In this document: positions 1 through 64,000 of the stretch, piece by piece
Numbering within the stretch: position 1 is the stretch's first letter
Layout: every line of letters begins with the position of its first letter
Source: an uncultured Gammaproteobacteria bacterium
GTDB taxonomy: Bacteria; Patescibacteriota; Patescibacteriia; Magasanikbacterales; GWA2-37-8
Assembly (NCBI GenBank): GCA_964596525.1
Contig: CAZQUL010000001.1
Span: 1,147,773-1,211,772 of the forward strand
Reading direction: 5' to 3'
DNA length: 64,000 nt
Notes under the pieces: model-generated
Seen by the model: only the letters and a program-made list of their open reading frames with translations
What the model was told of the DNA's origin: nothing
The model's database searches: none
Program-made: the position numbers and the translations under genes

Positions 1-36
1 GCACTGGCTACCAAAGCCTAACTCTAAATAACGAAA

Positions 37-63
37 CGCCCTGGAAACAGGGTGTTTTGTTTT
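37..63 (+). terminator. Rho-independent terminator-like hairpin (cgccctg-gaaa-cagggtg) followed by a T-run; implies a + strand transcript ending just inside the window
   Basis: Inverted repeat plus TTTTGTTTT read directly. Confidence 0.45.
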
Positions 64-220
64 AAATATGGCCAGGAACTGATAGAACGAGCTGAGTGAA
101 CCATGGACGACGCGTACCAGGTCACTACTATTTTACCGCCACAACATTGCATTCTCCCAATCTTTAAAGCGATTTTGGCTGCTTGCTTGCTTCTTTTTAT
201 TAGTTATCCACAAAATATTC

Positions 221-249
221 TTGACAAGAGTATCCGACCAACGTAAGAT
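221..249 (+). promoter_or_regulatory. Sigma70-like promoter: TTGACA, 17-nt spacer, TAAGAT
   Basis: Hexamers and spacing read from sequence; no convincing ORF downstream before tRNA-Asp. Confidence 0.35.
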
Positions 250-512
250 GCGTGTATCACTAAGAGCTCTCAGTTGTGTCTGGCGACGCTGGCCGGGGTT
301 TCCCCCTCCTTAACCCTTGCCTCTCGCCGGGCACTCTGAGAGCTTTTTGATTTGCCCAAATAAGATGACTCGATGTCGCCTTGGGCTAGAACTTTCTGGT
401 TATCCCCATTTCCAACCACACCAATCACTCTTGATTTCGTCGGCAGAATCCGGTAGCATAACGACATCTTGCGCAAAATGCAGGATACAACATAAAAACT
501 TCAGTACTCTGC

Positions 513-586
513 GGGCTGGTAGTTCAACTGGTTAGAGCACCGCCCTGTCACGGCGGGGGTTGCGGGTTCGAGTCCCGTCCAGCCCG
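513..586 (+). tRNA. tRNA-Asp (anticodon GUC)
   Basis: Cloverleaf folded by hand: acceptor gggctgg/ccagccc, anticodon loop cuGUCac, T-loop ttcgagt, discriminator G; resembles the remembered E. coli tRNA-Asp. Confidence 0.85.
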
Positions 587-602
587 CAGAGGCTTGAACA
601 AA

Positions 603-627
603 AAACATCGATCCGATGTTTTTTTGT
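603..627 (+). terminator. Intrinsic terminator after tRNA-Asp (aacatcg-atc-cgatgtt plus T7)
   Basis: Hairpin plus T-run. Confidence 0.6.
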
Positions 628-706
628 TTACGCACAGTTTTTTGATTGCAGTACGAGGATGAATTTGTTATGGTGGAACGTGAAAAAGCTGGAGGGAGAC
701 ACGGCA

Positions 707-1384
707 ATGCTTAATCAGAATGGAACGTTTATCGTCGTACACGGAATGCATCCCGCGGCGCGGGCCTGGGCCCACAACATCTGGGGCGACCCGGCAAACG
801 GACAGCTGGGCCGTCTTACCAAAGGATTGTGGCTTTTTGCTCACGAAGAGAAGGCGCGCTTATTCCTAGCCGGAGGGGGCCGGGGCGAAGCAGGGGCAGC
901 GCAGACGCATTTATTCACACACTGGAACGAAGTGATGCAAAGCCCCCTATTCCAGCACATCGATCAGGATCGTGTGCGCGATCGACTGGAAAAAAATCTT
1001 CTGATCGACTCGTATAGCACGAGCACAGCGGAAGAAATCCGGACTGCAGCGGGCGTGGCACTACAGTACGAACCCGATACTTTTGTTTTGGTTACCAGCC
1101 CGAGCCATGGGCCCCGTGTATTGCGCGAAGCAGTGGCGACCTTAGCGGCAGACCCGCGTTTTACACGGCTGCGCCTTGGTCTGAGGGTTGTGCCGAGCGA
1201 TATATATTTTGAAGGCTACGGCGAGAGTGATACGATTATTCTAGAACCGCCACACCACGCACAGCCCCATGAGGAAGAATTCCACAGCGCCATGAAACGC
1301 GCTCTGGAAGAAGCTCGACGCGATCCACGGCGTAAAAAGTCGTTTGAGACGCTCTTGCGGCAATTTGCAGACCGACACTACTAA
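707..1384 (+). CDS. DUF218/YdcF (ElyC/SanA)-like protein
   Basis: Motifs FIVVHG and LVTSPSHGPRV typical of DUF218. Start moved to ATG 707 (GGAGGGA SD upstream) because track start 560 overlaps the tRNA. Confidence 0.6.
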   Translation: MLNQNGTFIVVHGMHPAARAWAHNIWGDPANGQLGRLTKGLWLFAHEEKARLFLAGGGRGEAGAAQTHLFTHWNEVMQSPLFQHIDQDRVRDRLEKNLLIDSYSTSTAEEIRTAAGVALQYEPDTFVLVTSPSHGPRVLREAVATLAADPRFTRLRLGLRVVPSDIYFEGYGESDTIILEPPHHAQPHEEEFHSAMKRALEEARRDPRRKKSFETLLRQFADRHY

Positions 1385-1409
1385 CGGCACGGCAAGCTCC
1401 GTGTCGTTT

Positions 1410-2213
1410 TTAATTCTTTCTTGAAGAGGTAAAAAAATCTTTGAGGACTAAAAAGGGGAAAATTGCCGTCGCGTTAAAAATACGAACTAGGCGGTGCGGC
1501 TGGTAGGCAAGTCGAAACAACCATTCAAAACCAATTTTTCTCATAAAATAAGGCGCACGAGGGACTTTTCCGGCTAGATAATCCAACGCACCTCCCACTC
1601 CAATAGCAATTTTAACCGAAGGGAGCTCTGGTAAAAATTGATGAATCCATTTTTCTTGCTTGCCCATACCAAAGGCGACAATAAGCACTGCCGGACGCTT
1701 AGCATTAATATCCGCCAGAACGGCAGCGTGCTCTTCTGCATCGTATGAGAGCCCGGTGGCCGTTTCGGTGATGCGAGGACCCGGATGGAACCCCGCAACC
1801 TTCAGCAGTGGAAAGCGGGATGTCAGTTCGTTGGCCGCAGCAGAGACCGTAGCCTCATCGGCCGCACCTATAAGATAGATACTCACTCCGATTTTCTCTG
1901 CCTCCGCACATAACGTAGTAATAAAATCAGCACCTGGCTGGCGATAGACGCGCTCTTCTTGATTCATTTCTGCGATACGCAATGCAAGCTCCGCACCCCG
2001 TCCATCACATAAATTAATGTCGGCCGCATTGAGCACGTTTTTAAAGGCAGGGTCCCGAGACGCTTTGACAAGCATCTCGGGATTGGGCGTAAAAATTTTG
2101 GTTGGCAAGGACGAAGACAGCGCCGACTCTACAAGCAGAGGGAGCTTGGGGGGAGGGCAGCAAGAAAAATGCACGCCAAGCAAAAACCGCTGAGGAAAAC
2201 GTAGGGCGCTCAT
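1410..2213 (-). CDS. WecB/TagA/CpsF-family glycosyltransferase (N-acetylmannosaminyltransferase-like)
   Basis: TPNPE...DG, GFHPG, IAIGVGGALDYLAG and the GFEWLFRL motif; 4-bp overlap with the upstream helicase gene; N-terminal start uncertain. Confidence 0.7.
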   Translation of the reverse strand: MSALRFPQRFLLGVHFSCCPPPKLPLLVESALSSSLPTKIFTPNPEMLVKASRDPAFKNVLNAADINLCDGRGAELALRIAEMNQEERVYRQPGADFITTLCAEAEKIGVSIYLIGAADEATVSAAANELTSRFPLLKVAGFHPGPRITETATGLSYDAEEHAAVLADINAKRPAVLIVAFGMGKQEKWIHQFLPELPSVKIAIGVGGALDYLAGKVPRAPYFMRKIGFEWLFRLAYQPHRLVRIFNATAIFPFLVLKDFFTSSRKN

Positions 2214-3520
2214 ACATGTTCGGGATGAAGGGAGGCAATAAAATTAACAACCGAAGAATCGACCTGAATGTGGCGTGGCAGAAGCGGCCGTTTGAGGCGC
2301 AGGCCTTCGAGAGTGCGGCAGCGGCTGAGCGCTACGTAAAGCTGCCCGTGTGCAAACGTGCCAAAACCAATATCGATCATGACGTTATCGAATGTTTGGC
2401 CTTGGCTTTTATGGATGGTGATGGCCCAAGCCAATTTAAGCGGATACTGGGTAAACGAGCCTACTGCCTGGCTTTCTACAGCGTGCGCATCGGGATCGAT
2501 GACAAATTCATACTGGTCCCATTCATGAGGCATAACACTAACCACCCCTCCCCCATCGATTTCCACCATAACGACGCACGAACGATCGCTCCCGTCTTCA
2601 AATGACACGACGGTGCCGAGGGTTCCGTTGACCCAGCGGTTCTGCACGTCGTTATTGAGAAGCATAACGCGCGCGCCCACTTTGAGCTCAAGCACCTCAT
2701 CGGTCGGGAAACTTTTGGCATCAAAATCGCCAGCGACCCGGCCAATAAATGAACGCGGATCATCGGTCAGTTCTTTCAAACACTGATCGTTAATGTTTTT
2801 GGCGAGCGCATTGGTGGTGCACAGGTATACCGGCGGCCGATCGCTATCGGGCATAAAATCTGGATCATGACGATCGTTAAGCAGGCGAAAATGGTCATCA
2901 GTCGCAGTGTTGGACCGCACTGCATTGAGAAGATCAATAAAAATATGGTCATTCTGGCGAAAAATACGGCTTAACTCAATGGTGCGCATAGTAAAGCCGG
3001 TAAGGGGCTGAAGCGCACGAGCCGAAAAAAAATACGGCGTGTCGTAACGGCCTTTGAGCATTTCTTGATCGCGATCGGTAACGACCGGCGGAAGCTGAAA
3101 AAGATCGCCAATAAAGATCATTTTTACTCCGCCAAAAGGCGCGGTGCGGCTTGGACCGTTAAGACGAAGGAATTTATCGACGCAATCGAGCAGGTCGGCA
3201 CGCACCATGGAAATCTCGTCGATAACGATGATTTCAAGCGCGCGGTAGAGTTCATCTTCTTCTACTTTACGGACCTGTGAGAGCGTGACGCTGGGCTTGA
3301 AACCAAAAAACGAATGGATGGTTTGACCGGCGATATTTACAGCGGCAACGCCCGTAGGCGCGAGCGCAACGAGACTCCGTTTGGTAGCTGCGCGAAAGCG
3401 TTTGAGAAGTGTTGATTTTCCGGTTCCGGCCCGTCCGGTGATGAAGAGGTGCTCTGATCCATTTTCCATGAGTTCGATAATGCTGTCGAAGGAAAGGTGT
3501 TGGTTTGTCGCTGATTTCAT
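2210..3520 (-). CDS. PIF1/RecD-like superfamily-1 DNA helicase
   Basis: Walker A GRAGTGKST, DEISMV, and a C-terminal HKSQGQTFD...ALSRCR helicase C-domain motif. Confidence 0.75.
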   Translation of the reverse strand: MKSATNQHLSFDSIIELMENGSEHLFITGRAGTGKSTLLKRFRAATKRSLVALAPTGVAAVNIAGQTIHSFFGFKPSVTLSQVRKVEEDELYRALEIIVIDEISMVRADLLDCVDKFLRLNGPSRTAPFGGVKMIFIGDLFQLPPVVTDRDQEMLKGRYDTPYFFSARALQPLTGFTMRTIELSRIFRQNDHIFIDLLNAVRSNTATDDHFRLLNDRHDPDFMPDSDRPPVYLCTTNALAKNINDQCLKELTDDPRSFIGRVAGDFDAKSFPTDEVLELKVGARVMLLNNDVQNRWVNGTLGTVVSFEDGSDRSCVVMVEIDGGGVVSVMPHEWDQYEFVIDPDAHAVESQAVGSFTQYPLKLAWAITIHKSQGQTFDNVMIDIGFGTFAHGQLYVALSRCRTLEGLRLKRPLLPRHIQVDSSVVNFIASLHPEHV

Positions 3521-4077
3521 ACCCCCGCGCTCAACGGATAATGGCCGAGGATGGTATATTCCGATCGCCCATCCTGATGCTCGCTTTTCATAACGAAAAT
3601 TTCATTAACCGTCCATACTTTACGCTCGATCTCAATGGTATGCAAAGGTGCTTCATGGTGCCAGGCATGGCTCACCCGCCCGAGCGTGATGTGCGGATGC
3701 CATTCATGATCAGGCGTAATAAGCTTACGCGCCAAAAGTTCGGCACGTACCGTATCATGCAGATGGTTTAAAGCCGCTTTTTCTTCTCCAATGCGAACGA
3801 CCAGTATACGCGGATCGGAAAGGCTAGGAAACCCATCGAGACGCTCGAGCCAAACCGGCGTAGGCTGGGTGCGCTCAGCGGCAGTTTTAACGATACTTTT
3901 CACCTCTTCAACCTGCTCGTTCTCAAGTTCGCCGATGAATTCGAGCGTAATATGAAAATTTTCTGGCGGCGATAAGCGGACAGGCATTTTTCGGTCGATC
4001 ATCCGAATAGTACGCTGTACGGTTTGCAGATAATCACGTACTACGGACGGAACAGAGAAGGCAATAAAGGTACGCAT
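3517..4077 (-). CDS. thpR: RNA 2',3'-cyclic phosphodiesterase, 2H family (ThpR/LigT)
   Basis: Two H-x-T-x motifs (HITLEF, HITLGR), about 186 aa. Confidence 0.75.
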   Translation of the reverse strand: MRTFIAFSVPSVVRDYLQTVQRTIRMIDRKMPVRLSPPENFHITLEFIGELENEQVEEVKSIVKTAAERTQPTPVWLERLDGFPSLSDPRILVVRIGEEKAALNHLHDTVRAELLARKLITPDHEWHPHITLGRVSHAWHHEAPLHTIEIERKVWTVNEIFVMKSEHQDGRSEYTILGHYPLSAGV

Positions 4078-4217
4078 ATCAGAATGAAAAATGTATAGGA
4101 ATAATAATAAAAAAAAGACCCTTTAACAAGGACACGGGCAAAAGATACCTATCTAAAAAGCCGCACTTAGACGGCTTCACGTGGACAGGGAGACGGGAGG
4201 TTTAGAAAGGTATATGA

Positions 4218-4388
4218 CTAGATGCAATTCATATTAGGCGGGCAGCAGCCACTTTCAGGGTCAGAGCATCTAAAAATTGGTTCCGGTTCAGGCTCGGATT
4301 TATCTCCGCATCCCGGCTCGTTGAGGGCAACAGTGTAGATAGACAGGGCGACGAAAACTTTTTTTATTCTACTCACTAACAACTTCAT
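4218..4388 (-). CDS. Small secreted cysteine-rich peptide (56 aa), not in the ORF track
   Basis: ATG preceded by AAGGAG with a 7-8 nt spacer. Hydrophobic N-terminus, then CGDKSEPEPEPIFRCSDPESGCCPPNMNCI. Hairpin plus U-run terminator on the minus strand just downstream. Confidence 0.5.
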   Translation of the reverse strand: MKLLVSRIKKVFVALSIYTVALNEPGCGDKSEPEPEPIFRCSDPESGCCPPNMNCI

Positions 4389-4433
4389 GGTCCTTCTCCT
4401 TAATGCAGGGCAATTAACGGGCCCTGCTCCGTT

Positions 4434-5450
4434 TTAGGCCTTGCTAAAAGCAGGCAATGAAGTAATTTCCGGATGCAGTCCAAGATAGGCGCGTGTGATT
4501 TTTTCTACTTCTGCTGGCGAAGCGGCTTCATCCATAAGCTGAACACGTAATTCCTTGGCACCATCAAAACCGGAAACATACGCCTTGTAATGCTTCTTCA
4601 TAATTGCAAAATTCTTCTTATCACCAAGAAGCTCATGGAACAGGTACGTATGTTCGATCATTGTTTCGAGACGTTCACCGACGGTTACGGTGTGATAATC
4701 CCGATTACGATTAAAAAGCCAGGGATTGCCAAAAATACCACGGCCGATCATCACACCGTCGCAACCAGTTTGAGCGACTTTCTGGCGCGCATCATTAAGG
4801 TCAACCACATCACCGTTACCGAGAATAAGTGTGCGCGTCGGTGAACTGTCGTAGGTATTGCGAATTTCGACGGCGCGGGCGACTCGTTCCCACCGTGCCG
4901 GTACGAGCGATAATTCTTTTTTGGTACGACAGTGGAGCGTAATAGCTGCCGGCTCAGTTTCAAGAAGATACGGAAGCCACGTTTCGAGGGTGTCGGTATT
5001 AAAGCCGAGGCGGGTTTTGACCGATACCGGCAACGTGCCGGCACCGCGCTTGGTAGCGCGAATGATTTCCTGGGCGAGACGCGGAGTTTTAATGAGTGCC
5101 GCACCCGAAGCTTGTTTCCCGGAAACGCTCTTGTCCGGGCAGCCCATGTTAATATCGATACCATCAAAACCGAGCTCCGCGATAAGGCGTGCGGTTTCAT
5201 AAAACGTATCCGGGTTGGCACCGAAAATCTGAGCAATAATGGGCCGTTCTTCGTCGGTATAGATAAGATCAGTGAGAATGCTTTCGCGGCCTGGAGAGCA
5301 GAGCCCGTCGCAGGATACGAATTCGGTCCAGATGATATCCGGCTTACCATGGCGAGCGATAAGACGCCGAAAAGCCGCGTCGGTGACGTTAGCCATCGGC
5401 GCGAGCACAAAGCATGGTTTTGGCAGCGTGGTCCAAAAACCGGAAATCAT
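4434..5450 (-). CDS. dus: tRNA-dihydrouridine synthase
   Basis: LAPMANVTD N-terminus, TIM-barrel Dus motifs, catalytic-Cys region GCP. Confidence 0.8.
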   Translation of the reverse strand: MISGFWTTLPKPCFVLAPMANVTDAAFRRLIARHGKPDIIWTEFVSCDGLCSPGRESILTDLIYTDEERPIIAQIFGANPDTFYETARLIAELGFDGIDINMGCPDKSVSGKQASGAALIKTPRLAQEIIRATKRGAGTLPVSVKTRLGFNTDTLETWLPYLLETEPAAITLHCRTKKELSLVPARWERVARAVEIRNTYDSSPTRTLILGNGDVVDLNDARQKVAQTGCDGVMIGRGIFGNPWLFNRNRDYHTVTVGERLETMIEHTYLFHELLGDKKNFAIMKKHYKAYVSGFDGAKELRVQLMDEAASPAEVEKITRAYLGLHPEITSLPAFSKA

Positions 5451-5606
5451 ATAAGTGCTATATCAAGAATGTGGTCTATTTAAGCATTTCTAAAGCAACT
5501 AGGCAAGAGTTTACGGGAGTCTGCGGTAAAAATGACGGGCTTGCTTTTTCTTTGGCAGCATGCTATACTGCCGGTGCTTAACGAAGCTTTTTTAATTTAC
5601 GTCACT

Positions 5607-5717
5607 ATGAACGGCGCTCTTCGTGCGCGTCTCAACCAGGCGCGCAAAAATACCTCCAAAGGCCGTGCTATCAAGGATAAAACCAAAAATCAGCACGTTC
5701 GCATGAAAATTGCCTAA
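5607..5717 (+). CDS. Possible small basic protein (36 aa), hypothetical
   Basis: ATG ORF ending at a bidirectional terminator; no clear SD and no recognisable family. Confidence 0.2.
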   Translation: MNGALRARLNQARKNTSKGRAIKDKTKNQHVRMKIA

Positions 5718-5721
5718 ACAA

Positions 5722-5750
5722 AAAACACTCTCTTGCGAGGGTGTTTTTTG
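5722..5750. terminator. Bidirectional intrinsic terminator between the small + ORF and ftsL (-)
   Basis: aacactctc-ttgc-gagggtgtt with A/T runs on both sides. Confidence 0.55.
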
Positions 5751-5754
5751 TCGG

Positions 5755-6126
5755 CTAGCGATTGACGCCGGAGAACGCGGTAGCCTGATTTACGCCGGCG
5801 TCACGGAGGACTTTGGCCGGCTTGACGAGCGTGATCGTGCTCATAGCTTCTTCGATACGGCGTAGCGATCGTTCTTCGATGAGTGCAATTTCCAGGCGGC
5901 GCTGTTCCTCAGAAAGGAGTTCGAGTTGTTTTTCGAGGCGGCGGATGGTATAGCCGCTGACAGCTGCTTGTGAGAGTTGTCTCACATACAAGATGCCGCC
6001 GAGTGCGATAACGGCGATGAGCGCGTAGCGCAAAGCGCGGGAAGCGGTCCACTCCGGTAAGCGGAGCGAGGCAAGCGCTTCGCGGAAAAGAGCGATGTGA
6101 TGAACAAAACGAGCGGCGGTGGTCAT
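5755..6126 (-). CDS. ftsL: FtsL-like cell-division protein (TM plus coiled coil)
   Basis: Position directly after rsmH, one TM helix followed by a coiled coil; size typical. Confidence 0.6.
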   Translation of the reverse strand: MTTAARFVHHIALFREALASLRLPEWTASRALRYALIAVIALGGILYVRQLSQAAVSGYTIRRLEKQLELLSEEQRRLEIALIEERSLRRIEEAMSTITLVKPAKVLRDAGVNQATAFSGVNR

Positions 6127-6129
6127 ACG

Positions 6130-7041
6130 TTAGAGTTTGTACAGAGAGCGAAGTTTGGCGCTTCGGGCAGCCGGATTCTCCTTTAATTCGGAGGCAGAAG
6201 CAGTAGAAGGTTTTTTATGGACGAAATCGGCCAGACGGGCATGAGCGATTTTTTGGAAAAAATGTTTGACGATCCGGTCTTCGAGCGAGTGGAAGGTGAT
6301 AATCACGAGCCGACCGCCGGGTTTGAGGAGGCCGAAAGCCTGCGGCAGGACACGCTCGAGTACTCCTAGCTCGTCATTGACTGCGATGCGGAGCGCTTGA
6401 AAAACTTTGGTGGCCGGATGCAATCCTCCGACCCATGGAATCTCTTTGGTGCTCTTGAGCTTGGTACGGTAAGCACTAAGCACCACCGCAACAGCATCAC
6501 CGACCGTGCGCAACGGTTTCTTTTTCCGCTCTTCGCCGATTGCCGTAGCAATAGGCATGGCGAGCGGCTCCTCACCCAAGCGCCGCAAAAGCGAGGCGAG
6601 CTCCGCAATCGGTGTTTCGTTGAGAATATCGGCAGCGGTCGTATACTGCAGGGCCGGTGAGAATCGCATGTCGAGCGGCTCATCCGGCTTTTCAAAGCTG
6701 AATCCTCTCCCCCGCTCTTTGAACTGCGGCGTGGACCAGCCAAGGTCGAAAAGGATTGCGTCAACCTGGCTGAACCCGTACTCTTTGGCAACGGTTTCGA
6801 GTGTGGAGAAGTTGGCTTCAACTAACGTGACCTGTTCACGGAACGCAAGCAGGAAGCGGCGGGCGCGCGCAAGGCTTTCAGCATCGGCATCCAGGCCGAG
6901 CAAACGCCCGTTTGGACCGATGAGCTTGAGCATCGCTTCGCTATGACCACCGTCGCCAAGCGTGGCGTCGATCACCTGGGCGCCGGGCGCCAGCTTAAGA
7001 TCGACCACCACTTCGTTGAGGAGAACCGGGGTGTGACGCAT
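6130..7041 (-). CDS. rsmH: 16S rRNA (cytosine1402-N4)-methyltransferase RsmH/MraW
   Basis: LGDGGHSEAML SAM motif. Start trimmed to M42 (ATG 7039-7041), which abuts the mraZ stop instead of overlapping it. Confidence 0.85.
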   Translation of the reverse strand: MRHTPVLLNEVVVDLKLAPGAQVIDATLGDGGHSEAMLKLIGPNGRLLGLDADAESLARARRFLLAFREQVTLVEANFSTLETVAKEYGFSQVDAILFDLGWSTPQFKERGRGFSFEKPDEPLDMRFSPALQYTTAADILNETPIAELASLLRRLGEEPLAMPIATAIGEERKKKPLRTVGDAVAVVLSAYRTKLKSTKEIPWVGGLHPATKVFQALRIAVNDELGVLERVLPQAFGLLKPGGRLVIITFHSLEDRIVKHFFQKIAHARLADFVHKKPSTASASELKENPAARSAKLRSLYKL

Positions 7042-7042
7042 A

Positions 7043-7474
7043 TCAGACTCCGAGTTCAGCCATTTTTTCGGCAATGGCTTGGCTTTCCTGCTCGGTTGTT
7101 GCTTTGTAGGCATTCCATGCCGCCTCGTCCCAAATTTCAAGACGGTTGTAGAGCCCAGCAACAACCACGGTTTTGTTCAGGTGCGCAAAGGTGCGCAAGT
7201 ATTCGGGAATAACGAGGCGACCTTGTTTATCGATTTCCACATCCATGGCACCAGCGAGCATAAGGCGCGCGAAGGCACGGGAGTTGGCTTGGCTAAACGG
7301 CAGGCTGGCAAGTTTTTCAGCCAGGCGCTGCCATTCGGCGAGCGTGTAGACGAAGAGGCACGAATCAAGACCGCGCGTTACTACTGCACCGGAGCGCAGG
7401 GCCTCGCGGAATTTGACCGGCATAGCAATGCGGCCTTTGTCGTCGAGCGTGTGGGTGTATTCACCGATAAACAT
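7043..7474 (-). CDS. mraZ: Transcriptional regulator MraZ
   Basis: Two MraZ/SpoVT-AbrB repeats (DDKGRIAMP, DKQGRLVIP). Confidence 0.85.
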   Translation of the reverse strand: MFIGEYTHTLDDKGRIAMPVKFREALRSGAVVTRGLDSCLFVYTLAEWQRLAEKLASLPFSQANSRAFARLMLAGAMDVEIDKQGRLVIPEYLRTFAHLNKTVVVAGLYNRLEIWDEAAWNAYKATTEQESQAIAEKMAELGV

Positions 7475-7507
7475 ACGGAGAGATAGACAAGCATGGTATC
7501 CCTCACT

Positions 7508-7570
7508 GTTTCCACTTTATTCCACGTACTCCCATTTTATACCACTTTTATGCCACCGTCAAACCACCTG
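7508..7570 (-). promoter_or_regulatory. Six direct GTGG(N) repeats with 10-11 bp periodicity upstream of mraZ; putative MraZ operator
   Basis: CCAC(N) words on the + strand at roughly 7512, 7522, 7532, 7542, 7553 and 7564. Confidence 0.5.
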
Positions 7571-7677
7571 AGTGGATAAATGGCTAAAAATGGAGTCGAA
7601 ACGGAATCATGATATACTATAATCAACTTTTAACTACTTAAAATAGTCGTATGCCAAAAGAAGGAGGAAATGAATGA

Positions 7678-8205
7678 ATGTACGGTTTTATGGGAGAAGA
7701 TGGGAAAGCCCGAGAAGTTCAACCACGCGGAGTAAAGAAAAATGAAGCAATGGAATTACCCGCAATTACGGAAGAAATGCTAAAAGCCCACGAAGAAAGG
7801 GATGCTGCACGTCTTAACCAAGCAACCAGACAGCAACTAGAAGCATTGCCTAAAGCCCCGGGATATAATCATAAACACGAAGACGTAATGTTCGAGCAAA
7901 CCCCTGAACAAAAAGCTGAGCTTAAACAGCTCATTGCGCAGCGTGAACGACAAACTAAACCAACAATGATGATGGATGCGGTGAATCCATTAGATGAAAA
8001 AGTGATTGCCAGTGATCAGCGGTATAGAAAACCAAATGAAGCAACCTATTACATGGACAACGACCGCAAAACCCAAGAAATGCCAGCAATAAACGCATCG
8101 ACCAGAATAATGGAAGCACCAAAATTGCCACCAACCGCAGCACCCAAAGAATCGTTCTGGAGTAAACTTAATCCGTTCAAGAAGAAAGACGCTACTAAGA
8201 AATAG
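7678..8205 (+). CDS. Hypothetical protein (175 aa, hydrophilic, Lys/Glu-rich)
   Basis: Strong SD AAGGAGG 10 nt upstream; terminator downstream. Confidence 0.6.
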   Translation: MYGFMGEDGKAREVQPRGVKKNEAMELPAITEEMLKAHEERDAARLNQATRQQLEALPKAPGYNHKHEDVMFEQTPEQKAELKQLIAQRERQTKPTMMMDAVNPLDEKVIASDQRYRKPNEATYYMDNDRKTQEMPAINASTRIMEAPKLPPTAAPKESFWSKLNPFKKKDATKK

Positions 8206-8215
8206 TAGCCAACAT

Positions 8216-8245
8216 AAAACAAGTGCCTCGAGCACTTGTTTTATG
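8216..8245 (+). terminator. Intrinsic terminator (aaaacaagtgc-ctcgag-gcacttgtttt)
   Basis: Perfect 11-bp stem plus T-run. Confidence 0.7.
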
Positions 8246-8253
8246 TTAACAAT

Positions 8254-8360
8254 GTCATTGCGAGCCGAGGTGCGAAGCGAAGCAATCCCTTTGTTAACAG
8301 AGTGCGCTCTGAATTACAGAGGGATTGCTTCGTCAGTCGTTCCTCCTTCCTCGCAATGAC
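8254..8360. repeat. Palindromic intergenic repeat element, copy 1 (nested hairpins; outer arms gtcattgcgag / ctcgcaatgac)
   Basis: Shares the outer arms and the 27-nt core cagtcgttcctccttcctcgcaatgac with the copy at 46341-46401. Confidence 0.6.
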
Positions 8361-8390
8361 GGATTCTCTCTCGCAGCGTTTTTGTTTAGA

Positions 8391-9749
8391 CTAAATCTCT
8401 ATCGTCTCGCCGTAGGACACGACATGCGCATCGAGCCCTTTTTCTTTGAGCGCGGCGGAAAGGGCCATGGAAGAATTAGGGTCGCCGTGGTTGATGAGGA
8501 TACGACGCGGGTGCGGCTTCGCATCTTCGATCCAGCGCATGATTTTTTGATGATCGGCATGGGCCGAAAACACGCTCAGCGATTTTACTTGGCACCGCAC
8601 CGGAACGCTTTCATTGAGGACAATGACTGGCGATTGGCCCTCCAAAATCTGGCGGCCAAGGGTGCCTTGGGCTTGGTAGCCGACGATGAGAAGCGTGCTC
8701 CTGTCATCCGCGAGATAACGGAGCGCGTGATGAAGAATACGCCCGCCGTTCATCATGCCAGCACCGGCGATGATGACTTTCGCACCGGGTGTGCGGTTGA
8801 TGCGCTTGGATTCTTCACGCGTTGAAGCCATATGGAGGCCGGGAAAATCGAAGACATCGTCACCGTCGGCAATAAGACGTTTGGTGTCTTCATCGTAGTA
8901 CCGCGGGTATTTGCGGTAGACCGCCATAGCTTTTATGGCGAGCGGGCTGTCGAGGAAAATAGGAATCTGCGGCAATTCATGCCGCTCATCGATGATTTCG
9001 TTGAGGTCGTAGAGGATCTCTTGAGTGCGCTCGAGCGAGAACGCAGGTATCATGAGCACGCCGCCACGGCGATGGACATTGAGGATGGCTTCGGTAAGAA
9101 GCGCTTGGCGGGCGGCGCGATTTTCGTGGGCACGACCACCATAGGTGGATTCAACCACCAAAGCTGATAAACCACCGGGCAACGGTTCGGTTTCGCGCAG
9201 AAGAGGGACTTTGGTATTACCAAGATCGCCCGAAAATACCAGTGTTTTACCCTCGGCTGACAGTTTAACCCATGCCGCGCCGAAAATATGACCAGAGTCA
9301 TGGAGTTCAACTGCAATATCTTGATGCGGTCCAAGGTTAAGCAATTCATGGTATTCGAGTGGTTTTACCTGATCTAACACCTGAGCGATATCCGTTTGGG
9401 TGAAAAAGAGCGGTGCCCCGTAAAGCTCGTGGTCGTGAAACATGATGTCATAGGCATCTTCGAGGATAAGACCGATGAGCTCTGCGGTAGCGGGCGTGGC
9501 GTAGATAAGGCCTTGGTAGCCGCTTTTAATGAGGTGCGGAAGGCGACCGACGTGGTCAAGATGGGCATGAGTGATAATAACCGCGGAAATTTCATCAGGT
9601 TTAAACGGAAACGGTTGGCCGTTTCGTTCGTCAACAAACCGTGTACCTTGAAAAAGCCCGCAATCGATAAGAACTTTTGCTGAACTTGTTTCCACTAACG
9701 TGCAGGAACCGGTAACTTCATGGGCAGCTCCGCAAAATGTAAGACGCAT
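8391..9749 (-). CDS. MBL-fold beta-CASP family ribonuclease (RNase J/CPSF-like)
   Basis: HAHLDHVG metallo-beta-lactamase motif plus beta-CASP/RMMBL-like C-terminus; 452 aa. Confidence 0.7.
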   Translation of the reverse strand: MRLTFCGAAHEVTGSCTLVETSSAKVLIDCGLFQGTRFVDERNGQPFPFKPDEISAVIITHAHLDHVGRLPHLIKSGYQGLIYATPATAELIGLILEDAYDIMFHDHELYGAPLFFTQTDIAQVLDQVKPLEYHELLNLGPHQDIAVELHDSGHIFGAAWVKLSAEGKTLVFSGDLGNTKVPLLRETEPLPGGLSALVVESTYGGRAHENRAARQALLTEAILNVHRRGGVLMIPAFSLERTQEILYDLNEIIDERHELPQIPIFLDSPLAIKAMAVYRKYPRYYDEDTKRLIADGDDVFDFPGLHMASTREESKRINRTPGAKVIIAGAGMMNGGRILHHALRYLADDRSTLLIVGYQAQGTLGRQILEGQSPVIVLNESVPVRCQVKSLSVFSAHADHQKIMRWIEDAKPHPRRILINHGDPNSSMALSAALKEKGLDAHVVSYGETIEI

Positions 9750-9839
9750 AGAGGGTGTTTAAGATTATCTAAGTATAGCAAAAAGTGACCTCAGGGACGA
9801 GGGAGTTATCCGCGGATGGATTGACGGGGAGCTCAAATT

Positions 9840-10457
9840 ATGGTACAAGGCCGATTGTACTTGGATAATCTTAAAACCCCGGAGGGACACGTGGAAAGGA
9901 AGAAAAACTTGTATTCTCGCGACATCGCGGGGCGGTACACTGACAGTACAGCTATTGATGAAATCGATGAACACAACGTGATTTCTCTTGACGATTTTCG
10001 GACGCCGCAGAACGATGACGGGCGAACGACCGTTGACAGTGGCCTCATGACGCGTATTGAGGAATTGTACAATGAGAGCGTCTCTTCGCCAGGAATCGGC
10101 ACCAAACGAAGGTCTGGCTTGCGGCCGCTGCGAGAAATCATCAGGGAGGTCCAAGACGAGAACCGCATGGCGATCGAAGCGGCCAAGGCAAACGCAGCCT
10201 CGGAGATGCCATTTCTGCCATCTGAGGCGCTGGAAGAAATCCACCTCCTGCCCGCAGTTGCCCCAAAGGCAGGACCCACCATCCCGATCGAGATCGTAAT
10301 TCCCAAGCGTGTCACACCCTCGCACGCGCCTCTCACCCCGGTTACAGCTCCACCTGCGACCAAACCAGCCAGGGTCACGCGCGCGAGCCTTGCACCTATC
10401 ATCGCCCTGCTCTTCATCCTGATTGCCTGTGCGCTGTTTATGGGCGCCAGCTGCTAG
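9840..10457 (+). CDS. Tail-anchored membrane protein, hypothetical (acidic/Pro-rich with a C-terminal TM)
   Basis: C-terminal hydrophobic helix LAPIIALLFILIACALFMGA; overlapping minus-strand ORFs read as Arg-rich antisense junk. Confidence 0.45.
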   Translation: MVQGRLYLDNLKTPEGHVERKKNLYSRDIAGRYTDSTAIDEIDEHNVISLDDFRTPQNDDGRTTVDSGLMTRIEELYNESVSSPGIGTKRRSGLRPLREIIREVQDENRMAIEAAKANAASEMPFLPSEALEEIHLLPAVAPKAGPTIPIEIVIPKRVTPSHAPLTPVTAPPATKPARVTRASLAPIIALLFILIACALFMGASC

Positions 10458-10577
10458 AAAAAGAGCCCGTTGGTAGCTCTGAGCTACCACGTTTCGTTGA
10501 AAAGTCGAGTCATCGACTTCTGAATGGAACGGTCCGTTCGTTTACACCACCTCGAGCCAGAAGAAAGGACTCGAACC

Positions 10578-11447
10578 ATGAGCACGCGTACATCTCACGT
10601 CGACCAGAGCGCTGTTACTCCAACGACCCCGCTTCCCTTTCCCACTCCCTTGGCGGACGCACATTCGCAGAAAGAAAGGCCGCCAAAGGGTCCAGAAGGG
10701 AGGCATATTGAGGAAACCTCAGCAAACCTTGCAGCGCTGGTTCAGGCAGCGAAAAAGCACGGTGGATCTGACCCGGCCACAGGGGAATTTAAGCACCTAC
10801 CTCCCCTGGTCGCTCAATCGTCACCAGGCAGCGTAGTGATTGAGCGGTTGACGCGGCAGAAGGAAAGCCTTCTGAGGGAGCGGGAAGAACTTTGCGGCGT
10901 GATTGAACGCGAACGAAACGAGCGTGAACGGGTAGAACAGCAAAATCTTGAGCTGCACCACGCTTTGAGCACAGCGCAAGACGGCGCCCTGCAAGCACAC
11001 CTCGTGAGTCAGAAAACGCAGACTCGCTTTCTGATTTTCGTGATCCTGGCTGCTGCAGCACTCGTCATCGGCTTTGCCGGACTCTTCGTGGTGAGCGGCA
11101 TTAATACCCGGCTCCTGGCTCGCTCAAACCCGCCCGCTACACCGACCATTAAGCCCGAAATACCACCGGAGGCCTCTATTTCGTGCGCGCCCGAACCTGC
11201 GTTTCACACCGTACCGAACGCGACGGTCTTTCTAGCAGTGAAGATTGCTGAGGGCGACACTCCCCTGAAGATGGTCGAGCGCTTCGGCTGCACGCGCTTT
11301 AAGGGGATGAAATCGAAGCAAATCGCCGCGCTCATGAAGGAGAACGGTCGCTTCCTGCGCGGCGAATTCGAAGCTGGTGCGACACTCTACGTATCATCCG
11401 AAGACTGCGACGCGGTCATCGGCGGGATCCGTAGTACCACCCCGTGA
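10578..11447 (+). CDS. Membrane-anchored protein with a LysM-like C-terminal domain, hypothetical
   Basis: SD AAAGGA before ATG 10578; coiled coil, one TM (FLIFVILAAAALVIGFAGLFVV), C-terminal VKIAEGDTPLKMVERFG LysM-like motif. Confidence 0.5.
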   Translation: MSTRTSHVDQSAVTPTTPLPFPTPLADAHSQKERPPKGPEGRHIEETSANLAALVQAAKKHGGSDPATGEFKHLPPLVAQSSPGSVVIERLTRQKESLLREREELCGVIERERNERERVEQQNLELHHALSTAQDGALQAHLVSQKTQTRFLIFVILAAAALVIGFAGLFVVSGINTRLLARSNPPATPTIKPEIPPEASISCAPEPAFHTVPNATVFLAVKIAEGDTPLKMVERFGCTRFKGMKSKQIAALMKENGRFLRGEFEAGATLYVSSEDCDAVIGGIRSTTP

Positions 11448-11671
11448 AGTGCCCCTAAGGCCCATCGATACTGAAATCGGGGGCTTTTTTGATTAGAATA
11501 ATCTTAAAAGCCGCATTATTACACAGAATATCTTGACAATGGGCAAAAAAAATGATACAAAAACACGTCGTCGCCTTGCTGATATGAACATGAGGAGCGC
11601 GATCGACGCGAGCGCTCTTTAACCATACACGTGTATTCAAAACCGCTATCTGAACACGGAGGCACATCACC

Positions 11672-12628
11672 ATGAGCGAGACGAATAAGAACCTGATTCC
11701 GGCCACCGGCTTTGAGACACTGCCGACTGAAACGCAAGCCAATACAGAGGCAGACTCTATGGCTAGCCCATCGTCGCAGACCACGCTGCGCGACGTCGAG
11801 CTCATGCTCGAAGTGATCACCCAAGAAGTGGAGTCGCAAAAAACGCCGGAGCAGAACTCCGAGAAAGAAGATTCCCAGAAAACCCCGGCATGGAATGACT
11901 ACGAAGATTACGAAGACTGGGCGCGACGGCAGACCGGCATGAAGGCAGCGGATGAGAAGGACAGCGAGCCGATGATTGAGGACGTGCCGGGATATCTGCC
12001 GCCGGATTCGAGAGAAACACTGTCCATGCAAACGATTCCTCATGTGATCCCGGCGAGCGCCACGACCAAGATTCTCCCGCAGACCACCTCTCGGCTGACG
12101 GGCGAAAAGGCGGCGCTTCTCATGCTGGGTATGGTTTCGGGGGGAGTGCTCTCTCTTGCCGGTTTCACACTCGGTTTCGTGCTCAAGAGCGAGCTCGTGA
12201 AGCGGGCTGAGCTTGCGCAGTGCGGCAGCCCGCCGGCAGCGACGATCGCCGTCCGAGTGGCTACCCCGAACACGCCGACGCCGAGCCCTGCACCCGAGCG
12301 CCCCAAGCTCACGGAAGTCACGCTTCCCGAACTCAAGCTCCCGGCAAAGAACCAGGTGCCGACGAGGGAGCCGGCGCCGCGCGGTTTTTTCCTTCCCCGG
12401 CCGCGACCGCTCTATGTGCGCACCACGTTCACCCTCCCCAAGGCGGGCTGGAGACCGGTCCTCAGCATCGCCAAGAAGTGCGGCGTCAATCCCACGACGC
12501 TCACCTTCCCGCTTATGGACAAGGGGTACAGTCTCGAGTCTGCACCGCCGGCGGGGACGAGGATCACCACGATCTGCGCTACGTCGATCGCCACGCGGCA
12601 TCAGGCGCCAACGCGGATCTACTTCTAG
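11672..12628 (+). CDS. Membrane-anchored protein with a degenerate LysM-like C-terminus; paralog-like of the previous gene
   Basis: SD GGAGG 9 nt upstream; acidic N-terminus, one TM, Pro-rich linker, C-terminus alignable to the previous protein. Confidence 0.5.
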   Translation: MSETNKNLIPATGFETLPTETQANTEADSMASPSSQTTLRDVELMLEVITQEVESQKTPEQNSEKEDSQKTPAWNDYEDYEDWARRQTGMKAADEKDSEPMIEDVPGYLPPDSRETLSMQTIPHVIPASATTKILPQTTSRLTGEKAALLMLGMVSGGVLSLAGFTLGFVLKSELVKRAELAQCGSPPAATIAVRVATPNTPTPSPAPERPKLTEVTLPELKLPAKNQVPTREPAPRGFFLPRPRPLYVRTTFTLPKAGWRPVLSIAKKCGVNPTTLTFPLMDKGYSLESAPPAGTRITTICATSIATRHQAPTRIYF

Positions 12629-12643
12629 ACCAGCTCGTTTTCT

Positions 12644-12687
12644 GAAGCCCGCCTCTTTCCCCTGGGAGAGAAGTCGGGCTTTTTTGT
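12644..12687 (+). terminator. Intrinsic terminator (gaagcccg...cgggc plus T6)
   Basis: GC stem with T-run. Confidence 0.5.
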
Positions 12688-12777
12688 TGGGAGTCGATTC
12701 AAACTCGCCAAAAACCATCCAAAGCCGTATACTATCCCCTGTCTTAACCTTACAGTTCAACCACCTTCTCTACCCCC

Positions 12778-14418
12778 ATGTTACGCCGTTTTAACCCCCG
12801 TTTCGCATCATCACTTACCACTGCCGCCCTGTTTATGGGTGGTGCGACTCTTTTGAGCCGCATCATCGGTTTTGTGCGTACCCGCGCCCTCACGCACACG
12901 TTCGGTAGCAGCTACGTTACCGATGCCTATTATGCCGCCTTCAAATTGCCGGATCTTATCTACAACCTCCTTATCGTTGGTGCTCTTACTACCGCGTTCA
13001 TTCCGGTCTGGAGCGCTCTTTGGCATGAACATGATGATAAAACCACAGCGTGGCGTGCTGCTAGCAATTGTCTTAATATCATTGGCATTATTTTGATTAT
13101 CGCCGCTCTTATCGGCATTGCAGGCGCTGGCCGTCTGGTGCATGTGATTGGATATGGGTTTGACCCGGTAACTCGTGCGCAGACCGTGGAGTTCATGCGG
13201 ATTATGTTTTTGTCGCCGATCATTCTCGGCCTATCTATGGTGATGGGCGGGGTGCTGCAAACCTTGCGGCAATTCGCGCTCTACGCCTTCGCGCCGATCC
13301 TCTACAACATCGGCATTATCATTGGCATTACGGAATTAGTTCCCCTTATGGGCGTGAATGGCTTGGCTTGGGGCGTCGTGCTTGGCGCGCTCGGACATTT
13401 CGGAATCCAATGGTACGGAGCCTATCGCGCCGGTTTTCGCTGGACATACGTGCTTGATTGGCGCGCAGCATATCTTAAGACCATCGGCAAACTGATGATT
13501 CCGCGCACTGTGGGCGTAGCTATGACACAGATAAATATCGTTATAATTACGACTTTAGCCAGTGTCTTGCCTGTCGGCAGTATGACGAATTTTAATTTGG
13601 CAAACGATCTTTCCGCCGTAGGCACAGGTCTTATCGCCATCCCGTTCGCACTGGCCGTATTTCCCCTTCTCACGCGCGAAAGCCAACAAAAAAACTTTCC
13701 GACATTCGGCACACTCGCCGCATCTACGGCGCGACAAATCATCGTGCTCATCATTCCGTTTACCGTCATTTTTTTCATTTTACGCGCGCAAGTAGTACGC
13801 GTTATTTTGGGGAGTGGCGCGTTTGACTGGGATGCAACCGTGCAAACCGCCAATGCGCTCGCGCTTCTTGTGGTAGGGCTCCCGGCCCAGGCGCTTATCC
13901 CGCTTTTGGCCCGTAGTTTTTACGCTATGTACAATACGGCGACACCACTTATCGCTGGTGTAATTAGCGAGGCAGTGACCATCGTTTTGGCACTTGCTGC
14001 ACTCTCGGGATACTTGGGCACACCGCTTCAAAGCATTGAAGGTTTATGCCTCGCGACGGCCATCGGAGCGTGGACAAACGCTGTTCTTTTAACCCTTGCA
14101 CTGCGCCGCACCGTCGGCCCTGTACTCGAAGAGCGCAAGACGATGATCGTTGCAGCGAAAGTTTTAGTTTCGGGCGGGGCAATGGCTCTAGTGTGCCAGC
14201 TCACCAAAGACCCGATCGCGGGTTGGGTGGACATGACACGCTGGTGGGGCGTTTTTGTGCAGGGCTTAGGCGCCGGCCTCGCTGGTTTTGCCACCTACGG
14301 TACACTGGCTTATCTCTTTGAAATCGAAGAATGGCGTACCATCGTCATGAGCTTTAAGCGCCGTCTTTTCCGCGTCGCGCCGGTTACCCCGACGATTGAC
14401 GAAGGAAGCAATGTATGA
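12778..14418 (+). CDS. murJ: Lipid II flippase MurJ/MviN
   Basis: About 14 TM segments, conserved N-terminal RxxGxxR region, 546 aa. Confidence 0.8.
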   Translation: MLRRFNPRFASSLTTAALFMGGATLLSRIIGFVRTRALTHTFGSSYVTDAYYAAFKLPDLIYNLLIVGALTTAFIPVWSALWHEHDDKTTAWRAASNCLNIIGIILIIAALIGIAGAGRLVHVIGYGFDPVTRAQTVEFMRIMFLSPIILGLSMVMGGVLQTLRQFALYAFAPILYNIGIIIGITELVPLMGVNGLAWGVVLGALGHFGIQWYGAYRAGFRWTYVLDWRAAYLKTIGKLMIPRTVGVAMTQINIVIITTLASVLPVGSMTNFNLANDLSAVGTGLIAIPFALAVFPLLTRESQQKNFPTFGTLAASTARQIIVLIIPFTVIFFILRAQVVRVILGSGAFDWDATVQTANALALLVVGLPAQALIPLLARSFYAMYNTATPLIAGVISEAVTIVLALAALSGYLGTPLQSIEGLCLATAIGAWTNAVLLTLALRRTVGPVLEERKTMIVAAKVLVSGGAMALVCQLTKDPIAGWVDMTRWWGVFVQGLGAGLAGFATYGTLAYLFEIEEWRTIVMSFKRRLFRVAPVTPTIDEGSNV

Positions 14419-14427
14419 TGAGATATT

Positions 14428-14510
14428 AGACCTTAGACCCTAGACGTTAGTTTTTCATTTTTTTAAGGTCTGGGGTCTGACTAAGGTCTAAAGTCTGATA
14501 TCTAAGGTCT
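14428..14510. repeat. Imperfect inverted repeat (AGACCTTAGACCCTAGAC versus GGTCTGGGGTCTGACTAAGGTCT) around a T-rich core, followed by repeated TAAGGTCT words just upstream of lepA
   Basis: Read directly; at least three TAAGGTCT/AAAGTCT direct repeats. Confidence 0.5.
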
Positions 14511-14519
14511 TTCTCCTGT

Positions 14520-16331
14520 ATGTCCACCCACCACCTGCGTAATTTCTGCATCATCGCCCATATTGATCACGGCAAATCCACTCTCGCGGATCGGTTTTTG
14601 GAGCTCACCAAAACCGTTTCTGAGCGCGAGATGAAATCACAGCTTCTTGACTCCATGGATCTCGAACGTGAACGCGGCATCACTATCAAGCTGACCCCGG
14701 TCCGCATGCAGTATACGAGTAAAAAAACCGGCGAAAAATTCATTCTCGACCTTATCGACACTCCTGGCCACGTGGACTTTAACTACGAAGTTTCTCGCTC
14801 ACTCGCGGCTGTTGAGGGTGCGATTCTTCTGGTTGACGCTACCCAAGGCGTGCAGGCGCAGACGATCGGCAACTTATACCTGGCACTCGAGCAAAATCTC
14901 ACCATTATTCCCGTCATCAATAAGATCGACATGCCGATTGCCAACGTACCGAAAGCCAAAGAAGAACTGATCCAGCTCATCGGTTGCGCAGAAGAAGACA
15001 TTATTCTCGCATCCGGTAAAACCGGCCAAGGTGTACCGGAAATTCTAGAAGCGATCATCGAGCGTATTCCTCCACCGGCCAACCGCAGCGCCGAACCGTT
15101 GCGCGCACTCATTTTCGATTCGGCCTACAACGAATATAAAGGCGTTGTCACCTCTATCCGCATCGTCGATGGTGAACTTAAAAAAGGTGACAAGCTGTTT
15201 TTACTCGGCACCAAAACGCCGGCCGAAGTCTTGGAAGTCGGCTACTACCGGCCCAAATACGAACCGGCGGAAAAACTACTAAACGGCGAGATCGGTTACG
15301 TGGTCACCGGTCTTAAAGAAGTACGCGACTGTCGCGTTGGCGATACCATCACGCTCAAAAATGCAAATGATCGCTACGGCGAAGCACTCCCCGGCTATAA
15401 AGAAGTGAAACCCATGGTTTTCGCTGGCATCTTCCCCAAAGAAGGTGATGCCTACCAAGAATTGCGCGATGCGATCGATAAACTCAAACTGAGCGACTCG
15501 TCGCTCGTCTACGAACCTGAACATTCAGAAGCTTTAGGTTACGGTTTCCGCTGCGGTTTTTTGGGCATGCTGCACCTTGATATTTTCCAGGAACGCCTGA
15601 AACGCGAGCATAACATCGAGGTTGTCATCACGGTGCCGAGCGTAGCGTATCATGTCTTTAAGACCAACGGCGAGGAAACCTACATCCGGAGCGCGCAAGC
15701 CATGCCGGAACGTTCGTTCATCGAGCACGTTGAAGAGCCGGTCATGACGCTCGACATCATCAGCCCAAAAGACTACGTAGGCGGTATCATGGGCCTCATT
15801 GCTGAGCGCCGCGGTACATACCTCAACACCGAATATTTGTCCACTGGTGCGGATCAGCGAGCGCTTCTCCATTACCGCATCCCACTCGCTTCGCTCATCA
15901 CCGATTTTTACGACAAACTCAAAACCGTCACCTCGGGCTATGCTTCGATGAATTACGAATACTACGGCTACACCAAAACCAATATCGTAAAACTCGACAT
16001 TCTGGTCGCCGAAGAACCGGTTGAAGCGCTTACGACGCTCGTATGGGAAGACGAAGCCTACGCCACCGGCAAAAAAATTGTTGAATCCCTCAAAGAGTCG
16101 CTCCCTCGCCAACAGTTCGAGCTCAAAATCCAGGCCGCGATCGGAGGTAAAATCATCGCCGCCGAACGATTGTCAGCCTTGCGCAAAGACGTTCTAGCCA
16201 AGATGAGCGGCGGTGATTATACGCGCAAGATGAAACTCTTGCAAAAGCAAAAGAAAGGTAAAGCACGCATGAAGAGCCATGGCAAGGTGGACATTCCAGC
16301 TGAAACATATTTGGCGGTGTTGAAGAGATAA
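14520..16331 (+). CDS. lepA: Elongation factor 4 (LepA)
   Basis: GTPase motifs AHIDHGKST and DTPGH, plus the LepA C-terminal domain. Confidence 0.9.
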   Translation: MSTHHLRNFCIIAHIDHGKSTLADRFLELTKTVSEREMKSQLLDSMDLERERGITIKLTPVRMQYTSKKTGEKFILDLIDTPGHVDFNYEVSRSLAAVEGAILLVDATQGVQAQTIGNLYLALEQNLTIIPVINKIDMPIANVPKAKEELIQLIGCAEEDIILASGKTGQGVPEILEAIIERIPPPANRSAEPLRALIFDSAYNEYKGVVTSIRIVDGELKKGDKLFLLGTKTPAEVLEVGYYRPKYEPAEKLLNGEIGYVVTGLKEVRDCRVGDTITLKNANDRYGEALPGYKEVKPMVFAGIFPKEGDAYQELRDAIDKLKLSDSSLVYEPEHSEALGYGFRCGFLGMLHLDIFQERLKREHNIEVVITVPSVAYHVFKTNGEETYIRSAQAMPERSFIEHVEEPVMTLDIISPKDYVGGIMGLIAERRGTYLNTEYLSTGADQRALLHYRIPLASLITDFYDKLKTVTSGYASMNYEYYGYTKTNIVKLDILVAEEPVEALTTLVWEDEAYATGKKIVESLKESLPRQQFELKIQAAIGGKIIAAERLSALRKDVLAKMSGGDYTRKMKLLQKQKKGKARMKSHGKVDIPAETYLAVLKR

Positions 16332-16369
16332 CAAGGGAGAATATCCTGTAGTTTAAGAATAAGAAATAG

Positions 16370-16403
16370 AAAAAGCGCTGGTACCTAGTACCGGCGCTTT
16401 GTT
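16370..16403. terminator. Bidirectional terminator between lepA and the convergent gene
   Basis: agcgctggtac-ctag-taccggcgct hairpin flanked by A/T runs. Confidence 0.55.
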
Positions 16404-16438
16404 ATATAAGAGGCGCGAACTGCCCGCCTAGACCGGGC

Positions 16439-16804
16439 CTAGACCGGAAGGAACATGCGCAGCTCGTAAACCGAGGTGCCGTCGCGGCGGAGCTCATAGA
16501 TCTTGAGGTTGAGCTTGTCGTCGCGACCCTTGAGGTCATCGATGATGGCGGCGGCAAGCGTCCCTTCGTGGGGCGCAAAGAGCGGCGCACCCAGGCCGAC
16601 GTTCATCACCTCGTTCGGCGAGAGCTCGGCGACGAGGATCGTGGCCTGCATCGCTTGGCGCGCCTGGGTGACAAGCTCCGGCAGCCGCGCAAGGAAATCA
16701 TCGACCTTCGCCGCGGCGTGGCGCTGGACCTTGTCCCCGTCTACGACCTGGCTCGCGGGAGCGTTCGCGGCATCAATCTGACGCACCTTATCCAGAACTG
16801 ACAT
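16439..16804 (-). CDS. Hypothetical protein (121 aa; possibly roadblock/LC7-like)
   Basis: Start set at M20, which has AAGGAG 6 nt upstream. Confidence 0.45.
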   Translation of the reverse strand: MSVLDKVRQIDAANAPASQVVDGDKVQRHAAAKVDDFLARLPELVTQARQAMQATILVAELSPNEVMNVGLGAPLFAPHEGTLAAAIIDDLKGRDDKLNLKIYELRRDGTSVYELRMFLPV

Positions 16805-17132
16805 GAGCATCTCCTTATGGATGGTGGTAACGCTTGACCCAAAACAGACCAAGACAGACAATATTAACTTATTTTTCTAATTGTGTCAACTATACAAAAT
16901 AGAAAAGGACCACATGAACTCTAAAAACCCTGAAAATTGAGATAAAATGCAATCAACCTTGCCTTAACCCTCATTTAATAGTAATCTACGATCACCGAAT
17001 AAACTTCTACACACCCACACATTCCGATTACTATGCAACGTTTCTCTACCGCAAAAATCATTTGGATCGGCATTTCCGTTCTCGCCATTATTTCAATGAT
17101 CGCTGTTTCCATCATGCCCGCTTTTTATTAAC

Positions 17133-17160
17133 TAAAAAGTCCAAGAACGTGCCTTGGACG
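17133..17160 (-). terminator. Intrinsic terminator of the 17175-17648 gene
   Basis: gtccaag-N7-cttggac hairpin with a U-run on the minus strand. Confidence 0.5.
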
Positions 17161-17174
17161 GTGAGGACTAAAAA

Positions 17175-17648
17175 TCAGAAGGTGAAGTGATCTGTGCTAA
17201 GCCAACTAGCCACCATCTCGTTGGCCAAGCTCTCTTCGTTTGGCCCCCAAACAGAGATGGAATAGCCTGCATAGCGAAGTTCATCCATGATTCCGCTCGT
17301 CTCGAGCTGTGAGCGAAATGAGGGCGCAGCACCCATCGGCGAAAGAAGATACAGCCCTTTGAGGAGCATAATGTCGTCTTTGAGCGGTCCGACGATGTAC
17401 TGCGCACACCAGGCCAAGAAGGTAACACTGCCGGTAATTGCCACGAGAAGCAAGTCGGGAAAAACTGATTCGCTGATAGCAGCTATGAGAAGAAGCGCTG
17501 TTGTGCAGCAGCCAATGATCGTGGTACGCCGTAGGAAACGCTGCCAATCCAGAGCGCTCCGCACCCGACCGACAACGAGTGAAAGCCCCCGCTCGCGTCC
17601 ACGATCCTTAAGGTAATTTTCAACACTGTTTAGAGTTGCAGAAGACAT
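17175..17648 (-). CDS. Membrane protein, bPH_2/YdbS-like topology (2 TM plus a soluble domain), hypothetical
   Basis: Start at M14 with AAGGAGG 7 nt upstream; two hydrophobic helices. Confidence 0.5.
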   Translation of the reverse strand: MSSATLNSVENYLKDRGRERGLSLVVGRVRSALDWQRFLRRTTIIGCCTTALLLIAAISESVFPDLLLVAITGSVTFLAWCAQYIVGPLKDDIMLLKGLYLLSPMGAAPSFRSQLETSGIMDELRYAGYSISVWGPNEESLANEMVASWLSTDHFTF

Positions 17649-17756
17649 CGTAGCACCTCCTTTGTTGGGACTCTGTTCTTGTATCACTGCCGTTTTTATA
17701 CGTCAACCTGCCGTAGCGTGTTCGGATCGACCCTACCTGTCATTTTTTCAGCGTCT

Positions 17757-18959
17757 ATGACCTCGCCATACCATCACTTTTTCCCTCTGTTTGAACATCA
17801 TCCCACCCTCGCCTACCTCGACTCAGCCGCTACCACCCAAACCTGCAGCGCGGCCATTCAAGCGATGAACGATTACTACACCACCTACCGCGCCCCTGTG
17901 CATCGCGGGCTCTACAGCCTCGCCACCACTGCAACTGATGCACTTGAACATGCCCGAGAAGTAGTCGCACACTTCATCAACTCAGCACCCGAAGAGATCG
18001 TATTTACCGCCGGAACTACCGCCAGCCTGAACATGCTCGCGCATTCGCACGCCGAACGTTTGGGTGCCGACGACACCGTAGTGCTTACGGAGTACGAACA
18101 TCACGCGAACCTGCTGCCATGGCAAGAATTATCGCAGCGGTACGGTTTTGCGATTCGTTATCTAAAACTGACTGAGAATTTTGAGCTCGATGTTTCCAAC
18201 CTCGATGCGATGATCGACGCCTCAACGAAAGTTGTGAGTGTGGGTTCGGTTTCTAACGTACTTGGCACGCGGGCGCCGCTTGATGCACTCAGAACGCGAG
18301 CGCGGGCCGTGGGCGCGACATTCATCGTTGACGCGGCTCAAAGCGCTGCCCACGAACCGATCGATGTCCGAGCGTGGAATGCCGATTTCGTGGTTTTCTC
18401 CGGACACAAAGTATATGGCCCGACGGGTGTTGGCGTTATGTACGGCAAGAAGGAATTACTGAACGCACTTAATCCTATAAATTGGGGCGGGCATATGGTA
18501 GAAGAGGCATTCCTCGATCGTCCAGCCGTCTACCGCGCGGCTCCAGCCCGTTTTGAACCGGGCACGCCGCCGATCGCGGAAATTATCGGCCTGGGCGCCG
18601 CCCTCACCTGGCTGCGCAACCAAGGAATATCGCAGATGCACACCTATGAAGAAGGCCTTGTACGGTACTTTTTCGAGTCTCTCCCTGATTTTGTCCGCGT
18701 GATCGGACCGGGGTACGCGCCAAACCGGCACGGCATTATTTCTTTTACTCTCAATGGCGTTCACCCTCATGACATCGCCGAAGTGCTCGGACAAGAACAT
18801 ATCGCGGTACGTGCCGGGCACCATTGCGCCGCGCCGCTTATGAAACAGCTCGGCCTTAGTGGTACGACGCGAGTATCGTTTGGTGCCTACACATCAAAAA
18901 ACGACATCGATCGTTTATTCGCGGCGCTCAAGAAAACTCACCGTCTTTTCACCGCCTAA
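17757..18959 (+). CDS. sufS: Cysteine desulfurase SufS (class V aminotransferase)
   Basis: PLP-lysine motif SGHKVYGPTGVGV and catalytic-Cys region RAGHHCA; start set to M27. Confidence 0.8.
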   Translation: MTSPYHHFFPLFEHHPTLAYLDSAATTQTCSAAIQAMNDYYTTYRAPVHRGLYSLATTATDALEHAREVVAHFINSAPEEIVFTAGTTASLNMLAHSHAERLGADDTVVLTEYEHHANLLPWQELSQRYGFAIRYLKLTENFELDVSNLDAMIDASTKVVSVGSVSNVLGTRAPLDALRTRARAVGATFIVDAAQSAAHEPIDVRAWNADFVVFSGHKVYGPTGVGVMYGKKELLNALNPINWGGHMVEEAFLDRPAVYRAAPARFEPGTPPIAEIIGLGAALTWLRNQGISQMHTYEEGLVRYFFESLPDFVRVIGPGYAPNRHGIISFTLNGVHPHDIAEVLGQEHIAVRAGHHCAAPLMKQLGLSGTTRVSFGAYTSKNDIDRLFAALKKTHRLFTA

Positions 18960-18961
18960 CT

Positions 18962-19327
18962 ATGGATTCGTATACCGATATTCTTCTTGAGCTCTACCGC
19001 CACCCGCTCAACAAAAAACGGATCACCCATCCTTCTTTGTACCATCACGAAGTAAACCCGATCTGCGGCGATGAGGTGGAACTTTTTGTAATCGTCAAAG
19101 ACGAGCGCGTTACGGATATCGGTTTTGAAGGAAACGGATGCGCTATTTCGCAGGCTGCCGCCTCGGTGACGACCGAAGAACTGAAGGGGAAAACGCTTGC
19201 AGAAGCACAGCACATTACCCCCACCACCATCCTTTCTCTTTTGGGCTTGGAAAAACTCAATCCAACGCGCCTGCGGTGCGCGACACTCGCCCTTGAAGCG
19301 CTCAAAAAAGCCATAAAAACAGCTTAA
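18962..19327 (+). CDS. sufU: SufU/IscU-like Fe-S cluster assembly scaffold
   Basis: NPICGDEV, GNGCAISQAAAS and LRCATLAL conserved Cys ligands. Confidence 0.8.
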   Translation: MDSYTDILLELYRHPLNKKRITHPSLYHHEVNPICGDEVELFVIVKDERVTDIGFEGNGCAISQAAASVTTEELKGKTLAEAQHITPTTILSLLGLEKLNPTRLRCATLALEALKKAIKTA

Positions 19328-19373
19328 AGATGGTCTTTTTTCATTACGGACTGGATAAAAATCCGGTTTTTTA

Positions 19374-19402
19374 TTGACAAAAGGCTGATTTTTAGATAGT
19401 AT
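19374..19402 (+). promoter_or_regulatory. Sigma70-like promoter TTGACA-17-TAGTAT
   Basis: Read directly upstream of the 19435 gene. Confidence 0.45.
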
Positions 19403-19434
19403 ATTGAGTTCAGAAACGACGGAAAGGAATAAAC

Positions 19435-19848
19435 ATGTCGAACCTTGGAAAAACGTGCGATTGCCCGTGCCACCAGACGCTCGGTGGATACCTCAAAGAA
19501 CGCTCTCTCAAGATGGGAGTCTTCACCCTGCTGTGCTCCCTCCTGGCGCTCGGGTACGTTTCCAGTATTACGAACAATGTTTGCATTATCCTGCTTACTC
19601 TGGTCTGTTCTAACGCATCCGGCATGATGGTACTAACAGCAGACGAGATTGTCCGTCGGAAACACAATCTGAAGCAACCGCTCGGTCAATTAGGCACGGT
19701 GGTTGCCTGGATTTTTCTTCCACTGACCATGATGATCGCTTCGCAAACGAAATCTCAGCTCCGCAGCCTGACGGACCAGGAAATTCTTCACGGGCTGAAG
19801 GACCTGAATCCATTCAGACAAAAACTGCTGCCTGGAAAACATGATTAG
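19435..19848 (+). CDS. Membrane protein with an N-terminal CDCPCH motif, hypothetical
   Basis: GGAAAGGA SD; three hydrophobic segments. Confidence 0.4.
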   Translation: MSNLGKTCDCPCHQTLGGYLKERSLKMGVFTLLCSLLALGYVSSITNNVCIILLTLVCSNASGMMVLTADEIVRRKHNLKQPLGQLGTVVAWIFLPLTMMIASQTKSQLRSLTDQEILHGLKDLNPFRQKLLPGKHD

Positions 19849-19881
19849 CGGCCATTGTCTGACCGCATGGAGGAGAATGCA

Positions 19882-20439
19882 ATGGGCACAGAACTCGCTC
19901 TGATGAGGCGTAAAAACAACGGTCTTTCACTGTCTGTCGCCACCCATCTGCGGGAGCGGGCACTGGTCATGGCTCTTAAGGCGCTCGGGGCAAGCACGCT
20001 GACACTCCTGCCCTATACGCTTTTAGCTCAAAAAGTATCGTGCCTCACCTTCGTTGCAATAGAGGTAGCGCTCAACACGCTTATGATGCTTCTGGTGGTC
20101 AAGCACGAGATCTTTGAGCACACTCAGAAAGGTCGGCAGATCGCGGAAACATGGAACGAGTACAGGAGCGACTTTTTTGACCAGCACCCTTGGACATACA
20201 CGATTCTGTCCTTCGCGTTCCCCTTCATTTTTAGTCCGCTCTACGCCTCCTTTGTGGTTGAGAAAGGGAGGCGCGAAAACAGCATCACTGATGCCGAGCT
20301 TCTCAAGCCGCTCGCGAAACTCTTCGGACAACTGAACCCAGGGAGCTGCGAGTTGCAGCCCATGCTCGCACCCCACGTTGCCCTGCGAAGGCGCACGCGG
20401 CACCACCGCAAGCTCCTCAAGTGCTGGAAGGCAGCCTGA
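19882..20439 (+). CDS. Membrane protein, hypothetical
   Basis: Start at ATG with GGAGGAG 6 nt upstream. The overlapping minus ORF 20023-20856 is rejected because it overlaps sufC. Confidence 0.4.
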   Translation: MGTELALMRRKNNGLSLSVATHLRERALVMALKALGASTLTLLPYTLLAQKVSCLTFVAIEVALNTLMMLLVVKHEIFEHTQKGRQIAETWNEYRSDFFDQHPWTYTILSFAFPFIFSPLYASFVVEKGRRENSITDAELLKPLAKLFGQLNPGSCELQPMLAPHVALRRRTRHHRKLLKCWKAA

Positions 20440-20562
20440 TAAGGCAACATCACCGAGTTCACCATACCGCAACAACCCTAAACCGGTACGCGGGCCGACC
20501 ATAACGGCCCGCTTTCGTTTCTCGACAAAACCGACAAAACCAGGTACCGTAGGCCTACTTAT

Positions 20563-21300
20563 ATGTCTCTTGTTATCAGCAAACTTGAAGTTGTGAGTAA
20601 TGGCACGCCGGTCGTACAAGGCGTGTCTTTGACGATCAATCCCGGTGAACTGCATGTCATCATGGGCGCCAATGGATCCGGAAAAACATCGCTCGCCAGC
20701 GCACTCATGGGCCATCCACGCTATCCAGTTACCAGCGGAACCATCGAGCTTGACGGTGCGGACATTACTGCTTTTACCCCCGATAAACGCGCCAAACTCG
20801 GACTTTTTCTGACGCAGCAATACCCGCCTACGGTGAGCGGAGTAAGCACGGCCCAATTTTTGCGCTTGGCTAAAAATAATCTCACGTCAAGCGTCGCCAA
20901 TCCCCTATCGTTCAATAAAGAATTACGCCAACATTTGAGCGACGCGGGTTTAAATGAAACATTCCTCACCCGCAACGTTAACGAAGGATTTTCGGGCGGA
21001 GAAAAAAAACGCGCCGAACTGGCCGCACTCCTTACCCTCAATCCGCGGTATGCCGTTCTCGACGAGATCGATTCTGGCCTCGATGTGGATGGCGTAAAAA
21101 TGGTAGCAGGAGTTCTTGCAAAATTCCTTGGAACGGATAAAGGTGTACTGCTTATTTCGCATTCACCTCATCTTTTAAAAAATCTCAAACCATCATACGT
21201 TCATATCATGCGCAAGGGTAAAATTATTAAAACCGGATCCGCTGAACTGAGCGCTGAGATTGAAAAAACCGGTTACGAAAGTTTTAACGATAACGATTGA
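20563..21300 (+). CDS. sufC: Fe-S cluster assembly ATPase SufC
   Basis: Walker A GANGSGKTSL, signature FSGGEKKR, Walker B LDEIDSGLD. Confidence 0.85.
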   Translation: MSLVISKLEVVSNGTPVVQGVSLTINPGELHVIMGANGSGKTSLASALMGHPRYPVTSGTIELDGADITAFTPDKRAKLGLFLTQQYPPTVSGVSTAQFLRLAKNNLTSSVANPLSFNKELRQHLSDAGLNETFLTRNVNEGFSGGEKKRAELAALLTLNPRYAVLDEIDSGLDVDGVKMVAGVLAKFLGTDKGVLLISHSPHLLKNLKPSYVHIMRKGKIIKTGSAELSAEIEKTGYESFNDND

Positions 21301-21375
21301 CATACAAGCGGTAACCCTGTATGATGCGTCGTTACCGCAACGCTCTATGGATGACCAAACAACGAGGAGTAGAAC

Positions 21376-21783
21376 ATGCGAAAACATGCGGTTTCTTTGC
21401 TCATTGTGAATGCACTTGGCATGGTCGGCTGCATGGAGGATTTTCTCAAGCCACTGCCGGCCCCGTCGGCGCAAGAGCTTGCAGCTGAGCGTGCCGAGCA
21501 AGCACGGGTCGAACGCGAGAGCGCTACCAGCAACATCTTGTATTCAGCGCTTCATCGCCATACCAATAATTTCATCTTCGTTTTCGATATGCGCGATGGC
21601 ACATGCACGAAGATGGGATACTTCCCTATGAACTCGCACCACGGAACGGTGGTCGCGCTGCCGGTCCCTAGCCCCACATGCGCCAAGCCAGAGCTCAAGG
21701 ACCACCTCGTCACTCTCTACGGCCCGGATGAGGCCGCCGAAGCTCTGCCGGACGCCGGGGCACCCACCAAGGATCTGCGATGA
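21376..21783 (+). CDS. Putative lipoprotein, hypothetical
   Basis: Signal peptide with a lipobox-like LGMVGC; SD GAGGAG. Confidence 0.5.
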   Translation: MRKHAVSLLIVNALGMVGCMEDFLKPLPAPSAQELAAERAEQARVERESATSNILYSALHRHTNNFIFVFDMRDGTCTKMGYFPMNSHHGTVVALPVPSPTCAKPELKDHLVTLYGPDEAAEALPDAGAPTKDLR

Positions 21784-21911
21784 AGAACCGAACGCCGCGC
21801 GAGTCATGCGCCACGACCATCTTTTATCTACTCGCCGGGATCGCCGGGCTCACGATCACCATCCCTCTTCTCGCTCTCGCCCTCATGGCCGAACCGCGCC
21901 GCCAGCCGTAG
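21780..21911 (+). CDS. Small single-TM peptide (43 aa), translationally coupled (ATGA overlap) to the upstream gene
   Basis: ATG overlaps the TGA stop of the previous gene; hydrophobic core TTIFYLLAGIAGLTITIPLLALALM; hairpin downstream. Confidence 0.35.
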   Translation: MKNRTPRESCATTIFYLLAGIAGLTITIPLLALALMAEPRRQP

Positions 21912-21983
21912 CCAGGATAATCCCGGGCCGCACTGGCGGTTTTTGATTGCCCTTAAGTACTAAAGATGGTACATTTGTGCTAT

Positions 21984-22271
21984 ATGATGACCAAAGAAGA
22001 CATAGTCACTATTCTAAAAACTGTTAAAGATCCGGAGGTGCATCTGGATATCTGGACCATGGGCCTTATTTACGATATTTCGATCGCGGAGGACGGAAAA
22101 GTTCGCATCCTTATGACCTACACCACGCCGTTTTGCCCCTGGGGACCGGATATGCAGGAAGAAATAAAAAGCAAGCTAGTCGACGCCGGTATTGTAGAGC
22201 CAGAAATAACTATCACGTTCACTCCGCCCTACACGATGCCGCCTGACCTGCGTGCTTCACTGGGCATCTAA
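21984..22271 (+). CDS. DUF59/MIP18 (SufT-like) Fe-S assembly protein
   Basis: VKDPEV...DIWTMGLIY...TTPFCPWG matches the DUF59 pattern; start placed at the internal Met. Confidence 0.65.
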   Translation: MMTKEDIVTILKTVKDPEVHLDIWTMGLIYDISIAEDGKVRILMTYTTPFCPWGPDMQEEIKSKLVDAGIVEPEITITFTPPYTMPPDLRASLGI

Positions 22272-22336
22272 ATTTTCCACCTAACAGGCAATCAGGCTTG
22301 CCTGCCACAGGCAGGTACAAGCTAAAAGCTATTTCT

Positions 22337-22645
22337 ATGAAAACCATTCGGGTCTGTACAGGCCGGAGCTGCCGCGATCGCGGTGCCACCACGCTCATCG
22401 AAACCATCGCCACACACTACCGTACTAAACCGGGCGCGGATAACGGCCAGGTGGATTTGAATATCTGCGACTGTTTGGGTTACTGCGAACAAGCTCCGAG
22501 CGTCTTGGTGGACGACACGCTTCTTATTACCGAAGCTTCACCGACTAGGATTATTTCCGACATCGAAGCGAATAAAGGCCGAGACATTCGGAACATGTCA
22601 CTCGAGGAGCTGACCAAAGACGAGCTGTTCGATGATTTTATATAA
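22337..22645 (+). CDS. Thioredoxin-like [2Fe-2S] ferredoxin (NuoE-like)
   Basis: CTGRSC...CDCLGYCEQAP four-Cys pattern. Confidence 0.65.
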   Translation: MKTIRVCTGRSCRDRGATTLIETIATHYRTKPGADNGQVDLNICDCLGYCEQAPSVLVDDTLLITEASPTRIISDIEANKGRDIRNMSLEELTKDELFDDFI

Positions 22646-22830
22646 AAAAAGCGCTCACGGGAGCATGTCATGCGCTTGTCGGGCCACTGCCCGGGGGGGT
22701 GAGGCTCGGGGCCCAATACGAAGCGGATGCTGTACTACCGTGAGCTCTTTCTTTCTACCGCGCCCCAGAGCTTCTGTCAAGCGCGCATTTGTGCATAATT
22801 CTGGCTTAGATTTCAATTTCTCGCCCATCT

Positions 22831-23094
22831 ATGGACAACCAACCTTTTTCCGAAGGAGTAAAACCTACCGGACGCATCCGTAAAATCGTCGTTGACCGGG
22901 TAAAATGCATCGGCGCACGCTCCTGCGTGGCTGTGGCGCCGGGCGTTTTTCAGATGGATGACGGCAATTTAGCCTATGTTGTAAACCCGGAAAGCGAAGA
23001 TGATGATACCATTCTTCTGGCGGCGCAATCTTGCCCGGTATTGGCCGTACTGCTCTATGATGAAAACGGCAAACAAATCTTTCCCGAAGAATAA
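22831..23094 (+). CDS. Small 4Fe-4S single-cluster ferredoxin
   Basis: CIGARSCVAVAPGVF...SCPVLAV motif. Confidence 0.6.
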   Translation: MDNQPFSEGVKPTGRIRKIVVDRVKCIGARSCVAVAPGVFQMDDGNLAYVVNPESEDDDTILLAAQSCPVLAVLLYDENGKQIFPEE

Positions 23095-23107
23095 GCGGTC
23101 TCCCAAA

Positions 23108-25117
23108 CTAAAGCTCGCTAACAGCACTCCCCTGCGCGCCGCCGTAGCGCTCGCTTGCAACCAACTCCGCCGATGAACGGCCAGAACTTGTTTGAAATGC
23201 AAACTCTTTTAATTTCTTTCCGCCGAGCGAGAAAAAGCGTGCCATGCCTTTACTTTTGTTGATTGGCGCGGTGATTACAAGAAAATTCTCTGTCATAGAA
23301 TCTTTTATGACGGCAACGGAAACGCCATCGGCTTCCTTGGCGCTGTAGGGTGTAAAACGGCCGACAAAGCGGTCGTTTTGCTCGTTGTAGATAAGCACTT
23401 CGCCACCTTTCTTACCACGCACGCCGACGATGAGCTCGGGGTTTCCATTGCCGTTCGTGTCAGCCAGAGCAATACTCAAACCGCCGCGATAGGTGGTGCC
23501 GAGCGGATAAATCGTATGCACTTTTTGTATGCCGCGATAGACAACGATCGCTCCGCCGCCGCTCTTTTGCGCAACCGCATACGATAGTGGTTGCCCAGGC
23601 ACAGGGGTTGCAACCGCAAGAGTGTACGAAAAACTACCCTGCGCACCAAGCGGCAGATCGGAAAAAAGCACGGTGCCGTCTTTACTCCATACCTCGAGTT
23701 TATTTTTGGTAAGGACGATTTTTTGCTCTGTGCCGCGCCCCTCTACATCGCCGCTATACACATACGCTCCGGCCGGTACCGATGGGTCAGCCGCAAAAAC
23801 TCCTGGTGTTGTTGCGCCCACCGGCTGAAGATATGACCCGCTCATAAAAACGCTCTGTTCTGGAAGAACGGTTTTTTTAAGCAGGATAACGCCGTCGCGC
23901 GGTTGGATAGTTACCGAGCGCACCGCGCCGCCGTGGTTAACGCGCGTATCTTGGCTGCCGCCAAGCGCGTAATACACGGCACCGAGATTGACGGTCTGAA
24001 CCGAGTCTGTTGGGTTGACAAGCACACTACCGCCGGTAAAATCACGCCGCCATACCGCCGAACGGTTGAAAACCGTGTGGCCTTTGGTGTTATACGCCGC
24101 ACCCAACGGATCGCCCAAAGAAGTAGTGTATTCGTCATACCACCAGCGAGCGGCATGGTCGTGCGCGCCGTTATCGAAAGAAAAATAGGCATCGAGAAGA
24201 AGTGCACTTGTTAGACCATAACGCATCTGCGACCAGCTGGAAAAAACACCGGTATTATGCGTGTTGGAATTAAAGATAAGCGCTGGACGCCCGGCGATTT
24301 TTTTCTTTTGCGCCGCGACCTGCATAGTATATGCCCAGTCGAACTCCGGAAAACTCTCGATCATGATGCCGTCAACGAGCGCGTTGTAACGGGTGTGGCC
24401 CGGACCGGTATTGGCCAAAATCCAAAACGATTGCGGCACCAAACGACGCGTTTCGGTAAACAGGCGTTCATAACCTTGTTGCCACGCGCTATTCGCATCA
24501 GGGTCTAATTGCCCATCACGGTTAGCGTCTACGGTGATCTTGTTGTTTTTGGCGAGCCAGTCTACATCCTGCCAGGCATTATCATAAAAAATACCATCCC
24601 ACAAACCCGACGAGGCAATCTCTTGGTGGACAAAATTCGCCAAATGCGTTGACCATGTTTTTCCGTTTACTACCGGACTTAGACTGCTCATGTTAAGCAT
24701 GCTGGTATCTTTCCAGAAAGAAATACGGTTACCGCTCGTATCAAGCAGATACCATTCGAATTTGATGCCCGACGCCAAACGGCGGCGCATCTCACTCGTG
24801 CCAGATAGTGCATCATACCTGATCTCTTGAGATGTAACGTAGGCAATCAGTTTGATAGAGGGATTGAGAGTCCGGAGCTTGCGGAGTTTATCTGGGTTCG
24901 TAACTTGGTTTTCCATGTCGAGAATAAGCACGTCCCAGCGGGCAAGTTCGGCGAGTTCACCCTCACTGAGCTGCCAGGGTAAATAGTAGTTGACGAGCCG
25001 CGGCGCCCCGGGGCGACTACCTGCTGCCCGCGTTAACGAAGGAAAAAAACACACTGCAAGCAACAAAAAAACAGCGAGTTTACTCGTAAACAGGAGTTTA
25101 CAAACTCTCTGCAGCAT
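23108..25117 (-). CDS. Secreted GH114-like (TIM-barrel endo-alpha-1,4-polygalactosaminidase-like) glycoside hydrolase with C-terminal FG-GAP/integrin-like repeats
   Basis: Signal peptide from M20; LPWQL...DVLILDMEN...IKLIAYV pattern; TNGNGNPELIVG FG-GAP motif. The track ORF extends to 25174. Confidence 0.5.
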   Translation of the reverse strand: MLQRVCKLLFTSKLAVFLLLAVCFFPSLTRAAGSRPGAPRLVNYYLPWQLSEGELAELARWDVLILDMENQVTNPDKLRKLRTLNPSIKLIAYVTSQEIRYDALSGTSEMRRRLASGIKFEWYLLDTSGNRISFWKDTSMLNMSSLSPVVNGKTWSTHLANFVHQEIASSGLWDGIFYDNAWQDVDWLAKNNKITVDANRDGQLDPDANSAWQQGYERLFTETRRLVPQSFWILANTGPGHTRYNALVDGIMIESFPEFDWAYTMQVAAQKKKIAGRPALIFNSNTHNTGVFSSWSQMRYGLTSALLLDAYFSFDNGAHDHAARWWYDEYTTSLGDPLGAAYNTKGHTVFNRSAVWRRDFTGGSVLVNPTDSVQTVNLGAVYYALGGSQDTRVNHGGAVRSVTIQPRDGVILLKKTVLPEQSVFMSGSYLQPVGATTPGVFAADPSVPAGAYVYSGDVEGRGTEQKIVLTKNKLEVWSKDGTVLFSDLPLGAQGSFSYTLAVATPVPGQPLSYAVAQKSGGGAIVVYRGIQKVHTIYPLGTTYRGGLSIALADTNGNGNPELIVGVRGKKGGEVLIYNEQNDRFVGRFTPYSAKEADGVSVAVIKDSMTENFLVITAPINKSKGMARFFSLGGKKLKEFAFQTSSGRSSAELVASERYGGAQGSAVSEL

Positions 25118-25258
25118 ACACGGTAACGGTGATTGCAACCTAAAGTTAATAAGGGTGGCCAAAAGACCACCCAAGATTTTACCTAATCTTAGTCAAAATG
25201 TCAATTTTTACCCTCCTCCTCATGTGGATAGAACTAAAAAAATATTTTGGCTAAAATA

Positions 25259-27553
25259 TCATCTTTTTTCCGGTGGGACACGTTCGTCAAATCCTTTCCA
25301 CCACAAGCGTCCCTGTTCAAGGCGATCACGTCGGAATTGATAAAGTCGTAAAAGTTCGCATGATGTTATAGGGGCGGTAGAAGAAACGGTTAAATTTTCC
25401 GGGCATCGCAGAGTATCAGGCACTTCGTAGGTGATGCTACGCGCACCGTTTGGCAGCGCTTCGTTGCTGTATAAACCGAGTTCATGCATACCAATAATAT
25501 TGGGGTATTTCGCCCGATCATCAAACAGCGAATGGCCCTCAAACGAATGTGGCGTATTGATACCGAGAAGATGGAGGATCGTCGGCGTAAAATCGAGTCC
25601 TGACGACCAGATCGAAACATCTTTAGGCAGTACCGAATCCGGCACGTACATAAGGAAAACATTTTCGTCGTAGAAGGAAAGATTTGGCTCATTAGGGAAG
25701 AGATCTTTGGTGATAGCACCGGGGAAGATGGCATGGTCCCCAACCGCTATGAGGATAGTATTGGAAGCAAACGGGCTCGCCTTAAAGGTTTTCCAGAAAG
25801 ATAGGAGCGCATTATCGGTAGTGTGGAATGAATTGAGAACTGGTTGTTTACCATCACCATACGGCACAGCGTCTTGCGCCAATGTGAAGGGTGGGTGCGT
25901 ATCAACCGTAGAAAGCGTGATGAAAAACGGCGATGACGTACGATATTCGGTCTGCATGAGACGGTTTAAAAACGGCAGCATCTGATGATCGGAAAAGCCC
26001 CAGGACTGCGGTTTTTCAGGGATATGTTTAGCCAGTTCGTCGGTACCAAAAATATGCTCTACCCCCATGCTCGCGAAAATACCGTCTTTGTGGGCAAAGG
26101 TTTTATCGACCGCGGTGATATACGCGGTATACCCATACCCAAAACGGCGGAGCACTTCCGGCAAACACAGGAGTTTGTGGCGCTGGAGTTTACGATCGTT
26201 CTGGATTTCATCATGTCCGGTAGGTGGCAAGAACGAACACAGCTGTGACAAAATACCCGTAATGGTGGGAGTGGAAGCGTTATGGTATTTGCGGATAATC
26301 GTGGTATCTGGATCGGCCGCCATAGCATTAAGGCCGGGCGTTACGTCTTTAAACCGTTCATTGTAGGGCCCGGTAAGTCGCGCCGAATAGGATTCGAGAA
26401 AAAGAACGACGATGTTGGGTGGGTTTTCCTGCAACCGATCGGCCAAAAGCGCTGTTGTGGTGGAAAAAACCTGCGGGTGATACGACAGGTAAAAATCATC
26501 GACATTGTAGAAGATGCCAAAGCGACGGAGTTTTTCTTCTAACTCTTTGGGGAGAGTGACAGTTTTTACTGTACCGAAATAGCGGTTATAGAACGAACGT
26601 ACAATCGCATGCTCAGGCGTATTCTTGATCGAGGAAAGGCCGGTGAGCGACAGCACGGCCATAAGGAGAATCGCGAACGAATACCAGACCGAATACCGCC
26701 GCGGAACTTGGGTGTGGACGCGTAACCCTTGGCGCACCACCATAACGAATGCCGCCCCTACCAGAATAACCGCCGCGGTCATAAAATACGTAAACGAGTT
26801 AAGTAGCACACCGCGCGAACCTTCGGCATGATCGACAGAAACGGGACTCAGATAGAGGCCTGAAAAATAAAGAATGCCAATGTTAAACGCCCAGGCGATG
26901 AGCGCTCCGCCAAAAAAAACGAGCCACGCGAGAGCGGCAACGGAACGAAACCAAGAGCGCCCAGACCAGGCGATGAGCATTGCCACCGCCCATAGACCAA
27001 GCCAAAAAAAGGTCATGGCGAGCGATCGGAACAAGACGATGTTGAAAAACTTGATGTTCGCATCGAGAATATACCAGCGGTACGCGGAATACTGCAGGAG
27101 GGCCTGCAACAAGAAGATGCTGTACGTAAACAAAAAAGTGGAACGATGCACCGCGAGCCACGGCGCAGCCGCAGGATGTTTGGCCAAAATCCGCCCAGCC
27201 ACGAAAAAGAAAAAAGGCAACCAGAGCGCTACATATACAAGGGTTGCAAGCTCGTTGCGCGAGAAAAAAATAAGAAACAGGAGCGAGCCGGCAGCATAGA
27301 GCTTATCAAGTTCGGGAGTAAGAACCGTATACCAGAACGGATGACGACGTGTGCGCCGCATAATTTGAACTGCGATGCGCGAAAAAATAAGATACCCCGC
27401 CAATGCAACAATCGTGAGCGCAGCAACTTTACCCGAAAATTGAACCATGTCGCGACGGCTAAAATGGTACCATCCCCAACTTACTGCGACGATACAACTG
27501 GCCAGAGTACAATACAAAGCGGCCATCAAACGATCACGGCTGAAAAAAGTCAT
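25259..27553 (-). CDS. LtaS/MdoB-like sulfatase-family membrane enzyme (lipoteichoic acid synthase-like phosphoglycerol transferase)
   Basis: Multi-TM N-terminus plus an extracellular alkaline-phosphatase/sulfatase domain (VVLFLESYSARL); 764 aa. Confidence 0.65.
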   Translation of the reverse strand: MTFFSRDRLMAALYCTLASCIVAVSWGWYHFSRRDMVQFSGKVAALTIVALAGYLIFSRIAVQIMRRTRRHPFWYTVLTPELDKLYAAGSLLFLIFFSRNELATLVYVALWLPFFFFVAGRILAKHPAAAPWLAVHRSTFLFTYSIFLLQALLQYSAYRWYILDANIKFFNIVLFRSLAMTFFWLGLWAVAMLIAWSGRSWFRSVAALAWLVFFGGALIAWAFNIGILYFSGLYLSPVSVDHAEGSRGVLLNSFTYFMTAAVILVGAAFVMVVRQGLRVHTQVPRRYSVWYSFAILLMAVLSLTGLSSIKNTPEHAIVRSFYNRYFGTVKTVTLPKELEEKLRRFGIFYNVDDFYLSYHPQVFSTTTALLADRLQENPPNIVVLFLESYSARLTGPYNERFKDVTPGLNAMAADPDTTIIRKYHNASTPTITGILSQLCSFLPPTGHDEIQNDRKLQRHKLLCLPEVLRRFGYGYTAYITAVDKTFAHKDGIFASMGVEHIFGTDELAKHIPEKPQSWGFSDHQMLPFLNRLMQTEYRTSSPFFITLSTVDTHPPFTLAQDAVPYGDGKQPVLNSFHTTDNALLSFWKTFKASPFASNTILIAVGDHAIFPGAITKDLFPNEPNLSFYDENVFLMYVPDSVLPKDVSIWSSGLDFTPTILHLLGINTPHSFEGHSLFDDRAKYPNIIGMHELGLYSNEALPNGARSITYEVPDTLRCPENLTVSSTAPITSCELLRLYQFRRDRLEQGRLWWKGFDERVPPEKR

Positions 27554-27612
27554 ACAATAGGATTGAATTTAGATGTTTCGTAGTATATAATCTCTTAGAT
27601 AGAGAAACAACT

Positions 27613-28059
27613 ATGGCCGACATTTCCCTCGCTAAACTAAAGCAAAGCGGCCGACGGTCTACTCCCCTTCGGACTGTTTTATTATCCCTTTTCGAACACG
27701 GCACACATCCGCAAAGCGCTGCCGAATTGCAGCAGAAAATAGCCAAACAGGGTCTTAAAATCAACAAAACTACCCTCTATCGACAACTCGATACCCTCCT
27801 TGAGCATGGTATTATCCGCGAAATTCACCTTGATGACGAAGTGATGCGGTTTGAACTGGTGCGTCCTGGCGACCACCACCACCATTTGGTATGCCGCGGC
27901 TGCCGTACTATTCAGGATGTAGATTTTGACGACGGGACGAGCGAAGCCAAAAAGCTGGCCGAGCGGACCTTTGGATTTGTAACCCTCGAACACCGCCTAG
28001 AGTTTTTCGGCTACTGCAAAACATGCGCGCCCCGCTACCTGAAAAATTCCTCTAGTTAG
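27613..28059 (+). CDS. Fur-family metal-responsive transcriptional regulator
   Basis: wHTH plus HHHHLVCRGC...C..C metal sites. Confidence 0.75.
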   Translation: MADISLAKLKQSGRRSTPLRTVLLSLFEHGTHPQSAAELQQKIAKQGLKINKTTLYRQLDTLLEHGIIREIHLDDEVMRFELVRPGDHHHHLVCRGCRTIQDVDFDDGTSEAKKLAERTFGFVTLEHRLEFFGYCKTCAPRYLKNSSS

Positions 28060-29209
28060 ATTTTTGAGTCGTGGCGTGGCGCAGCCAAAGCGCAGCCAGA
28101 CCGGTCGTTATAGGCACGGCAATAACCAAAGCCGAACTTGCCACCATCGTACGAGCGATTTCTTCAGCCAAAAAATTGCCATTCAGCATTACCCATACCG
28201 GGACAGTCTGATGCAACAAATATAGGAGTACCACCGGAAACGATGCGCCGATATACGCCAAAAGAAGCGTATTAACGAGTGCTGCAATATGCTCGCGGCC
28301 AACCGATAAGCCGCGGCGATATAATTCTTTAAATCCGAGCGCTGGATTAGCACGCGAAACTTCTTCTACGGCGGCGGCCTGGGCCGTGGTCACATCATCA
28401 AGAACACCGATGACAGCAATAAGAACGCCGGCTAAAAGGAGTCCGCGCGCATTGATGTTGCCGCTGTCGAGCTGGAGGTAATACGCCTCTTCGCTACCCG
28501 TACCTGTAAGGCGTGCAACCCACACTACAAGATAATTGAGCCCGGTAGTGGCCGCGAGGGTCAACATGCCGGCAACAGCCGCCACCCGCGCCCGACGGTT
28601 GAAACCGTGCGAAATCGACAGGGTCAGCGTTAGCATGAGGATGCCGCCGATAAGACTGACCAAGACCGGATCGTCACCGGCCATGATGCGCGGGACGATG
28701 CCATAAAAAATAATGATGGCACTGATCGCCATGCCGAGTATGGCTGTAAAACCACGCCAGGCACCTACCATAATAACAAGAGCGAAAAACGCTAGTACGA
28801 TGAGATATAATCGCGGCAACCGGTACCAATCGACGATATAATAAAAATTTTCTTTAGCCGCATTGGCTGGCTTGGCAATAAGCACCTTATCCCCTTCTTT
28901 AACGCGCAAACTCTCATCAACCGCAAAAAGCCCGCCGTGATTGACCGTGATAATCTTCCCCTTCTCTGCCCCGTTGAGAATTTCTAACTCTACCACTTGG
29001 TACTTTTGTACCACTCCTTCTTCCATAGTTTTTTCCCCTTCTTCAAGAATCGCCTGCACGCGGGCCCGACTGTAGACATCGGGAGTTTCTTGAATGCTAG
29101 GGGCTGAAAGGTTCGCGTCATCTGGCATTTGGGCATATGAAACTGGAGCAATCGCGCAGACGGCAACCACCACGATCATTATGGATAGGATTTTTTTGAG
29201 AATATTCAT
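28052..29209 (-). CDS. YibE/F-family membrane protein
   Basis: N-terminal beta segment then multiple TM helices typical of the YibE/F family; start at M24. Confidence 0.55.
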   Translation of the reverse strand: MNILKKILSIMIVVVAVCAIAPVSYAQMPDDANLSAPSIQETPDVYSRARVQAILEEGEKTMEEGVVQKYQVVELEILNGAEKGKIITVNHGGLFAVDESLRVKEGDKVLIAKPANAAKENFYYIVDWYRLPRLYLIVLAFFALVIMVGAWRGFTAILGMAISAIIIFYGIVPRIMAGDDPVLVSLIGGILMLTLTLSISHGFNRRARVAAVAGMLTLAATTGLNYLVVWVARLTGTGSEEAYYLQLDSGNINARGLLLAGVLIAVIGVLDDVTTAQAAAVEEVSRANPALGFKELYRRGLSVGREHIAALVNTLLLAYIGASFPVVLLYLLHQTVPVWVMLNGNFLAEEIARTMVASSALVIAVPITTGLAALWLRHATTQKSN

Positions 29210-29285
29210 AAAGCAAAAGGAAGGTAGGGGTATAGTAGCATATTTAATAGCAAAACGGCGTCCGAAGACGCCGTCCAAAGCCTAA

Positions 29286-29789
29286 CTAGCCGAAGAAGGA
29301 AGGCGGCCAGTAGAGCTGGAAAGGTGGGATGGTCTCGATGGCCCGGATAAAGGCCGGGGCCAAACTCGAGAACAGAGGGCCAAAAATCCACTCCACAAGA
29401 AGGCCGAGGATGGCCCAGGGAATGGCATAGTCGCGCCGGATGAGGCCTCCAAAGCGCGCTTCGGGGTGAGGTCTGTAGTCCCAGGGCACCTTGGCTTTGA
29501 GCATGCCGCGGATAACGAGACCGCCCCAAATCAGCTCGGCCGCGAAGAAACCAGCAGCATACACGACGCCGCGTACGAAGAAGGGCCAGTGAGCAACCAA
29601 CATGAGCTTCCCTACATAGAGCAGGAGAGGCATGCCGGTAAAAAACATGATGAACGACCAACCGTTGGATTCGGTTTTGAGGCTTTTAGAGAGTTCGCGA
29701 TTCATCGTCCAAAAGCTCTCTACGATGACACCGAACCAACCGAACATGAAGCACATGACTGCGAATTCGAAGCTAAGAAACGCCGGCAT
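29286..29789 (-). CDS. Membrane protein (about 4 TM), hypothetical
   Basis: Hydrophobicity pattern only. Confidence 0.4.
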   Translation of the reverse strand: MPAFLSFEFAVMCFMFGWFGVIVESFWTMNRELSKSLKTESNGWSFIMFFTGMPLLLYVGKLMLVAHWPFFVRGVVYAAGFFAAELIWGGLVIRGMLKAKVPWDYRPHPEARFGGLIRRDYAIPWAILGLLVEWIFGPLFSSLAPAFIRAIETIPPFQLYWPPSFFG

Positions 29790-29988
29790 GACAGCCTCCT
29801 TTACGAGGATTGGTTGTTGTGCGGTTAAATAGCGTGAAAAGAGCTAAATCAGCAAATAATACCAAAAAATAGCCCTGTTGTCCAGCGTAAAGTGGGCAAG
29901 AGATGAAAAACGGATATTTCAGCTTGATTGACCGCACAGTTTAAACATGATATGCAAGAAACGGTTTTGTCCCTTACAAGGAGTTACC

Positions 29989-30852
29989 ATGATTCCGGAG
30001 AACGTGCGTAGGGCTCGCGGGTATTTTGAGCGGCTTAAGGGCGTTGCCTTCGATTTGGATGGCACGCTCTTGTACCACAAAAATTTTCCGCAGTTTGAAG
30101 AAGCACTCGTGAGGCGCTGCGCTGAAAAGCGGCGCATGGCGCAACCCGAGTTTGAAGCCGCATACCGACGGCACAAAGAGCGTGTGTCTGCCAACCGTTT
30201 GCGCGAGGGCTGGCGCGGAAAGAGCGGCAAGGTTGGTAGCGGCCCAAGCGACAATCTGATCATGTCGTCCATCGTGTTGCACAGCGCGTTGACCGAAATC
30301 GGGGTTAACGAGGCGGCGGAGCGCTCGGAGCTGACCCAAGAGATTTTCTCTGAATGCTACCCGCTTCTTGTCTCGGCTTGGCGCCCCGACGCGCTTGAGC
30401 TTCTCCCCCACCTCAAGGACGTTATTCCCATTCGGATCATTACCAATTCACCCGAGAAAGCGGTGCTGAGGAAGTTCCTCGACCCGGATACCACGCCGTC
30501 ACATCTGCGCTGGCTTGCCGACCATATCACGGGCAACGCGCAGAAGTTCGAGGTTATCGGCACGATCGACGAAGTGCCGACCGAGCTCGCAGTGCCCGGC
30601 TTCGAGCGACCGATCTTTCTGCACCGCACCCACTATTTTGAGGCGCTCAACGGCTTCCGGGCGCGGATCGGCGCACAATTCGCCGACATGGCCATGGTCG
30701 GAGATATCTTTGAGCTCGACCTGGCACTCCCGCTCGCACTCGGTATGTATGGCGTCCTGATCCAAACGCCGCTCACGACCCAGTTCGAAGGCGCATGGGT
30801 GGCGAACCATCCGCGCGGGCGCTTCGTCGAGAGTCTGCTCGATCTGGATTAA
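29989..30852 (+). CDS. HAD-superfamily hydrolase
   Basis: AFDLDGTL motif I, ITNS motif II, GD..ELD motif IV; SD AAGGAG. Confidence 0.65.
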   Translation: MIPENVRRARGYFERLKGVAFDLDGTLLYHKNFPQFEEALVRRCAEKRRMAQPEFEAAYRRHKERVSANRLREGWRGKSGKVGSGPSDNLIMSSIVLHSALTEIGVNEAAERSELTQEIFSECYPLLVSAWRPDALELLPHLKDVIPIRIITNSPEKAVLRKFLDPDTTPSHLRWLADHITGNAQKFEVIGTIDEVPTELAVPGFERPIFLHRTHYFEALNGFRARIGAQFADMAMVGDIFELDLALPLALGMYGVLIQTPLTTQFEGAWVANHPRGRFVESLLDLD

Positions 30853-30862
30853 GACAACCTTT

Positions 30863-30884
30863 AACCGCCCTTGGGCGGTTTTAT
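30863..30884 (+). terminator. Intrinsic terminator after the HAD gene (aaccgccc-ttg-ggcggtt plus T)
   Basis: Read directly. Confidence 0.5.
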
Positions 30885-30940
30885 AGTTGACCTCCTGCGC
30901 CAGAACAGCTACAGTTGAAAGGTAGCCTAAGGAGGCCGTC

Positions 30941-31165
30941 ATGACCCGTAGCGCGAAGAAACGTGTTGTGCTGTGCGCAGTTTTCAACCTCACACTGTTT
31001 CTCGGGTTTGGAGGTGACCGTCTCTTAATCGCGGCTCATGCGGCCGACAGAGGCAGCGGTGAAGGAGATAAGGGGGTCAAGCCGACCGACCCCCAGCCGC
31101 AGCCGCCCAAGCCGCCACCCAAGGACGACCCGCCGAACCCGCCGCCGGTCAAGGACAAGCGTTAG
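30941..31165 (+). CDS. Small secreted proline-rich protein (74 aa)
   Basis: Strong SD AAGGAGG; signal peptide; PQPQPPKPPPKDDPPNPPP tail; terminator downstream. Confidence 0.55.
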   Translation: MTRSAKKRVVLCAVFNLTLFLGFGGDRLLIAAHAADRGSGEGDKGVKPTDPQPQPPKPPPKDDPPNPPPVKDKR

Positions 31166-31187
31166 CGGCTGTGCGATCTGACAAAAA

Positions 31188-31225
31188 TCAAGAGCCCCTC
31201 ACGATGAGGAGCTCTTTTTATTTAG
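31188..31225. terminator. Bidirectional terminator (aagagcccctc / gaggagctctt)
   Basis: Hairpin with flanking A/T runs between convergent genes. Confidence 0.6.
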
Positions 31226-31237
31226 ATTACAACCGAA

Positions 31238-32509
31238 CTATCGTGCGGCAGCAGTAGATTTTACGGCCGGCTTGAGAATGAGTTCGGTTGCTTTCTGAAC
31301 CATAACGTCTTGGCCGACTTTTTCTTTCTCGAAGTCTTGCTTTACCTCGATATCCGGCTTAATGCCTTGCTTGTTGATATTGCGGCCAAACGGAGTAAAC
31401 CATTCGGCGATAGTAAGTTTAAGCGAAGACCCATCCGGAAAACCTTGCAAACCCTGTACTGATCCTTTACCGAAGGAAGTTTCACCCATTATGGTGGCGA
31501 TCTTGTAATCTTGCAAAGCGCCTGCGACGATCTCGGAGGCCGAAGCTGACCCTTTGTTGATAAGGACGACGGTCTTCACGCCTTTGAACGGCTGATCACC
31601 GGTTGATGTAAAGGAACCGAGAATGGAAGTGCGCCCGCGTTCTTCTACAACCATATTGCCGTTTTGAACCCATTTGCTCGCCACCTGCACCGCTACCGGG
31701 AGAAGTCCCCCGGGATTGCTGCGCAAGTCGAGGATAATGCCTTTGACGTTACGAGGAAGAGCTGCTACCACCTCCTCGAGTTTGGACGGAATTTCTTCGT
31801 TGAATTGCGACAAGCGAATATTCACGATGCCGTTCTTGATGGTGTAGGTGAGCGACGGAGCGATGATGCGCGCCCGAGTGATAGTGATATCGAAAGGTTT
31901 GACCACTTTATCACGGTTGATGGTGAGCGTAACCGTAGTGCTGGCCGGACCGCGAATCTTGCTGACAGCAGTAAACGTATCCATGCCGAACGTAGTCTCT
32001 TTGTTAATCGCCATGATACGATCGGCCGGACGAATGCCGGCACGTTCAGCTGGTGAATCCGCAAGCGGCGTAACGACAGTCAGTTGGCCATTTTTAATAC
32101 CGATTTCGGCGCCGATGCCTTCAAAGATGCCATCGAGGTCTTGGTTGAACTGTTCGGTTTCGGCCGGCGGCATGAAGACGGAGTACGGATCTTCAAGCGA
32201 AGCGACCATGCCTTCGAGCGATCCGTAGAACAGTTTTTTCTCATCAACGCCGTCTTTGATGTACTGGTCTTTGATCCGGTTCCAAACCGACCAGAACTGG
32301 GCAAAATCAGGCGTAGTTGAAGCAATGTTAAGGTCAAGCGTGACACTGCCGTTCGCCGGCACCACTTCTTGGGCCTTGCTAACCGATTTTTCGAGGAAGC
32401 TGTGGCCGATAAATACGCCCAGACTAAACGTGGACGCGACCACCAGAACCATAAGGTACTGGCGCAAGTAGCGCGAGGCTCGCAGGGCACGTGGGGAGAT
32501 ATTCATCAT
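31238..32509 (-). CDS. ctpA: C-terminal processing peptidase, S41 family (CtpA/Prc-like)
   Basis: PDZ domain plus S41 catalytic region (LDLRSNPGGLL, K-dyad). Confidence 0.8.
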   Translation of the reverse strand: MMNISPRALRASRYLRQYLMVLVVASTFSLGVFIGHSFLEKSVSKAQEVVPANGSVTLDLNIASTTPDFAQFWSVWNRIKDQYIKDGVDEKKLFYGSLEGMVASLEDPYSVFMPPAETEQFNQDLDGIFEGIGAEIGIKNGQLTVVTPLADSPAERAGIRPADRIMAINKETTFGMDTFTAVSKIRGPASTTVTLTINRDKVVKPFDITITRARIIAPSLTYTIKNGIVNIRLSQFNEEIPSKLEEVVAALPRNVKGIILDLRSNPGGLLPVAVQVASKWVQNGNMVVEERGRTSILGSFTSTGDQPFKGVKTVVLINKGSASASEIVAGALQDYKIATIMGETSFGKGSVQGLQGFPDGSSLKLTIAEWFTPFGRNINKQGIKPDIEVKQDFEKEKVGQDVMVQKATELILKPAVKSTAAAR

Positions 32510-32530
32510 AAAGAAAACATTTTTTATAAA

Positions 32531-33847
32531 CTAAGATGCGGGAACATCGGTTACGAGTTCGATGTCGGCACCGACGCTCTTAAGGGCTTCATGGAGGCGT
32601 TCATAGCCGCGATCGATCTGGTAGGTGTTGCGCAAAATTGACGTACCGCGCGCGGCGAGCATACAGATAAGCACGTCAACGGCCGGTCGCAAGGCGGGCG
32701 GAGATTCCAGATCGCCGGGCTTAAACACGGTCGGCCCTTCGACACCAGAGCGATGGATGTCGATAGCGTCGATTCTAGCACCGAGCTTGTTGAGTTCGGT
32801 AAGGTAGATGGAGCGATTTTCGTAGACCCAGTCGTGTACGAGGGTGCGGCCTTTGGCCTGGGTGAGGATGGGCACAAAAAGCGGGAGGTTGTCGATGTTA
32901 AGGCCAGGAAATGGACGGCATTCAAGCTTATCGGGCAATGCTTTGAGTTTGCTCGGGACGATGGTGATATCGACAAGGGGAAACTTGCCGTTTTTGGAGA
33001 TGCGGTGGTTAGAGAGCTCATAATTCTGCCCCATAGTTTTGAGCTTAAGGAGCTCGAGCTCCAAAAAGTCGAGTGGGCAATTGGCGATGGTGAGACGCGA
33101 TTTGGTGGTAATCGCGACCGCGATGTAGGTCATGGCCACGATCGGGTCCGGAACCAGCGGATAGTTTTTTACGGATTTGAGCTCTTTTACGCCTTCGATG
33201 GTGAGTGTAGTAGTGCCGATGCCTTTGATTTTGGCGCCAGCTTTGACCAAAAAGTAGCACAGATCTTGCACCATGTAGTTGGCCGAAGCCATTTTAATGA
33301 CCGTCGTGCCCGGTGCTAAGACCGCGGCCATAACCGCATTTTCGGTAGGCGTATCGCCGGACTCGTACATAACGACATAGGCCGAGCGCAGCGGTTCATT
33401 GACTACGTCGTAGTAGGTATCTTTAGACGTAACACGAACGCCAAAGGATTCAAGTGCGTATAAATGCGGGCGCACGGTACGCTTGCCAAGTTTGCAGCCT
33501 CCGGTGCGATACAAACGATATTTCTTGACACGACCGGCAAGCGCGCCCAGAAGCATAAGCGATGAACGGGTAGCTTCACAGGCACGGCGATCGATACTCT
33601 CAAGGCTAAGGGCACCGCTCGCATCAAGCTCTACAATGCCTGGTTTAGGGCGGCTCACGTTGACGCCGATGCTTTCCAAAAGTTCGATAATGCGGTTTAC
33701 TTCTTCAATATCCGGCACATCAGAGAGACGAGTCGAGCCTTTAATCATGGCCGCAGCACAAAGTATGGATACTGCCGAATTCTTGGCCGACTGATTAACG
33801 ATGGTACCGTGCAATTTTTTGCCTCCTTTGATGATAAAGTGGGACAT
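32531..33847 (-). CDS. murA: UDP-N-acetylglucosamine 1-carboxyvinyltransferase
   Basis: EPT-fold repeats; catalytic Cys region LGKRTVRPH-like; start at M13. Confidence 0.85.
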   Translation of the reverse strand: MSHFIIKGGKKLHGTIVNQSAKNSAVSILCAAAMIKGSTRLSDVPDIEEVNRIIELLESIGVNVSRPKPGIVELDASGALSLESIDRRACEATRSSLMLLGALAGRVKKYRLYRTGGCKLGKRTVRPHLYALESFGVRVTSKDTYYDVVNEPLRSAYVVMYESGDTPTENAVMAAVLAPGTTVIKMASANYMVQDLCYFLVKAGAKIKGIGTTTLTIEGVKELKSVKNYPLVPDPIVAMTYIAVAITTKSRLTIANCPLDFLELELLKLKTMGQNYELSNHRISKNGKFPLVDITIVPSKLKALPDKLECRPFPGLNIDNLPLFVPILTQAKGRTLVHDWVYENRSIYLTELNKLGARIDAIDIHRSGVEGPTVFKPGDLESPPALRPAVDVLICMLAARGTSILRNTYQIDRGYERLHEALKSVGADIELVTDVPAS

Positions 33848-33886
33848 AGGATATACTATCCCCATCCTAACACGGTTTTTCATCTT

Positions 33887-35254
33887 ATGGAATACCCCGG
33901 CAGCACCTTTACCAAGCCGTGGCGCATGGCGCTTCTGGCAGTTTTTATTGTTATTTTCGTTATATTAACACCAACGATTATACTCTACAGCGCTGGGTAC
34001 CGCTGGAGCTTTATCCAAAACAGATGGCAGCTGGTTGGAGGCTTGAGCATTGATACGGAGCCCAAAAACGTAGAGGTGTATCTTAACGGCAAAATGGTTG
34101 GGACCAAATCGCCACTTCGCCTCATGACGCTTGTCCCAGACACCTATGAGCTAACGCTGAGCGCGCCAGGATATTACGCGCTCTCGACGTTTGTTGGTGT
34201 TTCGAGTCAAGAGACCACGTATGTAAAAAATATTTCGCTTATCAAGAAAGACCCCTTTACACTCTACCTCCCTTTTCCAATCAAGAACTTGAGCGTAAGT
34301 CCTGACGAAAAGGTATTCATAGCCACCTATGCTACAGCGACCGGAACCGCAGTGGCAGTATTTTCTCCCGAAGAGGCAAACAGCACTCCAACTCCACGCG
34401 GCACACTTACACCGGGCGATTATACTATAAGCTGGCTCGATGGCGGTAATGAAGCTATATTCGCTTCCACTTCATCGCCTGTCATGCATATATTCAACCG
34501 TGCGCGAAATACCGTTAAAAAATACGAAATTCCCTTTGGCAGCGAACGCATCCAAGCCGACCCGGCAGCGCCGTTCGTATATTTTTTCTTTAATGACCAT
34601 GCCACCCGTTTTTCGCTGCGCTCCGAGAGCTACGATTCGGTGCAGCTTGATACTACGACGACGTGGTATGTAGCAAATGACGTATGGTACGGATTGCGCA
34701 CCGATCTCGCTTTCGGCGGGCTCGAAGTTGTGCGCGGAACGGTACGCAACGGAATTTTGGATGAGGAACCACTACGCGGCGATGGTTTTGACCGCTTGCG
34801 CAGCTGGATGAAAGGAAGTGATTGGCAGATCGTCAGCGTGCGCGAAGGTACTTTAGAGCTGTTCTCTGCCGCACGCAATGAACGCGCCATCGTTACGCGA
34901 GACGAGCTTGTGAGTGCAGAGGGGGGCAAGAGCCACTACTCCCCCACGCTCAATCGCTGGTATTTCATTGACACGTACGCGCTGCGAGATTTTACTCCCC
35001 AACAAGATATAACCCCCCGCCTTCTCTACCGTGGCGCTACAGCGTTCTCCCATGCTTTGCCGATCTTTGCTTCTGACATCTTCGCACTTCAACGAGACAA
35101 CATGGTGGTCGTCCGCTTTACGGAGCGCAATGTCGAACAAATTCTAGCCACCGACATGCACTGCACGAGGCTTTTGGCACATCTACCCGAACGCAAATTG
35201 TGGTGTGCTGGTACGCACCGTGGCACCGACGGATTGTGGGTTAAAAATTATTAA
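33887..35254 (+). CDS. Membrane-anchored PEGA-domain protein
   Basis: N-terminal TM; VEVYLNGKMVGTKSPLRL...PDTYELTLSAPGY PEGA motif. Confidence 0.5.
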   Translation: MEYPGSTFTKPWRMALLAVFIVIFVILTPTIILYSAGYRWSFIQNRWQLVGGLSIDTEPKNVEVYLNGKMVGTKSPLRLMTLVPDTYELTLSAPGYYALSTFVGVSSQETTYVKNISLIKKDPFTLYLPFPIKNLSVSPDEKVFIATYATATGTAVAVFSPEEANSTPTPRGTLTPGDYTISWLDGGNEAIFASTSSPVMHIFNRARNTVKKYEIPFGSERIQADPAAPFVYFFFNDHATRFSLRSESYDSVQLDTTTTWYVANDVWYGLRTDLAFGGLEVVRGTVRNGILDEEPLRGDGFDRLRSWMKGSDWQIVSVREGTLELFSAARNERAIVTRDELVSAEGGKSHYSPTLNRWYFIDTYALRDFTPQQDITPRLLYRGATAFSHALPIFASDIFALQRDNMVVVRFTERNVEQILATDMHCTRLLAHLPERKLWCAGTHRGTDGLWVKNY

Positions 35255-35260
35255 ACGTAT

Positions 35261-35674
35261 ATGCACCTGACTGTGTTTACTGACGGCGGGTCGCGCGGCA
35301 ACCCTGGACCGTCCGCGACCGGTATCGTGGTCAAAGACGCTAGCGGAAAAACCATCGCAGCTTACGGCGAGTATCTTGGCATCCAAACCAACAACGTAGC
35401 CGAATATCAAGCACTGCTTTCGGCTCTAACCAAAGCGCAAGAACTCGGCGGAACTCACGTCGACTGCGTGCTCGATAGCGAACTTGTGGTAAAACAAATG
35501 AATGGCCAGTACCGCGTGCGCAATCCAGAACTGCTAAAACTCTTTCTACGCATCTATAACCTGCGGCAGGGATTCAAAAAAGTGACCTTCCGGCATACAC
35601 TGCGCGAGGGCAACAAAGAGGCTGACGCAGAGGTAAACAAAGTGCTTGACGCGCATATGAAAACCACCGGTTAA
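35261..35674 (+). CDS. rnhA: Ribonuclease HI
   Basis: TDGGSRGNPGP...TNNVAEYQAL RNase H motifs. Confidence 0.8.
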   Translation: MHLTVFTDGGSRGNPGPSATGIVVKDASGKTIAAYGEYLGIQTNNVAEYQALLSALTKAQELGGTHVDCVLDSELVVKQMNGQYRVRNPELLKLFLRIYNLRQGFKKVTFRHTLREGNKEADAEVNKVLDAHMKTTG

Positions 35675-35708
35675 CCGGTGGTTTTCTGAACGTTTTTAAC
35701 TTAGCCGT

Positions 35709-36824
35709 TTAGTTGCTGGTGGAGGTAACGAGCGGGGGGACGATCATTGTGGGCGTGGTGAAGACCATTGTCGGCTGAGACTGGATAAACGGCCGGTTTT
35801 GAGCGAGTTCGGCAATAATGGTTTCGAATTTCTTGTAATCTGCGGGCATTACGACCGGACGGCCGGAGCCAAAATGCTCAAAAGTCATACGCATATTAAC
35901 CGTAAGATTATCGGTTTTATTCTTATTGACAGCAGATGACACGGAGAACGAAAGAAGTTCAGGCAACATGGTCCGCTTGTTCACAATAAGATCGGCCGAG
36001 AACGCAGGGAGCTTGGTAAAGAGCTTGTTGAGCTCGCGGATATCGGAGGCACTGGGTTTCTCACCGATGATTTTGGAGATATCGAGTATGAAGAGGCGAG
36101 CACCGACCGGATTCAGCTTGAGGCGCAAGCGGTAGGCCGGAGCACCGCTCGCATCTTTGGCATCGGCGACGCGCGTAGCAGTAACGACATTACGACTCCA
36201 GAAAGCCTTTTCAATCTTAGCGTTCATTTCTTTCATTTTGGCTTCGTCGGCGCTAAGTGGATTGCTGTACGAAGGGTTTTCCGCAGAGGTACCCTGCACG
36301 CCCAGAAGCGGCATTAAAGCCGGATTAAGGAAAGCATTCGGCACCGTCTGCTGGTCGATACGGATCCAGGTATTGAGATATTTACTCAAATCAAAACCGA
36401 GAGATGCAGTTGAGGTAGGCAGACTAAACCCGCTGACGCGGAAATTAAGTGTACCAGCTTCATCACCGACCATTTCAAGGAGTGGAGATTGTCCGGTGGC
36501 GGGATTATAGAAGGTTACGGCGGTGCTGTACGTCTTGGCCACCTGGTCGGCCGAACCGGTAAAGTAAGTGCGGAATTCTTGACCCTGGGCCAAAAAAGCG
36601 AGCGATGGGTCGATGGCCTCCTGACGGAGTTCTTCCGGCAAGACGATACCGACCCGGCCAGCGAAATCGTATGAGGGTAGCTTCTCTAGATTAGCGAACG
36701 ATTGTTTGAAGATAGTTTGTGCCAACGGCGTTGCGGCAGCTGCTGGGAGGGGAATGAAAGCGCCGAAGAGAGCGAGTATTGCCAACCCGGCAATGCCGCG
36801 CTTGAACGAGAAGGACATAAGCAA
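35709..36824 (-). CDS. Secreted protein, hypothetical (signal peptide)
   Basis: N-terminal signal sequence; no recognisable family. Confidence 0.5.
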   Translation of the reverse strand: MLMSFSFKRGIAGLAILALFGAFIPLPAAAATPLAQTIFKQSFANLEKLPSYDFAGRVGIVLPEELRQEAIDPSLAFLAQGQEFRTYFTGSADQVAKTYSTAVTFYNPATGQSPLLEMVGDEAGTLNFRVSGFSLPTSTASLGFDLSKYLNTWIRIDQQTVPNAFLNPALMPLLGVQGTSAENPSYSNPLSADEAKMKEMNAKIEKAFWSRNVVTATRVADAKDASGAPAYRLRLKLNPVGARLFILDISKIIGEKPSASDIRELNKLFTKLPAFSADLIVNKRTMLPELLSFSVSSAVNKNKTDNLTVNMRMTFEHFGSGRPVVMPADYKKFETIIAELAQNRPFIQSQPTMVFTTPTMIVPPLVTSTSN

Positions 36825-36941
36825 AGATGGTTAGTATAGATTAATTCCTTATATAAGTATCGTAGAGATATGAAATAAGGAAGTCAAGAGACAATTAGAA
36901 TTTCGGATTAACTCTCGGTATTGCACGATTATCAGGGAACT

Positions 36942-38045
36942 TTACAACACATCACGCAGTTCTTCGAGCTTACGCTTAAGTTCTTTGGATACTTTGCGCG
37001 GTACGTTGATTTTGAGCTCAACATAGAGATCACCGCGCGTCGAGGGACGATTGAGAACCGGAATACCGTGATGTTTGAGCCGGATACGTTGACCATGCTC
37101 AGAACCTTCAGGAATTTCTATCTTAAGCATTCCTTCGAGCGACTCGATCTCGACGGTATCGCCCAAAACAGCTTGCGTAAAGCTGATAGTTTTTTCTACA
37201 TACACATCGAACCCTTCACGGCGAAAACCTTTGAGCGGTTTAAGATGGACCGCGACGTACAGGTCACCTTTCACGCCGCCATGAGGAGCAGCTTCGCCCA
37301 AACCCGTAAGACGGATGGACTGCCCCGCGTCGATACCGGCGGGAATCTTGACCGTGTGCTTGACGGTTTTCGCAAGAATACCGTCACCACCACAGTGTTT
37401 GCATTTTTTAGCCGCATGCTCTCCCCTACCTTGACAGGTCGGGCACGGGGCAACCGTCTGCATGGTACCCAAAAAGGTGCGCTGATTCTGCACCACCTGG
37501 CCGCGTCCGTGGCAGGTACCGCATGTTTCCATTTTACTCCCGGGTTCGGCGCCACTGCCGGTACAAACTTCACACGTGTCTTGTTTGCGCAGCTGGATTT
37601 CTTTTTCCACGCCAAAAGCCGCTTCTTTAAAATCAAGTTCAATATCGACTTGAATGTCATTACCGCGCGCCCGGCCGCCTCCCCGCCCACCGCCGCCGAA
37701 ACCAAAGAGGTCGCCGAACATATCGCCGAAATCCATGCCGCCGAAATTGAAGTTGAAGTTGCCCTGCCCTCCACCGCCGCGCGTCGCGCGCATGAAATCT
37801 TCCCAATTCATACCGCCGCCAAAGCCGCCCTGCTGCTCAAAATCGGAACCGAACTGGTCGTAACGTTTACGTTTTTCCGCATCGTTAAGAACTTGGTATG
37901 CTTCATTGATTTCCTTAAACTTCTTTTCATCGCCCGTCGGGCGGTCGGGGTGATACTGCAACGCAAGCTTTTTGAAAGCTTTCTTTATATCGTCGGGAGA
38001 GGCGTTTTTTTCGACGCCGAGAATTTTGTAATAATCTTTGGACAT
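36942..38045 (-). CDS. dnaJ: Chaperone DnaJ
   Basis: J-domain HPD, Gly/Phe-rich region, four CxxCxGxG zinc-finger repeats. Confidence 0.9.
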   Translation of the reverse strand: MSKDYYKILGVEKNASPDDIKKAFKKLALQYHPDRPTGDEKKFKEINEAYQVLNDAEKRKRYDQFGSDFEQQGGFGGGMNWEDFMRATRGGGGQGNFNFNFGGMDFGDMFGDLFGFGGGGRGGGRARGNDIQVDIELDFKEAAFGVEKEIQLRKQDTCEVCTGSGAEPGSKMETCGTCHGRGQVVQNQRTFLGTMQTVAPCPTCQGRGEHAAKKCKHCGGDGILAKTVKHTVKIPAGIDAGQSIRLTGLGEAAPHGGVKGDLYVAVHLKPLKGFRREGFDVYVEKTISFTQAVLGDTVEIESLEGMLKIEIPEGSEHGQRIRLKHHGIPVLNRPSTRGDLYVELKINVPRKVSKELKRKLEELRDVL

Positions 38046-38224
38046 AAGGGAAATGAGGCTAGCGGATGATTATAGTACGGGATACTAGGCAGGAAATAAG
38101 AATTGCGATTTTTAAATAGATTTTTTCATACAAAGCATCCACAGGTATTATTGAATACATCGATAAAACCAGTAAACTGCATGCGCGGCCATTTATGGCT
38201 TGAACTAAAAACTGAGGTGGAACA

Positions 38225-38470
38225 ATGCGCACGTCCCTGTTTGCACTCCTGGTTTCCAGCGCCCTGTTTACTGGGGTGACGATTGGTTATACGCTCGAGA
38301 AGGGCAAACCAATCGTGAGGATCAAGCAGTCCTCCGCCAAGGCCAAGGCTGATGATGGTGAATCGACCAAGTGCAAAACCTGCACGACTAATGCTGACTG
38401 CACAGGCGGCGCGCCGTGCGGCAGCACATGCATCCAATCGATCGTACCAGACTATAAGTACTGCGGCTAA
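38225..38470 (+). CDS. Small cysteine-rich protein with N-terminal hydrophobic segment (signal peptide or anchor), family member A (6 Cys)
   Basis: SD GAGGTGG; hydrophobic N-terminal segment ...FTGVTIGY; C-terminus KCKTCTTNADCTGGAPCGSTC; terminator downstream. Confidence 0.6.
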   Translation: MRTSLFALLVSSALFTGVTIGYTLEKGKPIVRIKQSSAKAKADDGESTKCKTCTTNADCTGGAPCGSTCIQSIVPDYKYCG

Positions 38471-38498
38471 CAATCACTCCAAGCCACCCGCCCAATCA

Positions 38499-38535
38499 TC
38501 AGGCGCGTTTGAAACGCGCGTGATGATTTTTTTAT
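38499..38535 (+). terminator. Intrinsic terminator (caggcgcgtt-tgaa-acgcgcgtg plus T7)
   Basis: Read directly. Confidence 0.65.
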
Positions 38536-38740
38536 TTAAACAGAACCGGCTTGAATCGATCGAAATGCTGCTAAAAAAGGGAGCTGTGCGTGTAACTTCT
38601 TTCTTAAATCCGCTGTAATGTACCTGATTTGACTTGACAAATCAATCGGTTAGGAGTAAGGTGAGCTGTCCTAGCAGGATTTTCCGTACCCCCTATTTGT
38701 AACAACAGGAGGTGAGACATGGACCACTGAGGAGGTGCCC

Positions 38741-39082
38741 ATGTTCCAGGTTACGTATTGGACGCACGATGATCCCACCCGCTCACGCTGCATTGATCTT
38801 TTTCCTGCCGACCCTCGCTTCCCGATGGTGTGCATCTGGACCCAGGTTGAGTTCGCAGCCGAAGCGTGGGATGTGACCGTCGACCCGGAGGGTTTCACGA
38901 TCGTTCCTCAGCCGCCGGAGATCGTCGAGCCTTGTGAAATGGCGAGTGAGATCATCGACGTCGTGGTGGCGGATTCCCCTATCGCGACGGCACTCATCGA
39001 CGCGATTCTGGCCTTTATCGTGGCCACGACGCCGCACCAGGATGCGCTCTACGCTGGCCTCAGCCATCCGCAGCACGCTTAG
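38741..39082 (+). CDS. Acidic cytoplasmic protein, hypothetical (114 aa)
   Basis: SD GAGGAGG 6 nt before the ATG; no TM; promoter-like TTGACA-17-TAAGGT about 100 nt upstream. Confidence 0.45.
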   Translation: MFQVTYWTHDDPTRSRCIDLFPADPRFPMVCIWTQVEFAAEAWDVTVDPEGFTIVPQPPEIVEPCEMASEIIDVVVADSPIATALIDAILAFIVATTPHQDALYAGLSHPQHA

Positions 39083-39178
39083 CTCCAAGCCCCCCCGCGG
39101 GGCTTTTATGTTTGTTGACTAAGCAGGATTTTCTTGATACGTTCTCTTGCGGATTCATAGACCAACGGAGGACACCAG

Positions 39179-39475
39179 ATGAAAAAACGTCGCGGTTATC
39201 AGCGCTTATGGGTAATGCTTGGCGCGATGATGATCTCTTCTTTACTCGATAACGCAGCCCGTAATTATTCTCGAGAAACAACGCTTACCGCCAGAGTGCC
39301 ACAAGCATGCGCAGTTACCGGTTGCGGTACGGTCTGTACGAGCGACAACGAATGCCTAAACGACCGATGTCCCGACTGCGTAAAAAAAGGAGACCGCCAT
39401 GTGTGCTCAAAGATCGTAGACGAACGGACAGCCGGAAGCATCCGATTCACTACCCCCTCACGCTCACAGCATTAA
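39179..39475 (+). CDS. Small cysteine-rich protein with N-terminal hydrophobic segment (signal peptide or anchor), family member B (7 Cys)
   Basis: SD ACGGAGG; promoter TTGACT...TGaTACGTT; ACAVTGCGTVCTSDNECLNDRCPDC. Confidence 0.6.
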   Translation: MKKRRGYQRLWVMLGAMMISSLLDNAARNYSRETTLTARVPQACAVTGCGTVCTSDNECLNDRCPDCVKKGDRHVCSKIVDERTAGSIRFTTPSRSQH

Positions 39476-39503
39476 GCGCCACACTCGGGTGTTGAGCGCT
39501 TTT

Positions 39504-40124
39504 TCATTTAAAAACTACGGCAACCGATACGCTCGGAACGAGCAAACCCACCAAACGGCGTATTTCCTCTTCAGTCTCTCTCTGGATTTCCTGCCGCAGT
39601 TCGGGAGTTTGAGCAGCCTTTTCCGCCTCTGTTTTAAGGGCAGTAAGCGCTTGATTATATCCATCGTCGCTATCAAAGATCTTTTTGAGTACGCCTTGGG
39701 TATTTTTAACTGTCACCGCCCCGATAATTTCGGTACTATAGTGAGTCGGAAGCGGCAGGGCGATGGTTAATTGGCCGCCGCTCTCTTGAATATCGGCTGC
39801 GGCAAGTTTAGATAAATCGACACCCGAACTTATCTTTACGTGCGCGCTCGCGGAAATGTATTGTTTCCAGAGCACGTCTTTAAAGAAACTACCCGCAGTG
39901 TTGTTGATATCCACGGTTTGATTGAAGAGGTATGTTTGTGTAATAAGAAAGCCTTGTCCACGCAATGCTAAAAGGATGGTTTGGGACGTAGGTCGGGATG
40001 TTTCCGTTTCTGTCTTTCGATAGAGGCTGCGAGCGGTAAAAAAACCGCCGATGAACACAGCCGCGACGCACGCGGCAACGATGAGATATTTTTTAGGCAT
40101 ACGATGTTCTACAGACTTATCCAA
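39504..40124 (-). CDS. Membrane-anchored protein, possibly DUF4230-like, hypothetical
   Basis: Single N-terminal TM; about 200 aa. Confidence 0.45.
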   Translation of the reverse strand: MDKSVEHRMPKKYLIVAACVAAVFIGGFFTARSLYRKTETETSRPTSQTILLALRGQGFLITQTYLFNQTVDINNTAGSFFKDVLWKQYISASAHVKISSGVDLSKLAAADIQESGGQLTIALPLPTHYSTEIIGAVTVKNTQGVLKKIFDSDDGYNQALTALKTEAEKAAQTPELRQEIQRETEEEIRRLVGLLVPSVSVAVVFK

Positions 40125-40132
40125 AATATACT

Positions 40133-40160
40133 TGACTATTTTATCATGTTTAATATACTG
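40133..40160 (+). promoter_or_regulatory. Strong sigma70-like promoter TTGACT-16-TATACT for Cys-rich gene C
   Basis: Read directly. Confidence 0.5.
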
Positions 40161-40195
40161 TGTTTTGCCTTGATAACCCCAGAGGAGAACACATC

Positions 40196-40399
40196 GTGAA
40201 CAAGGTTAGAGCCTTAATCGTAGCTAGCACCACCGCGTTGACCATTCTTACCGGAATTGCGGCCGATCGTTTATGGAACGGCCGTTGGTTCTGGAAAAAT
40301 TCGGCGTGTGCCGGAATCGGCGAATGCATTCGCAATTCCTGCACGCAGCAGATGCAGTGTTCCGGCAATTGTAAGTGCATAAATAATATCTGCCAGTAG
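40196..40399 (+). CDS. Small cysteine-rich protein with N-terminal hydrophobic segment (signal peptide or anchor), family member C (7 Cys)
   Basis: GTG start with GAGGAG SD; ACAGIGECIRNSCTQQMQCSGNCKC. Confidence 0.55.
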   Translation: MNKVRALIVASTTALTILTGIAADRLWNGRWFWKNSACAGIGECIRNSCTQQMQCSGNCKCINNICQ

Positions 40400-40532
40400 G
40401 CCACGCCGCAAACGCCCCAAGGAGGGCTTTTTTGTAATCAGATTTTCACCTCTATTGACAAATAACTTACACCCCGGTTATCGTTAGAGATGTTCTTCTA
40501 AACAAACCACCCACACGAAGAAAGGAAGAGCC

Positions 40533-40823
40533 ATGCGCATGGGAAGCCTCCATCTGCCGAATTTTAAAAAAGCTTCTATTCTCTTGGGCATTACTTGTAT
40601 TTTTTCCGGACTCACCTGCAGCTTCCCATCCTCGCCAGGAAATAGACTGCCGACCATCGCCGTCAATCAGGCGTGCAGCGAAGGAAATTCTAATTGCCAG
40701 GTGTGTACTGAGGACAGGGAGTGTTCTGGAGCAGCGTGCGGGCCAAAATGCGATTGGTGGGTTTACATCGGACAAGTACCGGTCGAAAAGTATGGAAAAC
40801 GCTGCCGCGATCAGGTGCGCTAA
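40533..40823 (+). CDS. Small cysteine-rich protein with N-terminal hydrophobic segment (signal peptide or anchor), family member D
   Basis: SD AAGGAAG; hydrophobic N-terminus; ACSEGNSNCQVCTEDRECSGAACGPKC. Confidence 0.55.
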   Translation: MRMGSLHLPNFKKASILLGITCIFSGLTCSFPSSPGNRLPTIAVNQACSEGNSNCQVCTEDRECSGAACGPKCDWWVYIGQVPVEKYGKRCRDQVR

Positions 40824-40862
40824 AGAGGCTTTTCTATCTTGGCCCTGCAACCTTAGGAGGAC

Positions 40863-41123
40863 ATGATGCGACTAAGATCTCTCTCGAAACGTACGAGGAT
40901 AGGTATTTTCGCAGCTCTCGCGCTCACCACTACCTTTTTCGGCGGCGTGACGATCAAGCGCAATTTTCTTGAGCCGTCGCCGCGGGCAGCCTGCGCTTCT
41001 GGCGGATGTACCGCGGATTGTACAGCGAGCGGCAGCTGTAGCGGCGACTGCACCTGTAACGGCTCTGTCGGCGACAAGAAGCGCAGTTGCGTATCTCCTC
41101 CGGGCGGCCACGTCGGCCGCTAG
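40863..41123 (+). CDS. Small cysteine-rich protein with N-terminal hydrophobic segment (signal peptide or anchor), family member E (7 Cys)
   Basis: SD TAGGAGG; leader ...FGGVTIK; ACASGGCTADCTASGSCSGDCTC; terminator downstream. Confidence 0.6.
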   Translation: MMRLRSLSKRTRIGIFAALALTTTFFGGVTIKRNFLEPSPRAACASGGCTADCTASGSCSGDCTCNGSVGDKKRSCVSPPGGHVGR

Positions 41124-41296
41124 GATGAGCTGAACTGGGCAGAATATAGACTGTTTCTCCCACGCGCCTTAACGGCGCTTTTTTATTAATCTGCGTACTT
41201 ACTTCAATTTATTTTATCTTGACAATTCGCTGAACCGACCACATAATTCACATGGCCTTGAAAGAACAACATGATTACGAAAAAGGATGAGAACCC

Positions 41297-41710
41297 ATGC
41301 ACAATCCGCTCAAGAACCTGACTCGGACCAAACTCGCGATCGGTTTTTCGGTCGTCATTTCTGGTCTATTATCCGGAGTAACGATTGGCCGCCAGCACGG
41401 GCCCTTCAAGCAGAACAAGGCTTGCGCCGGGGATCGCGAGTGCGAGCCAACCTGTTCTAAAAATGAAGACTGCCACAGCATGTGCAAGTGCTGCATCCAA
41501 AAAGGTCGATCGACTGGAAAGTGCATTCAGAAGTGCACGAAGTGCGACACGAACGGCCCTATCGCCTCCTGGCTGGACCAGATGCTGTCGATCCCCACGG
41601 CAGCGGCAGACTGCCGGCCGGTTAATGCTTGTGAAGACGACTCCGACTGCCTAATGCCCGGTTCGCGGTGTGTCTCCACGCCGTGCGGAAACCGCTGCCA
41701 GGGAAAATGA
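41297..41710 (+). CDS. Cysteine-rich protein with N-terminal hydrophobic segment (signal peptide or anchor), family member F (two Cys-rich modules, 19 Cys)
   Basis: Promoter TTGACA-17-CATAAT; leader ...LSGVTIGR; ACAGDRECEPTCSKNEDCHSMCKCC plus a second Cys-rich module; terminator downstream. Confidence 0.6.
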   Translation: MHNPLKNLTRTKLAIGFSVVISGLLSGVTIGRQHGPFKQNKACAGDRECEPTCSKNEDCHSMCKCCIQKGRSTGKCIQKCTKCDTNGPIASWLDQMLSIPTAAADCRPVNACEDDSDCLMPGSRCVSTPCGNRCQGK

Positions 41711-41771
41711 ACAGTATCCTCCCCTAGTCAGCGCTACACTTGAAAGTAGCGCTTCTGGATCATAACCGCCT

Positions 41772-41797
41772 TTAGGCGGTTTTTTCATCCAAACATC
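41772..41797 (+). terminator. Intrinsic terminator (aaccgcc-tttag-gcggtt plus T6)
   Basis: Read directly. Confidence 0.6.
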
Positions 41798-41839
41798 TAA
41801 CCCCGTGCCACGCACAGGGTTAGTCTGTTTAGCGGCGAG

Positions 41840-43753
41840 CTATTTTACCACTTCGCCTTCAATCGGACCTTCATCTTTCTTGTCATTCGATGCTCCAGCA
41901 TCAGATCCTGGTGCGGCTCCCCCGCCCTGCTTAGCCTGCTGTTCCTGCGCGTACATCTTGGTTCCGACCGCCTGCGCTGCATTCGAGAGCTCGTCAACAG
42001 CTTTCTTCATCGCTTCTACATCATCCTTGTCTTTCACTTCCTTGAGTTTTGCGAGTCCTTCCTGGACTTTCTTTTTCTCATCGTCAGTAATGGAAGAAAT
42101 CTTTTTCTCTTCCACGTCCTTCATCATCTTTTCGGTCGTGTAGATCATCGTGTCGGCGATGTTGCGCGCTTCGATGAGTTCTTGTTTTTTCTTGTCTTCG
42201 CCAGCATGCGCTTCAGCATCTTTTTTCATGCGTTCGATTTCGTCTTTCGACAAACCGGTCGAAGCTTCGATGCGCACCGACTGTTCTTTGCCGGTCGCTT
42301 TGTCTTTGGCCTTCACGTTCAAGATGCCGTTAGCATCGATGTCGAAGGTTACTTCGACCTGCGGTACGCCGCGCGGAGCCGGCGGGATATCGCCGAGGAT
42401 GAACCGTCCGAGCGTCTTGTTATCTCCTGCCATCGGGCGCTCGCCCTGGAGTACGTGGATTTCCACACTCGGCTGATTGTCCGAGGCAGTCGAGAAGACC
42501 TGCGATTTGCTCGCCGGGATCGTGGTATTGCGTTCGATGAGTTTGGTCATCACGCCACCCATGGTTTCGATACCAAGAGAAAGCGGGGTGACATCAAGAA
42601 GAAGCACGTCTTTTACATCACCGCGGAGTACGCCTCCCTGTACCGCCGCGCCGACCGCGACGACTTCGTCGGGGTTCACGCTGATATTGGGTTTTTTGTT
42701 GAAGAATTTTTCGACCGAGGAGTAGACGAGCGGCATGCGCGTCATACCGCCGACCATCACGACTTCGTCAATCTGGCTCGTCGAGAGCTTGGCGTCTTCA
42801 AGCGCGCGCTTGACCGGTTCCATGGTTTTTTTAACCAGATCACCGACCAATTCTTCGAGCTTGGCACGGGTAAGTTTCATCACCAAGTGCTTCGGACCAG
42901 TCGCATCCGACGTGATGAACGGTTGGTTGATTTCGGATTCCTGCGCAGTCGAAAGTTCGATCTTCGCTTTTTCGGCAGCTTCTTTGATGCGCTGCAGAGC
43001 GAGCGGATCTTTGGAGAGATCGATGGTTTCGGTTTTCTTGAATTCATCGAGGATCCAGCGGATAATAACCTGATCGAAGTCATCGCCGCCAAGATGCGTA
43101 TCGCCGTTCGTCGAAAGCACCTGTACCGAGTCGGCGCTTACTTCGAGCACTGATACGTCGAACGTGCCGCCGCCGAGGTCGTAAACCATGATTTTCTGGT
43201 CTTTCTTTTTATCGAAACCGTAAGCGAGCGCGGCTGCGGTCGGTTCGTTGATGATGCGGAGCACTTTCAGACCCGCGATCTCGCCCGCATCTTTGGTGGC
43301 CTGGCGCTGCGCATCGTCGAAGTACGCCGGAACGGTGATAACCGCTTCGGTGATTTTTTCACCCACGCGCTCTTCGGCATCAGCTTTGAGTTTCTGAAGC
43401 ACCATCGCCGAGATTTCCTGCGGCGTGTATTCTTTGCCGCCCATCACGACTTTCACGCCTTCGCCGGACTTGATGATCTTGTACGGCATCAGGTTCAGGT
43501 CGCGCTGCACTTCGGCATCATCCCACTTGCGGCCGATAAGGCGCTTGATGGAATAGAGCGTGTTTTCCGGGTTGGTGACGGCCTGGCGCTTGGCCAGCTG
43601 ACCCACGAGGCGCTCGGCGCTTTTCGAGGTCGCGATCATGGACGGCGTCGTGCGCGCGCCTTCCTTGTTTTCTAATACTTTCGGCTGGCCGCCTTCGATG
43701 ATGGCCATGCACGAATTGGTTGTACCGAGGTCGATTCCGAGGACTTTGGACAT
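41840..43753 (-). CDS. dnaK: Chaperone DnaK (Hsp70)
   Basis: [16 protein letters not shown] and other Hsp70 signatures; start at M15. Confidence 0.9.
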
Positions 43754-43757
43754 AGAA

Positions 43758-44177
43758 TTATCTATTAGAGTTATAAATATGAGGCTTAAATACATTCACA
43801 GATTTTTTATTCTCCGGAAAAACTAGCAATTCATTACTACATTCTTGATTAGGGCATTTAAAATTATCTTCGTTTGAATTAACTGGGACAAGTCTCATGG
43901 CAATTTGTTTTTTATCCCAGCAGGATGTGCAAAATGGCCCTCTTTCATGCATGGGTATTTTTTTATCCTTGAGCCAATAAGTATAGTTAATAACCTCTAT
44001 ACTTTCTTTAAACTTCAGTTTCTCCATTAAATCCTGATTTTTTTCTTTTAGAGCTGCATTTTCTGCAAGTAATTTACTTACATCTTTTTGCAACTCAAGG
44101 ACATTATTATGCAATTCAATGTTTCGAGCTTGCCCAGCCAGGTCAGCTAAAGTTTTAAGATTATCTAGAATAGCCAT
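43758..44177 (-). CDS. Coiled-coil protein with a C-terminal CxxC...CxxxC zinc ribbon, hypothetical (AT-rich)
   Basis: CTSCWDKK...CPNQEC; markedly AT-rich codon usage compared with the flanks. Confidence 0.45.
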
Positions 44178-44180
44178 AAA

Positions 44181-44672
44181 TTAACTTAAAATTTTAACTA
44201 AAATTTTCCTCTTCATTTCATAACCAGAATTTTCATAAAACTTTATAACCTTTTCATTAGCACTTTCAACTTCAAGAAAAATTCTAGTACAATCCTTCTC
44301 TTTTAAATATTTCTCAATTTCTTCAATTAACCTTGAACCAATGCCTAATTTCCTCACTTCTTCTCTCACAAATAACTCAAGAATAAAACCATTCTTATTC
44401 TCCCCCTCCGCAATCCGCTCAGTTTCTTCCTGATCTTCAATGATACCTGCCGTAAAACCGACAATCTTACCATCATCAAGCGCCACGAACATCCGACCAT
44501 CCTTTTCTTCGAGAGATTTAAGCAGCGCAGGCACAAAAGCTTTTCCGAATTCCGGCGAGCGACTCGAACGAACAGGCTGTTCGAGTCCGGCGTAATAATC
44601 TTCAAACTCATTCATGAGACGGATTATCGAATCTGTGTCGCCGGTTTTAAATTCTCGAATCGAGATATCCAT
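44181..44672 (-). CDS. GNAT-family N-acetyltransferase
   Basis: Acetyl-CoA motif A-like RKLGIGSRLIEEIEKY; start at M18. Confidence 0.6.
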   Translation of the reverse strand: MDISIREFKTGDTDSIIRLMNEFEDYYAGLEQPVRSSRSPEFGKAFVPALLKSLEEKDGRMFVALDDGKIVGFTAGIIEDQEETERIAEGENKNGFILELFVREEVRKLGIGSRLIEEIEKYLKEKDCTRIFLEVESANEKVIKFYENSGYEMKRKILVKILS

Positions 44673-44685
44673 AACAGACGAATGA

Positions 44686-45255
44686 TTATTTAATCGGATC
44701 CGCCTCCAAATAAATATCCGCAAACCTCTTCTTCATCAATTTAACGTGCGTTTCGCGGATACTATCCGAAAAATCTTCCGGCTTAACACCCCATTTCTGT
44801 AATTCCGATTCAATATCTTCCGCGGTTTTTTTGACAATCAATACCGACGGAAATTTCTCTACTGAACGAATTTCTTCTCGCAAGAACTGCTGCCACGTGC
44901 CGTCGATGACCCATTCCTCCTTGTCGATTTCGGCGTTTATATAGTCGTGCTCGGTAACCACCCATCCACCGGGATATTCGTAGATCTGAGCGTTCGGCGC
45001 GATTTCTTTAACCAGCGGGAGAAGCTCTTCGCACACGACTATGCACGTACCTTTCTTAAAAACATCGGCCGCGTTCATTTTGCGCAGAGCGGCAACTTTT
45101 TCGTAGGCCTGATTCGTCATGTCAATGAGACGCTTTTTGATTTCGTTTTTTTCTTTGTTTTCTTTAAAACCGGAATCTCTCTGGCCAATGTTAGGGCGAA
45201 GCGTATCCATAGGATTACTTTTTGATTTCACTACCAACCTTTTTAATCTCTCCAT
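44686..45255 (-). CDS. Hypothetical protein (start uncertain; M16 at 45210 would avoid overlap with the upstream gene)
   Basis: ORF only. Confidence 0.35.
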   Translation of the reverse strand: MERLKRLVVKSKSNPMDTLRPNIGQRDSGFKENKEKNEIKKRLIDMTNQAYEKVAALRKMNAADVFKKGTCIVVCEELLPLVKEIAPNAQIYEYPGGWVVTEHDYINAEIDKEEWVIDGTWQQFLREEIRSVEKFPSVLIVKKTAEDIESELQKWGVKPEDFSDSIRETHVKLMKKRFADIYLEADPIK

Positions 45256-45760
45256 ACATCCAATACCCCCACAGTGCCGTAACGATCAGTTCAAAATACC
45301 GCCCGAACACGCGCGCGAACACGACGAATCCGTCGAACACCGCACCCGACACAGACCGAGGAAGGAAGAGCGTGACGATTTCAAACGCAAGCTGGAAAAG
45401 TAAAACGTAGAACAAGGCGTAAAAATACATATTCACCATGCGCCACATCGTAACGCTCGAATTTTTTATGGCCGGCACAAATTGTTTAAGACCATAACCG
45501 ACGACGCAGGTGGCCAGCAGACGCACTGCCGTAACACGCACCACAATAGCGATGACCGCAAAAACAGCAAACGCCAAAAAGCCCGCTGGCATCTGTTCTT
45601 TCACCTGGGTAAAAGCAGCAAAACCACCAAAAGCTAACGTGGCCGTAATAATAGCAAGCACTAACAGGACGGCATCAATAACCACGAGCTGCCACGCCAA
45701 TTTCGTCGATGACAACTCCGGCAAAAACTTCTGTGGTGAAAAAATATTTTTCCAATTCAT
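45215..45760 (-). CDS. Multi-TM membrane protein, hypothetical
   Basis: 4-5 hydrophobic helices. Confidence 0.45.
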   Translation of the reverse strand: MNWKNIFSPQKFLPELSSTKLAWQLVVIDAVLLVLAIITATLAFGGFAAFTQVKEQMPAGFLAFAVFAVIAIVVRVTAVRLLATCVVGYGLKQFVPAIKNSSVTMWRMVNMYFYALFYVLLFQLAFEIVTLFLPRSVSGAVFDGFVVFARVFGRYFELIVTALWGYWMYGEIKKVGSEIKK

Positions 45761-45841
45761 AGATGGGTTACAGAGAATTAGGCTTTCAGACCCCGACTGG
45801 TTGCGTGCAACGAGTCGGGCATCTGAAGGACCAATCGCGGT

Positions 45842-46276
45842 TTATTTCTTATTCACTTTCACTTCGATCTTTTTCGCCACTGTCGCCTCGGCTTTTGGGC
45901 AGCTGATTTTGAGCATTCCGTTCTCGAATTCAGCACTGACTTTGTCTTCCATTACCTGGGTCGGGAGGAGTACTTCACGATAGAACGAACCACTCCGTAC
46001 TTCTTTGCGGTAATAATTCTTCTCATCCACTTCGTGTTCGCGCTTGCTTTCACCTTTGATGGTGAGCACGCCTTTTTGCACGGTAATTTCTACATCTTCG
46101 GGCTTTACTCCGGCGAGCGGAGTTTCTACCATTACGGCTTTGTCCGTTTCATACACGTCAAGCGCTGGCACGAACGATTTGAGGGATTTTCCCGGCACCA
46201 CCATCGGGAAACGATCATTGAACATGTCTTCCATGTCTTTGAAGGCATCCATGGGAGACCAACGAATGAGTGACAT
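45842..46276 (-). CDS. Small heat-shock protein (Hsp20/alpha-crystallin)
   Basis: MSLIRW...alpha-crystallin domain; start at the ATG with AGGAG 6 nt upstream (track GTG start 46291). Confidence 0.8.
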   Translation of the reverse strand: MSLIRWSPMDAFKDMEDMFNDRFPMVVPGKSLKSFVPALDVYETDKAVMVETPLAGVKPEDVEITVQKGVLTIKGESKREHEVDEKNYYRKEVRSGSFYREVLLPTQVMEDKVSAEFENGMLKISCPKAEATVAKKIEVKVNKK

Positions 46277-46340
46277 ATACTTCTCCTGCACCTACAGTGT
46301 CGTAAGGCAAAGCAGGTGCTTAAGAATAAATAGTTTCTTC

Positions 46341-46401
46341 GTCATTGCGAGGAGCACAGCGATAAAGCAATCCCCAGTCGTTCCTCCTTCCTCGCAATGA
46401 C
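46341..46401. repeat. Palindromic intergenic repeat element, copy 2 (12-bp perfect stem gtcattgcgagg/cctcgcaatgac) in the hsp20 upstream region
   Basis: Shares arms and core with the copy at 8254-8360. Confidence 0.6.
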
Positions 46402-46408
46402 ATAACTA

Positions 46409-46957
46409 TTACTTTGCAACCATTACTTTCGCCACTTTAACGACTTTTCCGGCCAGTACATACCCGCCGTCCAGCTCGCGGATAATCTCGCCCGCTTTCT
46501 TTCCTTCCATATCTTCCTCGCCTACCGCTTCATGGCGCGAGGGATCGAATTGTTCACCGACGGTTTTTATTTCTTCGATGCCGTTATTTTTGAGCACGTC
46601 GCCGAATTGCTTCATGATGAATCCAATACCGGCCGCCCAATTTTCTTGCTCTTTGCTCCAACCATCCTGCTTTTTACTTGCGAACGCTTTCTTGAAATTG
46701 TCGTAGACCGGAATGAAGTCTTCGAGAATCTGAAGCTTGCTCATCTGTGCCCATTCGCTACGACGCGCAGCGGTTTCTTTTTGGAGGTTTTGATAATCAG
46801 CAAGAGCGCGCTGCCAGCCTTGCTTGTATTCTTCGCACTGTTTGGCGAGCGTATCGTCAAGCGGAGCGGCTTGAGGTTCATTCGGCTGCGATTGCGCCTG
46901 AGAAACATCGTTGGCATTCTGGATCTGTTCCTCATTATCAGGTGTTGTATCGAACAT
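46409..46957 (-). CDS. grpE: Nucleotide exchange factor GrpE
   Basis: Coiled-coil N-terminus and GrpE C-terminal beta domain. Confidence 0.8.
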   Translation of the reverse strand: MFDTTPDNEEQIQNANDVSQAQSQPNEPQAAPLDDTLAKQCEEYKQGWQRALADYQNLQKETAARRSEWAQMSKLQILEDFIPVYDNFKKAFASKKQDGWSKEQENWAAGIGFIMKQFGDVLKNNGIEEIKTVGEQFDPSRHEAVGEEDMEGKKAGEIIRELDGGYVLAGKVVKVAKVMVAK

Positions 46958-46969
46958 AGCGGTAAAAAA

Positions 46970-47659
46970 TTAGTTCCGTAAAAGTTCTGCGGCTTTGGCG
47001 ATGAGCGGCACATGATAGGTGTAATCCATGCGCTCCGGGCCGAGCATGATAAGGAGCTCGTCTTCTGCCCCCCAGCGCACCGCAACAAGGCCAAGACGCT
47101 CACCGAACGGATGTTCGCTGCCTACAAAGCACGTGGGAACGCTCGGCGCTTGTGGAGCGAAGAGCTGCACACAACGCTCGAATTGATCGAAAAGGCGCGA
47201 AAAGTTGGTGATTTCTTCAACATCTTTAAATTCCGGCTGGGCGAAAAGGCTGGAGAGTCCGGTATAATAGAATGAGCTGAGCGAAAAGGTGACAAGTACG
47301 AGTTCGGAGGTAAGTTCAACGAGCGTTTTAGCTACTTCTTTTTTCTGACGCTCCAGGTCTTTTCCGTCACGATGCGCGGATTCGAGCGCAGACTCATCAC
47401 GACGAGACAACTTTCCTTTGGTCCAATCGATGTTATTTAGATATTGTCGAAAGCCTTTGCTCGTGGGGATGCGTCCAGCCGAAGTGTGCGGATGGGTAAG
47501 AAAGCCATCTTCTTCGAGCGCGCGCAGGTCATTTCGCACCGTTGCCTCACTCCAATCAAGCCCGCCTTCGGCTACCAGAAATTTGGATCCTACCGGTTCG
47601 GCGGTCTTGATATAGTGATTGACGACAAGTTCGAAGAGGTGGTACTGGCGTTCGTTCAT
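46970..47659 (-). CDS. hrcA: Heat-inducible transcriptional repressor HrcA
   Basis: wHTH N-terminus (PVGSKFL) plus the HrcA C-terminal domain; start at M17. Confidence 0.75.
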   Translation of the reverse strand: MNERQYHLFELVVNHYIKTAEPVGSKFLVAEGGLDWSEATVRNDLRALEEDGFLTHPHTSAGRIPTSKGFRQYLNNIDWTKGKLSRRDESALESAHRDGKDLERQKKEVAKTLVELTSELVLVTFSLSSFYYTGLSSLFAQPEFKDVEEITNFSRLFDQFERCVQLFAPQAPSVPTCFVGSEHPFGERLGLVAVRWGAEDELLIMLGPERMDYTYHVPLIAKAAELLRN

Positions 47660-47663
47660 ATGA

Positions 47664-47690
47664 TTATCACTCTTACTGTCTGAGTGATAA
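47664..47690. promoter_or_regulatory. CIRCE-like operator TTATCACTC-N9-GAGTGATAA immediately upstream of hrcA
   Basis: Perfect 9-bp inverted repeat with a 9-nt spacer; CIRCE consensus is TTAGCACTC-N9-GAGTGCTAA. Confidence 0.7.
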
Positions 47691-47790
47691 TATAGCACTC
47701 CCCTCACTCGGTCTCAAGCAAAGTTATACACAACTCGAATCCCTCTGTAGATATGCTATAGTATGCCCTGTTACCTTAAGGAGAACCGAG

Positions 47791-48075
47791 ATGAATAAGA
47801 CCGCGCGCCGTTGGTTTGGATATTTTCTGGTCGGGGCCACCATTACTCTTGTCTACGGTGGCACCCGTGCCGAGTCCCCTCGGGCTTATACCCATGAGTC
47901 GCTTACCGCAGCCGTGAATAACAACAAGGCTGCCGCCCAAAATCAGGGCCGAAGCGGATGCAGCGGAGGCGGAAGCTCGTCAACCTCCGGCTCCCCGCCC
48001 AGCCCATCCTCTGCCGATTCCGCAGCGTCGGAAGCAAACAGCCCGCTCGATTCCCCGGCCATGAGCGCGCCCTAG
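47791..48075 (+). CDS. Small secreted Ser/Gly-rich protein, hypothetical
   Basis: SD AAGGAG; signal peptide; terminator downstream. Confidence 0.5.
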   Translation: MNKTARRWFGYFLVGATITLVYGGTRAESPRAYTHESLTAAVNNNKAAAQNQGRSGCSGGGSSSTSGSPPSPSSADSAASEANSPLDSPAMSAP

Positions 48076-48120
48076 TCGCGCACCATAACCCACCCTCATC
48101 GCCCGCGATGGGGGTTTAAT

Positions 48121-48156
48121 TAAAACAACCCTGATGTGTGTCAGGGTTGTTTTAAT
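48121..48156. terminator. Bidirectional terminator (aacaaccctga-tgtgtg-tcagggttgtt)
   Basis: 11-bp stem with A/T flanks. Confidence 0.65.
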
Positions 48157-48170
48157 TACTGCAAGGTGAG

Positions 48171-48737
48171 CTAATCCGGAATAGGAGAGATGTCACCGAA
48201 GAGCACATTCTCCACGTAGATACCGCGCGCATAAAAAATACGCTCAAGCTCACCTTTAAGATCGTTTTCCACTTCGATACGGCGCGAACCGATGATGTCT
48301 TGGTAGCTATAACGGCTAAAAACCATGCGAATACGGCTCCGGATGGTAGGACGAACGATTTTGGCAACAAAATCTTCGCCGATGGCCTGCCAGAGACCCG
48401 GAATCTGGTGCACGTCGAGACGTAAAAGAATCGTACCTTCAACTGCAACACGCTTGCCTTCTACCGTAACGCCGGCAATGGGAATATCGCCCAGCGCTTT
48501 CTCGTGTTCAGGCTTGAACTGACGGGTGATGCTGTATTCGAGCGTCTGCGTGTTGAACAGTTTGGCTTTTTGCCAGAATGGAATTTTGAGGTGCAGTCCG
48601 GGAGTAAGAACTTTTTTGAGCACCCCGCGCCCTAAATCGTACACGCAGGCCACATACCCGGGCGGAACGTAGATGAAAAGGCCCTTGAGTACGTCGTCAA
48701 CGACGAAGGAGTACATCAGTTTATCAATATCGGCCAT
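48171..48737 (-). CDS. SPFH/Band-7 domain protein (short, no TM)
   Basis: YVPPGYVACVYDLGRGVLKKVLTPGLHLKIPFWQ fits the SPFH core. Confidence 0.5.
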   Translation of the reverse strand: MADIDKLMYSFVVDDVLKGLFIYVPPGYVACVYDLGRGVLKKVLTPGLHLKIPFWQKAKLFNTQTLEYSITRQFKPEHEKALGDIPIAGVTVEGKRVAVEGTILLRLDVHQIPGLWQAIGEDFVAKIVRPTIRSRIRMVFSRYSYQDIIGSRRIEVENDLKGELERIFYARGIYVENVLFGDISPIPD

Positions 48738-48745
48738 AGAAAAGG

Positions 48746-49447
48746 TTAGGACTTGAGCTCTTTGCGACCATGGATGAGCATAAACAGCAGTTTAATACTA
48801 TCCGAAAAGATAGCGGTGGTCAATACAAAAAGCGACTTAACCATGGGCAAGTACCACAAAAAAACAAAGACCGCGAGCGGAAAAAAGATAAGAAAATAAA
48901 CATCGGATTTTTCCCAGCTTTTCTTGCGTAAAAGCCCCCAGGCGACAGTGGAAACCAAAAGATACCCGGCCGCAGCGACGGCCCACCCGAGCTGGTGGCT
49001 TTTGCCGATTTCAAAACCTAAAAATACAGTATTGAGTTTGCCCGGGTAACTCACACCCGGATAGAGGTCGTGGATGATACGCTCGTTACTGACACCATGG
49101 ATGAAAACTTGGTACAAAACCAAAATCATCGCTGCTTGTGCAGCTAACGTAAAAACACGTGCCCAGGGAGAAATACGATGCTTTTTCATCAGGCGGCGCA
49201 CCTCTTCTTCTTGTGCCACCGGATCGTTTTTGTAGATCTCACGCGCTTCAAGAGCGGCCTGTTCGATGAGCTGCTCTTTAAGGGCGCTGCGCTCTGACAA
49301 AATGCTGAAAGGAAGAAGAATTACACGCAAACATGCGGTCATGATAATAACCGCAACGCCTAAATTCTGACCGGCAACATGCGTATAAATCAGGATGAGG
49401 GCGTTCAACAGGGGCTGAAAGAGTGCAAAAAACCACAGTTGAGACAT
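48746..49447 (-). CDS. yidC: Membrane protein insertase, YidC/Oxa1 family (short form)
   Basis: Five-TM core with the conserved LPFSILSERS-type region. Confidence 0.65.
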   Translation of the reverse strand: MSQLWFFALFQPLLNALILIYTHVAGQNLGVAVIIMTACLRVILLPFSILSERSALKEQLIEQAALEAREIYKNDPVAQEEEVRRLMKKHRISPWARVFTLAAQAAMILVLYQVFIHGVSNERIIHDLYPGVSYPGKLNTVFLGFEIGKSHQLGWAVAAAGYLLVSTVAWGLLRKKSWEKSDVYFLIFFPLAVFVFLWYLPMVKSLFVLTTAIFSDSIKLLFMLIHGRKELKS

Positions 49448-49549
49448 ACGTACGATAGAAGGCAGATGGTGCGGACGCCAAAATTTGAAGTTCGTGGTTC
49501 AAGCGGCGCTTACGAGCACCGAAGTCCCTCTAAATACGCCCACGCAGTG

Positions 49550-49620
49550 TTCCGGGGCTTGGAATCGAACCAAGATACACAGCTTCAAAGGCTGTTGTCC
49601 TACCTTTAGACGACCCCGGA
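49550..49620 (-). tRNA. tRNA-Gln (anticodon UUG)
   Basis: Hand-folded cloverleaf: acceptor tccgggg/ccccgga, anticodon loop cuUUGaa, T-loop ttcgatt. Confidence 0.8.
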
Positions 49621-49622
49621 GT

Positions 49623-50531
49623 TTAGACGCGCAAATGTTTACGCATCGCGAGCCAGCTGGTGAGAATGGTGAGCGATAAAACCGCAACACCTTGCACCAA
49701 AGATAGGTACAGGATATGAGATTGGTAGTAGTTTGTCAAGGAGAATTGAGCCGGAAACAACGCCGTAATATAAGGATCGAAGCGCGTAAACACCGGATAC
49801 ATGCACAGACCCGCCAAACCCAAACTCACGATCGTGAAGATGAGTGCTTCCACTACATAGGGGCCACGGATAAACCAGTTATGAGCACCCACCAAACGTT
49901 TGATATTAATTTCAGTGCGTTGGGTGTAGATGGCCACGCGGATGGTATTGAAAATAACCATGAATGAAATGGCAGCAAACACGGCCACCAACCCAACCAC
50001 CACGTTCTCTACGCGGTTCATGATAATGGTAAGACGATCAACTGCCTGTTCGTTACCTTCAAAACTCTTGTCTTCGATAATCTTTTGATATTCGGCGATT
50101 TGGAGACGATTGGTAAGGGTTTTATAATCGCCTGGATCGCGGAGTTTAAGAACGATGGTCGGGCCAAACGGGTTGGCTTCGAGCTCTTTGAGCGCATCGA
50201 GAATTTCCGGGCTGGTGCGGTGACGGTTTTTGAACTGTTCAAGGACTTCGGCGGGGGTAATAACTTGCGACTCGACCACTTCAGGCAAACTTTTCACGAA
50301 CGAAAACAACTCGTCAAGCTCTTTATCTTTGGCCGTATTCTTGAGAAAAACATTGATGGTAACTTGATCTTTGACGAGAGAAACAGCCTCACGCGTAAGC
50401 ACTTTCACCGACCAGAGTAAATTGACGGCGATAAGCATGAGGGTGAGGATAAAGACCGTCATGAACGACAACCCGATGTTGCGCCCCATGTCTTGAAACG
50501 CGAATTTGATAACACGCCACAAAGAAATCAT
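49623..50531 (-). CDS. ftsX: Cell-division ABC transporter permease-like FtsX
   Basis: Four TM segments with a large periplasmic loop; follows ftsE. Confidence 0.75.
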   Translation of the reverse strand: MISLWRVIKFAFQDMGRNIGLSFMTVFILTLMLIAVNLLWSVKVLTREAVSLVKDQVTINVFLKNTAKDKELDELFSFVKSLPEVVESQVITPAEVLEQFKNRHRTSPEILDALKELEANPFGPTIVLKLRDPGDYKTLTNRLQIAEYQKIIEDKSFEGNEQAVDRLTIIMNRVENVVVGLVAVFAAISFMVIFNTIRVAIYTQRTEINIKRLVGAHNWFIRGPYVVEALIFTIVSLGLAGLCMYPVFTRFDPYITALFPAQFSLTNYYQSHILYLSLVQGVAVLSLTILTSWLAMRKHLRV

Positions 50532-50549
50532 AAAAGACAGTGCTCAGGG

Positions 50550-51242
50550 TTAAATAACGTACTTCCCCCCCAGTTCATCATTGATGATACGGCCGCCATG
50601 CAGGGTTACCACGCGGCGACGCAAATGATTCACCACTTCGCGGTTATGGGTAACGAGCACGACGGTCGTGCCGAACTCGTTGATTTTTTTGAAAATCTCG
50701 ATGATTTCGGCGGTATTGATGGAATCGAGATTGCCGGTTGGCTCATCCGCCACGATGATTTTGGGCGTGTGGACAAGCGAACGCGCAATAACCACACGCT
50801 GCTGCTCGCCGCCCGAAATTTGATTGGGGTAGCGGTCGCGTTTTTCAGCCAAACCGACGATTTCGAGTACTTCGGGCACCACTTTGTTAATACGATCGGA
50901 GCGCACGCCCGAAACTTCAAGCGCAAAGGCCACATTTTCAAACACGGTTTTCTTGGGCAGCAGTTTAAAATCTTGGAAAATAACGCCGATTTGGCGCCGC
51001 AAAAAAGGCACATCGCCTGAATTGATGCGCGTAATATCCCATCCGCCGATTTCGATTTTACCGCGCGTCGGACGCTCTTCAGCAATGAGGAGTTTTATGA
51101 GGGTGGTCTTCCCCACCCCGCTTTGCCCCACAACAGAGACAAATTCACCCGGTTCGATGGTTAGGTTGATGTCGAGAAGCCCGACCGAAGACGAGGTGTA
51201 AAGCTTACTAACACCATGAAACGTGATCATTGACATACGCAT
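50550..51242 (-). CDS. ftsE: Cell-division ATP-binding protein FtsE
   Basis: Walker A GQSGVGKTT, signature ISGGEQQR, Walker B IVADEPTGNLD; start approximated at M14. Confidence 0.8.
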   Translation of the reverse strand: MRMSMITFHGVSKLYTSSSVGLLDINLTIEPGEFVSVVGQSGVGKTTLIKLLIAEERPTRGKIEIGGWDITRINSGDVPFLRRQIGVIFQDFKLLPKKTVFENVAFALEVSGVRSDRINKVVPEVLEIVGLAEKRDRYPNQISGGEQQRVVIARSLVHTPKIIVADEPTGNLDSINTAEIIEIFKKINEFGTTVVLVTHNREVVNHLRRRVVTLHGGRIINDELGGKYVI

Positions 51243-51365
51243 GATCCGATTAACAACCTCCCTTGAGTAAGTCATGCTCATTATAACATACCACCTGCCC
51301 GCTGCCTAAAACTCGACACAAAAAAGCACGATCCTTCATGATCATGCTTTGTGTCTTTACCTGTG

Positions 51366-51438
51366 AGCCACCCATCGGGCTTGAACCGATGACCTGCGGT
51401 TTACGATACCGCTGCTCTACCAGCTGAGCTAGGGTGGC
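51366..51438 (-). tRNA. tRNA-Thr (anticodon CGU)
   Basis: Acceptor gccaccc/gggtggc, anticodon loop auCGUaa, T-loop ttcaagc. Confidence 0.8.
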
Positions 51439-51519
51439 GAGTCTCGAGCGGACGTACCTTAGCACTTTTCTATCACCTGTTCAAGATCGAAAAACCGATC
51501 TTTTCCACACATACTCTTG

Positions 51520-51590
51520 AGCGAGTGAGGGGAATCGGACCCCCGTCTCTTGCTTGGGAAGCAAGCATACTACCATTGTACTACACTCGC
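51520..51590 (-). tRNA. tRNA-Gly (anticodon CCC); unusual T-loop TCCGATT
   Basis: Acceptor gcgagtg/cactcgc perfect; anticodon loop uuCCCaa. Confidence 0.7.
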
Positions 51591-51631
51591 ATAGGGGCAG
51601 GAGTGCCTGCCCCGTATGCACACAAAGGGTG

Positions 51632-52672
51632 CTAGATATCTTTGAATGGATTCGGAAGGTTGCCGTAAACCTTGACCGGATTGGAGCGCAAGAGGCGTGC
51701 CAGATACGAATCAAGGCTCGGGAAACGGATGAGGATGTGGCGGGCTTTAACCTGCTCTTCGTCTACAGTCTTACCAGCATCATCTTTTACCTTCTCTACA
51801 CGACGGTCTTCGACGCGGATGATATGGTAGCCGTATTCGGTTTCAACGAGTTCGGGGGCGAGTTCACCTTTCTTGAGTTTGAAAGCCACTTCTTCGAAGG
51901 GCAAAACCATCTCGCCTTTCTTGAACCAGGGCAATTCTCCCCACTGCTTGGAAGAACCATCTTCGCTGTATTTGATGGCTAAATCTTCAAACGAAGCACC
52001 GCCTTTGATTTGGTCGAGGAGATCTTGGGCCTGTTTTTTGGCCGCATCTTTGAGAGCCGCATCGCTTAAAAGTTTTTGATCGAGCTTGCTTTGGAGCGCG
52101 TACGGGTACATCACACGGGCTTCGTATTCTTTAAGGCTTATGCCGAATTGGTTTTTGATATCCTGTTCAGCCGCTTCTTCATTCGGGAAGCGGGACAAAA
52201 GCTGGGTTTTGAGGACTTGAGTATCTTCTTCGCCAACTGTTATCCCCTGTTCTTTGGCCACGCGCTTGATGAAAACGTTGGCGATGAGGCGAGCCAACAC
52301 CTGTTGGGAGATTTCTTCTTGCGTGGGCGGGGTGGGCGGCAAGGTGGATTCTTCTTCGTGCGCAAGCTGGTAGGCAACGTACTGCGAAAGTGAGCGGTAG
52401 TCGAACGCGTAGTCGTAATAAGAGATAGACTCACCGGCGACTTTGGCTACCGGGAGCGGCAAGACTTTAGCAACAGCCATCGTGAAACGATCGGTATCGT
52501 TGGCTCCATACATCTTGTAGGCCCCTACCCCGACTATACCCGCCACGACGACAATAATAAAGATGACGAGGCCGGCAAAGAACATGGTTTGGTTGGAATG
52601 ACGGGGCGGCACACTAGACGCAGACGGACTCGGGGCTGGACGGGATACGGATTCGGGTGTAGTGGGAGACAT
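51632..52672 (-). CDS. Membrane-anchored PpiC/parvulin-type peptidyl-prolyl isomerase (PrsA/SurA-like)
   Basis: N-terminal TM; parvulin motifs ...ARHILI... and GELAPELVETEYGYHIIRV. Confidence 0.65.
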   Translation of the reverse strand: MSPTTPESVSRPAPSPSASSVPPRHSNQTMFFAGLVIFIIVVVAGIVGVGAYKMYGANDTDRFTMAVAKVLPLPVAKVAGESISYYDYAFDYRSLSQYVAYQLAHEEESTLPPTPPTQEEISQQVLARLIANVFIKRVAKEQGITVGEEDTQVLKTQLLSRFPNEEAAEQDIKNQFGISLKEYEARVMYPYALQSKLDQKLLSDAALKDAAKKQAQDLLDQIKGGASFEDLAIKYSEDGSSKQWGELPWFKKGEMVLPFEEVAFKLKKGELAPELVETEYGYHIIRVEDRRVEKVKDDAGKTVDEEQVKARHILIRFPSLDSYLARLLRSNPVKVYGNLPNPFKDI

Positions 52673-52705
52673 ACGCGACGTAAATGAAAAAGAGTAAAGG
52701 ATTAA

Positions 52706-53101
52706 TTAATCAAAAAACACGCGGCGCCAGCGCTCGGGGTTCGTGAGCCGTTCGGTGGCAGAAGCGGTTTCGGTGCGCGCAAGCGAACTGGTGGAGAGAA
52801 GCATCATCGATTCGCCCGGCTTGGCCAGATTGAACGTCTCACGCGCTTCGTCTTCAATAAAATCAGAAGAGCGGACATAACGCAAGAGTTCAAGGGTTTG
52901 CAAGCGTTCGTTCTTCAGATTTTCGGCTTCACGCTCGAGACGCGCGATTTCATCATCGACGCGCTTGTTCTCACGCCAGACGCGCACCCCGATTACCCCC
53001 ACGAATACCACCAAAACGAGTAACAAAAAAAGGAAGGTATTGGAGTAAAAGAAGCGCTTAAAGACGCGGCGGGACGGGCGCGGCATACGGAAGTGTAACA
53101 A
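52706..53101 (-). CDS. Septum formation initiator (FtsB/DivIC-like)
   Basis: Single TM then a coiled coil (LEREAENLKNERLQ). Confidence 0.55.
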   Translation of the reverse strand: MLHFRMPRPSRRVFKRFFYSNTFLFLLLVLVVFVGVIGVRVWRENKRVDDEIARLEREAENLKNERLQTLELLRYVRSSDFIEDEARETFNLAKPGESMMLLSTSSLARTETASATERLTNPERWRRVFFD

Positions 53102-53108
53102 AGAGCGC

Positions 53109-53681
53109 TTAACTGCGCAAACTAACCTCGTAAGCGATGTGTTGGAGTTTGGCGAGCGACTGTTTGGCCTGGTCGAACTTCTGGCGGTTGTAGCCGGTGA
53201 GGTCCATGGTAATCATCTCCCCCACGATATCCTCGGCGATCTTAAAGCAGCGCTCTGGTTCGGCAAAATTGCGCTCCGTAGCGGATTTGATGGCATACCG
53301 CAAAAGTTCGCCCGGCACATCAGCAAGCCCGCCGATGAAAACGTCGGGATCAACCATCACATCATCAATTGGACCGATTTTCTCGCCCTCAAGGCATTGC
53401 TTGAAGAGGATGGCCTCTACATATTCTTCGAGCGCGGCTTTGTAGGAACCTTCATCAAAAACACGCGGATCTTTGGTGTGTTTTTTAATGAGATCGCGCA
53501 ATAGTTCACGCGCCTCGCTCAAACTCTTGACTGCCTCAGCCTTCTCGTCGCGCTGGAGAGCGAAAATCGCCCGCTTGGCCCGATGCTGCACGTCACCGCA
53601 GACTTTAATGACTTCACGCCGTTTTTCGGCATACGACAGCAAATTTTGGCGAATTTTCTTGAAATAGGATTTATCCAGCAT
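53109..53681 (-). CDS. Translin-family-like all-alpha protein
   Basis: RREVIKVCGDVQHRAKRAIFALQR and YKAALEEYVEAILF resemble translin helices. Confidence 0.4.
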   Translation of the reverse strand: MLDKSYFKKIRQNLLSYAEKRREVIKVCGDVQHRAKRAIFALQRDEKAEAVKSLSEARELLRDLIKKHTKDPRVFDEGSYKAALEEYVEAILFKQCLEGEKIGPIDDVMVDPDVFIGGLADVPGELLRYAIKSATERNFAEPERCFKIAEDIVGEMITMDLTGYNRQKFDQAKQSLAKLQHIAYEVSLRS

Positions 53682-53792
53682 ATGAGGTCTTGATTTTAAA
53701 TTTAAAGTAGTATATCATCGGTGTAGTTTTTGGTCTATCTGGGTTTGGATTTGCTGTATCGAGCAAAGCCATCCCTCGAAAAGCACAACAAC

Positions 53793-53865
53793 GGGTCGGT
53801 AGCTCAGCCGGTAGAGCAGCTCCCTTTTAAGGAGACGGTCCCGGGTTCGATCCCCGGCCGACCCA
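53793..53865 (+). tRNA. tRNA-Lys (anticodon UUU)
   Basis: Acceptor gggtcgg/ccgaccc, anticodon loop cuUUUaa, T-loop ttcgatc. Confidence 0.85.
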
Positions 53866-53880
53866 CACAGAGAAACAAAA

Positions 53881-53912
53881 AATACCTCCTTTTAAAAGGA
53901 GGTATTTTTTGT
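53881..53912 (+). terminator. Intrinsic terminator after tRNA-Lys (aatacctcc-N8-ggaggtatt plus T6)
   Basis: Read directly. Confidence 0.7.
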
Positions 53913-53993
53913 TTGCTCTTTCAAACTAACTTTGGCACACTTGAATTACCTAACAAAGTAATTATCTAAAAATTACAACTACATCGGAAATCT

Positions 53994-54443
53994 ATGAACT
54001 GCATCTTCTGCAAAATCGTCAAAGGAGAAGCCCTTTGCCACAAAATCTGGGAAGACGAGAAACACCTCGCTTTTCTTTCAATTTTCCCTAACACCGAGGG
54101 ATTTTCTGTGGTTATTACAAAAGAACACTATCCGTCCTACGCCTTTGATTTACCCGAAGAAGTACTACTTGAATTAGTAAAAGCCGCTGAGAAAACTGCT
54201 CAGCTTCTAGATTCAAAACTGGAAGACGTAGGACGTACCGGACTGATCTTTGAGGGTTTCGGGGTAGACCATGTCCATGCCAAACTCTTCCCTATGCACG
54301 GCACAAAAATGGCAGAATGGAAACCGGTGAAATCCAATGTCGATAAATATTTCGATACCTACGAAGGCTACATCTCTTCTCATGATTACAAACGCGGGGA
54401 CGATACAAAACTTGCTGAGTTGGCGAAAAAGATTCGAGAATAA
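53994..54443 (+). CDS. HIT-family (histidine triad) hydrolase
   Basis: CIFCKI...GE N-terminus; HVHAKLFP histidine triad variant. Confidence 0.7.
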   Translation: MNCIFCKIVKGEALCHKIWEDEKHLAFLSIFPNTEGFSVVITKEHYPSYAFDLPEEVLLELVKAAEKTAQLLDSKLEDVGRTGLIFEGFGVDHVHAKLFPMHGTKMAEWKPVKSNVDKYFDTYEGYISSHDYKRGDDTKLAELAKKIRE

Positions 54444-54611
54444 TCGCGCTATTAGTCTAGCAAAGGAAACGGAAATTACTGTATATCTTTGAAGGTTTGC
54501 CAAGCGTCAAGATATCCTTGGATTATTTTATTGACAACAAGAAACGCCCAAACTATCTTAATGATCGGATTGCCAAATCAACCACGGCAATTCTGAGAAA
54601 AGGAGCCTGTC

Positions 54612-54800
54612 ATGACAGGAAAGTCCGTGCCCGAAGAGGGCGTCGTCACGCTGTGCGGTACGCAGGGATGCTGCCCCACGGTCGATTTCACCGAGCCCGG
54701 CAAGGTCATCATCAAGGATGACCATGGCGGCCGCGTCGAGCTGAACGCGGGCGAGTGGAACGATCTGAAGGGCAAGTTCTCCGCGACCGGCAAGCGCTGA
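54612..54800 (+). CDS. Small Cys-containing peptide (62 aa); candidate radical-SAM substrate or RiPP precursor
   Basis: SD AAGGAG 6 nt upstream; core TLCGTQGCCPTVDF; sits immediately 5' of the rSAM/SPASM gene. Confidence 0.5.
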   Translation: MTGKSVPEEGVVTLCGTQGCCPTVDFTEPGKVIIKDDHGGRVELNAGEWNDLKGKFSATGKR

Positions 54801-54889
54801 TCCAACCGCGCCTTCGGGCGCATCACCGGCTCCTAGCCACTACGCGTGGTTAGGAGCCATTTCATTTACGTGGAATTCGGAGGGCTCAC

Positions 54890-56224
54890 ATGTGGTCAAA
54901 ATATCTGTGCACGAAGGAACGTAATGGGATCGTGGCCGTATTCCACGAGCTGCATCCTGATCCGCTCTTTTTTCCCAAAGGTGAATGGGAGCGTCTAAAG
55001 CTAGGGAAAAATCTTGAAAACGAACAGGGGTTTGACGCCCTGCGCGACGCTAAGCTCCTTATCGTAGGACCGGAAGTGGATGAGGAGGAGTTCGCGACTA
55101 CAGAACGTCATCTTGAGCGTAAGCTCAGCCAACCAACCATCCTGTATCTTATGACCGCCCAAGGCTGCAACATGGTCTGCGGATACTGCCCGGTTCCCGG
55201 CTTGGCAAAAAAATACGGCGCATCATTGCTATCGGCGTCGGATGCCGTAGCGGGAATCAACCTGTGGCTAGAGCACCTCAAGGAGAGCTACAATCCTACC
55301 ACATCCTACTTCGTCATTTTCTACGGCGGTGAACCGCTCTTGAATAAACCGACTATCCGCGCATCAATTGATCATATTGCCAGGCTAAGAGCGGAAACAA
55401 ACGCCCTGCCGGAGAAGCTCAACCTTATGATCGCCACCAACGGCCTTCTCATGGATCAAGAGATGATCTCGCTCTGCAAAGAGCACGGCATCATGGTGGC
55501 GGTTGGGCTCGACGGTCCGCGTGAAGTACACGATGCGTTGAAAGTCGATACGCAGGGCTTGGGAACATTCGAGCGTATCGTTGCGGTCATCCGAATGCTG
55601 GTAGTGCAGGGGGTTAGAACAGTCGTATCGACGACAATTACCCCTTTCAACATAGGCCGGATGAAGGATTACTCCCGATTCTTTGAGGAGTTGGGCGTTG
55701 AAAAATTCGGCTTCAACTTCCTCAAAGGGAAAGCATTGCTCGAACTCGTTGGTCCTGACGGTCAAAAAAATTACTATCGTCAGGCTGCCCGCGGAGTCAT
55801 CGAACATGCTCGGCTGCAGCACCGAACAGGTTTTGAGTATCAGATGGAGAAGAAAGTGCTGGCTTTCAACCAGCGCGATTTTTTCCCGGTTGACTGCACC
55901 TGTTACGGAAACCAGCTCGTAATCCAACCCGATGGGCAGATTTCCAACTGCCCGTTCTACAAAGCCTGTCTGGGGCAGGTCGGAACAATCACCCCAGAGT
56001 TTCGCATAAGCGAGCAGGAAATTGTACATTCCTGGCGCAAACGACTTCCGCTCTATCATTCGGGTGCAGCCAAGGCTCTCAGCGGCGGGGGCTGCGCATG
56101 GAGTTCGATCGAAGTAAACGGCACACCTTCGACCGAAGATGAATCCAGCCGTATTTTCTCAGAGGAGGCGCTCGATGAACTCATCTGGTCTCGCTACGAT
56201 AAGCTCCGAACAGGCCAAGCCTAA
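54890..56224 (+). CDS. Radical SAM enzyme with a SPASM/twitch C-terminal domain and an N-terminal extension of about 85 aa (RRE-like?); peptide-modifying maturase candidate
   Basis: CNMVCGYCP (CX3CX2C); C-terminal CTCYGN...NCPFYKAC...GGGCAWSS auxiliary-cluster cysteines. Confidence 0.7.
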   Translation: MWSKYLCTKERNGIVAVFHELHPDPLFFPKGEWERLKLGKNLENEQGFDALRDAKLLIVGPEVDEEEFATTERHLERKLSQPTILYLMTAQGCNMVCGYCPVPGLAKKYGASLLSASDAVAGINLWLEHLKESYNPTTSYFVIFYGGEPLLNKPTIRASIDHIARLRAETNALPEKLNLMIATNGLLMDQEMISLCKEHGIMVAVGLDGPREVHDALKVDTQGLGTFERIVAVIRMLVVQGVRTVVSTTITPFNIGRMKDYSRFFEELGVEKFGFNFLKGKALLELVGPDGQKNYYRQAARGVIEHARLQHRTGFEYQMEKKVLAFNQRDFFPVDCTCYGNQLVIQPDGQISNCPFYKACLGQVGTITPEFRISEQEIVHSWRKRLPLYHSGAAKALSGGGCAWSSIEVNGTPSTEDESSRIFSEEALDELIWSRYDKLRTGQA

Positions 56225-57029
56225 GCTCGGGATCATTGGGGGTTCCGGGCTGTGCAGTTTTCCGGAAATTGAAGTGGTCGCACGGGTTAAACCATCGACC
56301 AACTACGGAGAACCTTCCGACGACATCCTGCTCTGCCGTCACGCCGGGGAATACATTGCGCTTCTTCCCCGCCATGGTTCAAAACATGCCTTTGCCCCCC
56401 ATAAGGTTCCTTACAAAGCGAACCTTTCCGCACTCAAAGCGCTCGGCGTGGAATATGTGATTGGCACCTGCATCGTCGGGAGTCTCAAAAAAGAACTACC
56501 ACCGGGCTCGTTGGTAATTCCGGACCAGTTCGTCAATCTTACCTGGGGCCGTGACGATACTGTCGCCGCCGACGCTGGAAGGTTCGTTCATCTGCCGATG
56601 GGGAACCCGTACTGCCAGCACCTGCGGGAAAAAATAACGGAAGCGGCGCGCGAGATCGGACAGGAATTGATAACCGAAGGGACTGTCGCCGTTATCCAGG
56701 GGCCGCGTTTTTCTACCGCAGCGGAAAGCCGCTGGCTCGCGAAGCAAGGCTGGGACGTGGTAAACATGACCCAGTACCCGGAGTGCTACTTCGCCCGCGA
56801 ATTGGGAATGTGCTATGCAGCCATCGCCGCCGTAACTGACTACGACGTGGGGCTCCAAGAGAGCCTGACCATCGATCCGCGTCATATGGAAGGCATTCTC
56901 GAAATCTTCAGGATGGATATCCTGAAGACCAAAGCCCTGCTTCTTTCCTTCATTGAACACCAGGCAGCGAGGCTGGCGTGTGGATGCGCCAACCTGACAC
57001 TTAAGGCGTACTACGAACACAACCTGTGA
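56175..57029 (+). CDS. S-methyl-5'-thioadenosine / 5'-deoxyadenosine phosphorylase (PNP/MTAP family)
   Basis: GIIGGSGL; AVIQGPRFSTAAESRWL...WDVVNMTQYPE; start overlaps the rSAM 3' end by about 50 nt and is uncertain. Confidence 0.7.
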   Translation: MNSSGLATISSEQAKPKLGIIGGSGLCSFPEIEVVARVKPSTNYGEPSDDILLCRHAGEYIALLPRHGSKHAFAPHKVPYKANLSALKALGVEYVIGTCIVGSLKKELPPGSLVIPDQFVNLTWGRDDTVAADAGRFVHLPMGNPYCQHLREKITEAAREIGQELITEGTVAVIQGPRFSTAAESRWLAKQGWDVVNMTQYPECYFARELGMCYAAIAAVTDYDVGLQESLTIDPRHMEGILEIFRMDILKTKALLLSFIEHQAARLACGCANLTLKAYYEHNL

Positions 57030-57151
57030 CCTTGTCCGCTCTTGGCAAGGTCTTTTTTATACTAAGGTTGTCAGATAATCCTTTTTATACTATTCTCAGA
57101 CATAGAGTAACGAACCTTAACAGTAGTAATGGCTGTGGCAGCCAAGGAGTT

Positions 57152-58834
57152 ATGAGCGTGCTTCAAGCAAAAAACATCGAAAAAAGTTACGGCCCTTTGA
57201 ACGTACTCAACGACGTTTCTTTTTCCCTTGCGCGTGGAGCAAAAGTGACCCTGGTAGGCGGGAACGGCAGCGGAAAAACTACCCTTCTACGTATTCTTGC
57301 TGGGCTGGAAACACCCGATCATGGGACGGTTGGATTTGCTGAAGGAAGCTGCCTTGGTTACCTGCCTCAAGATACCAGCCTCACCACGGATGAATCCATT
57401 ACCACGTATGTGCGAGCCGCTACGGGCATCGAAAAACTGGAGCATGAAATGGAGCGCCTGGCAGACCAGCTCGATAATCCTGAAAAGATTAGTCTTTATG
57501 GGAGTGTCCAGGACCGCTATGCGCATCTTGGCGGTTATGATTTTGACCGTAAACTCAAAGTGATGCTTGATGGTTTCGCCATGGGGACGGTTGAGCCGAG
57601 CCAATCTGTAGGCGAGCTGAGCAGTGGGCAAAAAACAAAGGTAGCCTTGATAGCGATACTGCTCAAAGGTGTCGATATCTTGCTCCTTGATGAACCGACT
57701 AACAATCTTGACCTGCCCGCCCTTATTTGGCTGGAAGATTTTCTCAAAAAGTCTCCAGCCGCCTGCTTGATCGTTTCGCACGACCGCCGTTTCCTCGACC
57801 GGATCGCCCGCAAAACACTTATTCTTGATACCAGGACCCACACTCTTAGCACCCATACCGGAACGTACTCCGAATACGTAGCTTCCGTTGCAAAGAATAC
57901 CATCCGCCAGCATGAGGAGTATGAGCAGCAGCAAAAGGAGATTGGACGTCTCGAACATCAGGCTCGCGAAAAGCGCTCTGCATCGGCGCGCGGCGAGCGT
58001 TTTGCCGGGAGCGATAACGACAAGTTTCTCCGCGGATTCAACCGTGATCGCGCCGGAGCGTCGGCCCATGTCGCCAAAACAATAGAGAAAAGGATCGAAC
58101 GGATCGAAAAGGTGGAAAAGCCGTTCGAGCGCGAGCCTCTTAAGATCCAGCTGACTGCCGAAAAGAATCCTGGCGTACGCGACATCGAACTCGTCAATGT
58201 CCTCGCTGGATACCAAAACGGATTCAGGATCGGCCCTCTTTCGCTCTCCATAAGCTACGCAGAGCGCATCGCTATTCTTGGTCTTAACGGGAGTGGTAAA
58301 TCCACGCTTCTGAAGGCGCTTACCGGCGAACTGTCGCCGCTCGGTGGACAGGTGGATATTGGTTCGGGTATTCGCTTGGGCAATCTCATGCAGGAGCACC
58401 AAAACCTGGACCGAGAGAAACGGCCGATTGACGCAGTGGTTGAAAAAACCAGCTTGAGCGAACAACTCGCTCGCGCCCAGCTGGCAAAATTCGGTCTCAG
58501 CGACAACCAGGCAACTTCTCCCATCAGCGCTTTAAGCCCCGGCTCTCGAGCACGCCTCATCCTTTCGGTCTTCGCGGCGCAGTCAGTCAATGCCCTTATC
58601 CTCGATGAGCCAACCAACCACCTGGATCTGGAGGCTCTAGAAGCGCTCGAAGAGGCCTTGGAAACGTATGCTGGCACCGTGATTCTTGTGTCGCACGACC
58701 GGGATTTCCTTGAAAAAACCGCCTTGAACGCCACCTACCTCCTTGAGGGCGGTGCGCTGACACGGATTCCAGACTATAAAGCCTATATCCGGGAGGCCGA
58801 AGAAAAAGCCCGGAAACTTCTCAAGCTCCTCTAA
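57152..58834 (+). CDS. ABC-F family ATPase (two tandem ABC domains, no TMD)
   Basis: Two Walker A sites (GGNGSGKTTL, GLNGSGKSTL), two signature motifs, an inter-domain linker. Confidence 0.8.
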   Translation: MSVLQAKNIEKSYGPLNVLNDVSFSLARGAKVTLVGGNGSGKTTLLRILAGLETPDHGTVGFAEGSCLGYLPQDTSLTTDESITTYVRAATGIEKLEHEMERLADQLDNPEKISLYGSVQDRYAHLGGYDFDRKLKVMLDGFAMGTVEPSQSVGELSSGQKTKVALIAILLKGVDILLLDEPTNNLDLPALIWLEDFLKKSPAACLIVSHDRRFLDRIARKTLILDTRTHTLSTHTGTYSEYVASVAKNTIRQHEEYEQQQKEIGRLEHQAREKRSASARGERFAGSDNDKFLRGFNRDRAGASAHVAKTIEKRIERIEKVEKPFEREPLKIQLTAEKNPGVRDIELVNVLAGYQNGFRIGPLSLSISYAERIAILGLNGSGKSTLLKALTGELSPLGGQVDIGSGIRLGNLMQEHQNLDREKRPIDAVVEKTSLSEQLARAQLAKFGLSDNQATSPISALSPGSRARLILSVFAAQSVNALILDEPTNHLDLEALEALEEALETYAGTVILVSHDRDFLEKTALNATYLLEGGALTRIPDYKAYIREAEEKARKLLKLL

Positions 58835-58885
58835 GAAGTCCGGCCCGGCATACTGCATGTCCGGGTTTTTAAACACTCCCAATCT

Positions 58886-59524
58886 ATGCCCACTCCCCGC
58901 GAGCTTGCCCATACCCTCAACAAGTCCCTGATGATCTGGCTAAAAGGAACCGGCCGTCTTGTCATCGGACTCGATGGTTACGCCGGATCAGGCAAAACGA
59001 CGTTAGCGGATGAAATTGAAAAAATTAACCCACACGTCCTCGTTATCCATCTCGACGATTTCATCAGGCACTGGAAAGTGAGAAAAAACTTGGTCGAAGC
59101 ATCCTCAGACCCAGCTATTCTTTTTGAGCACTCGTGGTATCGCTATGAAGAATTGGAAAAACTGATAGCAGCATTTCGACATGGCGAGAAAAATTTTTTA
59201 ACCCAGACGTACGATTTCGAGAAAAATGACTTCGGACCAGCCAAAGAGTTCGATCTTTCCAAAACAATACTGCTTGTCGAAGGAATATTTTTATTCAGCC
59301 ATAGAAATCCTCTGGGAAATCTCTGGGACAAACGGGTCTACATCGAACTTGATTTTACAGAAGCGGACAAACAGCGCATTGCTCGCGAACAAGAGAGATG
59401 GGGCGCGGCCTACGTACCCGAAGATCATCCGGATAACTGGACTAAATACTTTAAAAAGCACTATCGGAAGTATTGGGAAAATACCCAGCCCCAAAAATTT
59501 GCCGACCTCGTTTTAAAGAGGTAA
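58886..59524 (+). CDS. P-loop nucleoside/nucleotide kinase (uridine kinase/PRK-like)
   Basis: GLDGYAGSGKTTLA P-loop; LLVEGIFLF. Confidence 0.55.
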   Translation: MPTPRELAHTLNKSLMIWLKGTGRLVIGLDGYAGSGKTTLADEIEKINPHVLVIHLDDFIRHWKVRKNLVEASSDPAILFEHSWYRYEELEKLIAAFRHGEKNFLTQTYDFEKNDFGPAKEFDLSKTILLVEGIFLFSHRNPLGNLWDKRVYIELDFTEADKQRIAREQERWGAAYVPEDHPDNWTKYFKKHYRKYWENTQPQKFADLVLKR

Positions 59525-59893
59525 AATCCGATCTAAGAACTGATAGATTTTAATCGACGTGTTATACTATTTCTATTCATTATCCACCCTTTTCGTCGTC
59601 AGTTTTTTGATCAAAAAAGCGACAGAAAAAACAGTGCGGGAAATGGTTGTAGATTCCGAAATCCTTCATGCTTGATCGAAAATACTGCTCTTGATGAGCA
59701 GTATTTTTGTATGTTTATCACAACCCTCCTCGATCGTTTTTGCGATCATGGATAGAAAACACATGGGTGAGATTCTTTATCGCACCTCAATAGCCATCTA
59801 AATGGATACTAAGGTTTGAAGGGCATGTCGAGCGATCGGAAAGATCGTGACTTGTAGCTTTGCCCTGGAAGCGTGGATTGAAAACCGAACTAT

Positions 59894-61786
59894 TCAGACC
59901 GTCGTGCGTTCCTGGGGATCGATCCAACCCAGGTTTTTCAGCTCATCCTCGTTGAGGTCGCTGTACTCGGTCACGATAGTAGCTCGCGGATCCGGGAAGT
60001 AGCTCGGCCAGGCAGGCACTTCGCCACCGAGCTGACGGAGCCGACGCTCTTGGGTTTCCATCGTGCTGAGAAAGGGAAGGAGGGTGTTGTGCACCCAGTG
60101 CTGACGCTGGCGCTTGAGTGCCGCGATGGGCGTGTCCGGGGAGGTCTCGATGATGGAGCGTAGCTGACCGCTGTGCTCGGCGAGCATGACGGCCAGGGTG
60201 GTTTGGTCGGCTTGGCAGGCCGCAAAGAGACGCCGACGCTCCTCGATACTGCTCGTAGGATCGACCCAGCCGTACTCGCGACTGAGCCGGTCCTTACTGA
60301 CAGACCAGGGAGCCTTGTTGAGGAGCAGGTCAGATCCACTGATCAGCATGGCTGGCCAGATTGGTACGCTTATTCCATCGCGCATCATAGTTTCCTCACA
60401 GCTCACCAGGTTGATACGACACTTCTCACCATCGTCCAACCAGCGTTCGTGCAGCAGGCTCTCGATCTGGCGATGGGTGCGGCAGATGCCGTTCATGTCG
60501 GGGCGGGTAAGCTCACAGATCATGCGATCGAGGTTTAGGCGAGCCTCAACCAACTTCTGACGGGCGTCAAAGTGCTGTGCCAGCCGCAGCCGGACCTCGA
60601 TATTCAGGCCATATGTGTCGGGGTTGTAGCCTTCGAGGTCGATGTTATTCCTGGCCTCGCGGTGTCCTGCACGGCCCTGTTGCCCGCGGTTGCAGTACTG
60701 TTTCCAGTCATGGGGCGCAAAGCGCTTGCCACCGATGATGATGATCGTAAAGACCAGCATGATCCCGCGGCAGAGCCACTTTACGCACCAGGCAGGGGTC
60801 CAGATGGTGTCGGTCATTTCCACCATCTTGGAGAAACGATGCAGAGCGCCGCGAGAAACCTGCCAGCTTCCGCCACCGTACTTAGCGGCGAGTTCGTCGC
60901 GGCCAGCAGTGGTTTGCGAGAGCGCGGCAATTCGATCTAAGAAGACCTCCTTGTCCTTGCGGATCTGGTCGAGACGCTTCTGGAGCGCCTGCCGATTATC
61001 CTTCTGTTTGGCATCACGAAGAGCGGTGAGACGCTCTACTTCCTGGGCAGTCTTGGCGTCAAAGGGTTCAATGGTGGCAGCCAGGTTTTCTGCCTGCTCG
61101 GCCATCATTTTCGCGGCGGGCCCGTTACCGTAGTGACCGGAAATCTTTCCGGCAGCTTCGGTGCGGGCATCGCTGCGTACCTTGTCCACCTCCTTCACCA
61201 CGGCATCACGCTGCGCTTTGCGCTCGGCGACGTAGCGATCAAGATCGCCCTGCGCCTTCGCGGCCTCTGTGACGGCGTTCTCTCCGAGCTCCTTCTGAGC
61301 AGCGATGAGGAGTTGGTCGCACTTCTTCTCCTCGGTCTCGTTCGCCATCTGCACGATCTTGTCGACGTTGGCCTTCTCCTCAGCAACGATGCTTTTTTCG
61401 ATGTCTGGAGCAAACCAGGACACCTCGACAGCAACCGACGTGAGGCCCCAGCCGACGAAGAGAGCAAACAACAGGCGGAACACGTCGCCTTGGGTCGTGG
61501 AGGTAGACGTGTCCTGGGTGATGTACATGATCTCAAAGACCAAGATCACCGTCGAGAATATGAGTCCCAGAAACCGGGACCATATCCAGCCCAGCTGATC
61601 GTTCGCGGCGTACGTGAAGCCCCAGGTGTTACCCCAGGCCCACACATCCACGAACCACTGCATGCTGAGGATGAGAGAGAAGAAGATGATGTAGAGCGCA
61701 ACCCCTTTGGTGTAGAGAGGCGTGGCATCGCCATACTTCTTCATGCCCGGTAGCACAGGGATCCTGCTCAATTGACGAGCTTCCAT
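59894..61786 (-). CDS. Large membrane protein: 3 TM, about 200-aa coiled coil, TM, about 290-aa C-terminal domain; hypothetical (GC-rich)
   Basis: Start at M24 with AAAGGGGAG SD; architecture read from the sequence; no confident family. Confidence 0.5.
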   Translation of the reverse strand: MEARQLSRIPVLPGMKKYGDATPLYTKGVALYIIFFSLILSMQWFVDVWAWGNTWGFTYAANDQLGWIWSRFLGLIFSTVILVFEIMYITQDTSTSTTQGDVFRLLFALFVGWGLTSVAVEVSWFAPDIEKSIVAEEKANVDKIVQMANETEEKKCDQLLIAAQKELGENAVTEAAKAQGDLDRYVAERKAQRDAVVKEVDKVRSDARTEAAGKISGHYGNGPAAKMMAEQAENLAATIEPFDAKTAQEVERLTALRDAKQKDNRQALQKRLDQIRKDKEVFLDRIAALSQTTAGRDELAAKYGGGSWQVSRGALHRFSKMVEMTDTIWTPAWCVKWLCRGIMLVFTIIIIGGKRFAPHDWKQYCNRGQQGRAGHREARNNIDLEGYNPDTYGLNIEVRLRLAQHFDARQKLVEARLNLDRMICELTRPDMNGICRTHRQIESLLHERWLDDGEKCRINLVSCEETMMRDGISVPIWPAMLISGSDLLLNKAPWSVSKDRLSREYGWVDPTSSIEERRRLFAACQADQTTLAVMLAEHSGQLRSIIETSPDTPIAALKRQRQHWVHNTLLPFLSTMETQERRLRQLGGEVPAWPSYFPDPRATIVTEYSDLNEDELKNLGWIDPQERTTV

Positions 61787-62255
61787 AACACACTCCCCTT
61801 TCATTCGTAGCGTTTGCGAACCGTGCGTGTTTTTGGGTCGAAAATTCCTACCCACCTAGATGTTCTAGAAAAAAGCTAAGTAGATAGGAATTATCGGGTT
61901 TTCAATTGTACATGAACAAATGCCTGAGTTTCGCTCTTTATTTTGAGCTCATCAGTGCCACTATCTTTTGGCAGACTCAAACACCTGTATGAAGAGGTCT
62001 TTTTTTACCGTAAAAAATGGCTTTTTATACACTTGATCGTCCATTGAAATAACTACGGAATGTACCAGAAAATGGGATTTTGGTCAATAGATGTGCTTTG
62101 GCGCAGTTTCAGGTACTTTCTTCTGCGCATGAATAAAATCTTAAATTTGATACAGGAGTCTGAATCAAAGATTGAGATAAGAGAACTTTCTTTACAGATG
62201 CCTTTTAATAGTACCGGGTTCGGTCCTTGGCAGCAGAACTACAGAGGATAACAAA

Positions 62256-62283
62256 AGCACCGCGAAGGCGGTGTTTTTGTTTA
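62256..62283. terminator. Bidirectional terminator (gcaccgc-gaag-gcggtgt) downstream of the OLD-like gene
   Basis: Hairpin with flanking A/T runs. Confidence 0.55.
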
Positions 62284-62347
62284 ATAACTATTTATCTGGC
62301 GGACAAGTGCGGAGTATTTATGCGGGGGGATGAAGCGTTCATCGAAC

Positions 62348-63997
62348 TTATATTTTATTATTCTTCTCGATAAATTTTTGAATCTTTCTGCAGATTAGAA
62401 TCATTTCTGAAGAAAGATCGGAAGTGGTTTTCATATGACCAAGTGCTTTTTCCGCAAATTTTCTTTTGTTTTTAATCGCACCATATTTATCAGCTAAAGA
62501 TTCCAGGCCAAAGGTGCTTTTAAGATACTGGCCCATACGTTTATCTTTATAATCATCTTCAGTTATTTCTTTATCCAAGCCCTTTGTAGCACCCATTTCC
62601 TTAGCTACATTTTTTAAAATATTTGGGGATATAAGATTTTCAACCTCCCTTCTTCTTAGTCGATAAAAATTTATTCCCATCTTCTTTTTAATAGCTTTCA
62701 GGCGATCATCTTTCTTATTTTTTCTAGCAGTAGTTTTCTGTTCAATAGTCTCATCTATATCGTTATCCGCAATAAGAAATATATTAGACACAATACTACT
62801 TAAGGATATTTGATCTATCTGGTTATCTTCTATGAAATCCCAGTGCGATAGATTGGCACCTGAATACTCGATAAACGAATAATGCGCATCTTCGCGGTAA
62901 ACCTTATTCTTCTTAGCTATCATGTTCTGCTGCCATAGATTAAATGCATGTCTTAGATACATCCGATCAGTTATGCCCTCAACCCAAATTGTGGCGTTTG
63001 AAAGAAATACTGACGAGTTCTTAATCCCTAAGATCTCAAGCGTCTGCTTATCTTTATTGTTTACATTTTCAATTGAAAATCTTGGCGCTATTTCAACATG
63101 TTCGCTTTCTCTAAGTTCTTTTTTAAGCCTAAAAATAGAAACATCTTCATAATCCAGACTTAAATCTAGAAAATGGTTAGAATGAGTAGTGACAAAGAAT
63201 TGAATATTATTATACAAGGGAGAAGATAATAGTTCGTTCATTAATGTTCGCTGAAGGCCAGGATGGACTAGTAATTCAGGTTCTTCAATACATGCTATAA
63301 GAGGCTCATCTTTATTCTCCTTTGCATGTTCGAATAAAGGAAAGGTTATCGTTATTATATTTTGTAAACCATCACCAACGTTATAAATTTCTTTTTCTAC
63401 TTCTTTTCCAATTTTTATTGTTAAAACATCATGGCCAGCTCTAGGGATAAGAACAACTGACTTCCCTTCAAAAAATTTTTCCGATAAATATTCTTCGTAT
63501 TGCTGAACAAGATTTCTTTCTTTTAAAGTCCCAAGTAATTTAATTTTAATGGCTTCGTAAATGTGAAGGCCAGAAAACAATTTTATATTTGGGTACTTAA
63601 ATTCCTCACCTTTTGAAAAATAATCTCTTATGGTTCTTATTTCATAAATATCATCCTTTATGCCAATTGGGGGGCGCAAACCTCGAAGTATTGGTATATA
63701 CAATCGGTCAAATTTTTTTGCCTTTGAAACTCCATCCAGGAGAGTTCTAAATTCGGAGAAATCTACTAGACACAGACTATGTAATGCTGTTATAACCTGA
63801 CTTTCATTAGCATACCTAAGTGAACCGGAACGAGGCTCTGACGTGATTAAACGGACATGCCCTCTTTGTTTAAGATTTTCTACGACTTTATAAAGATCTA
63901 AAATTTTTGACACCAAGTCGTCTTCTTCACCGAATTCTCTTTCGAGATTAATTGATTCAATAGAAACTCTAATATCCGGACCGAGTTGGCTAGTCAT
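62348..63997 (-). CDS. OLD-family-like ATP-dependent nuclease (ABC/AAA_21-type ATPase C-terminal half plus Toprim-like domain); N-terminus likely beyond the window edge
   Basis: IACIEEPELLVHPGLQ (Walker B and Q/D-loop), FFVTTHSNHF (H-loop), IWVEGITDRMYL Toprim-like acidic motif. AT-rich codon usage. No P-loop within the window. Confidence 0.5.
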   Translation of the reverse strand: MTSQLGPDIRVSIESINLEREFGEEDDLVSKILDLYKVVENLKQRGHVRLITSEPRSGSLRYANESQVITALHSLCLVDFSEFRTLLDGVSKAKKFDRLYIPILRGLRPPIGIKDDIYEIRTIRDYFSKGEEFKYPNIKLFSGLHIYEAIKIKLLGTLKERNLVQQYEEYLSEKFFEGKSVVLIPRAGHDVLTIKIGKEVEKEIYNVGDGLQNIITITFPLFEHAKENKDEPLIACIEEPELLVHPGLQRTLMNELLSSPLYNNIQFFVTTHSNHFLDLSLDYEDVSIFRLKKELRESEHVEIAPRFSIENVNNKDKQTLEILGIKNSSVFLSNATIWVEGITDRMYLRHAFNLWQQNMIAKKNKVYREDAHYSFIEYSGANLSHWDFIEDNQIDQISLSSIVSNIFLIADNDIDETIEQKTTARKNKKDDRLKAIKKKMGINFYRLRRREVENLISPNILKNVAKEMGATKGLDKEITEDDYKDKRMGQYLKSTFGLESLADKYGAIKNKRKFAEKALGHMKTTSDLSSEMILICRKIQKFIEKNNKI

Positions 63998-64000
63998 TTC

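Follow-up and report, generated by a model that had tools for sequence, protein, structure and literature searches.

A candidate lineage-specific gene for a small exported cysteine-rich peptide next to dus in a Magasanikbacteria-like CPR bacterium

Disulfide-containing class II bacteriocins exemplify the generic small, Cys-rich peptides that bacteria export through the Sec system, and the Cys order C-C-CC-C-C characterizes the cystine-knot or conotoxin framework. Bacteria of the CPR (Patescibacteria) have tiny genomes and are dependent on other cells, a dependence for which surface and secreted proteins are the leading candidate mediators. Large extracellular Cys-rich proteins with predicted signal peptides, which average about 1,655 aa and are encoded in gene clusters, have been described in the CPR Peribacteria, where a role at the surface or in attachment was proposed (PMC4736985). 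Our search of the literature on small Cys-rich CPR peptides found no paper.

Here we analyzed a window of DNA, meaning the whole 64-kb stretch under study, which contains a 56-codon open reading frame (ORF) on the minus strand between dus and thpR. We propose, with a probability of about 0.55, that this ORF is a lineage-specific orphan gene of a Magasanikbacteria-like CPR bacterium, which is transcribed together with dus and encodes an acidic disulfide peptide of ~35 aa exported by the Sec system. Named homologues of the Dus protein place the window in Candidatus Magasanikbacteria or Patescibacteria. The features of the locus, and of a second locus to which it is compared, are as follows.

3517-4077 (-), thpR, encoding a LigT/ThpR-type phosphoesterase (E 2e-19); a Pif1-like helicase gene lies beyond it and overlaps it by 4 nt
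4101..4129 (-), promoter-like TTGTTA-17-TATTAT ahead of thpR, 9/12 matches, a consensus match only
4155..4178 (-), terminator-like hairpin GAAGCCGU-CUAAGU-GCGGCUUU followed by UU, 39 nt past the stop of the small ORF
4218..4388 (-), the small ORF, ATG start and TAG stop, 56 codons, product MKLLVSRIKKVFVALSIYTVALNEPGCGDKSEPEPEPIFRCSDPESGCCPPNMNCI
4221..4310 (-), codons 27-56, Cys module CGDKSEPEPEPIFRCSDPESGCCPPNMNCI, acidic and Pro-rich, net charge -4
4323..4388 (-), codons 1-22, signal-peptide-like N-terminus: n-region MKLLVSRIKK (+4) and h-region VFVALSIYTVAL, then NEPG
4396..4401 (-), Shine-Dalgarno (SD) sequence AAGGAG, with a 7-nt spacer to the ATG at 4388-4386
4405..4427 (-), GC-rich hairpin between the dus stop and the SD, a perfect 7 bp (GCAGGGC-9 nt-GCCCTGC)
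4434-5450 (-), dus, encoding a Dus dihydrouridine synthase (Pfam E 3e-61), stop at 4434-4436
36942-38045 (-), dnaJ, one boundary of the array
38225-41710 (+), array of six paralogous small ORFs (79-137 aa) between dnaJ and dnaK
41840-43795 (-), dnaK, the other boundary of the array

The first-pass annotation had described a 56-aa minus-strand ORF between thpR and dus, an ATG with AAGGAG at ideal spacing, and a hydrophobic N-terminus followed by five Cys. Our reading agrees on each of these points: the translation matches the quoted peptide exactly, the measured gap is 7 nt, and the product contains both the hydrophobic segment and the five Cys (C27, C41, C48, C49, and C55). The ORF had also been called unannotated, which holds for the track of ORFs of at least 60 aa, where it is absent, but not for the protein collection, which already records it as a called, unnamed gene product from NCBI and Logan sources. 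If real, it would be an example of the short genes that are missed below the usual length cut-offs. We re-read the ORF on two Logan assemblies; the NCBI source contig is 1.34 Mb long. The two assemblies are 99.95-100% identical to the window in nucleotide sequence, and since these other copies come from the same strain, dN/dS is not computable. The neighbouring genes encode Dus, LigT/ThpR, the Pif1 helicase, and a WecG glycosyltransferase.

The predicted product resembles generic secreted Cys-rich peptides in its small size, N-terminal export leader, mature part of ~30-35 aa, and several Cys. However, it shows no sequence relation to any family in Pfam, NCBIfam, or PDB and lies in a context with no immunity gene, transporter, or double-glycine leader; and, while most bacteriocins are cationic, its predicted mature part is strongly acidic. 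With the Peribacteria proteins it shares the CPR lineage, a predicted signal peptide, and Cys richness; in contrast to them, it is solitary and only 56 aa long, and the two are likened by description. The order C...C...CC...C corresponds to the first five Cys of the cystine-knot framework, but this is a resemblance only: the peptide has no sixth Cys, a 13-residue first loop, and no sequence match in PDB. The peptide is best regarded as a hypothetical small secreted protein of an ordinary kind, which leaves the established picture unchanged and opens no long-standing question. A strain-specific, SD-driven, secreted Cys-rich peptide would add slightly to the surface and secreted repertoire of the CPR.

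The N-terminus of the peptide has the organization of a signal peptide. Four positive charges (K2, R7, K9, and K10) precede the h-region, residues 11-22, which consists of 12 uncharged hydrophobic residues, and NEPG breaks the helix behind it. By our heuristic and by hydropathy, the basic n-region, an h-region within the range of 7-15 residues, and the helix breaker of Sec/SPase I substrates are all present, and T19-V20-A21|L22 matches the -3/-1 rule by inspection, making it a candidate SPase I site. An AF2 single-sequence model contains a helix at residues 3-22 with a pLDDT of about 72, while the Cys part stays below 55 and has no confident structure. Type I toxins and other small membrane proteins need a hydrophobic run of ~18 or more residues to span a bilayer, and the run of 12 falls short of this. 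A run of this length does not suffice to anchor a protein in a membrane but is typical of the h-region of a signal peptide; the shortness of the core nevertheless counts against our reading. Cleavage at the candidate site would leave the mature part LNEPGCGDKSEPEPEPIFRCSDPESGCCPPNMNCI, which has a net charge of -5 and contains 7 Pro and all 5 Cys. The (EP)3 stretch is encoded by non-identical codons (GAG CCT GAA CCG GAA CCA) and is therefore not a simple DNA repeat. An odd number of Cys is unusual for a disulfide-stabilized peptide.

In the mechanism that we propose, the Sec system would export the product, and SPase I would cleave it, probably after T19-V20-A21, removing about 21 residues. 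An acidic peptide of ~35 aa would then be released outside the monoderm cell, composed of the spacer EPEPEP and, at the C-terminus, a module of four Cys. The Cys residues of this module, C41, C48, C49, and C55, could form two disulfides, which would leave C27 free or open to an intermolecular bond. A role outside the cell, whether in interactions at the surface or with a host, in signalling, or in antagonism, seems likely but is a guess. Genes for Dsb, VKOR, SPase I (LepB), Lgt, and LspA were not found within the 64-kb window.

The surroundings of the ORF are consistent with its being the last cistron of a transcript shared with dus. A consensus scan found no sigma-70-like promoter between dus and the ORF. 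The hairpin at 4405-4427 folds at -13.5 kcal/mol (z = -2.6 against shuffles), but it has no U-tract behind it and so should not terminate transcription. The missing promoter-like site and this inter-cistronic hairpin without a U-tract together suggest that dus and the peptide would be co-transcribed. Independent translation of the peptide would be driven by the strong AAGGAG sequence. Downstream of the ORF, the hairpin stem at 4178-4157 has 8 bp and folds at -10.5 kcal/mol (z = -2.5), with 3/200 shuffles folding equally well. Of its U5 run, 3 U lie inside the 3' arm of the stem and only 2 U are unpaired. The ORF had been credited with its own terminator; the hairpin and the U5 run do exist, but they are modest, and the consensus terminator scan made no call at 4155-4178. 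The transcript may nevertheless end at this weak hairpin-U5 at 4178-4155, with thpR starting separately from its own promoter-like TTGTTA-17-TATTAT, a site that would bound the transcription unit of the peptide on the 3' side.

The peptide ORF and dus share one reading frame, with a single TAA and 15 sense codons between them (window 4386-4436, minus strand). We considered the peptide as a C-terminal extension of Dus and rejected this, as longer Dus homologues carry internal inserts or N-terminal extensions and no Cys-rich tails. The shared frame is therefore probably a coincidence. Occasional read-through of the dus stop, which would tether some Dus to a hydrophobic Cys-rich tail, is less likely still than the young-gene variant given below.

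Comparison with chance argues against an accidental start site, and we consider translation of the ORF quite probable. The window contains 8 instances of AAGGAG followed, after 5-9 nt, by an ATG that opens an ORF of at least 56 aa; in 300 dinucleotide-preserving shuffles of the window, the mean was 0.24 and the maximum 2. This ~30-fold enrichment implies that about 97% of such sites are non-random, and two others head large Pfam-recognized genes (starts 17648 and 29989). A signal-like N-terminus, defined as an n-region that is free of acidic residues and has at least 2 K/R, followed by at least 10 uncharged hydrophobic residues, is present in 4/324 ORFs of 45-100 aa (1.2%), including this peptide and one array gene. 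Of 375 small ORFs, 13 have at least five Cys within 30 residues, among them the six array genes and the 56-aa peptide; among spurious ORFs the frequency of such Cys richness is about 1.6%. The features of the start site, N-terminus, and Cys were partly chosen post hoc, and their joint probability is not to be taken literally. The 356-nt gap between dus and thpR exceeds the 75th percentile (304 nt) of the gaps between ORFs of at least 100 aa; it is one of the larger co-directional gaps, and the ORF fills it. Three further large gaps hold SD-led small ORFs, with hydrophobic N-termini at 30941 and 47791 and without one at 54612. An accidental ORF is unlikely.

The most substantial alternative, which we regard as unlikely, is that the ORF is non-functional or a proto-gene: the spacer between dus and thpR would be junction DNA, a relic of some rearrangement or insertion, with a chance frame and an SD-like purine run, and the ORF would either have no useful product or be so young a de novo ORF that selection does not yet act on it. 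The strict orphan status of the peptide fits this view, as no collection searched contains a homologue. Among 5.8 billion proteins, a word-indexed search retrieved nothing but the peptide, and an exhaustive phmmer search of 1.84 billion representatives added only P0123 (E 1.3e-4). We rejected P0123 as a homologue, since this 173-aa protein is a three-fold repeat with the look of repetitive DNA translated out of frame. Scans of genome, metagenome, and viral contigs with back-translated patterns gave no match, and neither did Pfam, NCBIfam, PHROGs, PADLOC, or the PDB sequences. With no homologue, there is no evidence of purifying selection on the ORF.

The position of the ORF also fits a junction. 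In the closest genomes, four relatives found through Dus (loci L003-L007), Dus is 74-77% identical, and the collections contain no nearer relative. These genomes share the upstream synteny RNase J - mraZ - rsmH - ftsL-like - dus, and after dus they carry a conserved 118-aa MVDIQEIFNRIQ gene, which in L005 and L006 is preceded by an unrelated 64-aa ORF without Cys. On the other side, relatives of ThpR reach only 36-37% identity, and those of Pif1 (44-51%) are scattered over Pseudomonadota, Paceibacterota, Omnitrophota, and Bacteroidota. No small ORF lies upstream of thpR in two relatives located through ThpR (L008 and L009), and neither thpR nor the peptide is present at twelve Pif1 loci (L010-L021). 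In L009, wecG directly follows thpR, suggesting that pif1 was inserted between these genes in the window genome. The peptide ORF thus lies exactly at a synteny breakpoint after dus, where the conserved core meets a lineage-specific block, and the block on the thpR side was probably acquired; the region concerned spans positions 2210-4433 of the window.

Two candidate connections to the relatives were rejected. By tblastn, 4078-4433 contains no trace of the 118-aa MVDIQEIFNRIQ gene of which the ORF might have been a remnant. In L004, a 99-aa ORF on the opposite strand after dus (5037-5336 (-)) begins with MSIVAALMQAKLTLGCGDPQRPTPHARCS, which weakly resembles GCGDKSEPEPEPIFRCS of the peptide; the match, LTLGCGDPQRPTPHARCS, reaches 50% over 18 aa with an E of 0.38, which is not significant, and the remainder is unrelated.

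Coding statistics give the proto-gene view some further weight. We used a 3-periodic second-order Markov model trained on the 45 long genes of the window. The frame of the peptide is the best of the six, but its absolute score is -0.165 bit/codon, below 99.3% of same-length segments of real genes and reached by 18% of spurious ORFs. The GC content of the ORF is 0.46, versus 0.51 for the genome. The low score is mild evidence against a gene, or a sign of recent or foreign origin. However, the six array genes, a clear paralogous family, score from -0.006 to -0.23, a range that includes the peptide, so this test cannot separate small Cys-rich genes from noise here. Against a chance frame stand also the excess of AAGGAG-led start sites over the shuffles and the low base rates of signal-like N-termini and Cys richness given above. 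We therefore favor an orphan gene with an exported product.

An improbable variant is that of a very young, possibly de novo gene, formed where a foreign thpR-pif1 block joined the mraZ-rsmH-ftsL-dus core, in which both the SD and the export signal are functional. The ORF might then exemplify the birth of a gene at the site of a rearrangement, and an episymbiotic CPR bacterium would have gained a species-specific secreted disulfide peptide for interaction with its host or neighbours.

The first-pass annotation had further grouped the peptide with the dnaK-dnaJ array as one theme of small secreted Cys-rich peptides and proposed a comparison of the Cys patterns. The array ORFs, which run opposite to the hrcA-grpE-dnaK-dnaJ heat-shock cluster and split it, encode proteins with a basic and hydrophobic N-terminus, a G-V-T-I-G motif in three of them, and the framework ACA-x4-6-C-x2-3-C-[TS]-x4-C, the number of Cys ranging from 6 to 16; an SD-like sequence precedes five of the six, and searches of Pfam and NCBIfam assigned the proteins to no family. 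If the peptide were a diverged, miniaturized paralogue of these membrane-anchored proteins with a common function, its architecture would be accounted for: both are small ORFs, SD-led in the peptide and in most of the array, with a basic and hydrophobic N-terminus, a linker, and a Cys-rich tail, both have atypical codon statistics and no Pfam or NCBIfam family, and MAFFT places RCSDPESGCCPPNMNC of the peptide over the array block ACAxxxxCxxxC[TS]xxxxC. However, an HMM of the six array proteins scored the peptide at only 2.4 bits, which 179/2000 full-length and 161/2000 C-terminal-only shuffles equalled or exceeded (8-9%). In our alignment (A1), the G-[VI]-T-I-G motif of the hydrophobic segment and the framework of at least six Cys are absent from the peptide, which has VFVALSIYTVAL and five Cys instead, spaced C-x13-C-x6-CC-x5-C as against C-x4-6-C-x2-3-C-x5-C in the array. 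The hydrophobic core of the peptide, at 12 aa, is also shorter than theirs and looks cleavable rather than anchoring, and its locus lies 34 kb away on the other strand. Membership of the array is not supported by these comparisons; the likeness is one of general architecture only, and common descent with the array is hardly probable.

A lipoprotein, with Cys27 lipidated and two disulfides formed by the other four Cys, or a RiPP precursor with a modified Cys-rich core, is a very remote prospect. In favor of a lipoprotein, Gly26-Cys27 comes after the hydrophobic segment, and if C27 were lipidated, the remaining Cys would be even in number. The PROSITE-type lipobox is {DERK}(6)-[LIVMFWSTAG](2)-[LIVMFYSTAGCQ]-[AGS]-C, its Cys falling within positions 15-35. 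In the peptide this pattern is broken at -2, -3, and -4 by N23-E24-P25, and our lipobox scan of the window did not accept it, whereas it found a canonical candidate at 21376-21783 (+), a 135-aa ORF with LGMVGC. Standard lipoprotein signals thus do occur in this genome. As for a RiPP, a GCCP motif recurs in an SD-led 62-aa ORF beside a radical-SAM gene (54612-56224), but this motif is all that the two ORFs have in common, and the match is not significant (E 0.09). Furthermore, a hydrophobic signal-like leader is atypical of RiPP leaders, and the neighbours of the peptide (Dus, LigT, Pif1, and WecG) include no adjacent maturase, protease, or transporter.

Least probable of all is a non-coding RNA, such as a structured 3'UTR of dus or a leader of thpR, in which the ORF is incidental: the two hairpins do beat shuffles (z about -2.5 each), but hairpins at gene ends are ordinary, the 141-nt region past the ORF stop reaches only z = -1.84, and Rfam gave no family over the region on either strand, with no match at the gathering score and only noise in an E-value scan, so that the conserved ncRNA named beforehand as a possible objection to the ORF is not among known families.

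Other small ORFs of the window deserve mention. The SD-led 62-aa ORF at 54612-54800 (+), MTGKSVPEEGVVTLCGTQGCCPTVDF, lies 90 nt upstream of the radical-SAM gene (54890-56224 (+)), which is followed by a PNP_UDP_1 phosphorylase gene; it could encode a small partner or precursor of the radical-SAM enzyme. The AAGGAG-led ORFs at 30941-31165 (+) and 47791-48075 (+) encode products of 74 and 94 aa that combine a hydrophobic N-terminus with a low-complexity tail rich in Pro or Ser, and they occupy otherwise "empty" gaps.

In Parcubacteria, the anti-SD motif has a patchy distribution (PMC9297842), and against this background the selective use of strong SDs by the window genome is noteworthy. Over the whole window, only about 6/45 long ORFs have an SD core within 22 nt of the first start codon, a census that may hide some SDs because it uses first start codons. 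Strong SDs thus precede a minority of long ORFs, yet they are frequent ahead of small ORFs with hydrophobic N-termini. Finally, a 382-aa open frame at 36921-38069 (+), antisense to dnaJ, is almost certainly spurious and could mislead gene picking that relies on length.

Follow-up and report, generated by a model that had tools for sequence, protein, structure and literature searches.

The locus described here lies in a 64-kb stretch of DNA (the window, meaning the whole of the stretch analysed) and comprises, in minus-strand order, hrcA, grpE, hsp20, four extra genes, dnaK, a block of about 3.8 kb, and dnaJ (Table 1). Pfam identified the genes and bore out the order and identities given in a preliminary description of this DNA, with the chaperone genes and the four extra genes all on the minus strand. 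The gap before dnaK, counted from grpE/hsp20, was 2088 nt, and that between dnaK and dnaJ was 3794 nt.

Table 1. Features of the hrcA-dnaJ locus, in minus-strand order
Feature	Position	Strand	Remarks
DnaA-box-like 9-mer TGTGTATAA	47724-47732	-	shortly upstream of hrcA -35
hrcA promoter TTGAGA, 17-nt spacer, TG-n-TATATT	47689-47717	-	10/12 match, extended TG; window sequence TGcTATATT
CIRCE operator TTATCACTC-N9-GAGTGATAA	47664-47690	.	perfect copy of clade-specific variant; arms match canonical form at 16/18
hrcA	46970-47659	-	short form, 229 aa; PF01628
grpE	46409-46957	-	PF01025, E 1e-36
Palindromic element, 13-bp stem GTCATTGCGAGGA...TCCTCGCAATGAC	46341-46401	-	window-specific
hsp20	45842-46276	-	Pfam
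Stem-loop 3' of hsp20	45776-45836	-	no U tract; -29 kcal/mol, z -3.7
Multi-pass membrane protein	45215-45760	-	181 aa; after hsp20
ORFan	44686-45210	-	174 aa; cargo gene
GNAT acetyltransferase	44181-44672	-	Pfam; GC 0.38, GC3 0.34
Coiled-coil + Zn-ribbon protein	43758-44177	-	139 aa; GC 0.32, GC3 0.26
dnaK	41840-43753	-	PF00012, 855 bits
Hairpin 3' of dnaK, CTAACCCTGTGC-GTG-GCACGGGGTTAG	41797-41823	-	conserved
Terminator of convergent Cys-rich gene	41764-41781	+	stem and T run
Cys-rich paralogue 6	41297-41710	+	137 aa
Cys-rich paralogue 5	40863-41123	+	85-86 aa
Cys-rich paralogue 4	40533-40823	+	96 aa
Cys-rich paralogue 3	40160-40399	+	67-79 aa
DUF4230 membrane-anchored protein	39504-40124	-	embedded in Cys-rich block; strand as dnaK/dnaJ
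Cys-rich paralogue 2	39179-39475	+	98 aa
Unrelated ORF in Cys-rich block	38735-39082	+	113-115 aa
Cys-rich paralogue 1	38225-38470	+	81 aa
dnaJ upstream region	38046-38224	-	no CIRCE-like sequence; best matrix score -15.5 bits
dnaJ	36942-38045	-	J domain, CXXCXGXG zinc finger, C-terminal domain

The hrcA promoter and its CIRCE operator

The CIRCE element lies exactly where the preliminary description had placed it, with the hrcA ATG 4 nt downstream, and of all sites in the 64 kb it alone came within three mismatches of the canonical consensus (expected number 0.01). The hrcA promoter is of the sigma-70 type, and its -10 element shares its final two T with CIRCE, which begins with them (a 2-base overlap). 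The same fixed geometry recurred in the 31 related Magasanikbacteria loci that formed our comparison set: CIRCE keeps a fixed distance from TTGAC-N17-TATATT, usually 1-19 nt ahead of the hrcA ATG, and its arms were invariant and its spacer variable in 31/32 Magasanikbacteria loci. A clade-specific matrix scored 34.6 bits at the window's hrcA, 25-35 bits in 31 of the 32 loci, and 8.8 bits in L073. Scanning the 64 kb with this matrix revealed no second CIRCE-like site, the next best having at least 5 mismatches in the 18 arm positions. In every Magasanikbacteria locus, scores in the 400 nt ahead of either dnaK or dnaJ stayed at or below about -5 bits, and CIRCE was missing before these genes in all 31 relatives, whether the two were adjacent or kilobases apart. 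The claim that no second CIRCE precedes dnaK or dnaJ therefore held in the window and in the relatives, and confinement of CIRCE to hrcA is a clade-wide rule, irrespective of whether dnaK and dnaJ adjoin. Metagenome contigs carrying the exact CIRCE variant (120 retrieved, with an assignable downstream gene in 94) placed it ahead of groES (43), hrcA (28), clpB (15), dnaK (5), and hsp20 (3), and never ahead of dnaJ. The groESL and clpB genes of this genome are located outside the window, and the regulon is seen here at the hrcA locus only.

The HrcA encoded in the window is short (about 229 aa, some 110 residues below canonical HrcA) and scored under the TIGR00331 cut-off (143 versus 197 bits); its mode of regulation, such as GroEL dependence, may differ from the canonical one. 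As for the DnaA-box-like 9-mer, its clade form is TGTGGATAA, from which the window copy departs by one mismatch, and the exact 9-mer was found at hrcA promoters in 14/32 genome loci and 12/28 metagenome loci.

The grpE-dnaK region and its cargo genes

Present in 15 of the 31 relatives, hsp20 is an old, optional component of the operon. In the window, the interval between grpE and hsp20 includes approximately 68 nt of extra sequence. Part of this is the palindromic element, which is absent from L082 and L086 and has a second, imperfect copy at 8254-8360. The stem-loop 3' of hsp20 displayed 7 compensatory pairs among three sequences and z < -2 in 12/18 loci, and in each of the three close genomes the start codon of the following gene lies only about 15-30 nt further on (about 15 nt in the window).

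The four genes that follow had been described as AT-rich. This holds for the Zn-ribbon (GC 0.32) and GNAT (GC 0.38) genes, against a window GC of 0.51, whereas the membrane-protein gene and the ORFan have a native-like GC of 0.45-0.47. The GNAT gene was probably acquired recently, as was, probably, the Zn-ribbon gene. Homologues of the membrane protein occupy the same position in L086 (42% identity) and L082 (28%), and GNAT homologues (36-38% identity) lie in the hsp20-dnaK interval of L065, directly before dnaK, and of L080, one small ORF before dnaK. The Zn-ribbon protein has 790 unnamed family representatives, and the ORFan matched only itself among 5.8 billion proteins. Sequence comparison shows that the membrane protein is lineage cargo common to the closest relatives and that the ORFan and the compositionally foreign GNAT/Zn-ribbon pair are specific to the window genome. 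All four genes are co-directional with hsp20 and dnaK, with intergenic distances of 3-13 nt, and the Zn-ribbon gene stops 4 nt short of dnaK. Because this packing leaves no room for a terminator and a promoter, the cargo most likely rides on the hrcA transcript, in line with the earlier suggestion, made as a condition, of dnaK co-transcription from the hrcA promoter. Promoter-like hexamers inside the AT-rich cargo (43863-43891, 44240-44269, and 44623-44651), the first being TTGTCC-17-GATAAT about 110 nt ahead of dnaK, fall in DNA of 29-39% GC, where chance matches are common.

The dnaK-dnaJ interval

The hairpin 3' of dnaK has almost the same sequence in the window, L082, and L086 (z -6.4, computed jointly with the adjacent hairpin), reached z < -2 in 21/33 loci, and is a probable terminator or stabiliser. 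Convergent to dnaK, the plus strand at 38225-41710 carries six paralogous genes for small signal-peptide/Cys-rich proteins, an expanded family confined to the window species and L086, and one unrelated ORF. Of the six Cys-rich genes, three have a promoter-like site (10-11/12 matches) ahead of them and three a terminator-like site behind them; a terminator-like site also lies behind the unrelated ORF. The interval earlier described as a 3.7-kb Cys-rich array on the opposite strand is not one unit, as it includes the unrelated ORF and the minus-strand DUF4230 gene. The latter has a counterpart at the same position in L067, and L086 probably contains the start of one (a weak match at the contig end). 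Because convergent genes and terminators separate dnaJ from dnaK, dnaJ must, on this arrangement, have its own control, as had been anticipated. The region upstream of dnaJ offers a perfect TATAAT (38069-38074), though its -35 is poor, as well as a weaker candidate, TTTACT-18-AATAAT (38147-38176), and the promoter assignment is weak. Promoter prediction, suggested earlier as a check, yielded a weak non-CIRCE candidate at dnaJ and no conserved motif ahead of dnaK in the 31 relatives.

Variation among related loci

The order yidC-band7-hrcA-grpE-(hsp20)-dnaK-dnaJ was kept across the 31 related loci, with gaps of 23-2809 nt before dnaK and 5-2566 nt between dnaK and dnaJ. These exceeded 300 nt in 17/31 and 21/29 cases, respectively, compared with 0/31 for yidC-band7 and 0/15 for grpE-hsp20. 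Compact and expanded states were interleaved on a DnaK+HrcA+GrpE tree, 55 of the 87 gap ORFs were singletons, and the cargo was mostly unrelated between loci, with differing extra genes in almost every relative. Both junctions flanking dnaK are, by these comparisons, clade-wide variable slots in which unrelated accessory genes have come and gone repeatedly. Some loci (L008, L020, and L021) were strictly compact (gaps 5-40 nt), and some relatives had a grpE-dnaK or hsp20-dnaK gap of only 23-46 nt. L082, with a DnaK 93% identical, carries hsp20, the membrane-protein homologue, a 148-aa gene, dnaK, and, after 97 nt, dnaJ; L086 carries hsp20, a 95-aa gene, the membrane-protein homologue, a 195-aa gene, dnaK, a convergent Cys-rich gene, and the DUF4230 start. 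The interruption seen in the window recurs in part in relatives, through the membrane-protein gene in L082 and L086 and the Cys-rich gene followed by DUF4230 after dnaK in L086.

Interpretation

We consider it likely that the locus is a standard autoregulated HrcA/CIRCE class-I heat-shock operon of the Candidatus Magasanikbacteria type (Patescibacteria/CPR), with variable slots, stress-induced passengers, and dnaJ set apart. HrcA at CIRCE would block RNA polymerase at the -10 element and the transcription start. On stress, the transcript would proceed from hrcA through grpE, hsp20, and the four cargo genes into dnaK, thereby making the cargo genes stress-induced passengers; stem-loops after grpE and after hsp20 may modulate transcription on the way, and the conserved hairpin 3' of dnaK would end it. 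The region from hrcA to dnaK is most likely one HrcA-repressed operon with conserved hairpins along it, and we infer its co-transcription and heat inducibility from the DNA. With some 3.8 kb of opposing transcription units and of terminators in between, dnaJ would be cut off and may depend on a weak promoter of its own that lacks CIRCE, its expression probably being constitutive.

The preliminary description had instead attributed the split to two insertions, and an ancestrally contiguous hrcA-grpE-dnaK-dnaJ, broken by two discrete recent insertions that orphaned dnaJ from HrcA, would agree with the strictly compact loci, the 97-nt dnaK-dnaJ gap in L082, the foreign composition of the GNAT and Zn-ribbon genes, and the restricted Cys-rich family. 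Yet the cargo genes differ in age and form a mosaic, which two events would not give: the membrane protein is common to L082 and L086, DUF4230 recurs in the distant L067 and probably in L086, a Cys-rich gene follows dnaK in L086, and GNAT genes fill the same slot in L065 and L080. Both junctions, moreover, vary in the majority of the 31 relatives, which goes against insertions peculiar to this genome, and dnaJ was partly uncoupled before any insertion because a hairpin parts it from dnaK even where the two adjoin. Two recent insertions are therefore an unlikely origin, although this account retains some chance of being right.

In a further reading, which seems unlikely, the HrcA-controlled unit stops at the hsp20 hairpin, and an internal promoter without CIRCE (e.g., inside hsp20 or the AT-rich cargo) serves the genes from the membrane protein through to dnaK. 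The -29 kcal/mol stem-loop, whose conserved structure shows compensatory changes, might terminate transcription efficiently despite its absent U tract, in which case the genes from the membrane protein through dnaK would need an unrecognised promoter and dnaK would be outside HrcA control in the window genome. Promoter-like sites such as that at 43863-43891 exist within the cargo, and in other Patescibacteria (L033 and L045) a dnaK detached from grpE has its own CIRCE, making separate dnaK units possible. However, the hairpin has no U tract, the proximity of the next start codon in the three close genomes means that no promoter fits downstream of the hairpin, the internal matches occur where GC is low, and the relatives share no promoter motif before dnaK. 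Those with 23-46 nt gaps before dnaK must co-transcribe it, and escape of the main chaperone from the regulon's only recognisable regulator is unlikely.

The locus is not an assembly artefact, because independent Logan assemblies from two other samples, together covering both junctions, reproduced it (L001, 100% identity over 43155-49585; L208, 99.8% over 33822-42572, spanning dnaJ, the entire Cys-rich block, and part of dnaK) and synteny with L082 was kept on both flanks; a false joining of unrelated contigs during assembly or binning, raised only since the source is probably a metagenome-derived genome and favoured by no point that we found, has a negligible probability.

According to PMC2952846, which cites Homuth 1997 and 1999, the heptacistronic dnaK operon of B. 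subtilis (hrcA-grpE-dnaK-dnaJ-yqeT-yqeU-yqeV) is under HrcA/CIRCE control, with a heat-inducible promoter at hrcA, a separate constitutive promoter at dnaJ, methyltransferase passengers, and post-transcriptionally processed transcripts. By that account, the two operons share CIRCE and a sigma-A-type promoter ahead of an autoregulated hrcA, co-transcribed non-chaperone passengers (predicted here), and a promoter for dnaJ (a candidate here). In the window, however, the passengers follow hsp20 and precede dnaK instead of coming behind dnaJ, convergent genes occupying 3.8 kb keep dnaJ physically apart, a G-to-T and C-to-A change affects the two CIRCE arms symmetrically, HrcA falls short by about 110 residues, and the operon includes hsp20. 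In Helicobacter pylori and Chlamydia trachomatis, HrcA/CIRCE controls hrcA-grpE-dnaK and groESL, and dnaJ is outside the operon (PMC6032397, PMC8762339); Chlamydia has an extra internal promoter ahead of dnaK (PMC8762339). Those operons are compact, with added regulators (HspR or alternative sigma factors), whereas no elements of such regulators were found at the window locus, where dnaJ still lies downstream in the same orientation, as a vestige of the four-gene order. Moranbacteria- and Paceibacteria-type loci of other Patescibacteria (L026-L078) share the hrcA-grpE-(hsp20)-dnaK backbone, CIRCE at the hrcA promoter, and a short HrcA (~246 aa). They differ from the window in having the canonical TTAGCACTC-N9-GAGTGCTAA with the -35 (TTGAC) within the CIRCE spacer, and several with a detached dnaJ (L027, L032, L042, and L075) or a detached dnaK (L033 and L045) have a second CIRCE, unlike any Magasanikbacteria-type locus, the window included. 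Both a dnaJ without CIRCE and passengers that are not chaperones have precedents in B. subtilis, H. pylori, and Chlamydia (PMC2952846, PMC6032397, PMC8762339). A split chaperone operon looks odd, yet it is ordinary for the Magasanikbacteria-type group.

Organization of the hrcA-dnaJ locus

Our re-reading of the region (ORF listing, Pfam, and NCBIfam) confirmed the split heat-shock gene order of the preliminary description, with hrcA, grpE, dnaK, and dnaJ keeping their order and orientation despite their separation. The locus is real, because two independent assemblies from other sequencing runs reproduced both junctions beside dnaK (grpE/hsp20-dnaK and dnaK-dnaJ, hereafter slots) at 100% and 99.8% identity. 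The four genes are not contiguous: 2.1 kb with four genes (the cargo) lies ahead of dnaK, and 3.8 kb with seven convergent ORFs and one co-directional gene, together with terminators, lies ahead of dnaJ. The cargo had been called AT-rich throughout, which is accurate for the Zn-ribbon (GC 0.32) and GNAT (GC 0.38) genes against a window mean of 0.51, whereas the other two are native-like. Likewise, the 3.7 kb described as a Cys-rich array does hold six paralogous Cys-rich genes, but also one unrelated plus-strand ORF and a minus-strand DUF4230 gene.

Features of the hrcA-dnaJ locus and of the other elements discussed, in window coordinates
Feature	Position	Strand	Remarks
Imperfect copy of palindromic element	8254-8360		
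dnaJ	36942-38045	minus	3.8 kb beyond dnaK
Upstream region of dnaJ	38046-38224		
TATAAT	38069-38074		perfect
Six paralogous Cys-rich genes	38225-41710	plus	about 67-137 aa; N-terminal hydrophobic segment and Cys-rich tail
dnaK	41840-43753	minus	
Zn-ribbon gene	43758-44177	minus	139 aa, coiled coil and Zn-ribbon
Direct repeat	43757-43778 and 44160-44181		22 nt, imperfect
GNAT acetyltransferase	44181-44672	minus	
ORFan	44686-45210	minus	174 aa
Membrane protein	45215-45760	minus	181 aa, multi-pass
hsp20	45842-46276	minus	
Palindromic element	46341-46401		between grpE and hsp20
grpE	46409-46957	minus	
hrcA	46970-47659	minus	229 aa, true ATG at 47659
CIRCE	47664-47690		
DnaA-box-like 9-mer	47724-47732		one mismatch
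Signal-peptide ORF	47791-48075	plus	94 aa, Ser/Gly/Pro-rich, GC 0.62
DUF4407 protein	59894-61855		
AAA_15/AbiEii-like ATPase	62348-63997		

Several other elements were recorded. The palindromic element, with 13-bp arms (GTCATTGCGAGGA...TCCTCGCAATGAC), is absent in the close relatives L082 and L086 and may be a small mobile or REP-like repeat. The 94-aa ORF, divergent from hrcA, is a third lineage-specific insertion between band7 and hrcA, a stretch that measures only about 100 nt in L082 and L086. Near the window end, the AAA_15/AbiEii-like ATPase and the DUF4407 protein may be defence-related; they are unrelated to the hrcA-dnaJ locus.

The CIRCE operator and its promoter

The CIRCE-like palindrome TTATCACTC-N9-GAGTGATAA occupies exactly the interval tabulated. 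The claim that CIRCE occurs only at hrcA was upheld within the 64 kb, in which this is the sole site with at most three mismatches to the canonical sequence (0.01 expected by chance); neither groEL nor clpB is in the 64-kb window, so the claim is a statement on the window. Scored with a matrix derived from the sites of the clade itself, the hrcA operator reaches 34.6 bits, and the runner-up in the window 4.2 bits with 5/18 arm mismatches. The arms match canonical TTAGCACTC-N9-GAGTGCTAA at 16 of 18 positions, and the two changes are symmetric, leaving a perfect palindrome with 9-bp arms and a 9-bp spacer. These arms are invariant in 31 of 32 Magasanikbacteria-type loci (TTATCACTC / GAGTGATAA, or GAGTGCTAA at the right), and the spacer varies freely.

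The promoter-operator geometry is equally fixed in the clade, reading cTTGAC, N17, (TG)gTATATT, with the final two T of the -10 element serving as the first two T of CIRCE. The operator in the window accordingly overlaps the -10 by 2 nt and ends 4 nt ahead of the hrcA ATG, which in the clade usually lies 1-19 nt past CIRCE. Overlap of -10 and CIRCE is the classical layout for repression by promoter occlusion. This geometry provides strong evidence for the predicted function of the hrcA CIRCE.

The presence of a single CIRCE is not a consequence of the insertions. The 400 nt upstream of dnaK or dnaJ contain nothing above about -5 bits in any Magasanikbacteria-type locus, and this holds for abutting genes and for genes kilobases apart alike, so the clade as a rule has its CIRCE at hrcA alone. 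Other Patescibacteria differ: they carry the canonical TTAGCACTC-N9-GAGTGCTAA and place the -35 within its spacer, and a second CIRCE is present in several whose dnaJ (L027, L032, L042, L075) or dnaK (L033, L045) is detached. Some Magasanikbacteria loci (L023, L024, L038) carry two tandem CIRCE elements upstream of hrcA, one holding the -35 (TTGAC) in its spacer, which is the standard layout in Moranbacteria-type loci (L026-L066).

A second motif was observed at hrcA promoters of the clade, a perfect DnaA-box 9-mer TGTGGATAA (the reverse complement of TTATCCACA), located about 8 nt upstream of the -35 or within the -35/-10 spacer. Exact copies occur at the hrcA promoter in 14 of 32 genome loci (e.g., L003, L010, L013, L019, L022, L072, L076), together half of the 29 exact copies counted across 645 kb, and in 12 of 28 independent metagenome hrcA promoters (loci L088-L207). 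The 9-mer is rarer elsewhere in the metagenome set (4/43 groES promoters, 0/15 clpB promoters). The window, L082, and L086 have one-mismatch versions, TGTGTATAA or TGTGCATAA.

A short HrcA

The repressor itself belongs to the HrcA family, with a winged helix and a C-terminal GAF-like domain (PF01628, 42.7 bits against a cut-off of 22.2) as well as helix-turn-helix matches, and residues 1-77 align to Thermotoga maritima HrcA (1STZ; E 6e-15). It falls below the full-length equivalog model TIGR00331 (338 positions; 143 bits against a cut-off of 197), and its Pfam match spans only profile positions 97-212 of 215. Canonical HrcA is about 340 aa long; the protein here has 229 aa, the median is 227 aa in 32 clade members, and sister Patescibacteria have about 246 aa. 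An AlphaFold model (pLDDT 91) superposed on 1STZ gave a TM-score of 0.81 when query-normalised and 0.59 when target-normalised, leaving about 100 residues of 1STZ unmatched. This suggests a short variant without the ~100-residue segment inserted in the C-terminal domain, presumably the dimerising domain of 1STZ, and the model is consistent with a kept winged helix and GAF-like core and the loss of about 100 residues.

Variable slots on a conserved backbone

By its DnaK relatives, the window falls within Candidatus Magasanikbacteria (Patescibacteria/CPR), and a yidC-band7-hrcA-grpE-(hsp20)-dnaK-dnaJ backbone on one strand is common to 31 genome loci. No relative exceeds 300 nt at the yidC-band7 junction (0/31; up to 205 nt) or the grpE-hsp20 junction (0/15; up to 168 nt). 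The gap between grpE/hsp20 and dnaK, 2088 nt in the window, is longer than 300 nt in 17/31 (23-2809 nt in relatives), and that between dnaK and dnaJ, here 3794 nt, in 21/29 (5-2566 nt). On a neighbour-joining tree of DnaK, HrcA, and GrpE, compact loci are interspersed with expanded ones. More than half of the ORFs in the relatives' gaps are singletons (55/87); recurrent ones include QueF, a YhhQ-like transporter, two GNAT types, DUF4230, a ~145-aa family after dnaK, and DUF3467-like proteins before dnaJ. The relatives' cargo is nearly all co-directional, and a convergent block occurs in this lineage only. No tRNA lies within or beside the two slots, and no convincing direct repeats flank them. 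An imperfect 22-nt direct repeat (77% identity) around the AT-rich Zn-ribbon gene is probably chance in AT-rich DNA, though it could be an insertion scar.

Two closer relatives, retrieved via HrcA homologues and each with a 93% identical DnaK, allowed the pieces to be dated. In L082, whose flanking synteny agrees with that of the window on either side, hsp20 is followed by a membrane-protein homologue, an unrelated 148-aa gene, dnaK, 97 nt, and dnaJ. L086 has three genes between hsp20 and dnaK, encoding in order a 95-aa protein, a homologue of the membrane protein (42% identity), and a 195-aa protein; past dnaK come a convergent gene of the window's Cys-rich family (96 aa) and, before the contig ends, a stretch that weakly matches the start of a DUF4230 gene. 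The interruption, which had been read as two insertions, is therefore shared only in part: the membrane protein recurs in both relatives and the Cys-rich/DUF4230 block in L086, but the rest is genome-specific. Since L082 and L086 share some pieces and not others, the cargo falls into three age classes: by its distribution, the membrane protein is an established operon member in this sub-clade, the Cys-rich/DUF4230 block is older than the split from L086, and the ORFan and the AT-rich GNAT/Zn-ribbon pair are specific to this genome. The dnaK neighbourhood of this lineage, judged by these comparisons, is a mosaic.

All cargo proteins looked up form singleton 90%-identity clusters, and the ORFan had no homologue except itself among 5.8 billion proteins. 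The Zn-ribbon protein belongs to an unnamed family of 790 representatives; a phage or defence origin is unsupported, as searches turned up neither relatives in viral contigs nor a PADLOC defence model, and its only PHROG matches are two function-unknown PHROGs. A toxin-antitoxin role for the GNAT was dropped, with no RHH/DUF1778 partner seen and no PADLOC match.

The ORFs of the Cys-rich block were recovered identically by independent gene calling. The six paralogues share five invariant Cys in a motif like AC-x3-5-C-x3-C-x5-6-C-x3-4-C; strong TTGAC-type promoter-like sites precede three of the six on the plus strand, and terminator-like sites follow three of the six and the unrelated plus-strand ORF. 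A profile search recovered the paralogues of this species only; one further homologue, a lone copy, lies past dnaK in L086. Given this distribution, the genes are a lineage-specific expansion and not, as had been considered, a widespread family. The 16 differences between the window and the strain contig L208 were not concentrated in the Cys-rich genes.

Predicted transcription and regulon

HrcA, predicted to bind at CIRCE, would repress the hrcA operon by promoter occlusion, and hrcA to dnaK would most likely form one HrcA-repressed transcript with the cargo genes as stress-induced passengers. The four cargo genes and dnaK are spaced 3-13 nt apart. A stem-loop after hsp20 (-29 kcal/mol, z -3.7), backed by seven compensatory pairs among three genomes and present in 12 of 18 hsp20-bearing loci, leaves no promoter room, since the next start codon follows within about 15-30 nt. 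If this hairpin were a true terminator, dnaK would depend on an internal promoter, and promoter-like hexamers do occur inside the cargo; however, they sit in AT-rich DNA and relatives lack a conserved promoter before dnaK, so we consider this arrangement rather unlikely. In the single-transcript model, the stem-loops would instead attenuate or stabilise parts of the message, comparable to the processed dnaK operon of Bacillus subtilis (PMC2952846).

The transcript would end at a hairpin past dnaK, which the window, L082, and L086 carry in nearly identical form; 21 of 33 loci have a stable hairpin at this place. Because a hairpin separates dnaK and dnaJ even where they are adjacent (L082, L019, L060, L070), dnaJ would have been partly uncoupled before the insertions. 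Behind seven convergent ORFs, it would be expressed from its own CIRCE-less promoter in the upstream region, which contains the TATAAT with a poor -35. No RNA thermometer or other known RNA was found in 36000-48500 (Rfam, E up to 1). Taken as a whole, the preliminary interpretation was partly supported.

Scanning metagenome contigs for the exact clade CIRCE variant yielded 120 loci, 94 with an assignable downstream gene: groES in 43, hrcA in 28, clpB in 15, dnaK in 5, hsp20 in 3, and dnaJ in none. In about 15 contigs (e.g., L094, L128, L154, L165, L169, L172, L178), TTATCACTC-N9-GAGTGATAA lies ahead of clpB (about 875 aa), so that clpB seems to belong to the HrcA regulon of these Patescibacteria. 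In the three hsp20 contigs, hsp20 stands alone behind the variant. The probable clade regulon comprises the hrcA operon together with groESL and clpB, to which hsp20 is added in some cases.

Relation to known systems and implications

By analogy, the system belongs to the HrcA/CIRCE class-I heat-shock regulons and would work like them; in such regulons HrcA is released on heat shock and its activity depends on GroEL. In the heptacistronic operon of B. subtilis, dnaJ has a constitutive promoter of its own and non-chaperone genes ride along as passengers (PMC2952846), and hrcA-grpE-dnaK operons without dnaJ occur in Helicobacter pylori (PMC6032397) and Chlamydia (PMC8762339). Compared with known HrcA/CIRCE systems, the present one differs in its symmetric clade-specific CIRCE change, the position and turnover of its passengers, and its short HrcA. 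We read the locus as an ordinary HrcA/CIRCE operon in a mosaic dnaK neighbourhood.

A far-reaching proposal would make the slots clade-wide integration hot spots, used as a stress-linked expression platform for fast-turnover accessory genes, with a second factor at the DnaA-box-like TGTGGATAA co-controlling the hrcA promoter and linking chaperones to DnaA and the cell cycle, and with the short HrcA, lacking its ~100-residue segment, as repressor. We regard this combination as improbable; if true, the platform would carry GNATs, queuosine-salvage genes, membrane proteins, and in this genome a growing family of small secreted Cys-rich proteins.

For Patescibacteria, a mosaic dnaK neighbourhood with a single CIRCE at hrcA appears to be the clade norm; a split operon in this group does not point to unusual regulation. 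The clean clade-specific CIRCE matrix, the fixed promoter-operator-start-codon module, the probable regulon, and the conserved hairpins punctuating the operon could guide annotation and metatranscriptomic work on the stress responses of these uncultured reduced-genome bacteria, and the short HrcA and the DnaA-box-like promoter motif offer cheap, testable leads.

Follow-up and report, generated by a model that had tools for sequence, protein, structure and literature searches.

Bacterial entries in the KNOTTIN database are predicted only, and none has a solved structure (PMC5753296). Among bacterial six-Cys peptides, the actifensins of Actinomyces are encoded by degenerate genes in tandem, as many as seven to an array (PMC6989792), and among CPR bacteria the Peregrinibacteria/Peribacteria carry large Cys-rich extracellular proteins whose proposed role is attachment to other cells (PMC4736985). 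Here we describe six Cys-rich genes, named A to F in gap order, in a window of 64,000 nucleotides (the whole stretch of DNA that was analysed) from a Magasanikbacteria-like CPR bacterium with a 1.34-Mb genome. We give about even chances to the reading that the locus holds a family of six Sec-targeted mini-proteins with knottin-like modules, expanded in tandem and restricted to its lineage; they would be secreted or tethered and serve as binding, inhibitory or toxin-like units.

All six + strand ORFs (67-137 aa) that the initial annotation had placed between dnaK and dnaJ were found at the starts it gave, and together they lie within a gap of 3794 bp (Table 1). The gap sits inside a chaperone region with the order hrcA-grpE-hsp20-dnaK-dnaJ, and since dnaK and dnaJ are both on the - strand the array is antisense to them. 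The gene calls were reproduced by an independent gene caller on two Logan assemblies.

Table 1. Positions in the window of the genes and putative expression signals of the dnaK-dnaJ gap and of a distant maturase-like gene
Feature	Position	Strand	Description
dnaJ	36942-38045	-	367 aa; left edge of gap
Weak promoter-like site of A	38123-38151	+	TTTTCA-17-TATTAT
Gene A	38225-38470	+	81 aa; n-region MRTS, hydrophobic LFALLVSSALFTGVTIG, Lys/Ala-rich linker (AKAKA), 6-Cys module C-x2-C-x5-C-x5-C-x3-C-x10-C
Intrinsic terminator of A	38494-38535	+	-22.4 kcal/mol, z -4.9, U7
Promoter-like site of acidic gene	38629-38662	+	TTGACTTGACA-17-TAAGGT; double TTGAC box
Acidic orphan protein	38741-39082	+	113 aa; own SD, double TTGAC box, terminator
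Terminator of acidic gene	39087-39115	+	
Promoter-like site of B	39115-39143	+	TTGACT-17-TACGTT
Gene B	39179-39475	+	98 aa; MKKRRGYQR, hydrophobic segment, linker, A-C-A, 6-Cys module, 22-residue C-terminal tail
Terminator of B	39474-39507	+	between convergent ends of B and DUF4230 gene
DUF4230 membrane-anchored protein	39504-40124	-	198-206 aa; Pfam PF14014, E 1.3e-13; strand of dnaK and dnaJ
Promoter-like site of C	40132-40159	+	TTGACT-16-TATACT
Gene C	40196-40399	+	67 aa, GTG start; minimal member, module up to stop codon: A-C-A-x4-C-x4-C-x5-C-x3-C-x-C-x4-C
Weak terminator of C	40408-40435	+	GCCC/GGGC stem, U6
Promoter-like site of D(-E)	40455-40484	+	TTGACA-18-TATCGT
Gene D	40533-40823	+	96 aa; A-C-S, then C-x2-C-x5-C-x4-C-x3-C-x17-C
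Gene E	40863/40866-41123	+	86/85 aa (85 aa from second ATG, 40866); G-V-T-I-K, A-C-A, then C-x3-C-x5-C-x3-C-x-C-x10-C
Terminator of E	41164-41186	+	
Promoter-like site of F	41219-41247	+	TTGACA-17-CATAAT, 11/12
Gene F	41297-41710	+	137 aa; G-V-T-I-G, module F1 (10 Cys), 20-residue spacer, module F2 (6 Cys; CEDDSDC...GSRCVST)
Terminator of F	41730-41788	+	double hairpin, convergent with dnaK end; -29 kcal/mol, z -5.6
dnaK	41840-43753	-	right edge of gap; given from likely start, ORF reaches 43795
Candidate partner ORF of maturase	54612-54800		62 aa; directly upstream of maturase
Radical SAM/SPASM peptide-maturase-like gene	54890-56224		best NCBIfam matches RiPP maturases (3.5e-35), all far under family cut-offs

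The proteins share a layout of positive N-terminus, hydrophobic segment of 13-19 residues, variable linker of 10-25 residues and a six-Cys module, of which F has two (profile matches at E 5e-10 and 2e-9), as the initial annotation had proposed, so that seven modules are available for comparison. An n-region charge of +1 to +5 and hydrophobic maxima of 1.9-2.4 in a 13-residue Kyte-Doolittle window support the prediction of Sec-type, export-type segments. The exported parts are mildly cationic (+1 to +3) and contain 6, 7, 7, 7, 7 and 16 Cys from A to F, which departs from the 6-8 Cys per module first reported; the hydrophobic segment of D holds two more. A seventh Cys within an A-C-A/S motif usually precedes the module (five of seven), and B to E have an odd Cys count. 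The recurring Cys pattern survives as a shared framework, C-x2-5-C-x5-C-x3-6-C-x1-4-C-x4-17-C with the core C-x2-[DNQ]-x-[DEQ]-C, but just three Cys columns are strictly invariant in alignments of the members, and the G-V-T-I-(G/K) motif, described as frequent, is restricted to A, E and F.

With identities of 25-40% the six proteins form a genuine, very divergent paralog family, as had been suggested from their hydrophobic N-termini and Cys content. Each member in turn is the top non-training ORF for a profile of the other five, at E 2e-4 to 2e-9 (6e-8 for A, 2e-4 for B), against noise of at least 0.09. Different synonymous codons are used for the conserved Cys and for the G-V-T-I motif, which points to selection at the protein level; purifying selection is not measurable because the array holds a single polymorphism, V76A in gene E (L002).

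Signals for separate expression accompany most of the genes. A GGAGG-like SD lies 4-9 nt upstream of all seven + strand ORFs, the gene for the acidic protein included, in agreement with the initial annotation. In the 3.8-kb gap the TTGAC(A/T) box is confined to the + strand, with six copies (1.6/kb, vs 0.42/kb in the whole window). Each copy precedes the acidic gene, B, C, D or F by 64-112 nt, and a promoter scan returned nine sites where 3.7+/-1.9 were expected. Individual promoters, which had been claimed for most members, are thus predicted for B, C, D and F, but the match for A is weak (9/12) and the scan gave none for E. Similarly, A, B, E, F and the acidic gene each have a hairpin with a U-tract on the 3' side and C has a weak one, but none was found 3' of D; since E begins 40 nt past the D stop with no hairpin between, D and E are probably a single transcript. 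It is highly improbable, in our view, that these are chance ORFs or decaying pseudogenes lying unexpressed in an enlarged intergenic region. That idea draws on codon-usage scores of -0.08 to +0.11 per codon, vs 0.2-0.39 for housekeeping genes, with an antisense frame that scores as well or better for C and E, and on the lack of homologs in the searched collections and the single polymorphism; against it are the SD at correct spacing in 7/7 ORFs, the TTGACW box in five and terminators in six, the significant protein-level paralogy with Cys columns mixing TGC and TGT, and the intactness of all array ORFs in two further assemblies.

Searches of 5.8 billion protein clusters, 1.84 billion representatives (full HMMER), JGI metagenomes, viral contigs and 2.1 Mb of related CPR loci returned self matches only, with a profile that is not sensitive to relatives diverged as far as the paralogs are from one another. 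Neither Pfam nor NCBIfam matched any of the six, which supports the first impression of no recognised family. In the 39 closest relatives (DnaJ identity at least 60%) the same gap spans only 6-1791 bp, with a median of 368 bp, so that the array is a lineage-specific filling of the dnaK-dnaJ gap; a same-strand gap gene of about 145 aa in Magasanikbacteria-like relatives is missing here. The proposal of an accessory insertion therefore stands in this sense and not in that of a mobile element, as no flanking repeats, integrase, tRNA, GC anomaly, or phage or viral similarity was found at the locus. The membrane-anchored DUF4230 protein, which had been offered as an immunity or maturation partner, is more probably a resident of the chaperone operon, because it is on the chaperone strand and a homolog (38% identity) fills the same slot in the Patescibacteria MAG L064. 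The acidic protein has no hydrophobic segment, a net charge of about -10 over its C-terminal 66 residues and no informative feature.

The initial annotation had left the modules as knottin, defensin or bacteriocin-like, and of these weak evidence from profiles and models favours the inhibitor-cystine-knot (ICK, knottin) scaffold as the nearest to the module framework. Four results agree, each of them weak. The module profile has EETI-II knottins as its top PDB matches ('tCtededCsgdckCGsk' vs 'TCSQDSDCLAGCVCGPN', E 0.04-1); module F2 alone matches the ICK scorpion toxin lambda-MeuTx (E 0.055), and reversed F2 matches nothing; the AF2 model of module C has nearly all ICK peptides as its top Foldseek matches (MCTI-A, MCoTI-II, EETI-II, Dkk4-N; prob up to 0.85, target-normalised TM up to 0.74); and the top match of the F model is lambda-MeuKTx-1. 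No similarity to a knottin is statistically significant (all E at least 0.04), the AF2 models have a modest mean pLDDT of 63 and 54, the textbook ICK loop lengths are seen in every loop of 3/7 modules only, and the modules lack the reactive loop of squash inhibitors, with its six residues between Cys I and Cys II.

A doubtful but possible alternative is that the proteins are Sec-dependent, defensin-like (CS-alpha-beta) bacteriocins akin to actifensins and laterosporulins, a diversified antimicrobial repertoire with immunity from the acidic protein and/or DUF4230. Nearly all weak PDB matches of the full-length profile are to scorpion CS-alpha-beta toxins (OD1 E 0.02, BmK M4, AgTx2-MTX/maurotoxin), six Cys line up in a maurotoxin-type chimera alignment, the tandem layout recalls that of Actinomyces, and mildly cationic exported parts contrast with a strongly acidic neighbour. 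CxxxC and CxC motifs are present in C, E and F1, but they are absent from A, B, D and F2 and just 9 residues apart, whereas in toxins and defensins the separation is about 15. In addition, the module-only profile and both AF2 models favour ICK, no Pfam defensin or toxin family was matched, a double-glycine or GA leader is lacking, and the locus has no protease or ABC transporter (the nearest ABC pair, FtsEX, is 8 kb off). An antimicrobial peptide would be expected to carry more than the net charge of +1 to +3 seen across 45-106 residues, and DUF4230 is better accounted for by the chaperone operon.

Nearby genes include SUF, ferredoxins, Fur and radical SAM, a neighbourhood that suggests an anaerobe-like host and makes extracytoplasmic disulfides less certain. 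Also, a check for Dsb or VKOR oxidases came back empty among the roughly 45 window proteins scanned, which cover just 64 kb of the 1.34-Mb genome. Both observations, along with the odd Cys counts in B-E, the CxxC, CxC or CC pairs seen in all members and the chaperone location, fit anchored or exported metal- or redox-active Cys clusters (metallothionein-like, Zn/Cu/Fe-binding, or thiol-redox buffers), perhaps tied to the heat-shock locus. We consider this unlikely: a ligand pattern of His or Asp is absent from the proteins, as is a CxxC knuckle pair at zinc-ribbon spacing, no metal-binding family was matched, the genes run antisense to the chaperone operon from promoters of their own and the sole CIRCE element is upstream of hrcA, and a conserved six-Cys core with hypervariable loops is typical of disulfide scaffolds. 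We assign very little probability to RiPP precursors (thioether or sactionine type) matured by the radical SAM/SPASM enzyme of Table 1; such enzymes act on Cys-rich substrates, but about 13 kb of housekeeping genes separate this one from the array, a candidate partner ORF of its own lies directly upstream of it, RiPP leaders lack the hydrophobic Sec-type character seen here, and a leader peptidase or exporter is absent from the locus.

For the knottin-like reading, we infer export, disulfide bonding, the fold itself and an extracellular binding or toxin role. Transcription of each gene, or of the D-E pair, would start at its own sigma-70-like promoter and terminate individually, and Sec would export the product, with the hydrophobic segment acting either as a signal peptide that is cleaved or as an anchor in N-in/C-out orientation. 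Beyond the membrane the module would be oxidised to a three-disulfide knot and, tethered at the cell surface or released, would form a very stable binding, inhibitory or toxin-like unit, whose variable loops on a fixed Cys frame may recognise differing targets on the cells of hosts or competitors, or proteases of these cells.

Compared with the squash trypsin inhibitors EETI-II, MCoTI-II and MCTI-A and the lambda-KTx scorpion toxins, the array modules have a similar six-Cys core with like loop lengths in several modules (x4-x5-x3-x1-x4 in module C vs x6-x5-x3-x1-x5 in EETI-II), the signature C-x2-D-x-D-C...C-x-C / G-x-x-C-[IV]-S-T, a predicted C-terminal beta-hairpin and the signal-linker-core plan of a secretory precursor. 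They differ in a loop 1 (2-5 residues) too short for the canonical protease-binding loop, in the extra N-terminal Cys of 5/7 modules, in sequence and structure scores below significance, and in belonging to a bacterium, where they may remain tethered through the N-terminal anchor. Actifensins and laterosporulins are likewise bacterial, ribosomal, highly degenerate six-Cys peptides with three disulfides (here inferred), and actifensins also occur in multi-copy tandem arrays, with as many as seven copies in one operon (PMC6989792); however, the actifensin leader (32 residues) is not hydrophobic and carries a GA/GG cleavage motif, and the peptides adopt a CS-alpha-beta fold and share a mean identity of 52%, in contrast to the Sec-type leaders, knottin-like framework, 25-40% identity and lack of accessory genes in the array. 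The Cys-rich proteins of Peregrinibacteria/Peribacteria are similar in their clustered genes, signal peptides, high Cys content and strain variability, but their mean length is about 1,650 aa and they weakly resemble Cys-rich repeats of Myxococcus (PMC4736985), whereas the array proteins have 67-137 aa, one or two modules and no match to such repeats. Finally, small secreted Cys-rich effectors of symbiotic and pathogenic eukaryotes, such as fungal SSCPs and legume NCR peptides, are lineage-specific, fast-diverging tandem families with a signal peptide and variable loops on a Cys frame that serve inter-organism interactions; they are eukaryotic and share no homology with the array, and the analogy is one of evolutionary pattern only.

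The source genome belongs to the Patescibacteria (CPR), near Candidatus Magasanikbacteria, and its DnaK shares no more than 85% identity with those of metagenome-assembled genomes (MAGs) of that group. Between dnaK and dnaJ lie six plus-strand array genes, A to F, an acidic 113-aa plus-strand ORF and a gene for a DUF4230 protein, and nothing else. The identical set of eight genes was called independently on two Logan assemblies, which confirms as real the six ORFs of the initial annotation. The first assembly is 100% identical to window positions 33672-42572, and the second differs at 16 positions, just one of which falls within the array (V76A in E), leaving a single SNP for an attempted polymorphism-based test of selection. 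Codon usage in the six array genes is far weaker than in housekeeping genes; still, that the six are not genes at all is highly improbable. A 382-aa ORF, the antisense shadow of dnaJ, owes its good codon-test score to frame symmetry, a warning against naive ORF calling here.

Coordinates and strands of the features discussed in the text
Feature	Position	Strand	Remark
371-aa protein	35709-36824	-	immediately downstream of dnaJ
382-aa ORF	36921-38069	+	antisense shadow of dnaJ
dnaJ	36942-38045	-	one edge of gap
Array gene A	start 38225	+	
Acidic ORF	38741-39082	+	113 aa
Array gene B	start 39179	+	
DUF4230 protein	39504-40124	-	Pfam PF14014, 51.7 bits against a gathering cut-off of 27, E 1.3e-13
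Array gene C	start 40196	+	
Array gene D	start 40533	+	
Array gene E	start 40863/40866	+	
Array gene F	start 41297	+	
dnaK	41840-43795	-	other edge of gap
Heat-shock operon	43758-47707	-	
GC 0.39 stretch	44181-44723		holds GNAT acetyltransferase
CIRCE-like element	47664-47690		2 mismatches
Translin-family protein	53109-53681	-	Pfam E 1.6e-19
Possible RiPP system	54612-56224		
62-aa ORF	54612-54800	+	upstream of maturase-like gene
Radical SAM/SPASM peptide-maturase-like gene	54890-56224	+	
Low-GC stretch	59894-64000		possible defence island
DUF4407 protein	59894-61855	-	adjoins the ATPase
AAA_15/AAA_21 ATPase	62348-63997	-	weak PtuA-like match

The array had been described as interrupting an otherwise conserved neighbourhood, and the synteny comparison agrees: dnaK and dnaJ are 3794 bp apart here, versus a median of 368 bp and a maximum of 1791 bp in the 39 loci with DnaJ identity of at least 60%. 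The median is 546 bp over 103 related loci in which both genes share a strand and dnaK precedes dnaJ. The array was found in one lineage only. The further proposal that it is an accessory insertion gained no support; the GC content of the gap (0.49-0.54) is like that of the remaining window, and no integrase, nearby tRNA, flanking repeats beyond chance or viral or phage match was found at the array, so that nothing points to a mobile island. In more distant CPR genomes the same slot is sometimes filled by 3-5 kb of unrelated genes, which marks the dnaK-dnaJ spacer as a place where CPR genomes have repeatedly gained lineage-specific genes. Since the DUF4230 gene shares the strand of the chaperone genes and fills the corresponding slot in another Patescibacteria MAG (L064, 38% identity), we read it as an operon resident around which the plus-strand orphans accumulated, and not as the immunity or maturation partner that had been suggested. 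Eight Magasanikbacteria-like loci (L003, L006, L007, L009, L010, L011, L023 and L024) carry between dnaK and dnaJ a same-strand gene of about 145 aa, Cys-poor and helical-looking, which is mutually homologous in seven of them (L003 matched none), has no obvious annotation in these relatives and is absent from the window; perhaps it is a co-chaperone-linked gene that has yet to be characterised.

In the heat-shock operon the CIRCE-like element is followed by hrcA-grpE-hsp20. Before dnaK the operon is broken up by a GNAT acetyltransferase, a 139-aa coiled-coil protein and two further proteins, of 181 and 189 aa, for which no family matched. These interruptions indicate that foreign or lineage-specific genes gather across the whole chaperone region, beyond the dnaK-dnaJ gap. 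On the other side of the gap, the 371-aa protein has a signal-peptide-like N-terminus and matched nothing in Pfam, NCBIfam or, by tblastn, 160 related loci, which suggests another lineage-specific exported protein. The low-GC stretch at the end of the window (0.33-0.36 at 62-64 kb versus about 0.51) holds the ATPase and the DUF4407 protein and may be a horizontally acquired defence island. Elsewhere in the window there is a member of the Translin family, found mainly in eukaryotes and archaea.

A GGAGG-type SD stands at the usual distance before every plus-strand gene of the gap. TTGAC(A/T) occurs six times on the plus strand of the gap and never on its minus strand, a density of 1.6 per kb versus 0.42 per kb across the window; the acidic gene, B, C, D and F account for all six boxes, which precede their genes by 64-112 nt, and TAnnnT-like hexamers stand 16-18 nt past the boxes. 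The promoter match is weak for A and none was found for E, which begins only 40 nt past D; since no hairpin follows D, the two genes are probably bicistronic. Terminators consisting of a hairpin and U-tract follow A (z -4.9), the acidic gene, B, E and F (z -5.6), and that after C is weak. With these small corrections, the initial description of separately transcribed genes, each with its own SD and mostly with its own promoter and terminator, holds. The CIRCE search gave no sign of heat-shock control of the array, as the sole element lies upstream of hrcA.

Pairwise identity among the six proteins is only 25-40%. In leave-one-out profile searches against all ORFs of the window and of 80 related loci, however, the sixth member was each time the top non-training ORF, with E values from 2e-4 to 2e-9 and a runner-up at 0.09 or above. 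All share a layout in which a positive n-region (+1 to +5) is followed by a hydrophobic stretch of 13-19 residues, a charged variable linker of 10-25 residues and a Cys module; F has two modules, F1 and F2, with profile matches at 39-83 and 100-136. This supports the original proposal of a tandem family of exported Cys-rich mini-proteins, with some qualification of its details. The modules do share a six-Cys core, C-x2-5-C-x5-C-x3-6-C-x1-4-C-x4-17-C, but only three Cys columns are invariant over the seven modules and the remainder align with small gaps; likewise, the G-V-T-I-G/K motif closes the hydrophobic stretch in A, E and F and not in the others. Five of the seven modules (B, C, D, E and F1) have an extra Cys 4-6 residues upstream of the core, within a conserved A-C-A/S, and protein A has A-K-A-K-A at that position. 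Synonymous codons for the conserved Cys and G-V-T-I residues differ between paralogs, as expected under selection at the protein level. At the DNA level the repeat search detected no remaining similarity among the paralogs and no recent duplication, from which it appears that the duplications are old or the genes fast-evolving.

A Sec-type signal or anchor, that is, a positive n-region followed by a hydrophobic h-region close to the N-terminus, is present in all six proteins, with 13-residue Kyte-Doolittle maxima of 1.9-2.4. A signal peptidase I site would have small residues at -3 and -1 and lie 3-7 residues beyond the h-region; candidates picked by eye are T-I-G (A and F) and I-A-A (C). The conserved A-C-A/S sits 10-20 residues past the h-region, beyond the canonical distance for this enzyme. 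The proteins do not look like bacterial lipoproteins: when tested for a [LVI][ASTVI][GAS]C lipobox immediately after the h-region, the A-C-A Cys had Q/S/A/K at -2 and N/P/R at -3 and lay 10-20 residues beyond the hydrophobic segment. A type IV pilin-like signal was also rejected, as motif and spacing do not fit. As A-C-A is an AXA motif, and cleavage at it would bring B, C, D and E to exactly six Cys each, one may speculate that the seventh Cys is removed with a pro-segment, or else that it forms intermolecular bridges.

When the eight proteins of the gap were scanned against Pfam and NCBIfam, no family except DUF4230 matched. The initial annotation recognised no family for the array, and this stands after a word-indexed search of 5.8 billion clusters with full-length and module profiles and a full HMMER pass over 1.84 billion representatives, both of which gave self matches only. 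No homolog was found in JGI metagenome contigs (query protein F), in IMG/VR viral contigs and GenBank phages (tblastn), or in six-frame ORFs of 160 related CPR loci around dnaK/dnaJ (2.1 Mb); the acidic protein is likewise an orphan, and the partner role suggested for it gained no support either. A combined HMM and regular-expression hunt for ORFs with a transmembrane segment and Cys module in 164 CPR loci gave two regex matches, both chance-like ORFs. These searches exclude any moderately similar ortholog. Relatives that have diverged as far as the paralogs have from one another would escape the billion-sequence searches, since the paralogs score only 20-37 bits in the leave-one-out profiles, under the reporting threshold. 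On this evidence the array is a new family, apparently an orphan one, within the familiar broad category of secreted disulfide-rich mini-proteins. Directly downstream of dnaJ in a Parcubacteria MAG is an 85-aa ORF (L029 17005-17262, + strand; L122 7672-7929, + strand) with an N-terminal hydrophobic segment and then 'AQCGRCVRVCQVTCLDKNPC...C'; its E value to the family profile, 0.26, is not significant, and it could be a chance look-alike or a very distant analogue.

In knottins, or inhibitor cystine knot (ICK) proteins, the disulfides pair I-IV, II-V and III-VI, the third bridge passes through the ring, and the loop consensus is CX3-7CX3-6CX0-5CX1-4CX4-13C. With the extra N-terminal Cys left out, B, C and E fit all five loops of this consensus; loop 1 has two residues in A and D, loop 5 has 17 in D, F2 has 6 in loop 3 and 3 in loop 5, and F1 carries extra Cys. 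The module-only profile found as its best PDB matches EETI-II-derived knottins ('tCtededCsgdckCGsk' against 'TCSQDSDCLAGCVCGPN', E 0.04-1) and also matched the cyanobacterial lectin scytovirin. F2 alone matched the ICK toxin lambda-MeuTx (E 0.055), and reversed F2 matched nothing. An AF2 model of module C from the seven-module alignment has a pLDDT of 63 (about 75 over residues 20-38), and its Foldseek matches are nearly all ICK peptides (MCTI-A, MCoTI-II, EETI-II, Dkk4-N and spider and cone toxins; E at least 0.47, prob up to 0.85, TM up to 0.74). Single-sequence AF2 of F is of low confidence (pLDDT 54) except in module F2 (about 80), with lambda-MeuKTx-1 as the top structural match of the model. 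The knottin guess of the initial annotation is favoured, although neither PDB profile searches nor Foldseek found significant similarity to any known knottin family. A knottin-like fold has the best support among the structural readings, with perhaps a little less than an even chance of being correct, and family membership is not established. Squash-type protease inhibitors are disfavoured because loop 1 is too short.

The full-length profile, in turn, matched the PDB weakly (E 0.02-5), nearly always scorpion CS-alpha-beta toxins, and six Cys align in the match to a maurotoxin-type chimera. The CS-alpha-beta signature pairs a helix CxxxC with a strand CxC, with about 13-15 residues of loop and strand between them. 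Both elements occur only in C, E and F1, 9 residues apart, and not in A, B, D or F2, and E values to the toxins are at least 0.02, so that membership of this group gains no support. The same sparse and tightly spaced signature speaks against defensin-like bacteriocins, and a net charge of only +1 to +3 counts weakly against an antimicrobial role; we regard such bacteriocins as unlikely. That the modules are instead metal or redox Cys clusters would agree with their odd Cys counts, with the anaerobe-type neighbourhood and with the search for disulfide-forming enzymes, in which none of about 45 window proteins was identified as a Dsb or VKOR; we consider this reading distinctly unlikely.

Thirteen kb away is a radical SAM/SPASM gene that in NCBIfam resembles RiPP maturases most, FibroRumin and PapB among them, with E values down to 3.5e-35 but with every match well short of the family cut-offs. 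It has its own small upstream ORF ('...VTLCGTQGCCPTVDF...'), a candidate substrate or partner, and the two may form an uncharacterised RiPP system in a CPR genome. That the array encodes precursors for this enzyme is very improbable given that distance and that ORF, and because the array leaders are hydrophobic whereas a RiPP leader is non-secretory.

What the analysis shows is an array in a single lineage, with strong expression signals for individual genes, N-termini of the Sec type and loops that vary on a conserved Cys frame. Its products would be exported by Sec, their modules oxidised to three disulfides outside the membrane, and they might then act as stable binding, inhibitory or toxin-like units, either tethered by the N-terminal segment or released. 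A bolder and rather doubtful reading is that genuine ICK proteins were invented or retained in an ultra-small episymbiont, as the first family of bacterial knottins to come with a defined genomic system and as diversified surface-tethered or secreted effectors against a host cell; these would be channel blockers, protease inhibitors or adhesion modules, and the upstream A-C-A Cys would mark a pro-peptide cleavage site or an intermolecular cross-link.

CPR bacteria are thought to live attached to other cells, and little is known of the molecules by which they do so. A lineage-specific, strongly promoted array of exported, hyper-stable mini-proteins is a plausible source of candidate host- or competitor-directed molecules. 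The knottin scaffold is known almost exclusively from eukaryotes. If the knottin fold is true, the array offers an experimentally tractable bacterial family for that scaffold, with modules of 28-50 residues that can be synthesised chemically, and new frameworks for peptide engineering; if the modules bind metals or stay unexpressed, it is a one-genome curiosity.

Bacterial knottins in the KNOTTIN database are predictions only, with no structures (PMC5753296). In CPR Peregrinibacteria, clusters of large Cys-rich extracellular proteins have been described, with a proposed role in attachment (PMC4736985). Actifensins are degenerate six-Cys peptides whose genes stand in tandem, up to seven together, in an operon marked by a leader of the GA/GG type, by ABC transporters next to the peptide genes, and by a protease and a regulator (PMC6989792). 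The array is not an operon of this type, as its leaders are hydrophobic and Sec-type and the gap holds only the array genes, the acidic orphan and the DUF4230 gene. Actifensins differ from the array in their GA leaders, ABC transporters, protease and fold, but in gene organisation, as tandem six-Cys arrays, they are its closest bacterial precedent.
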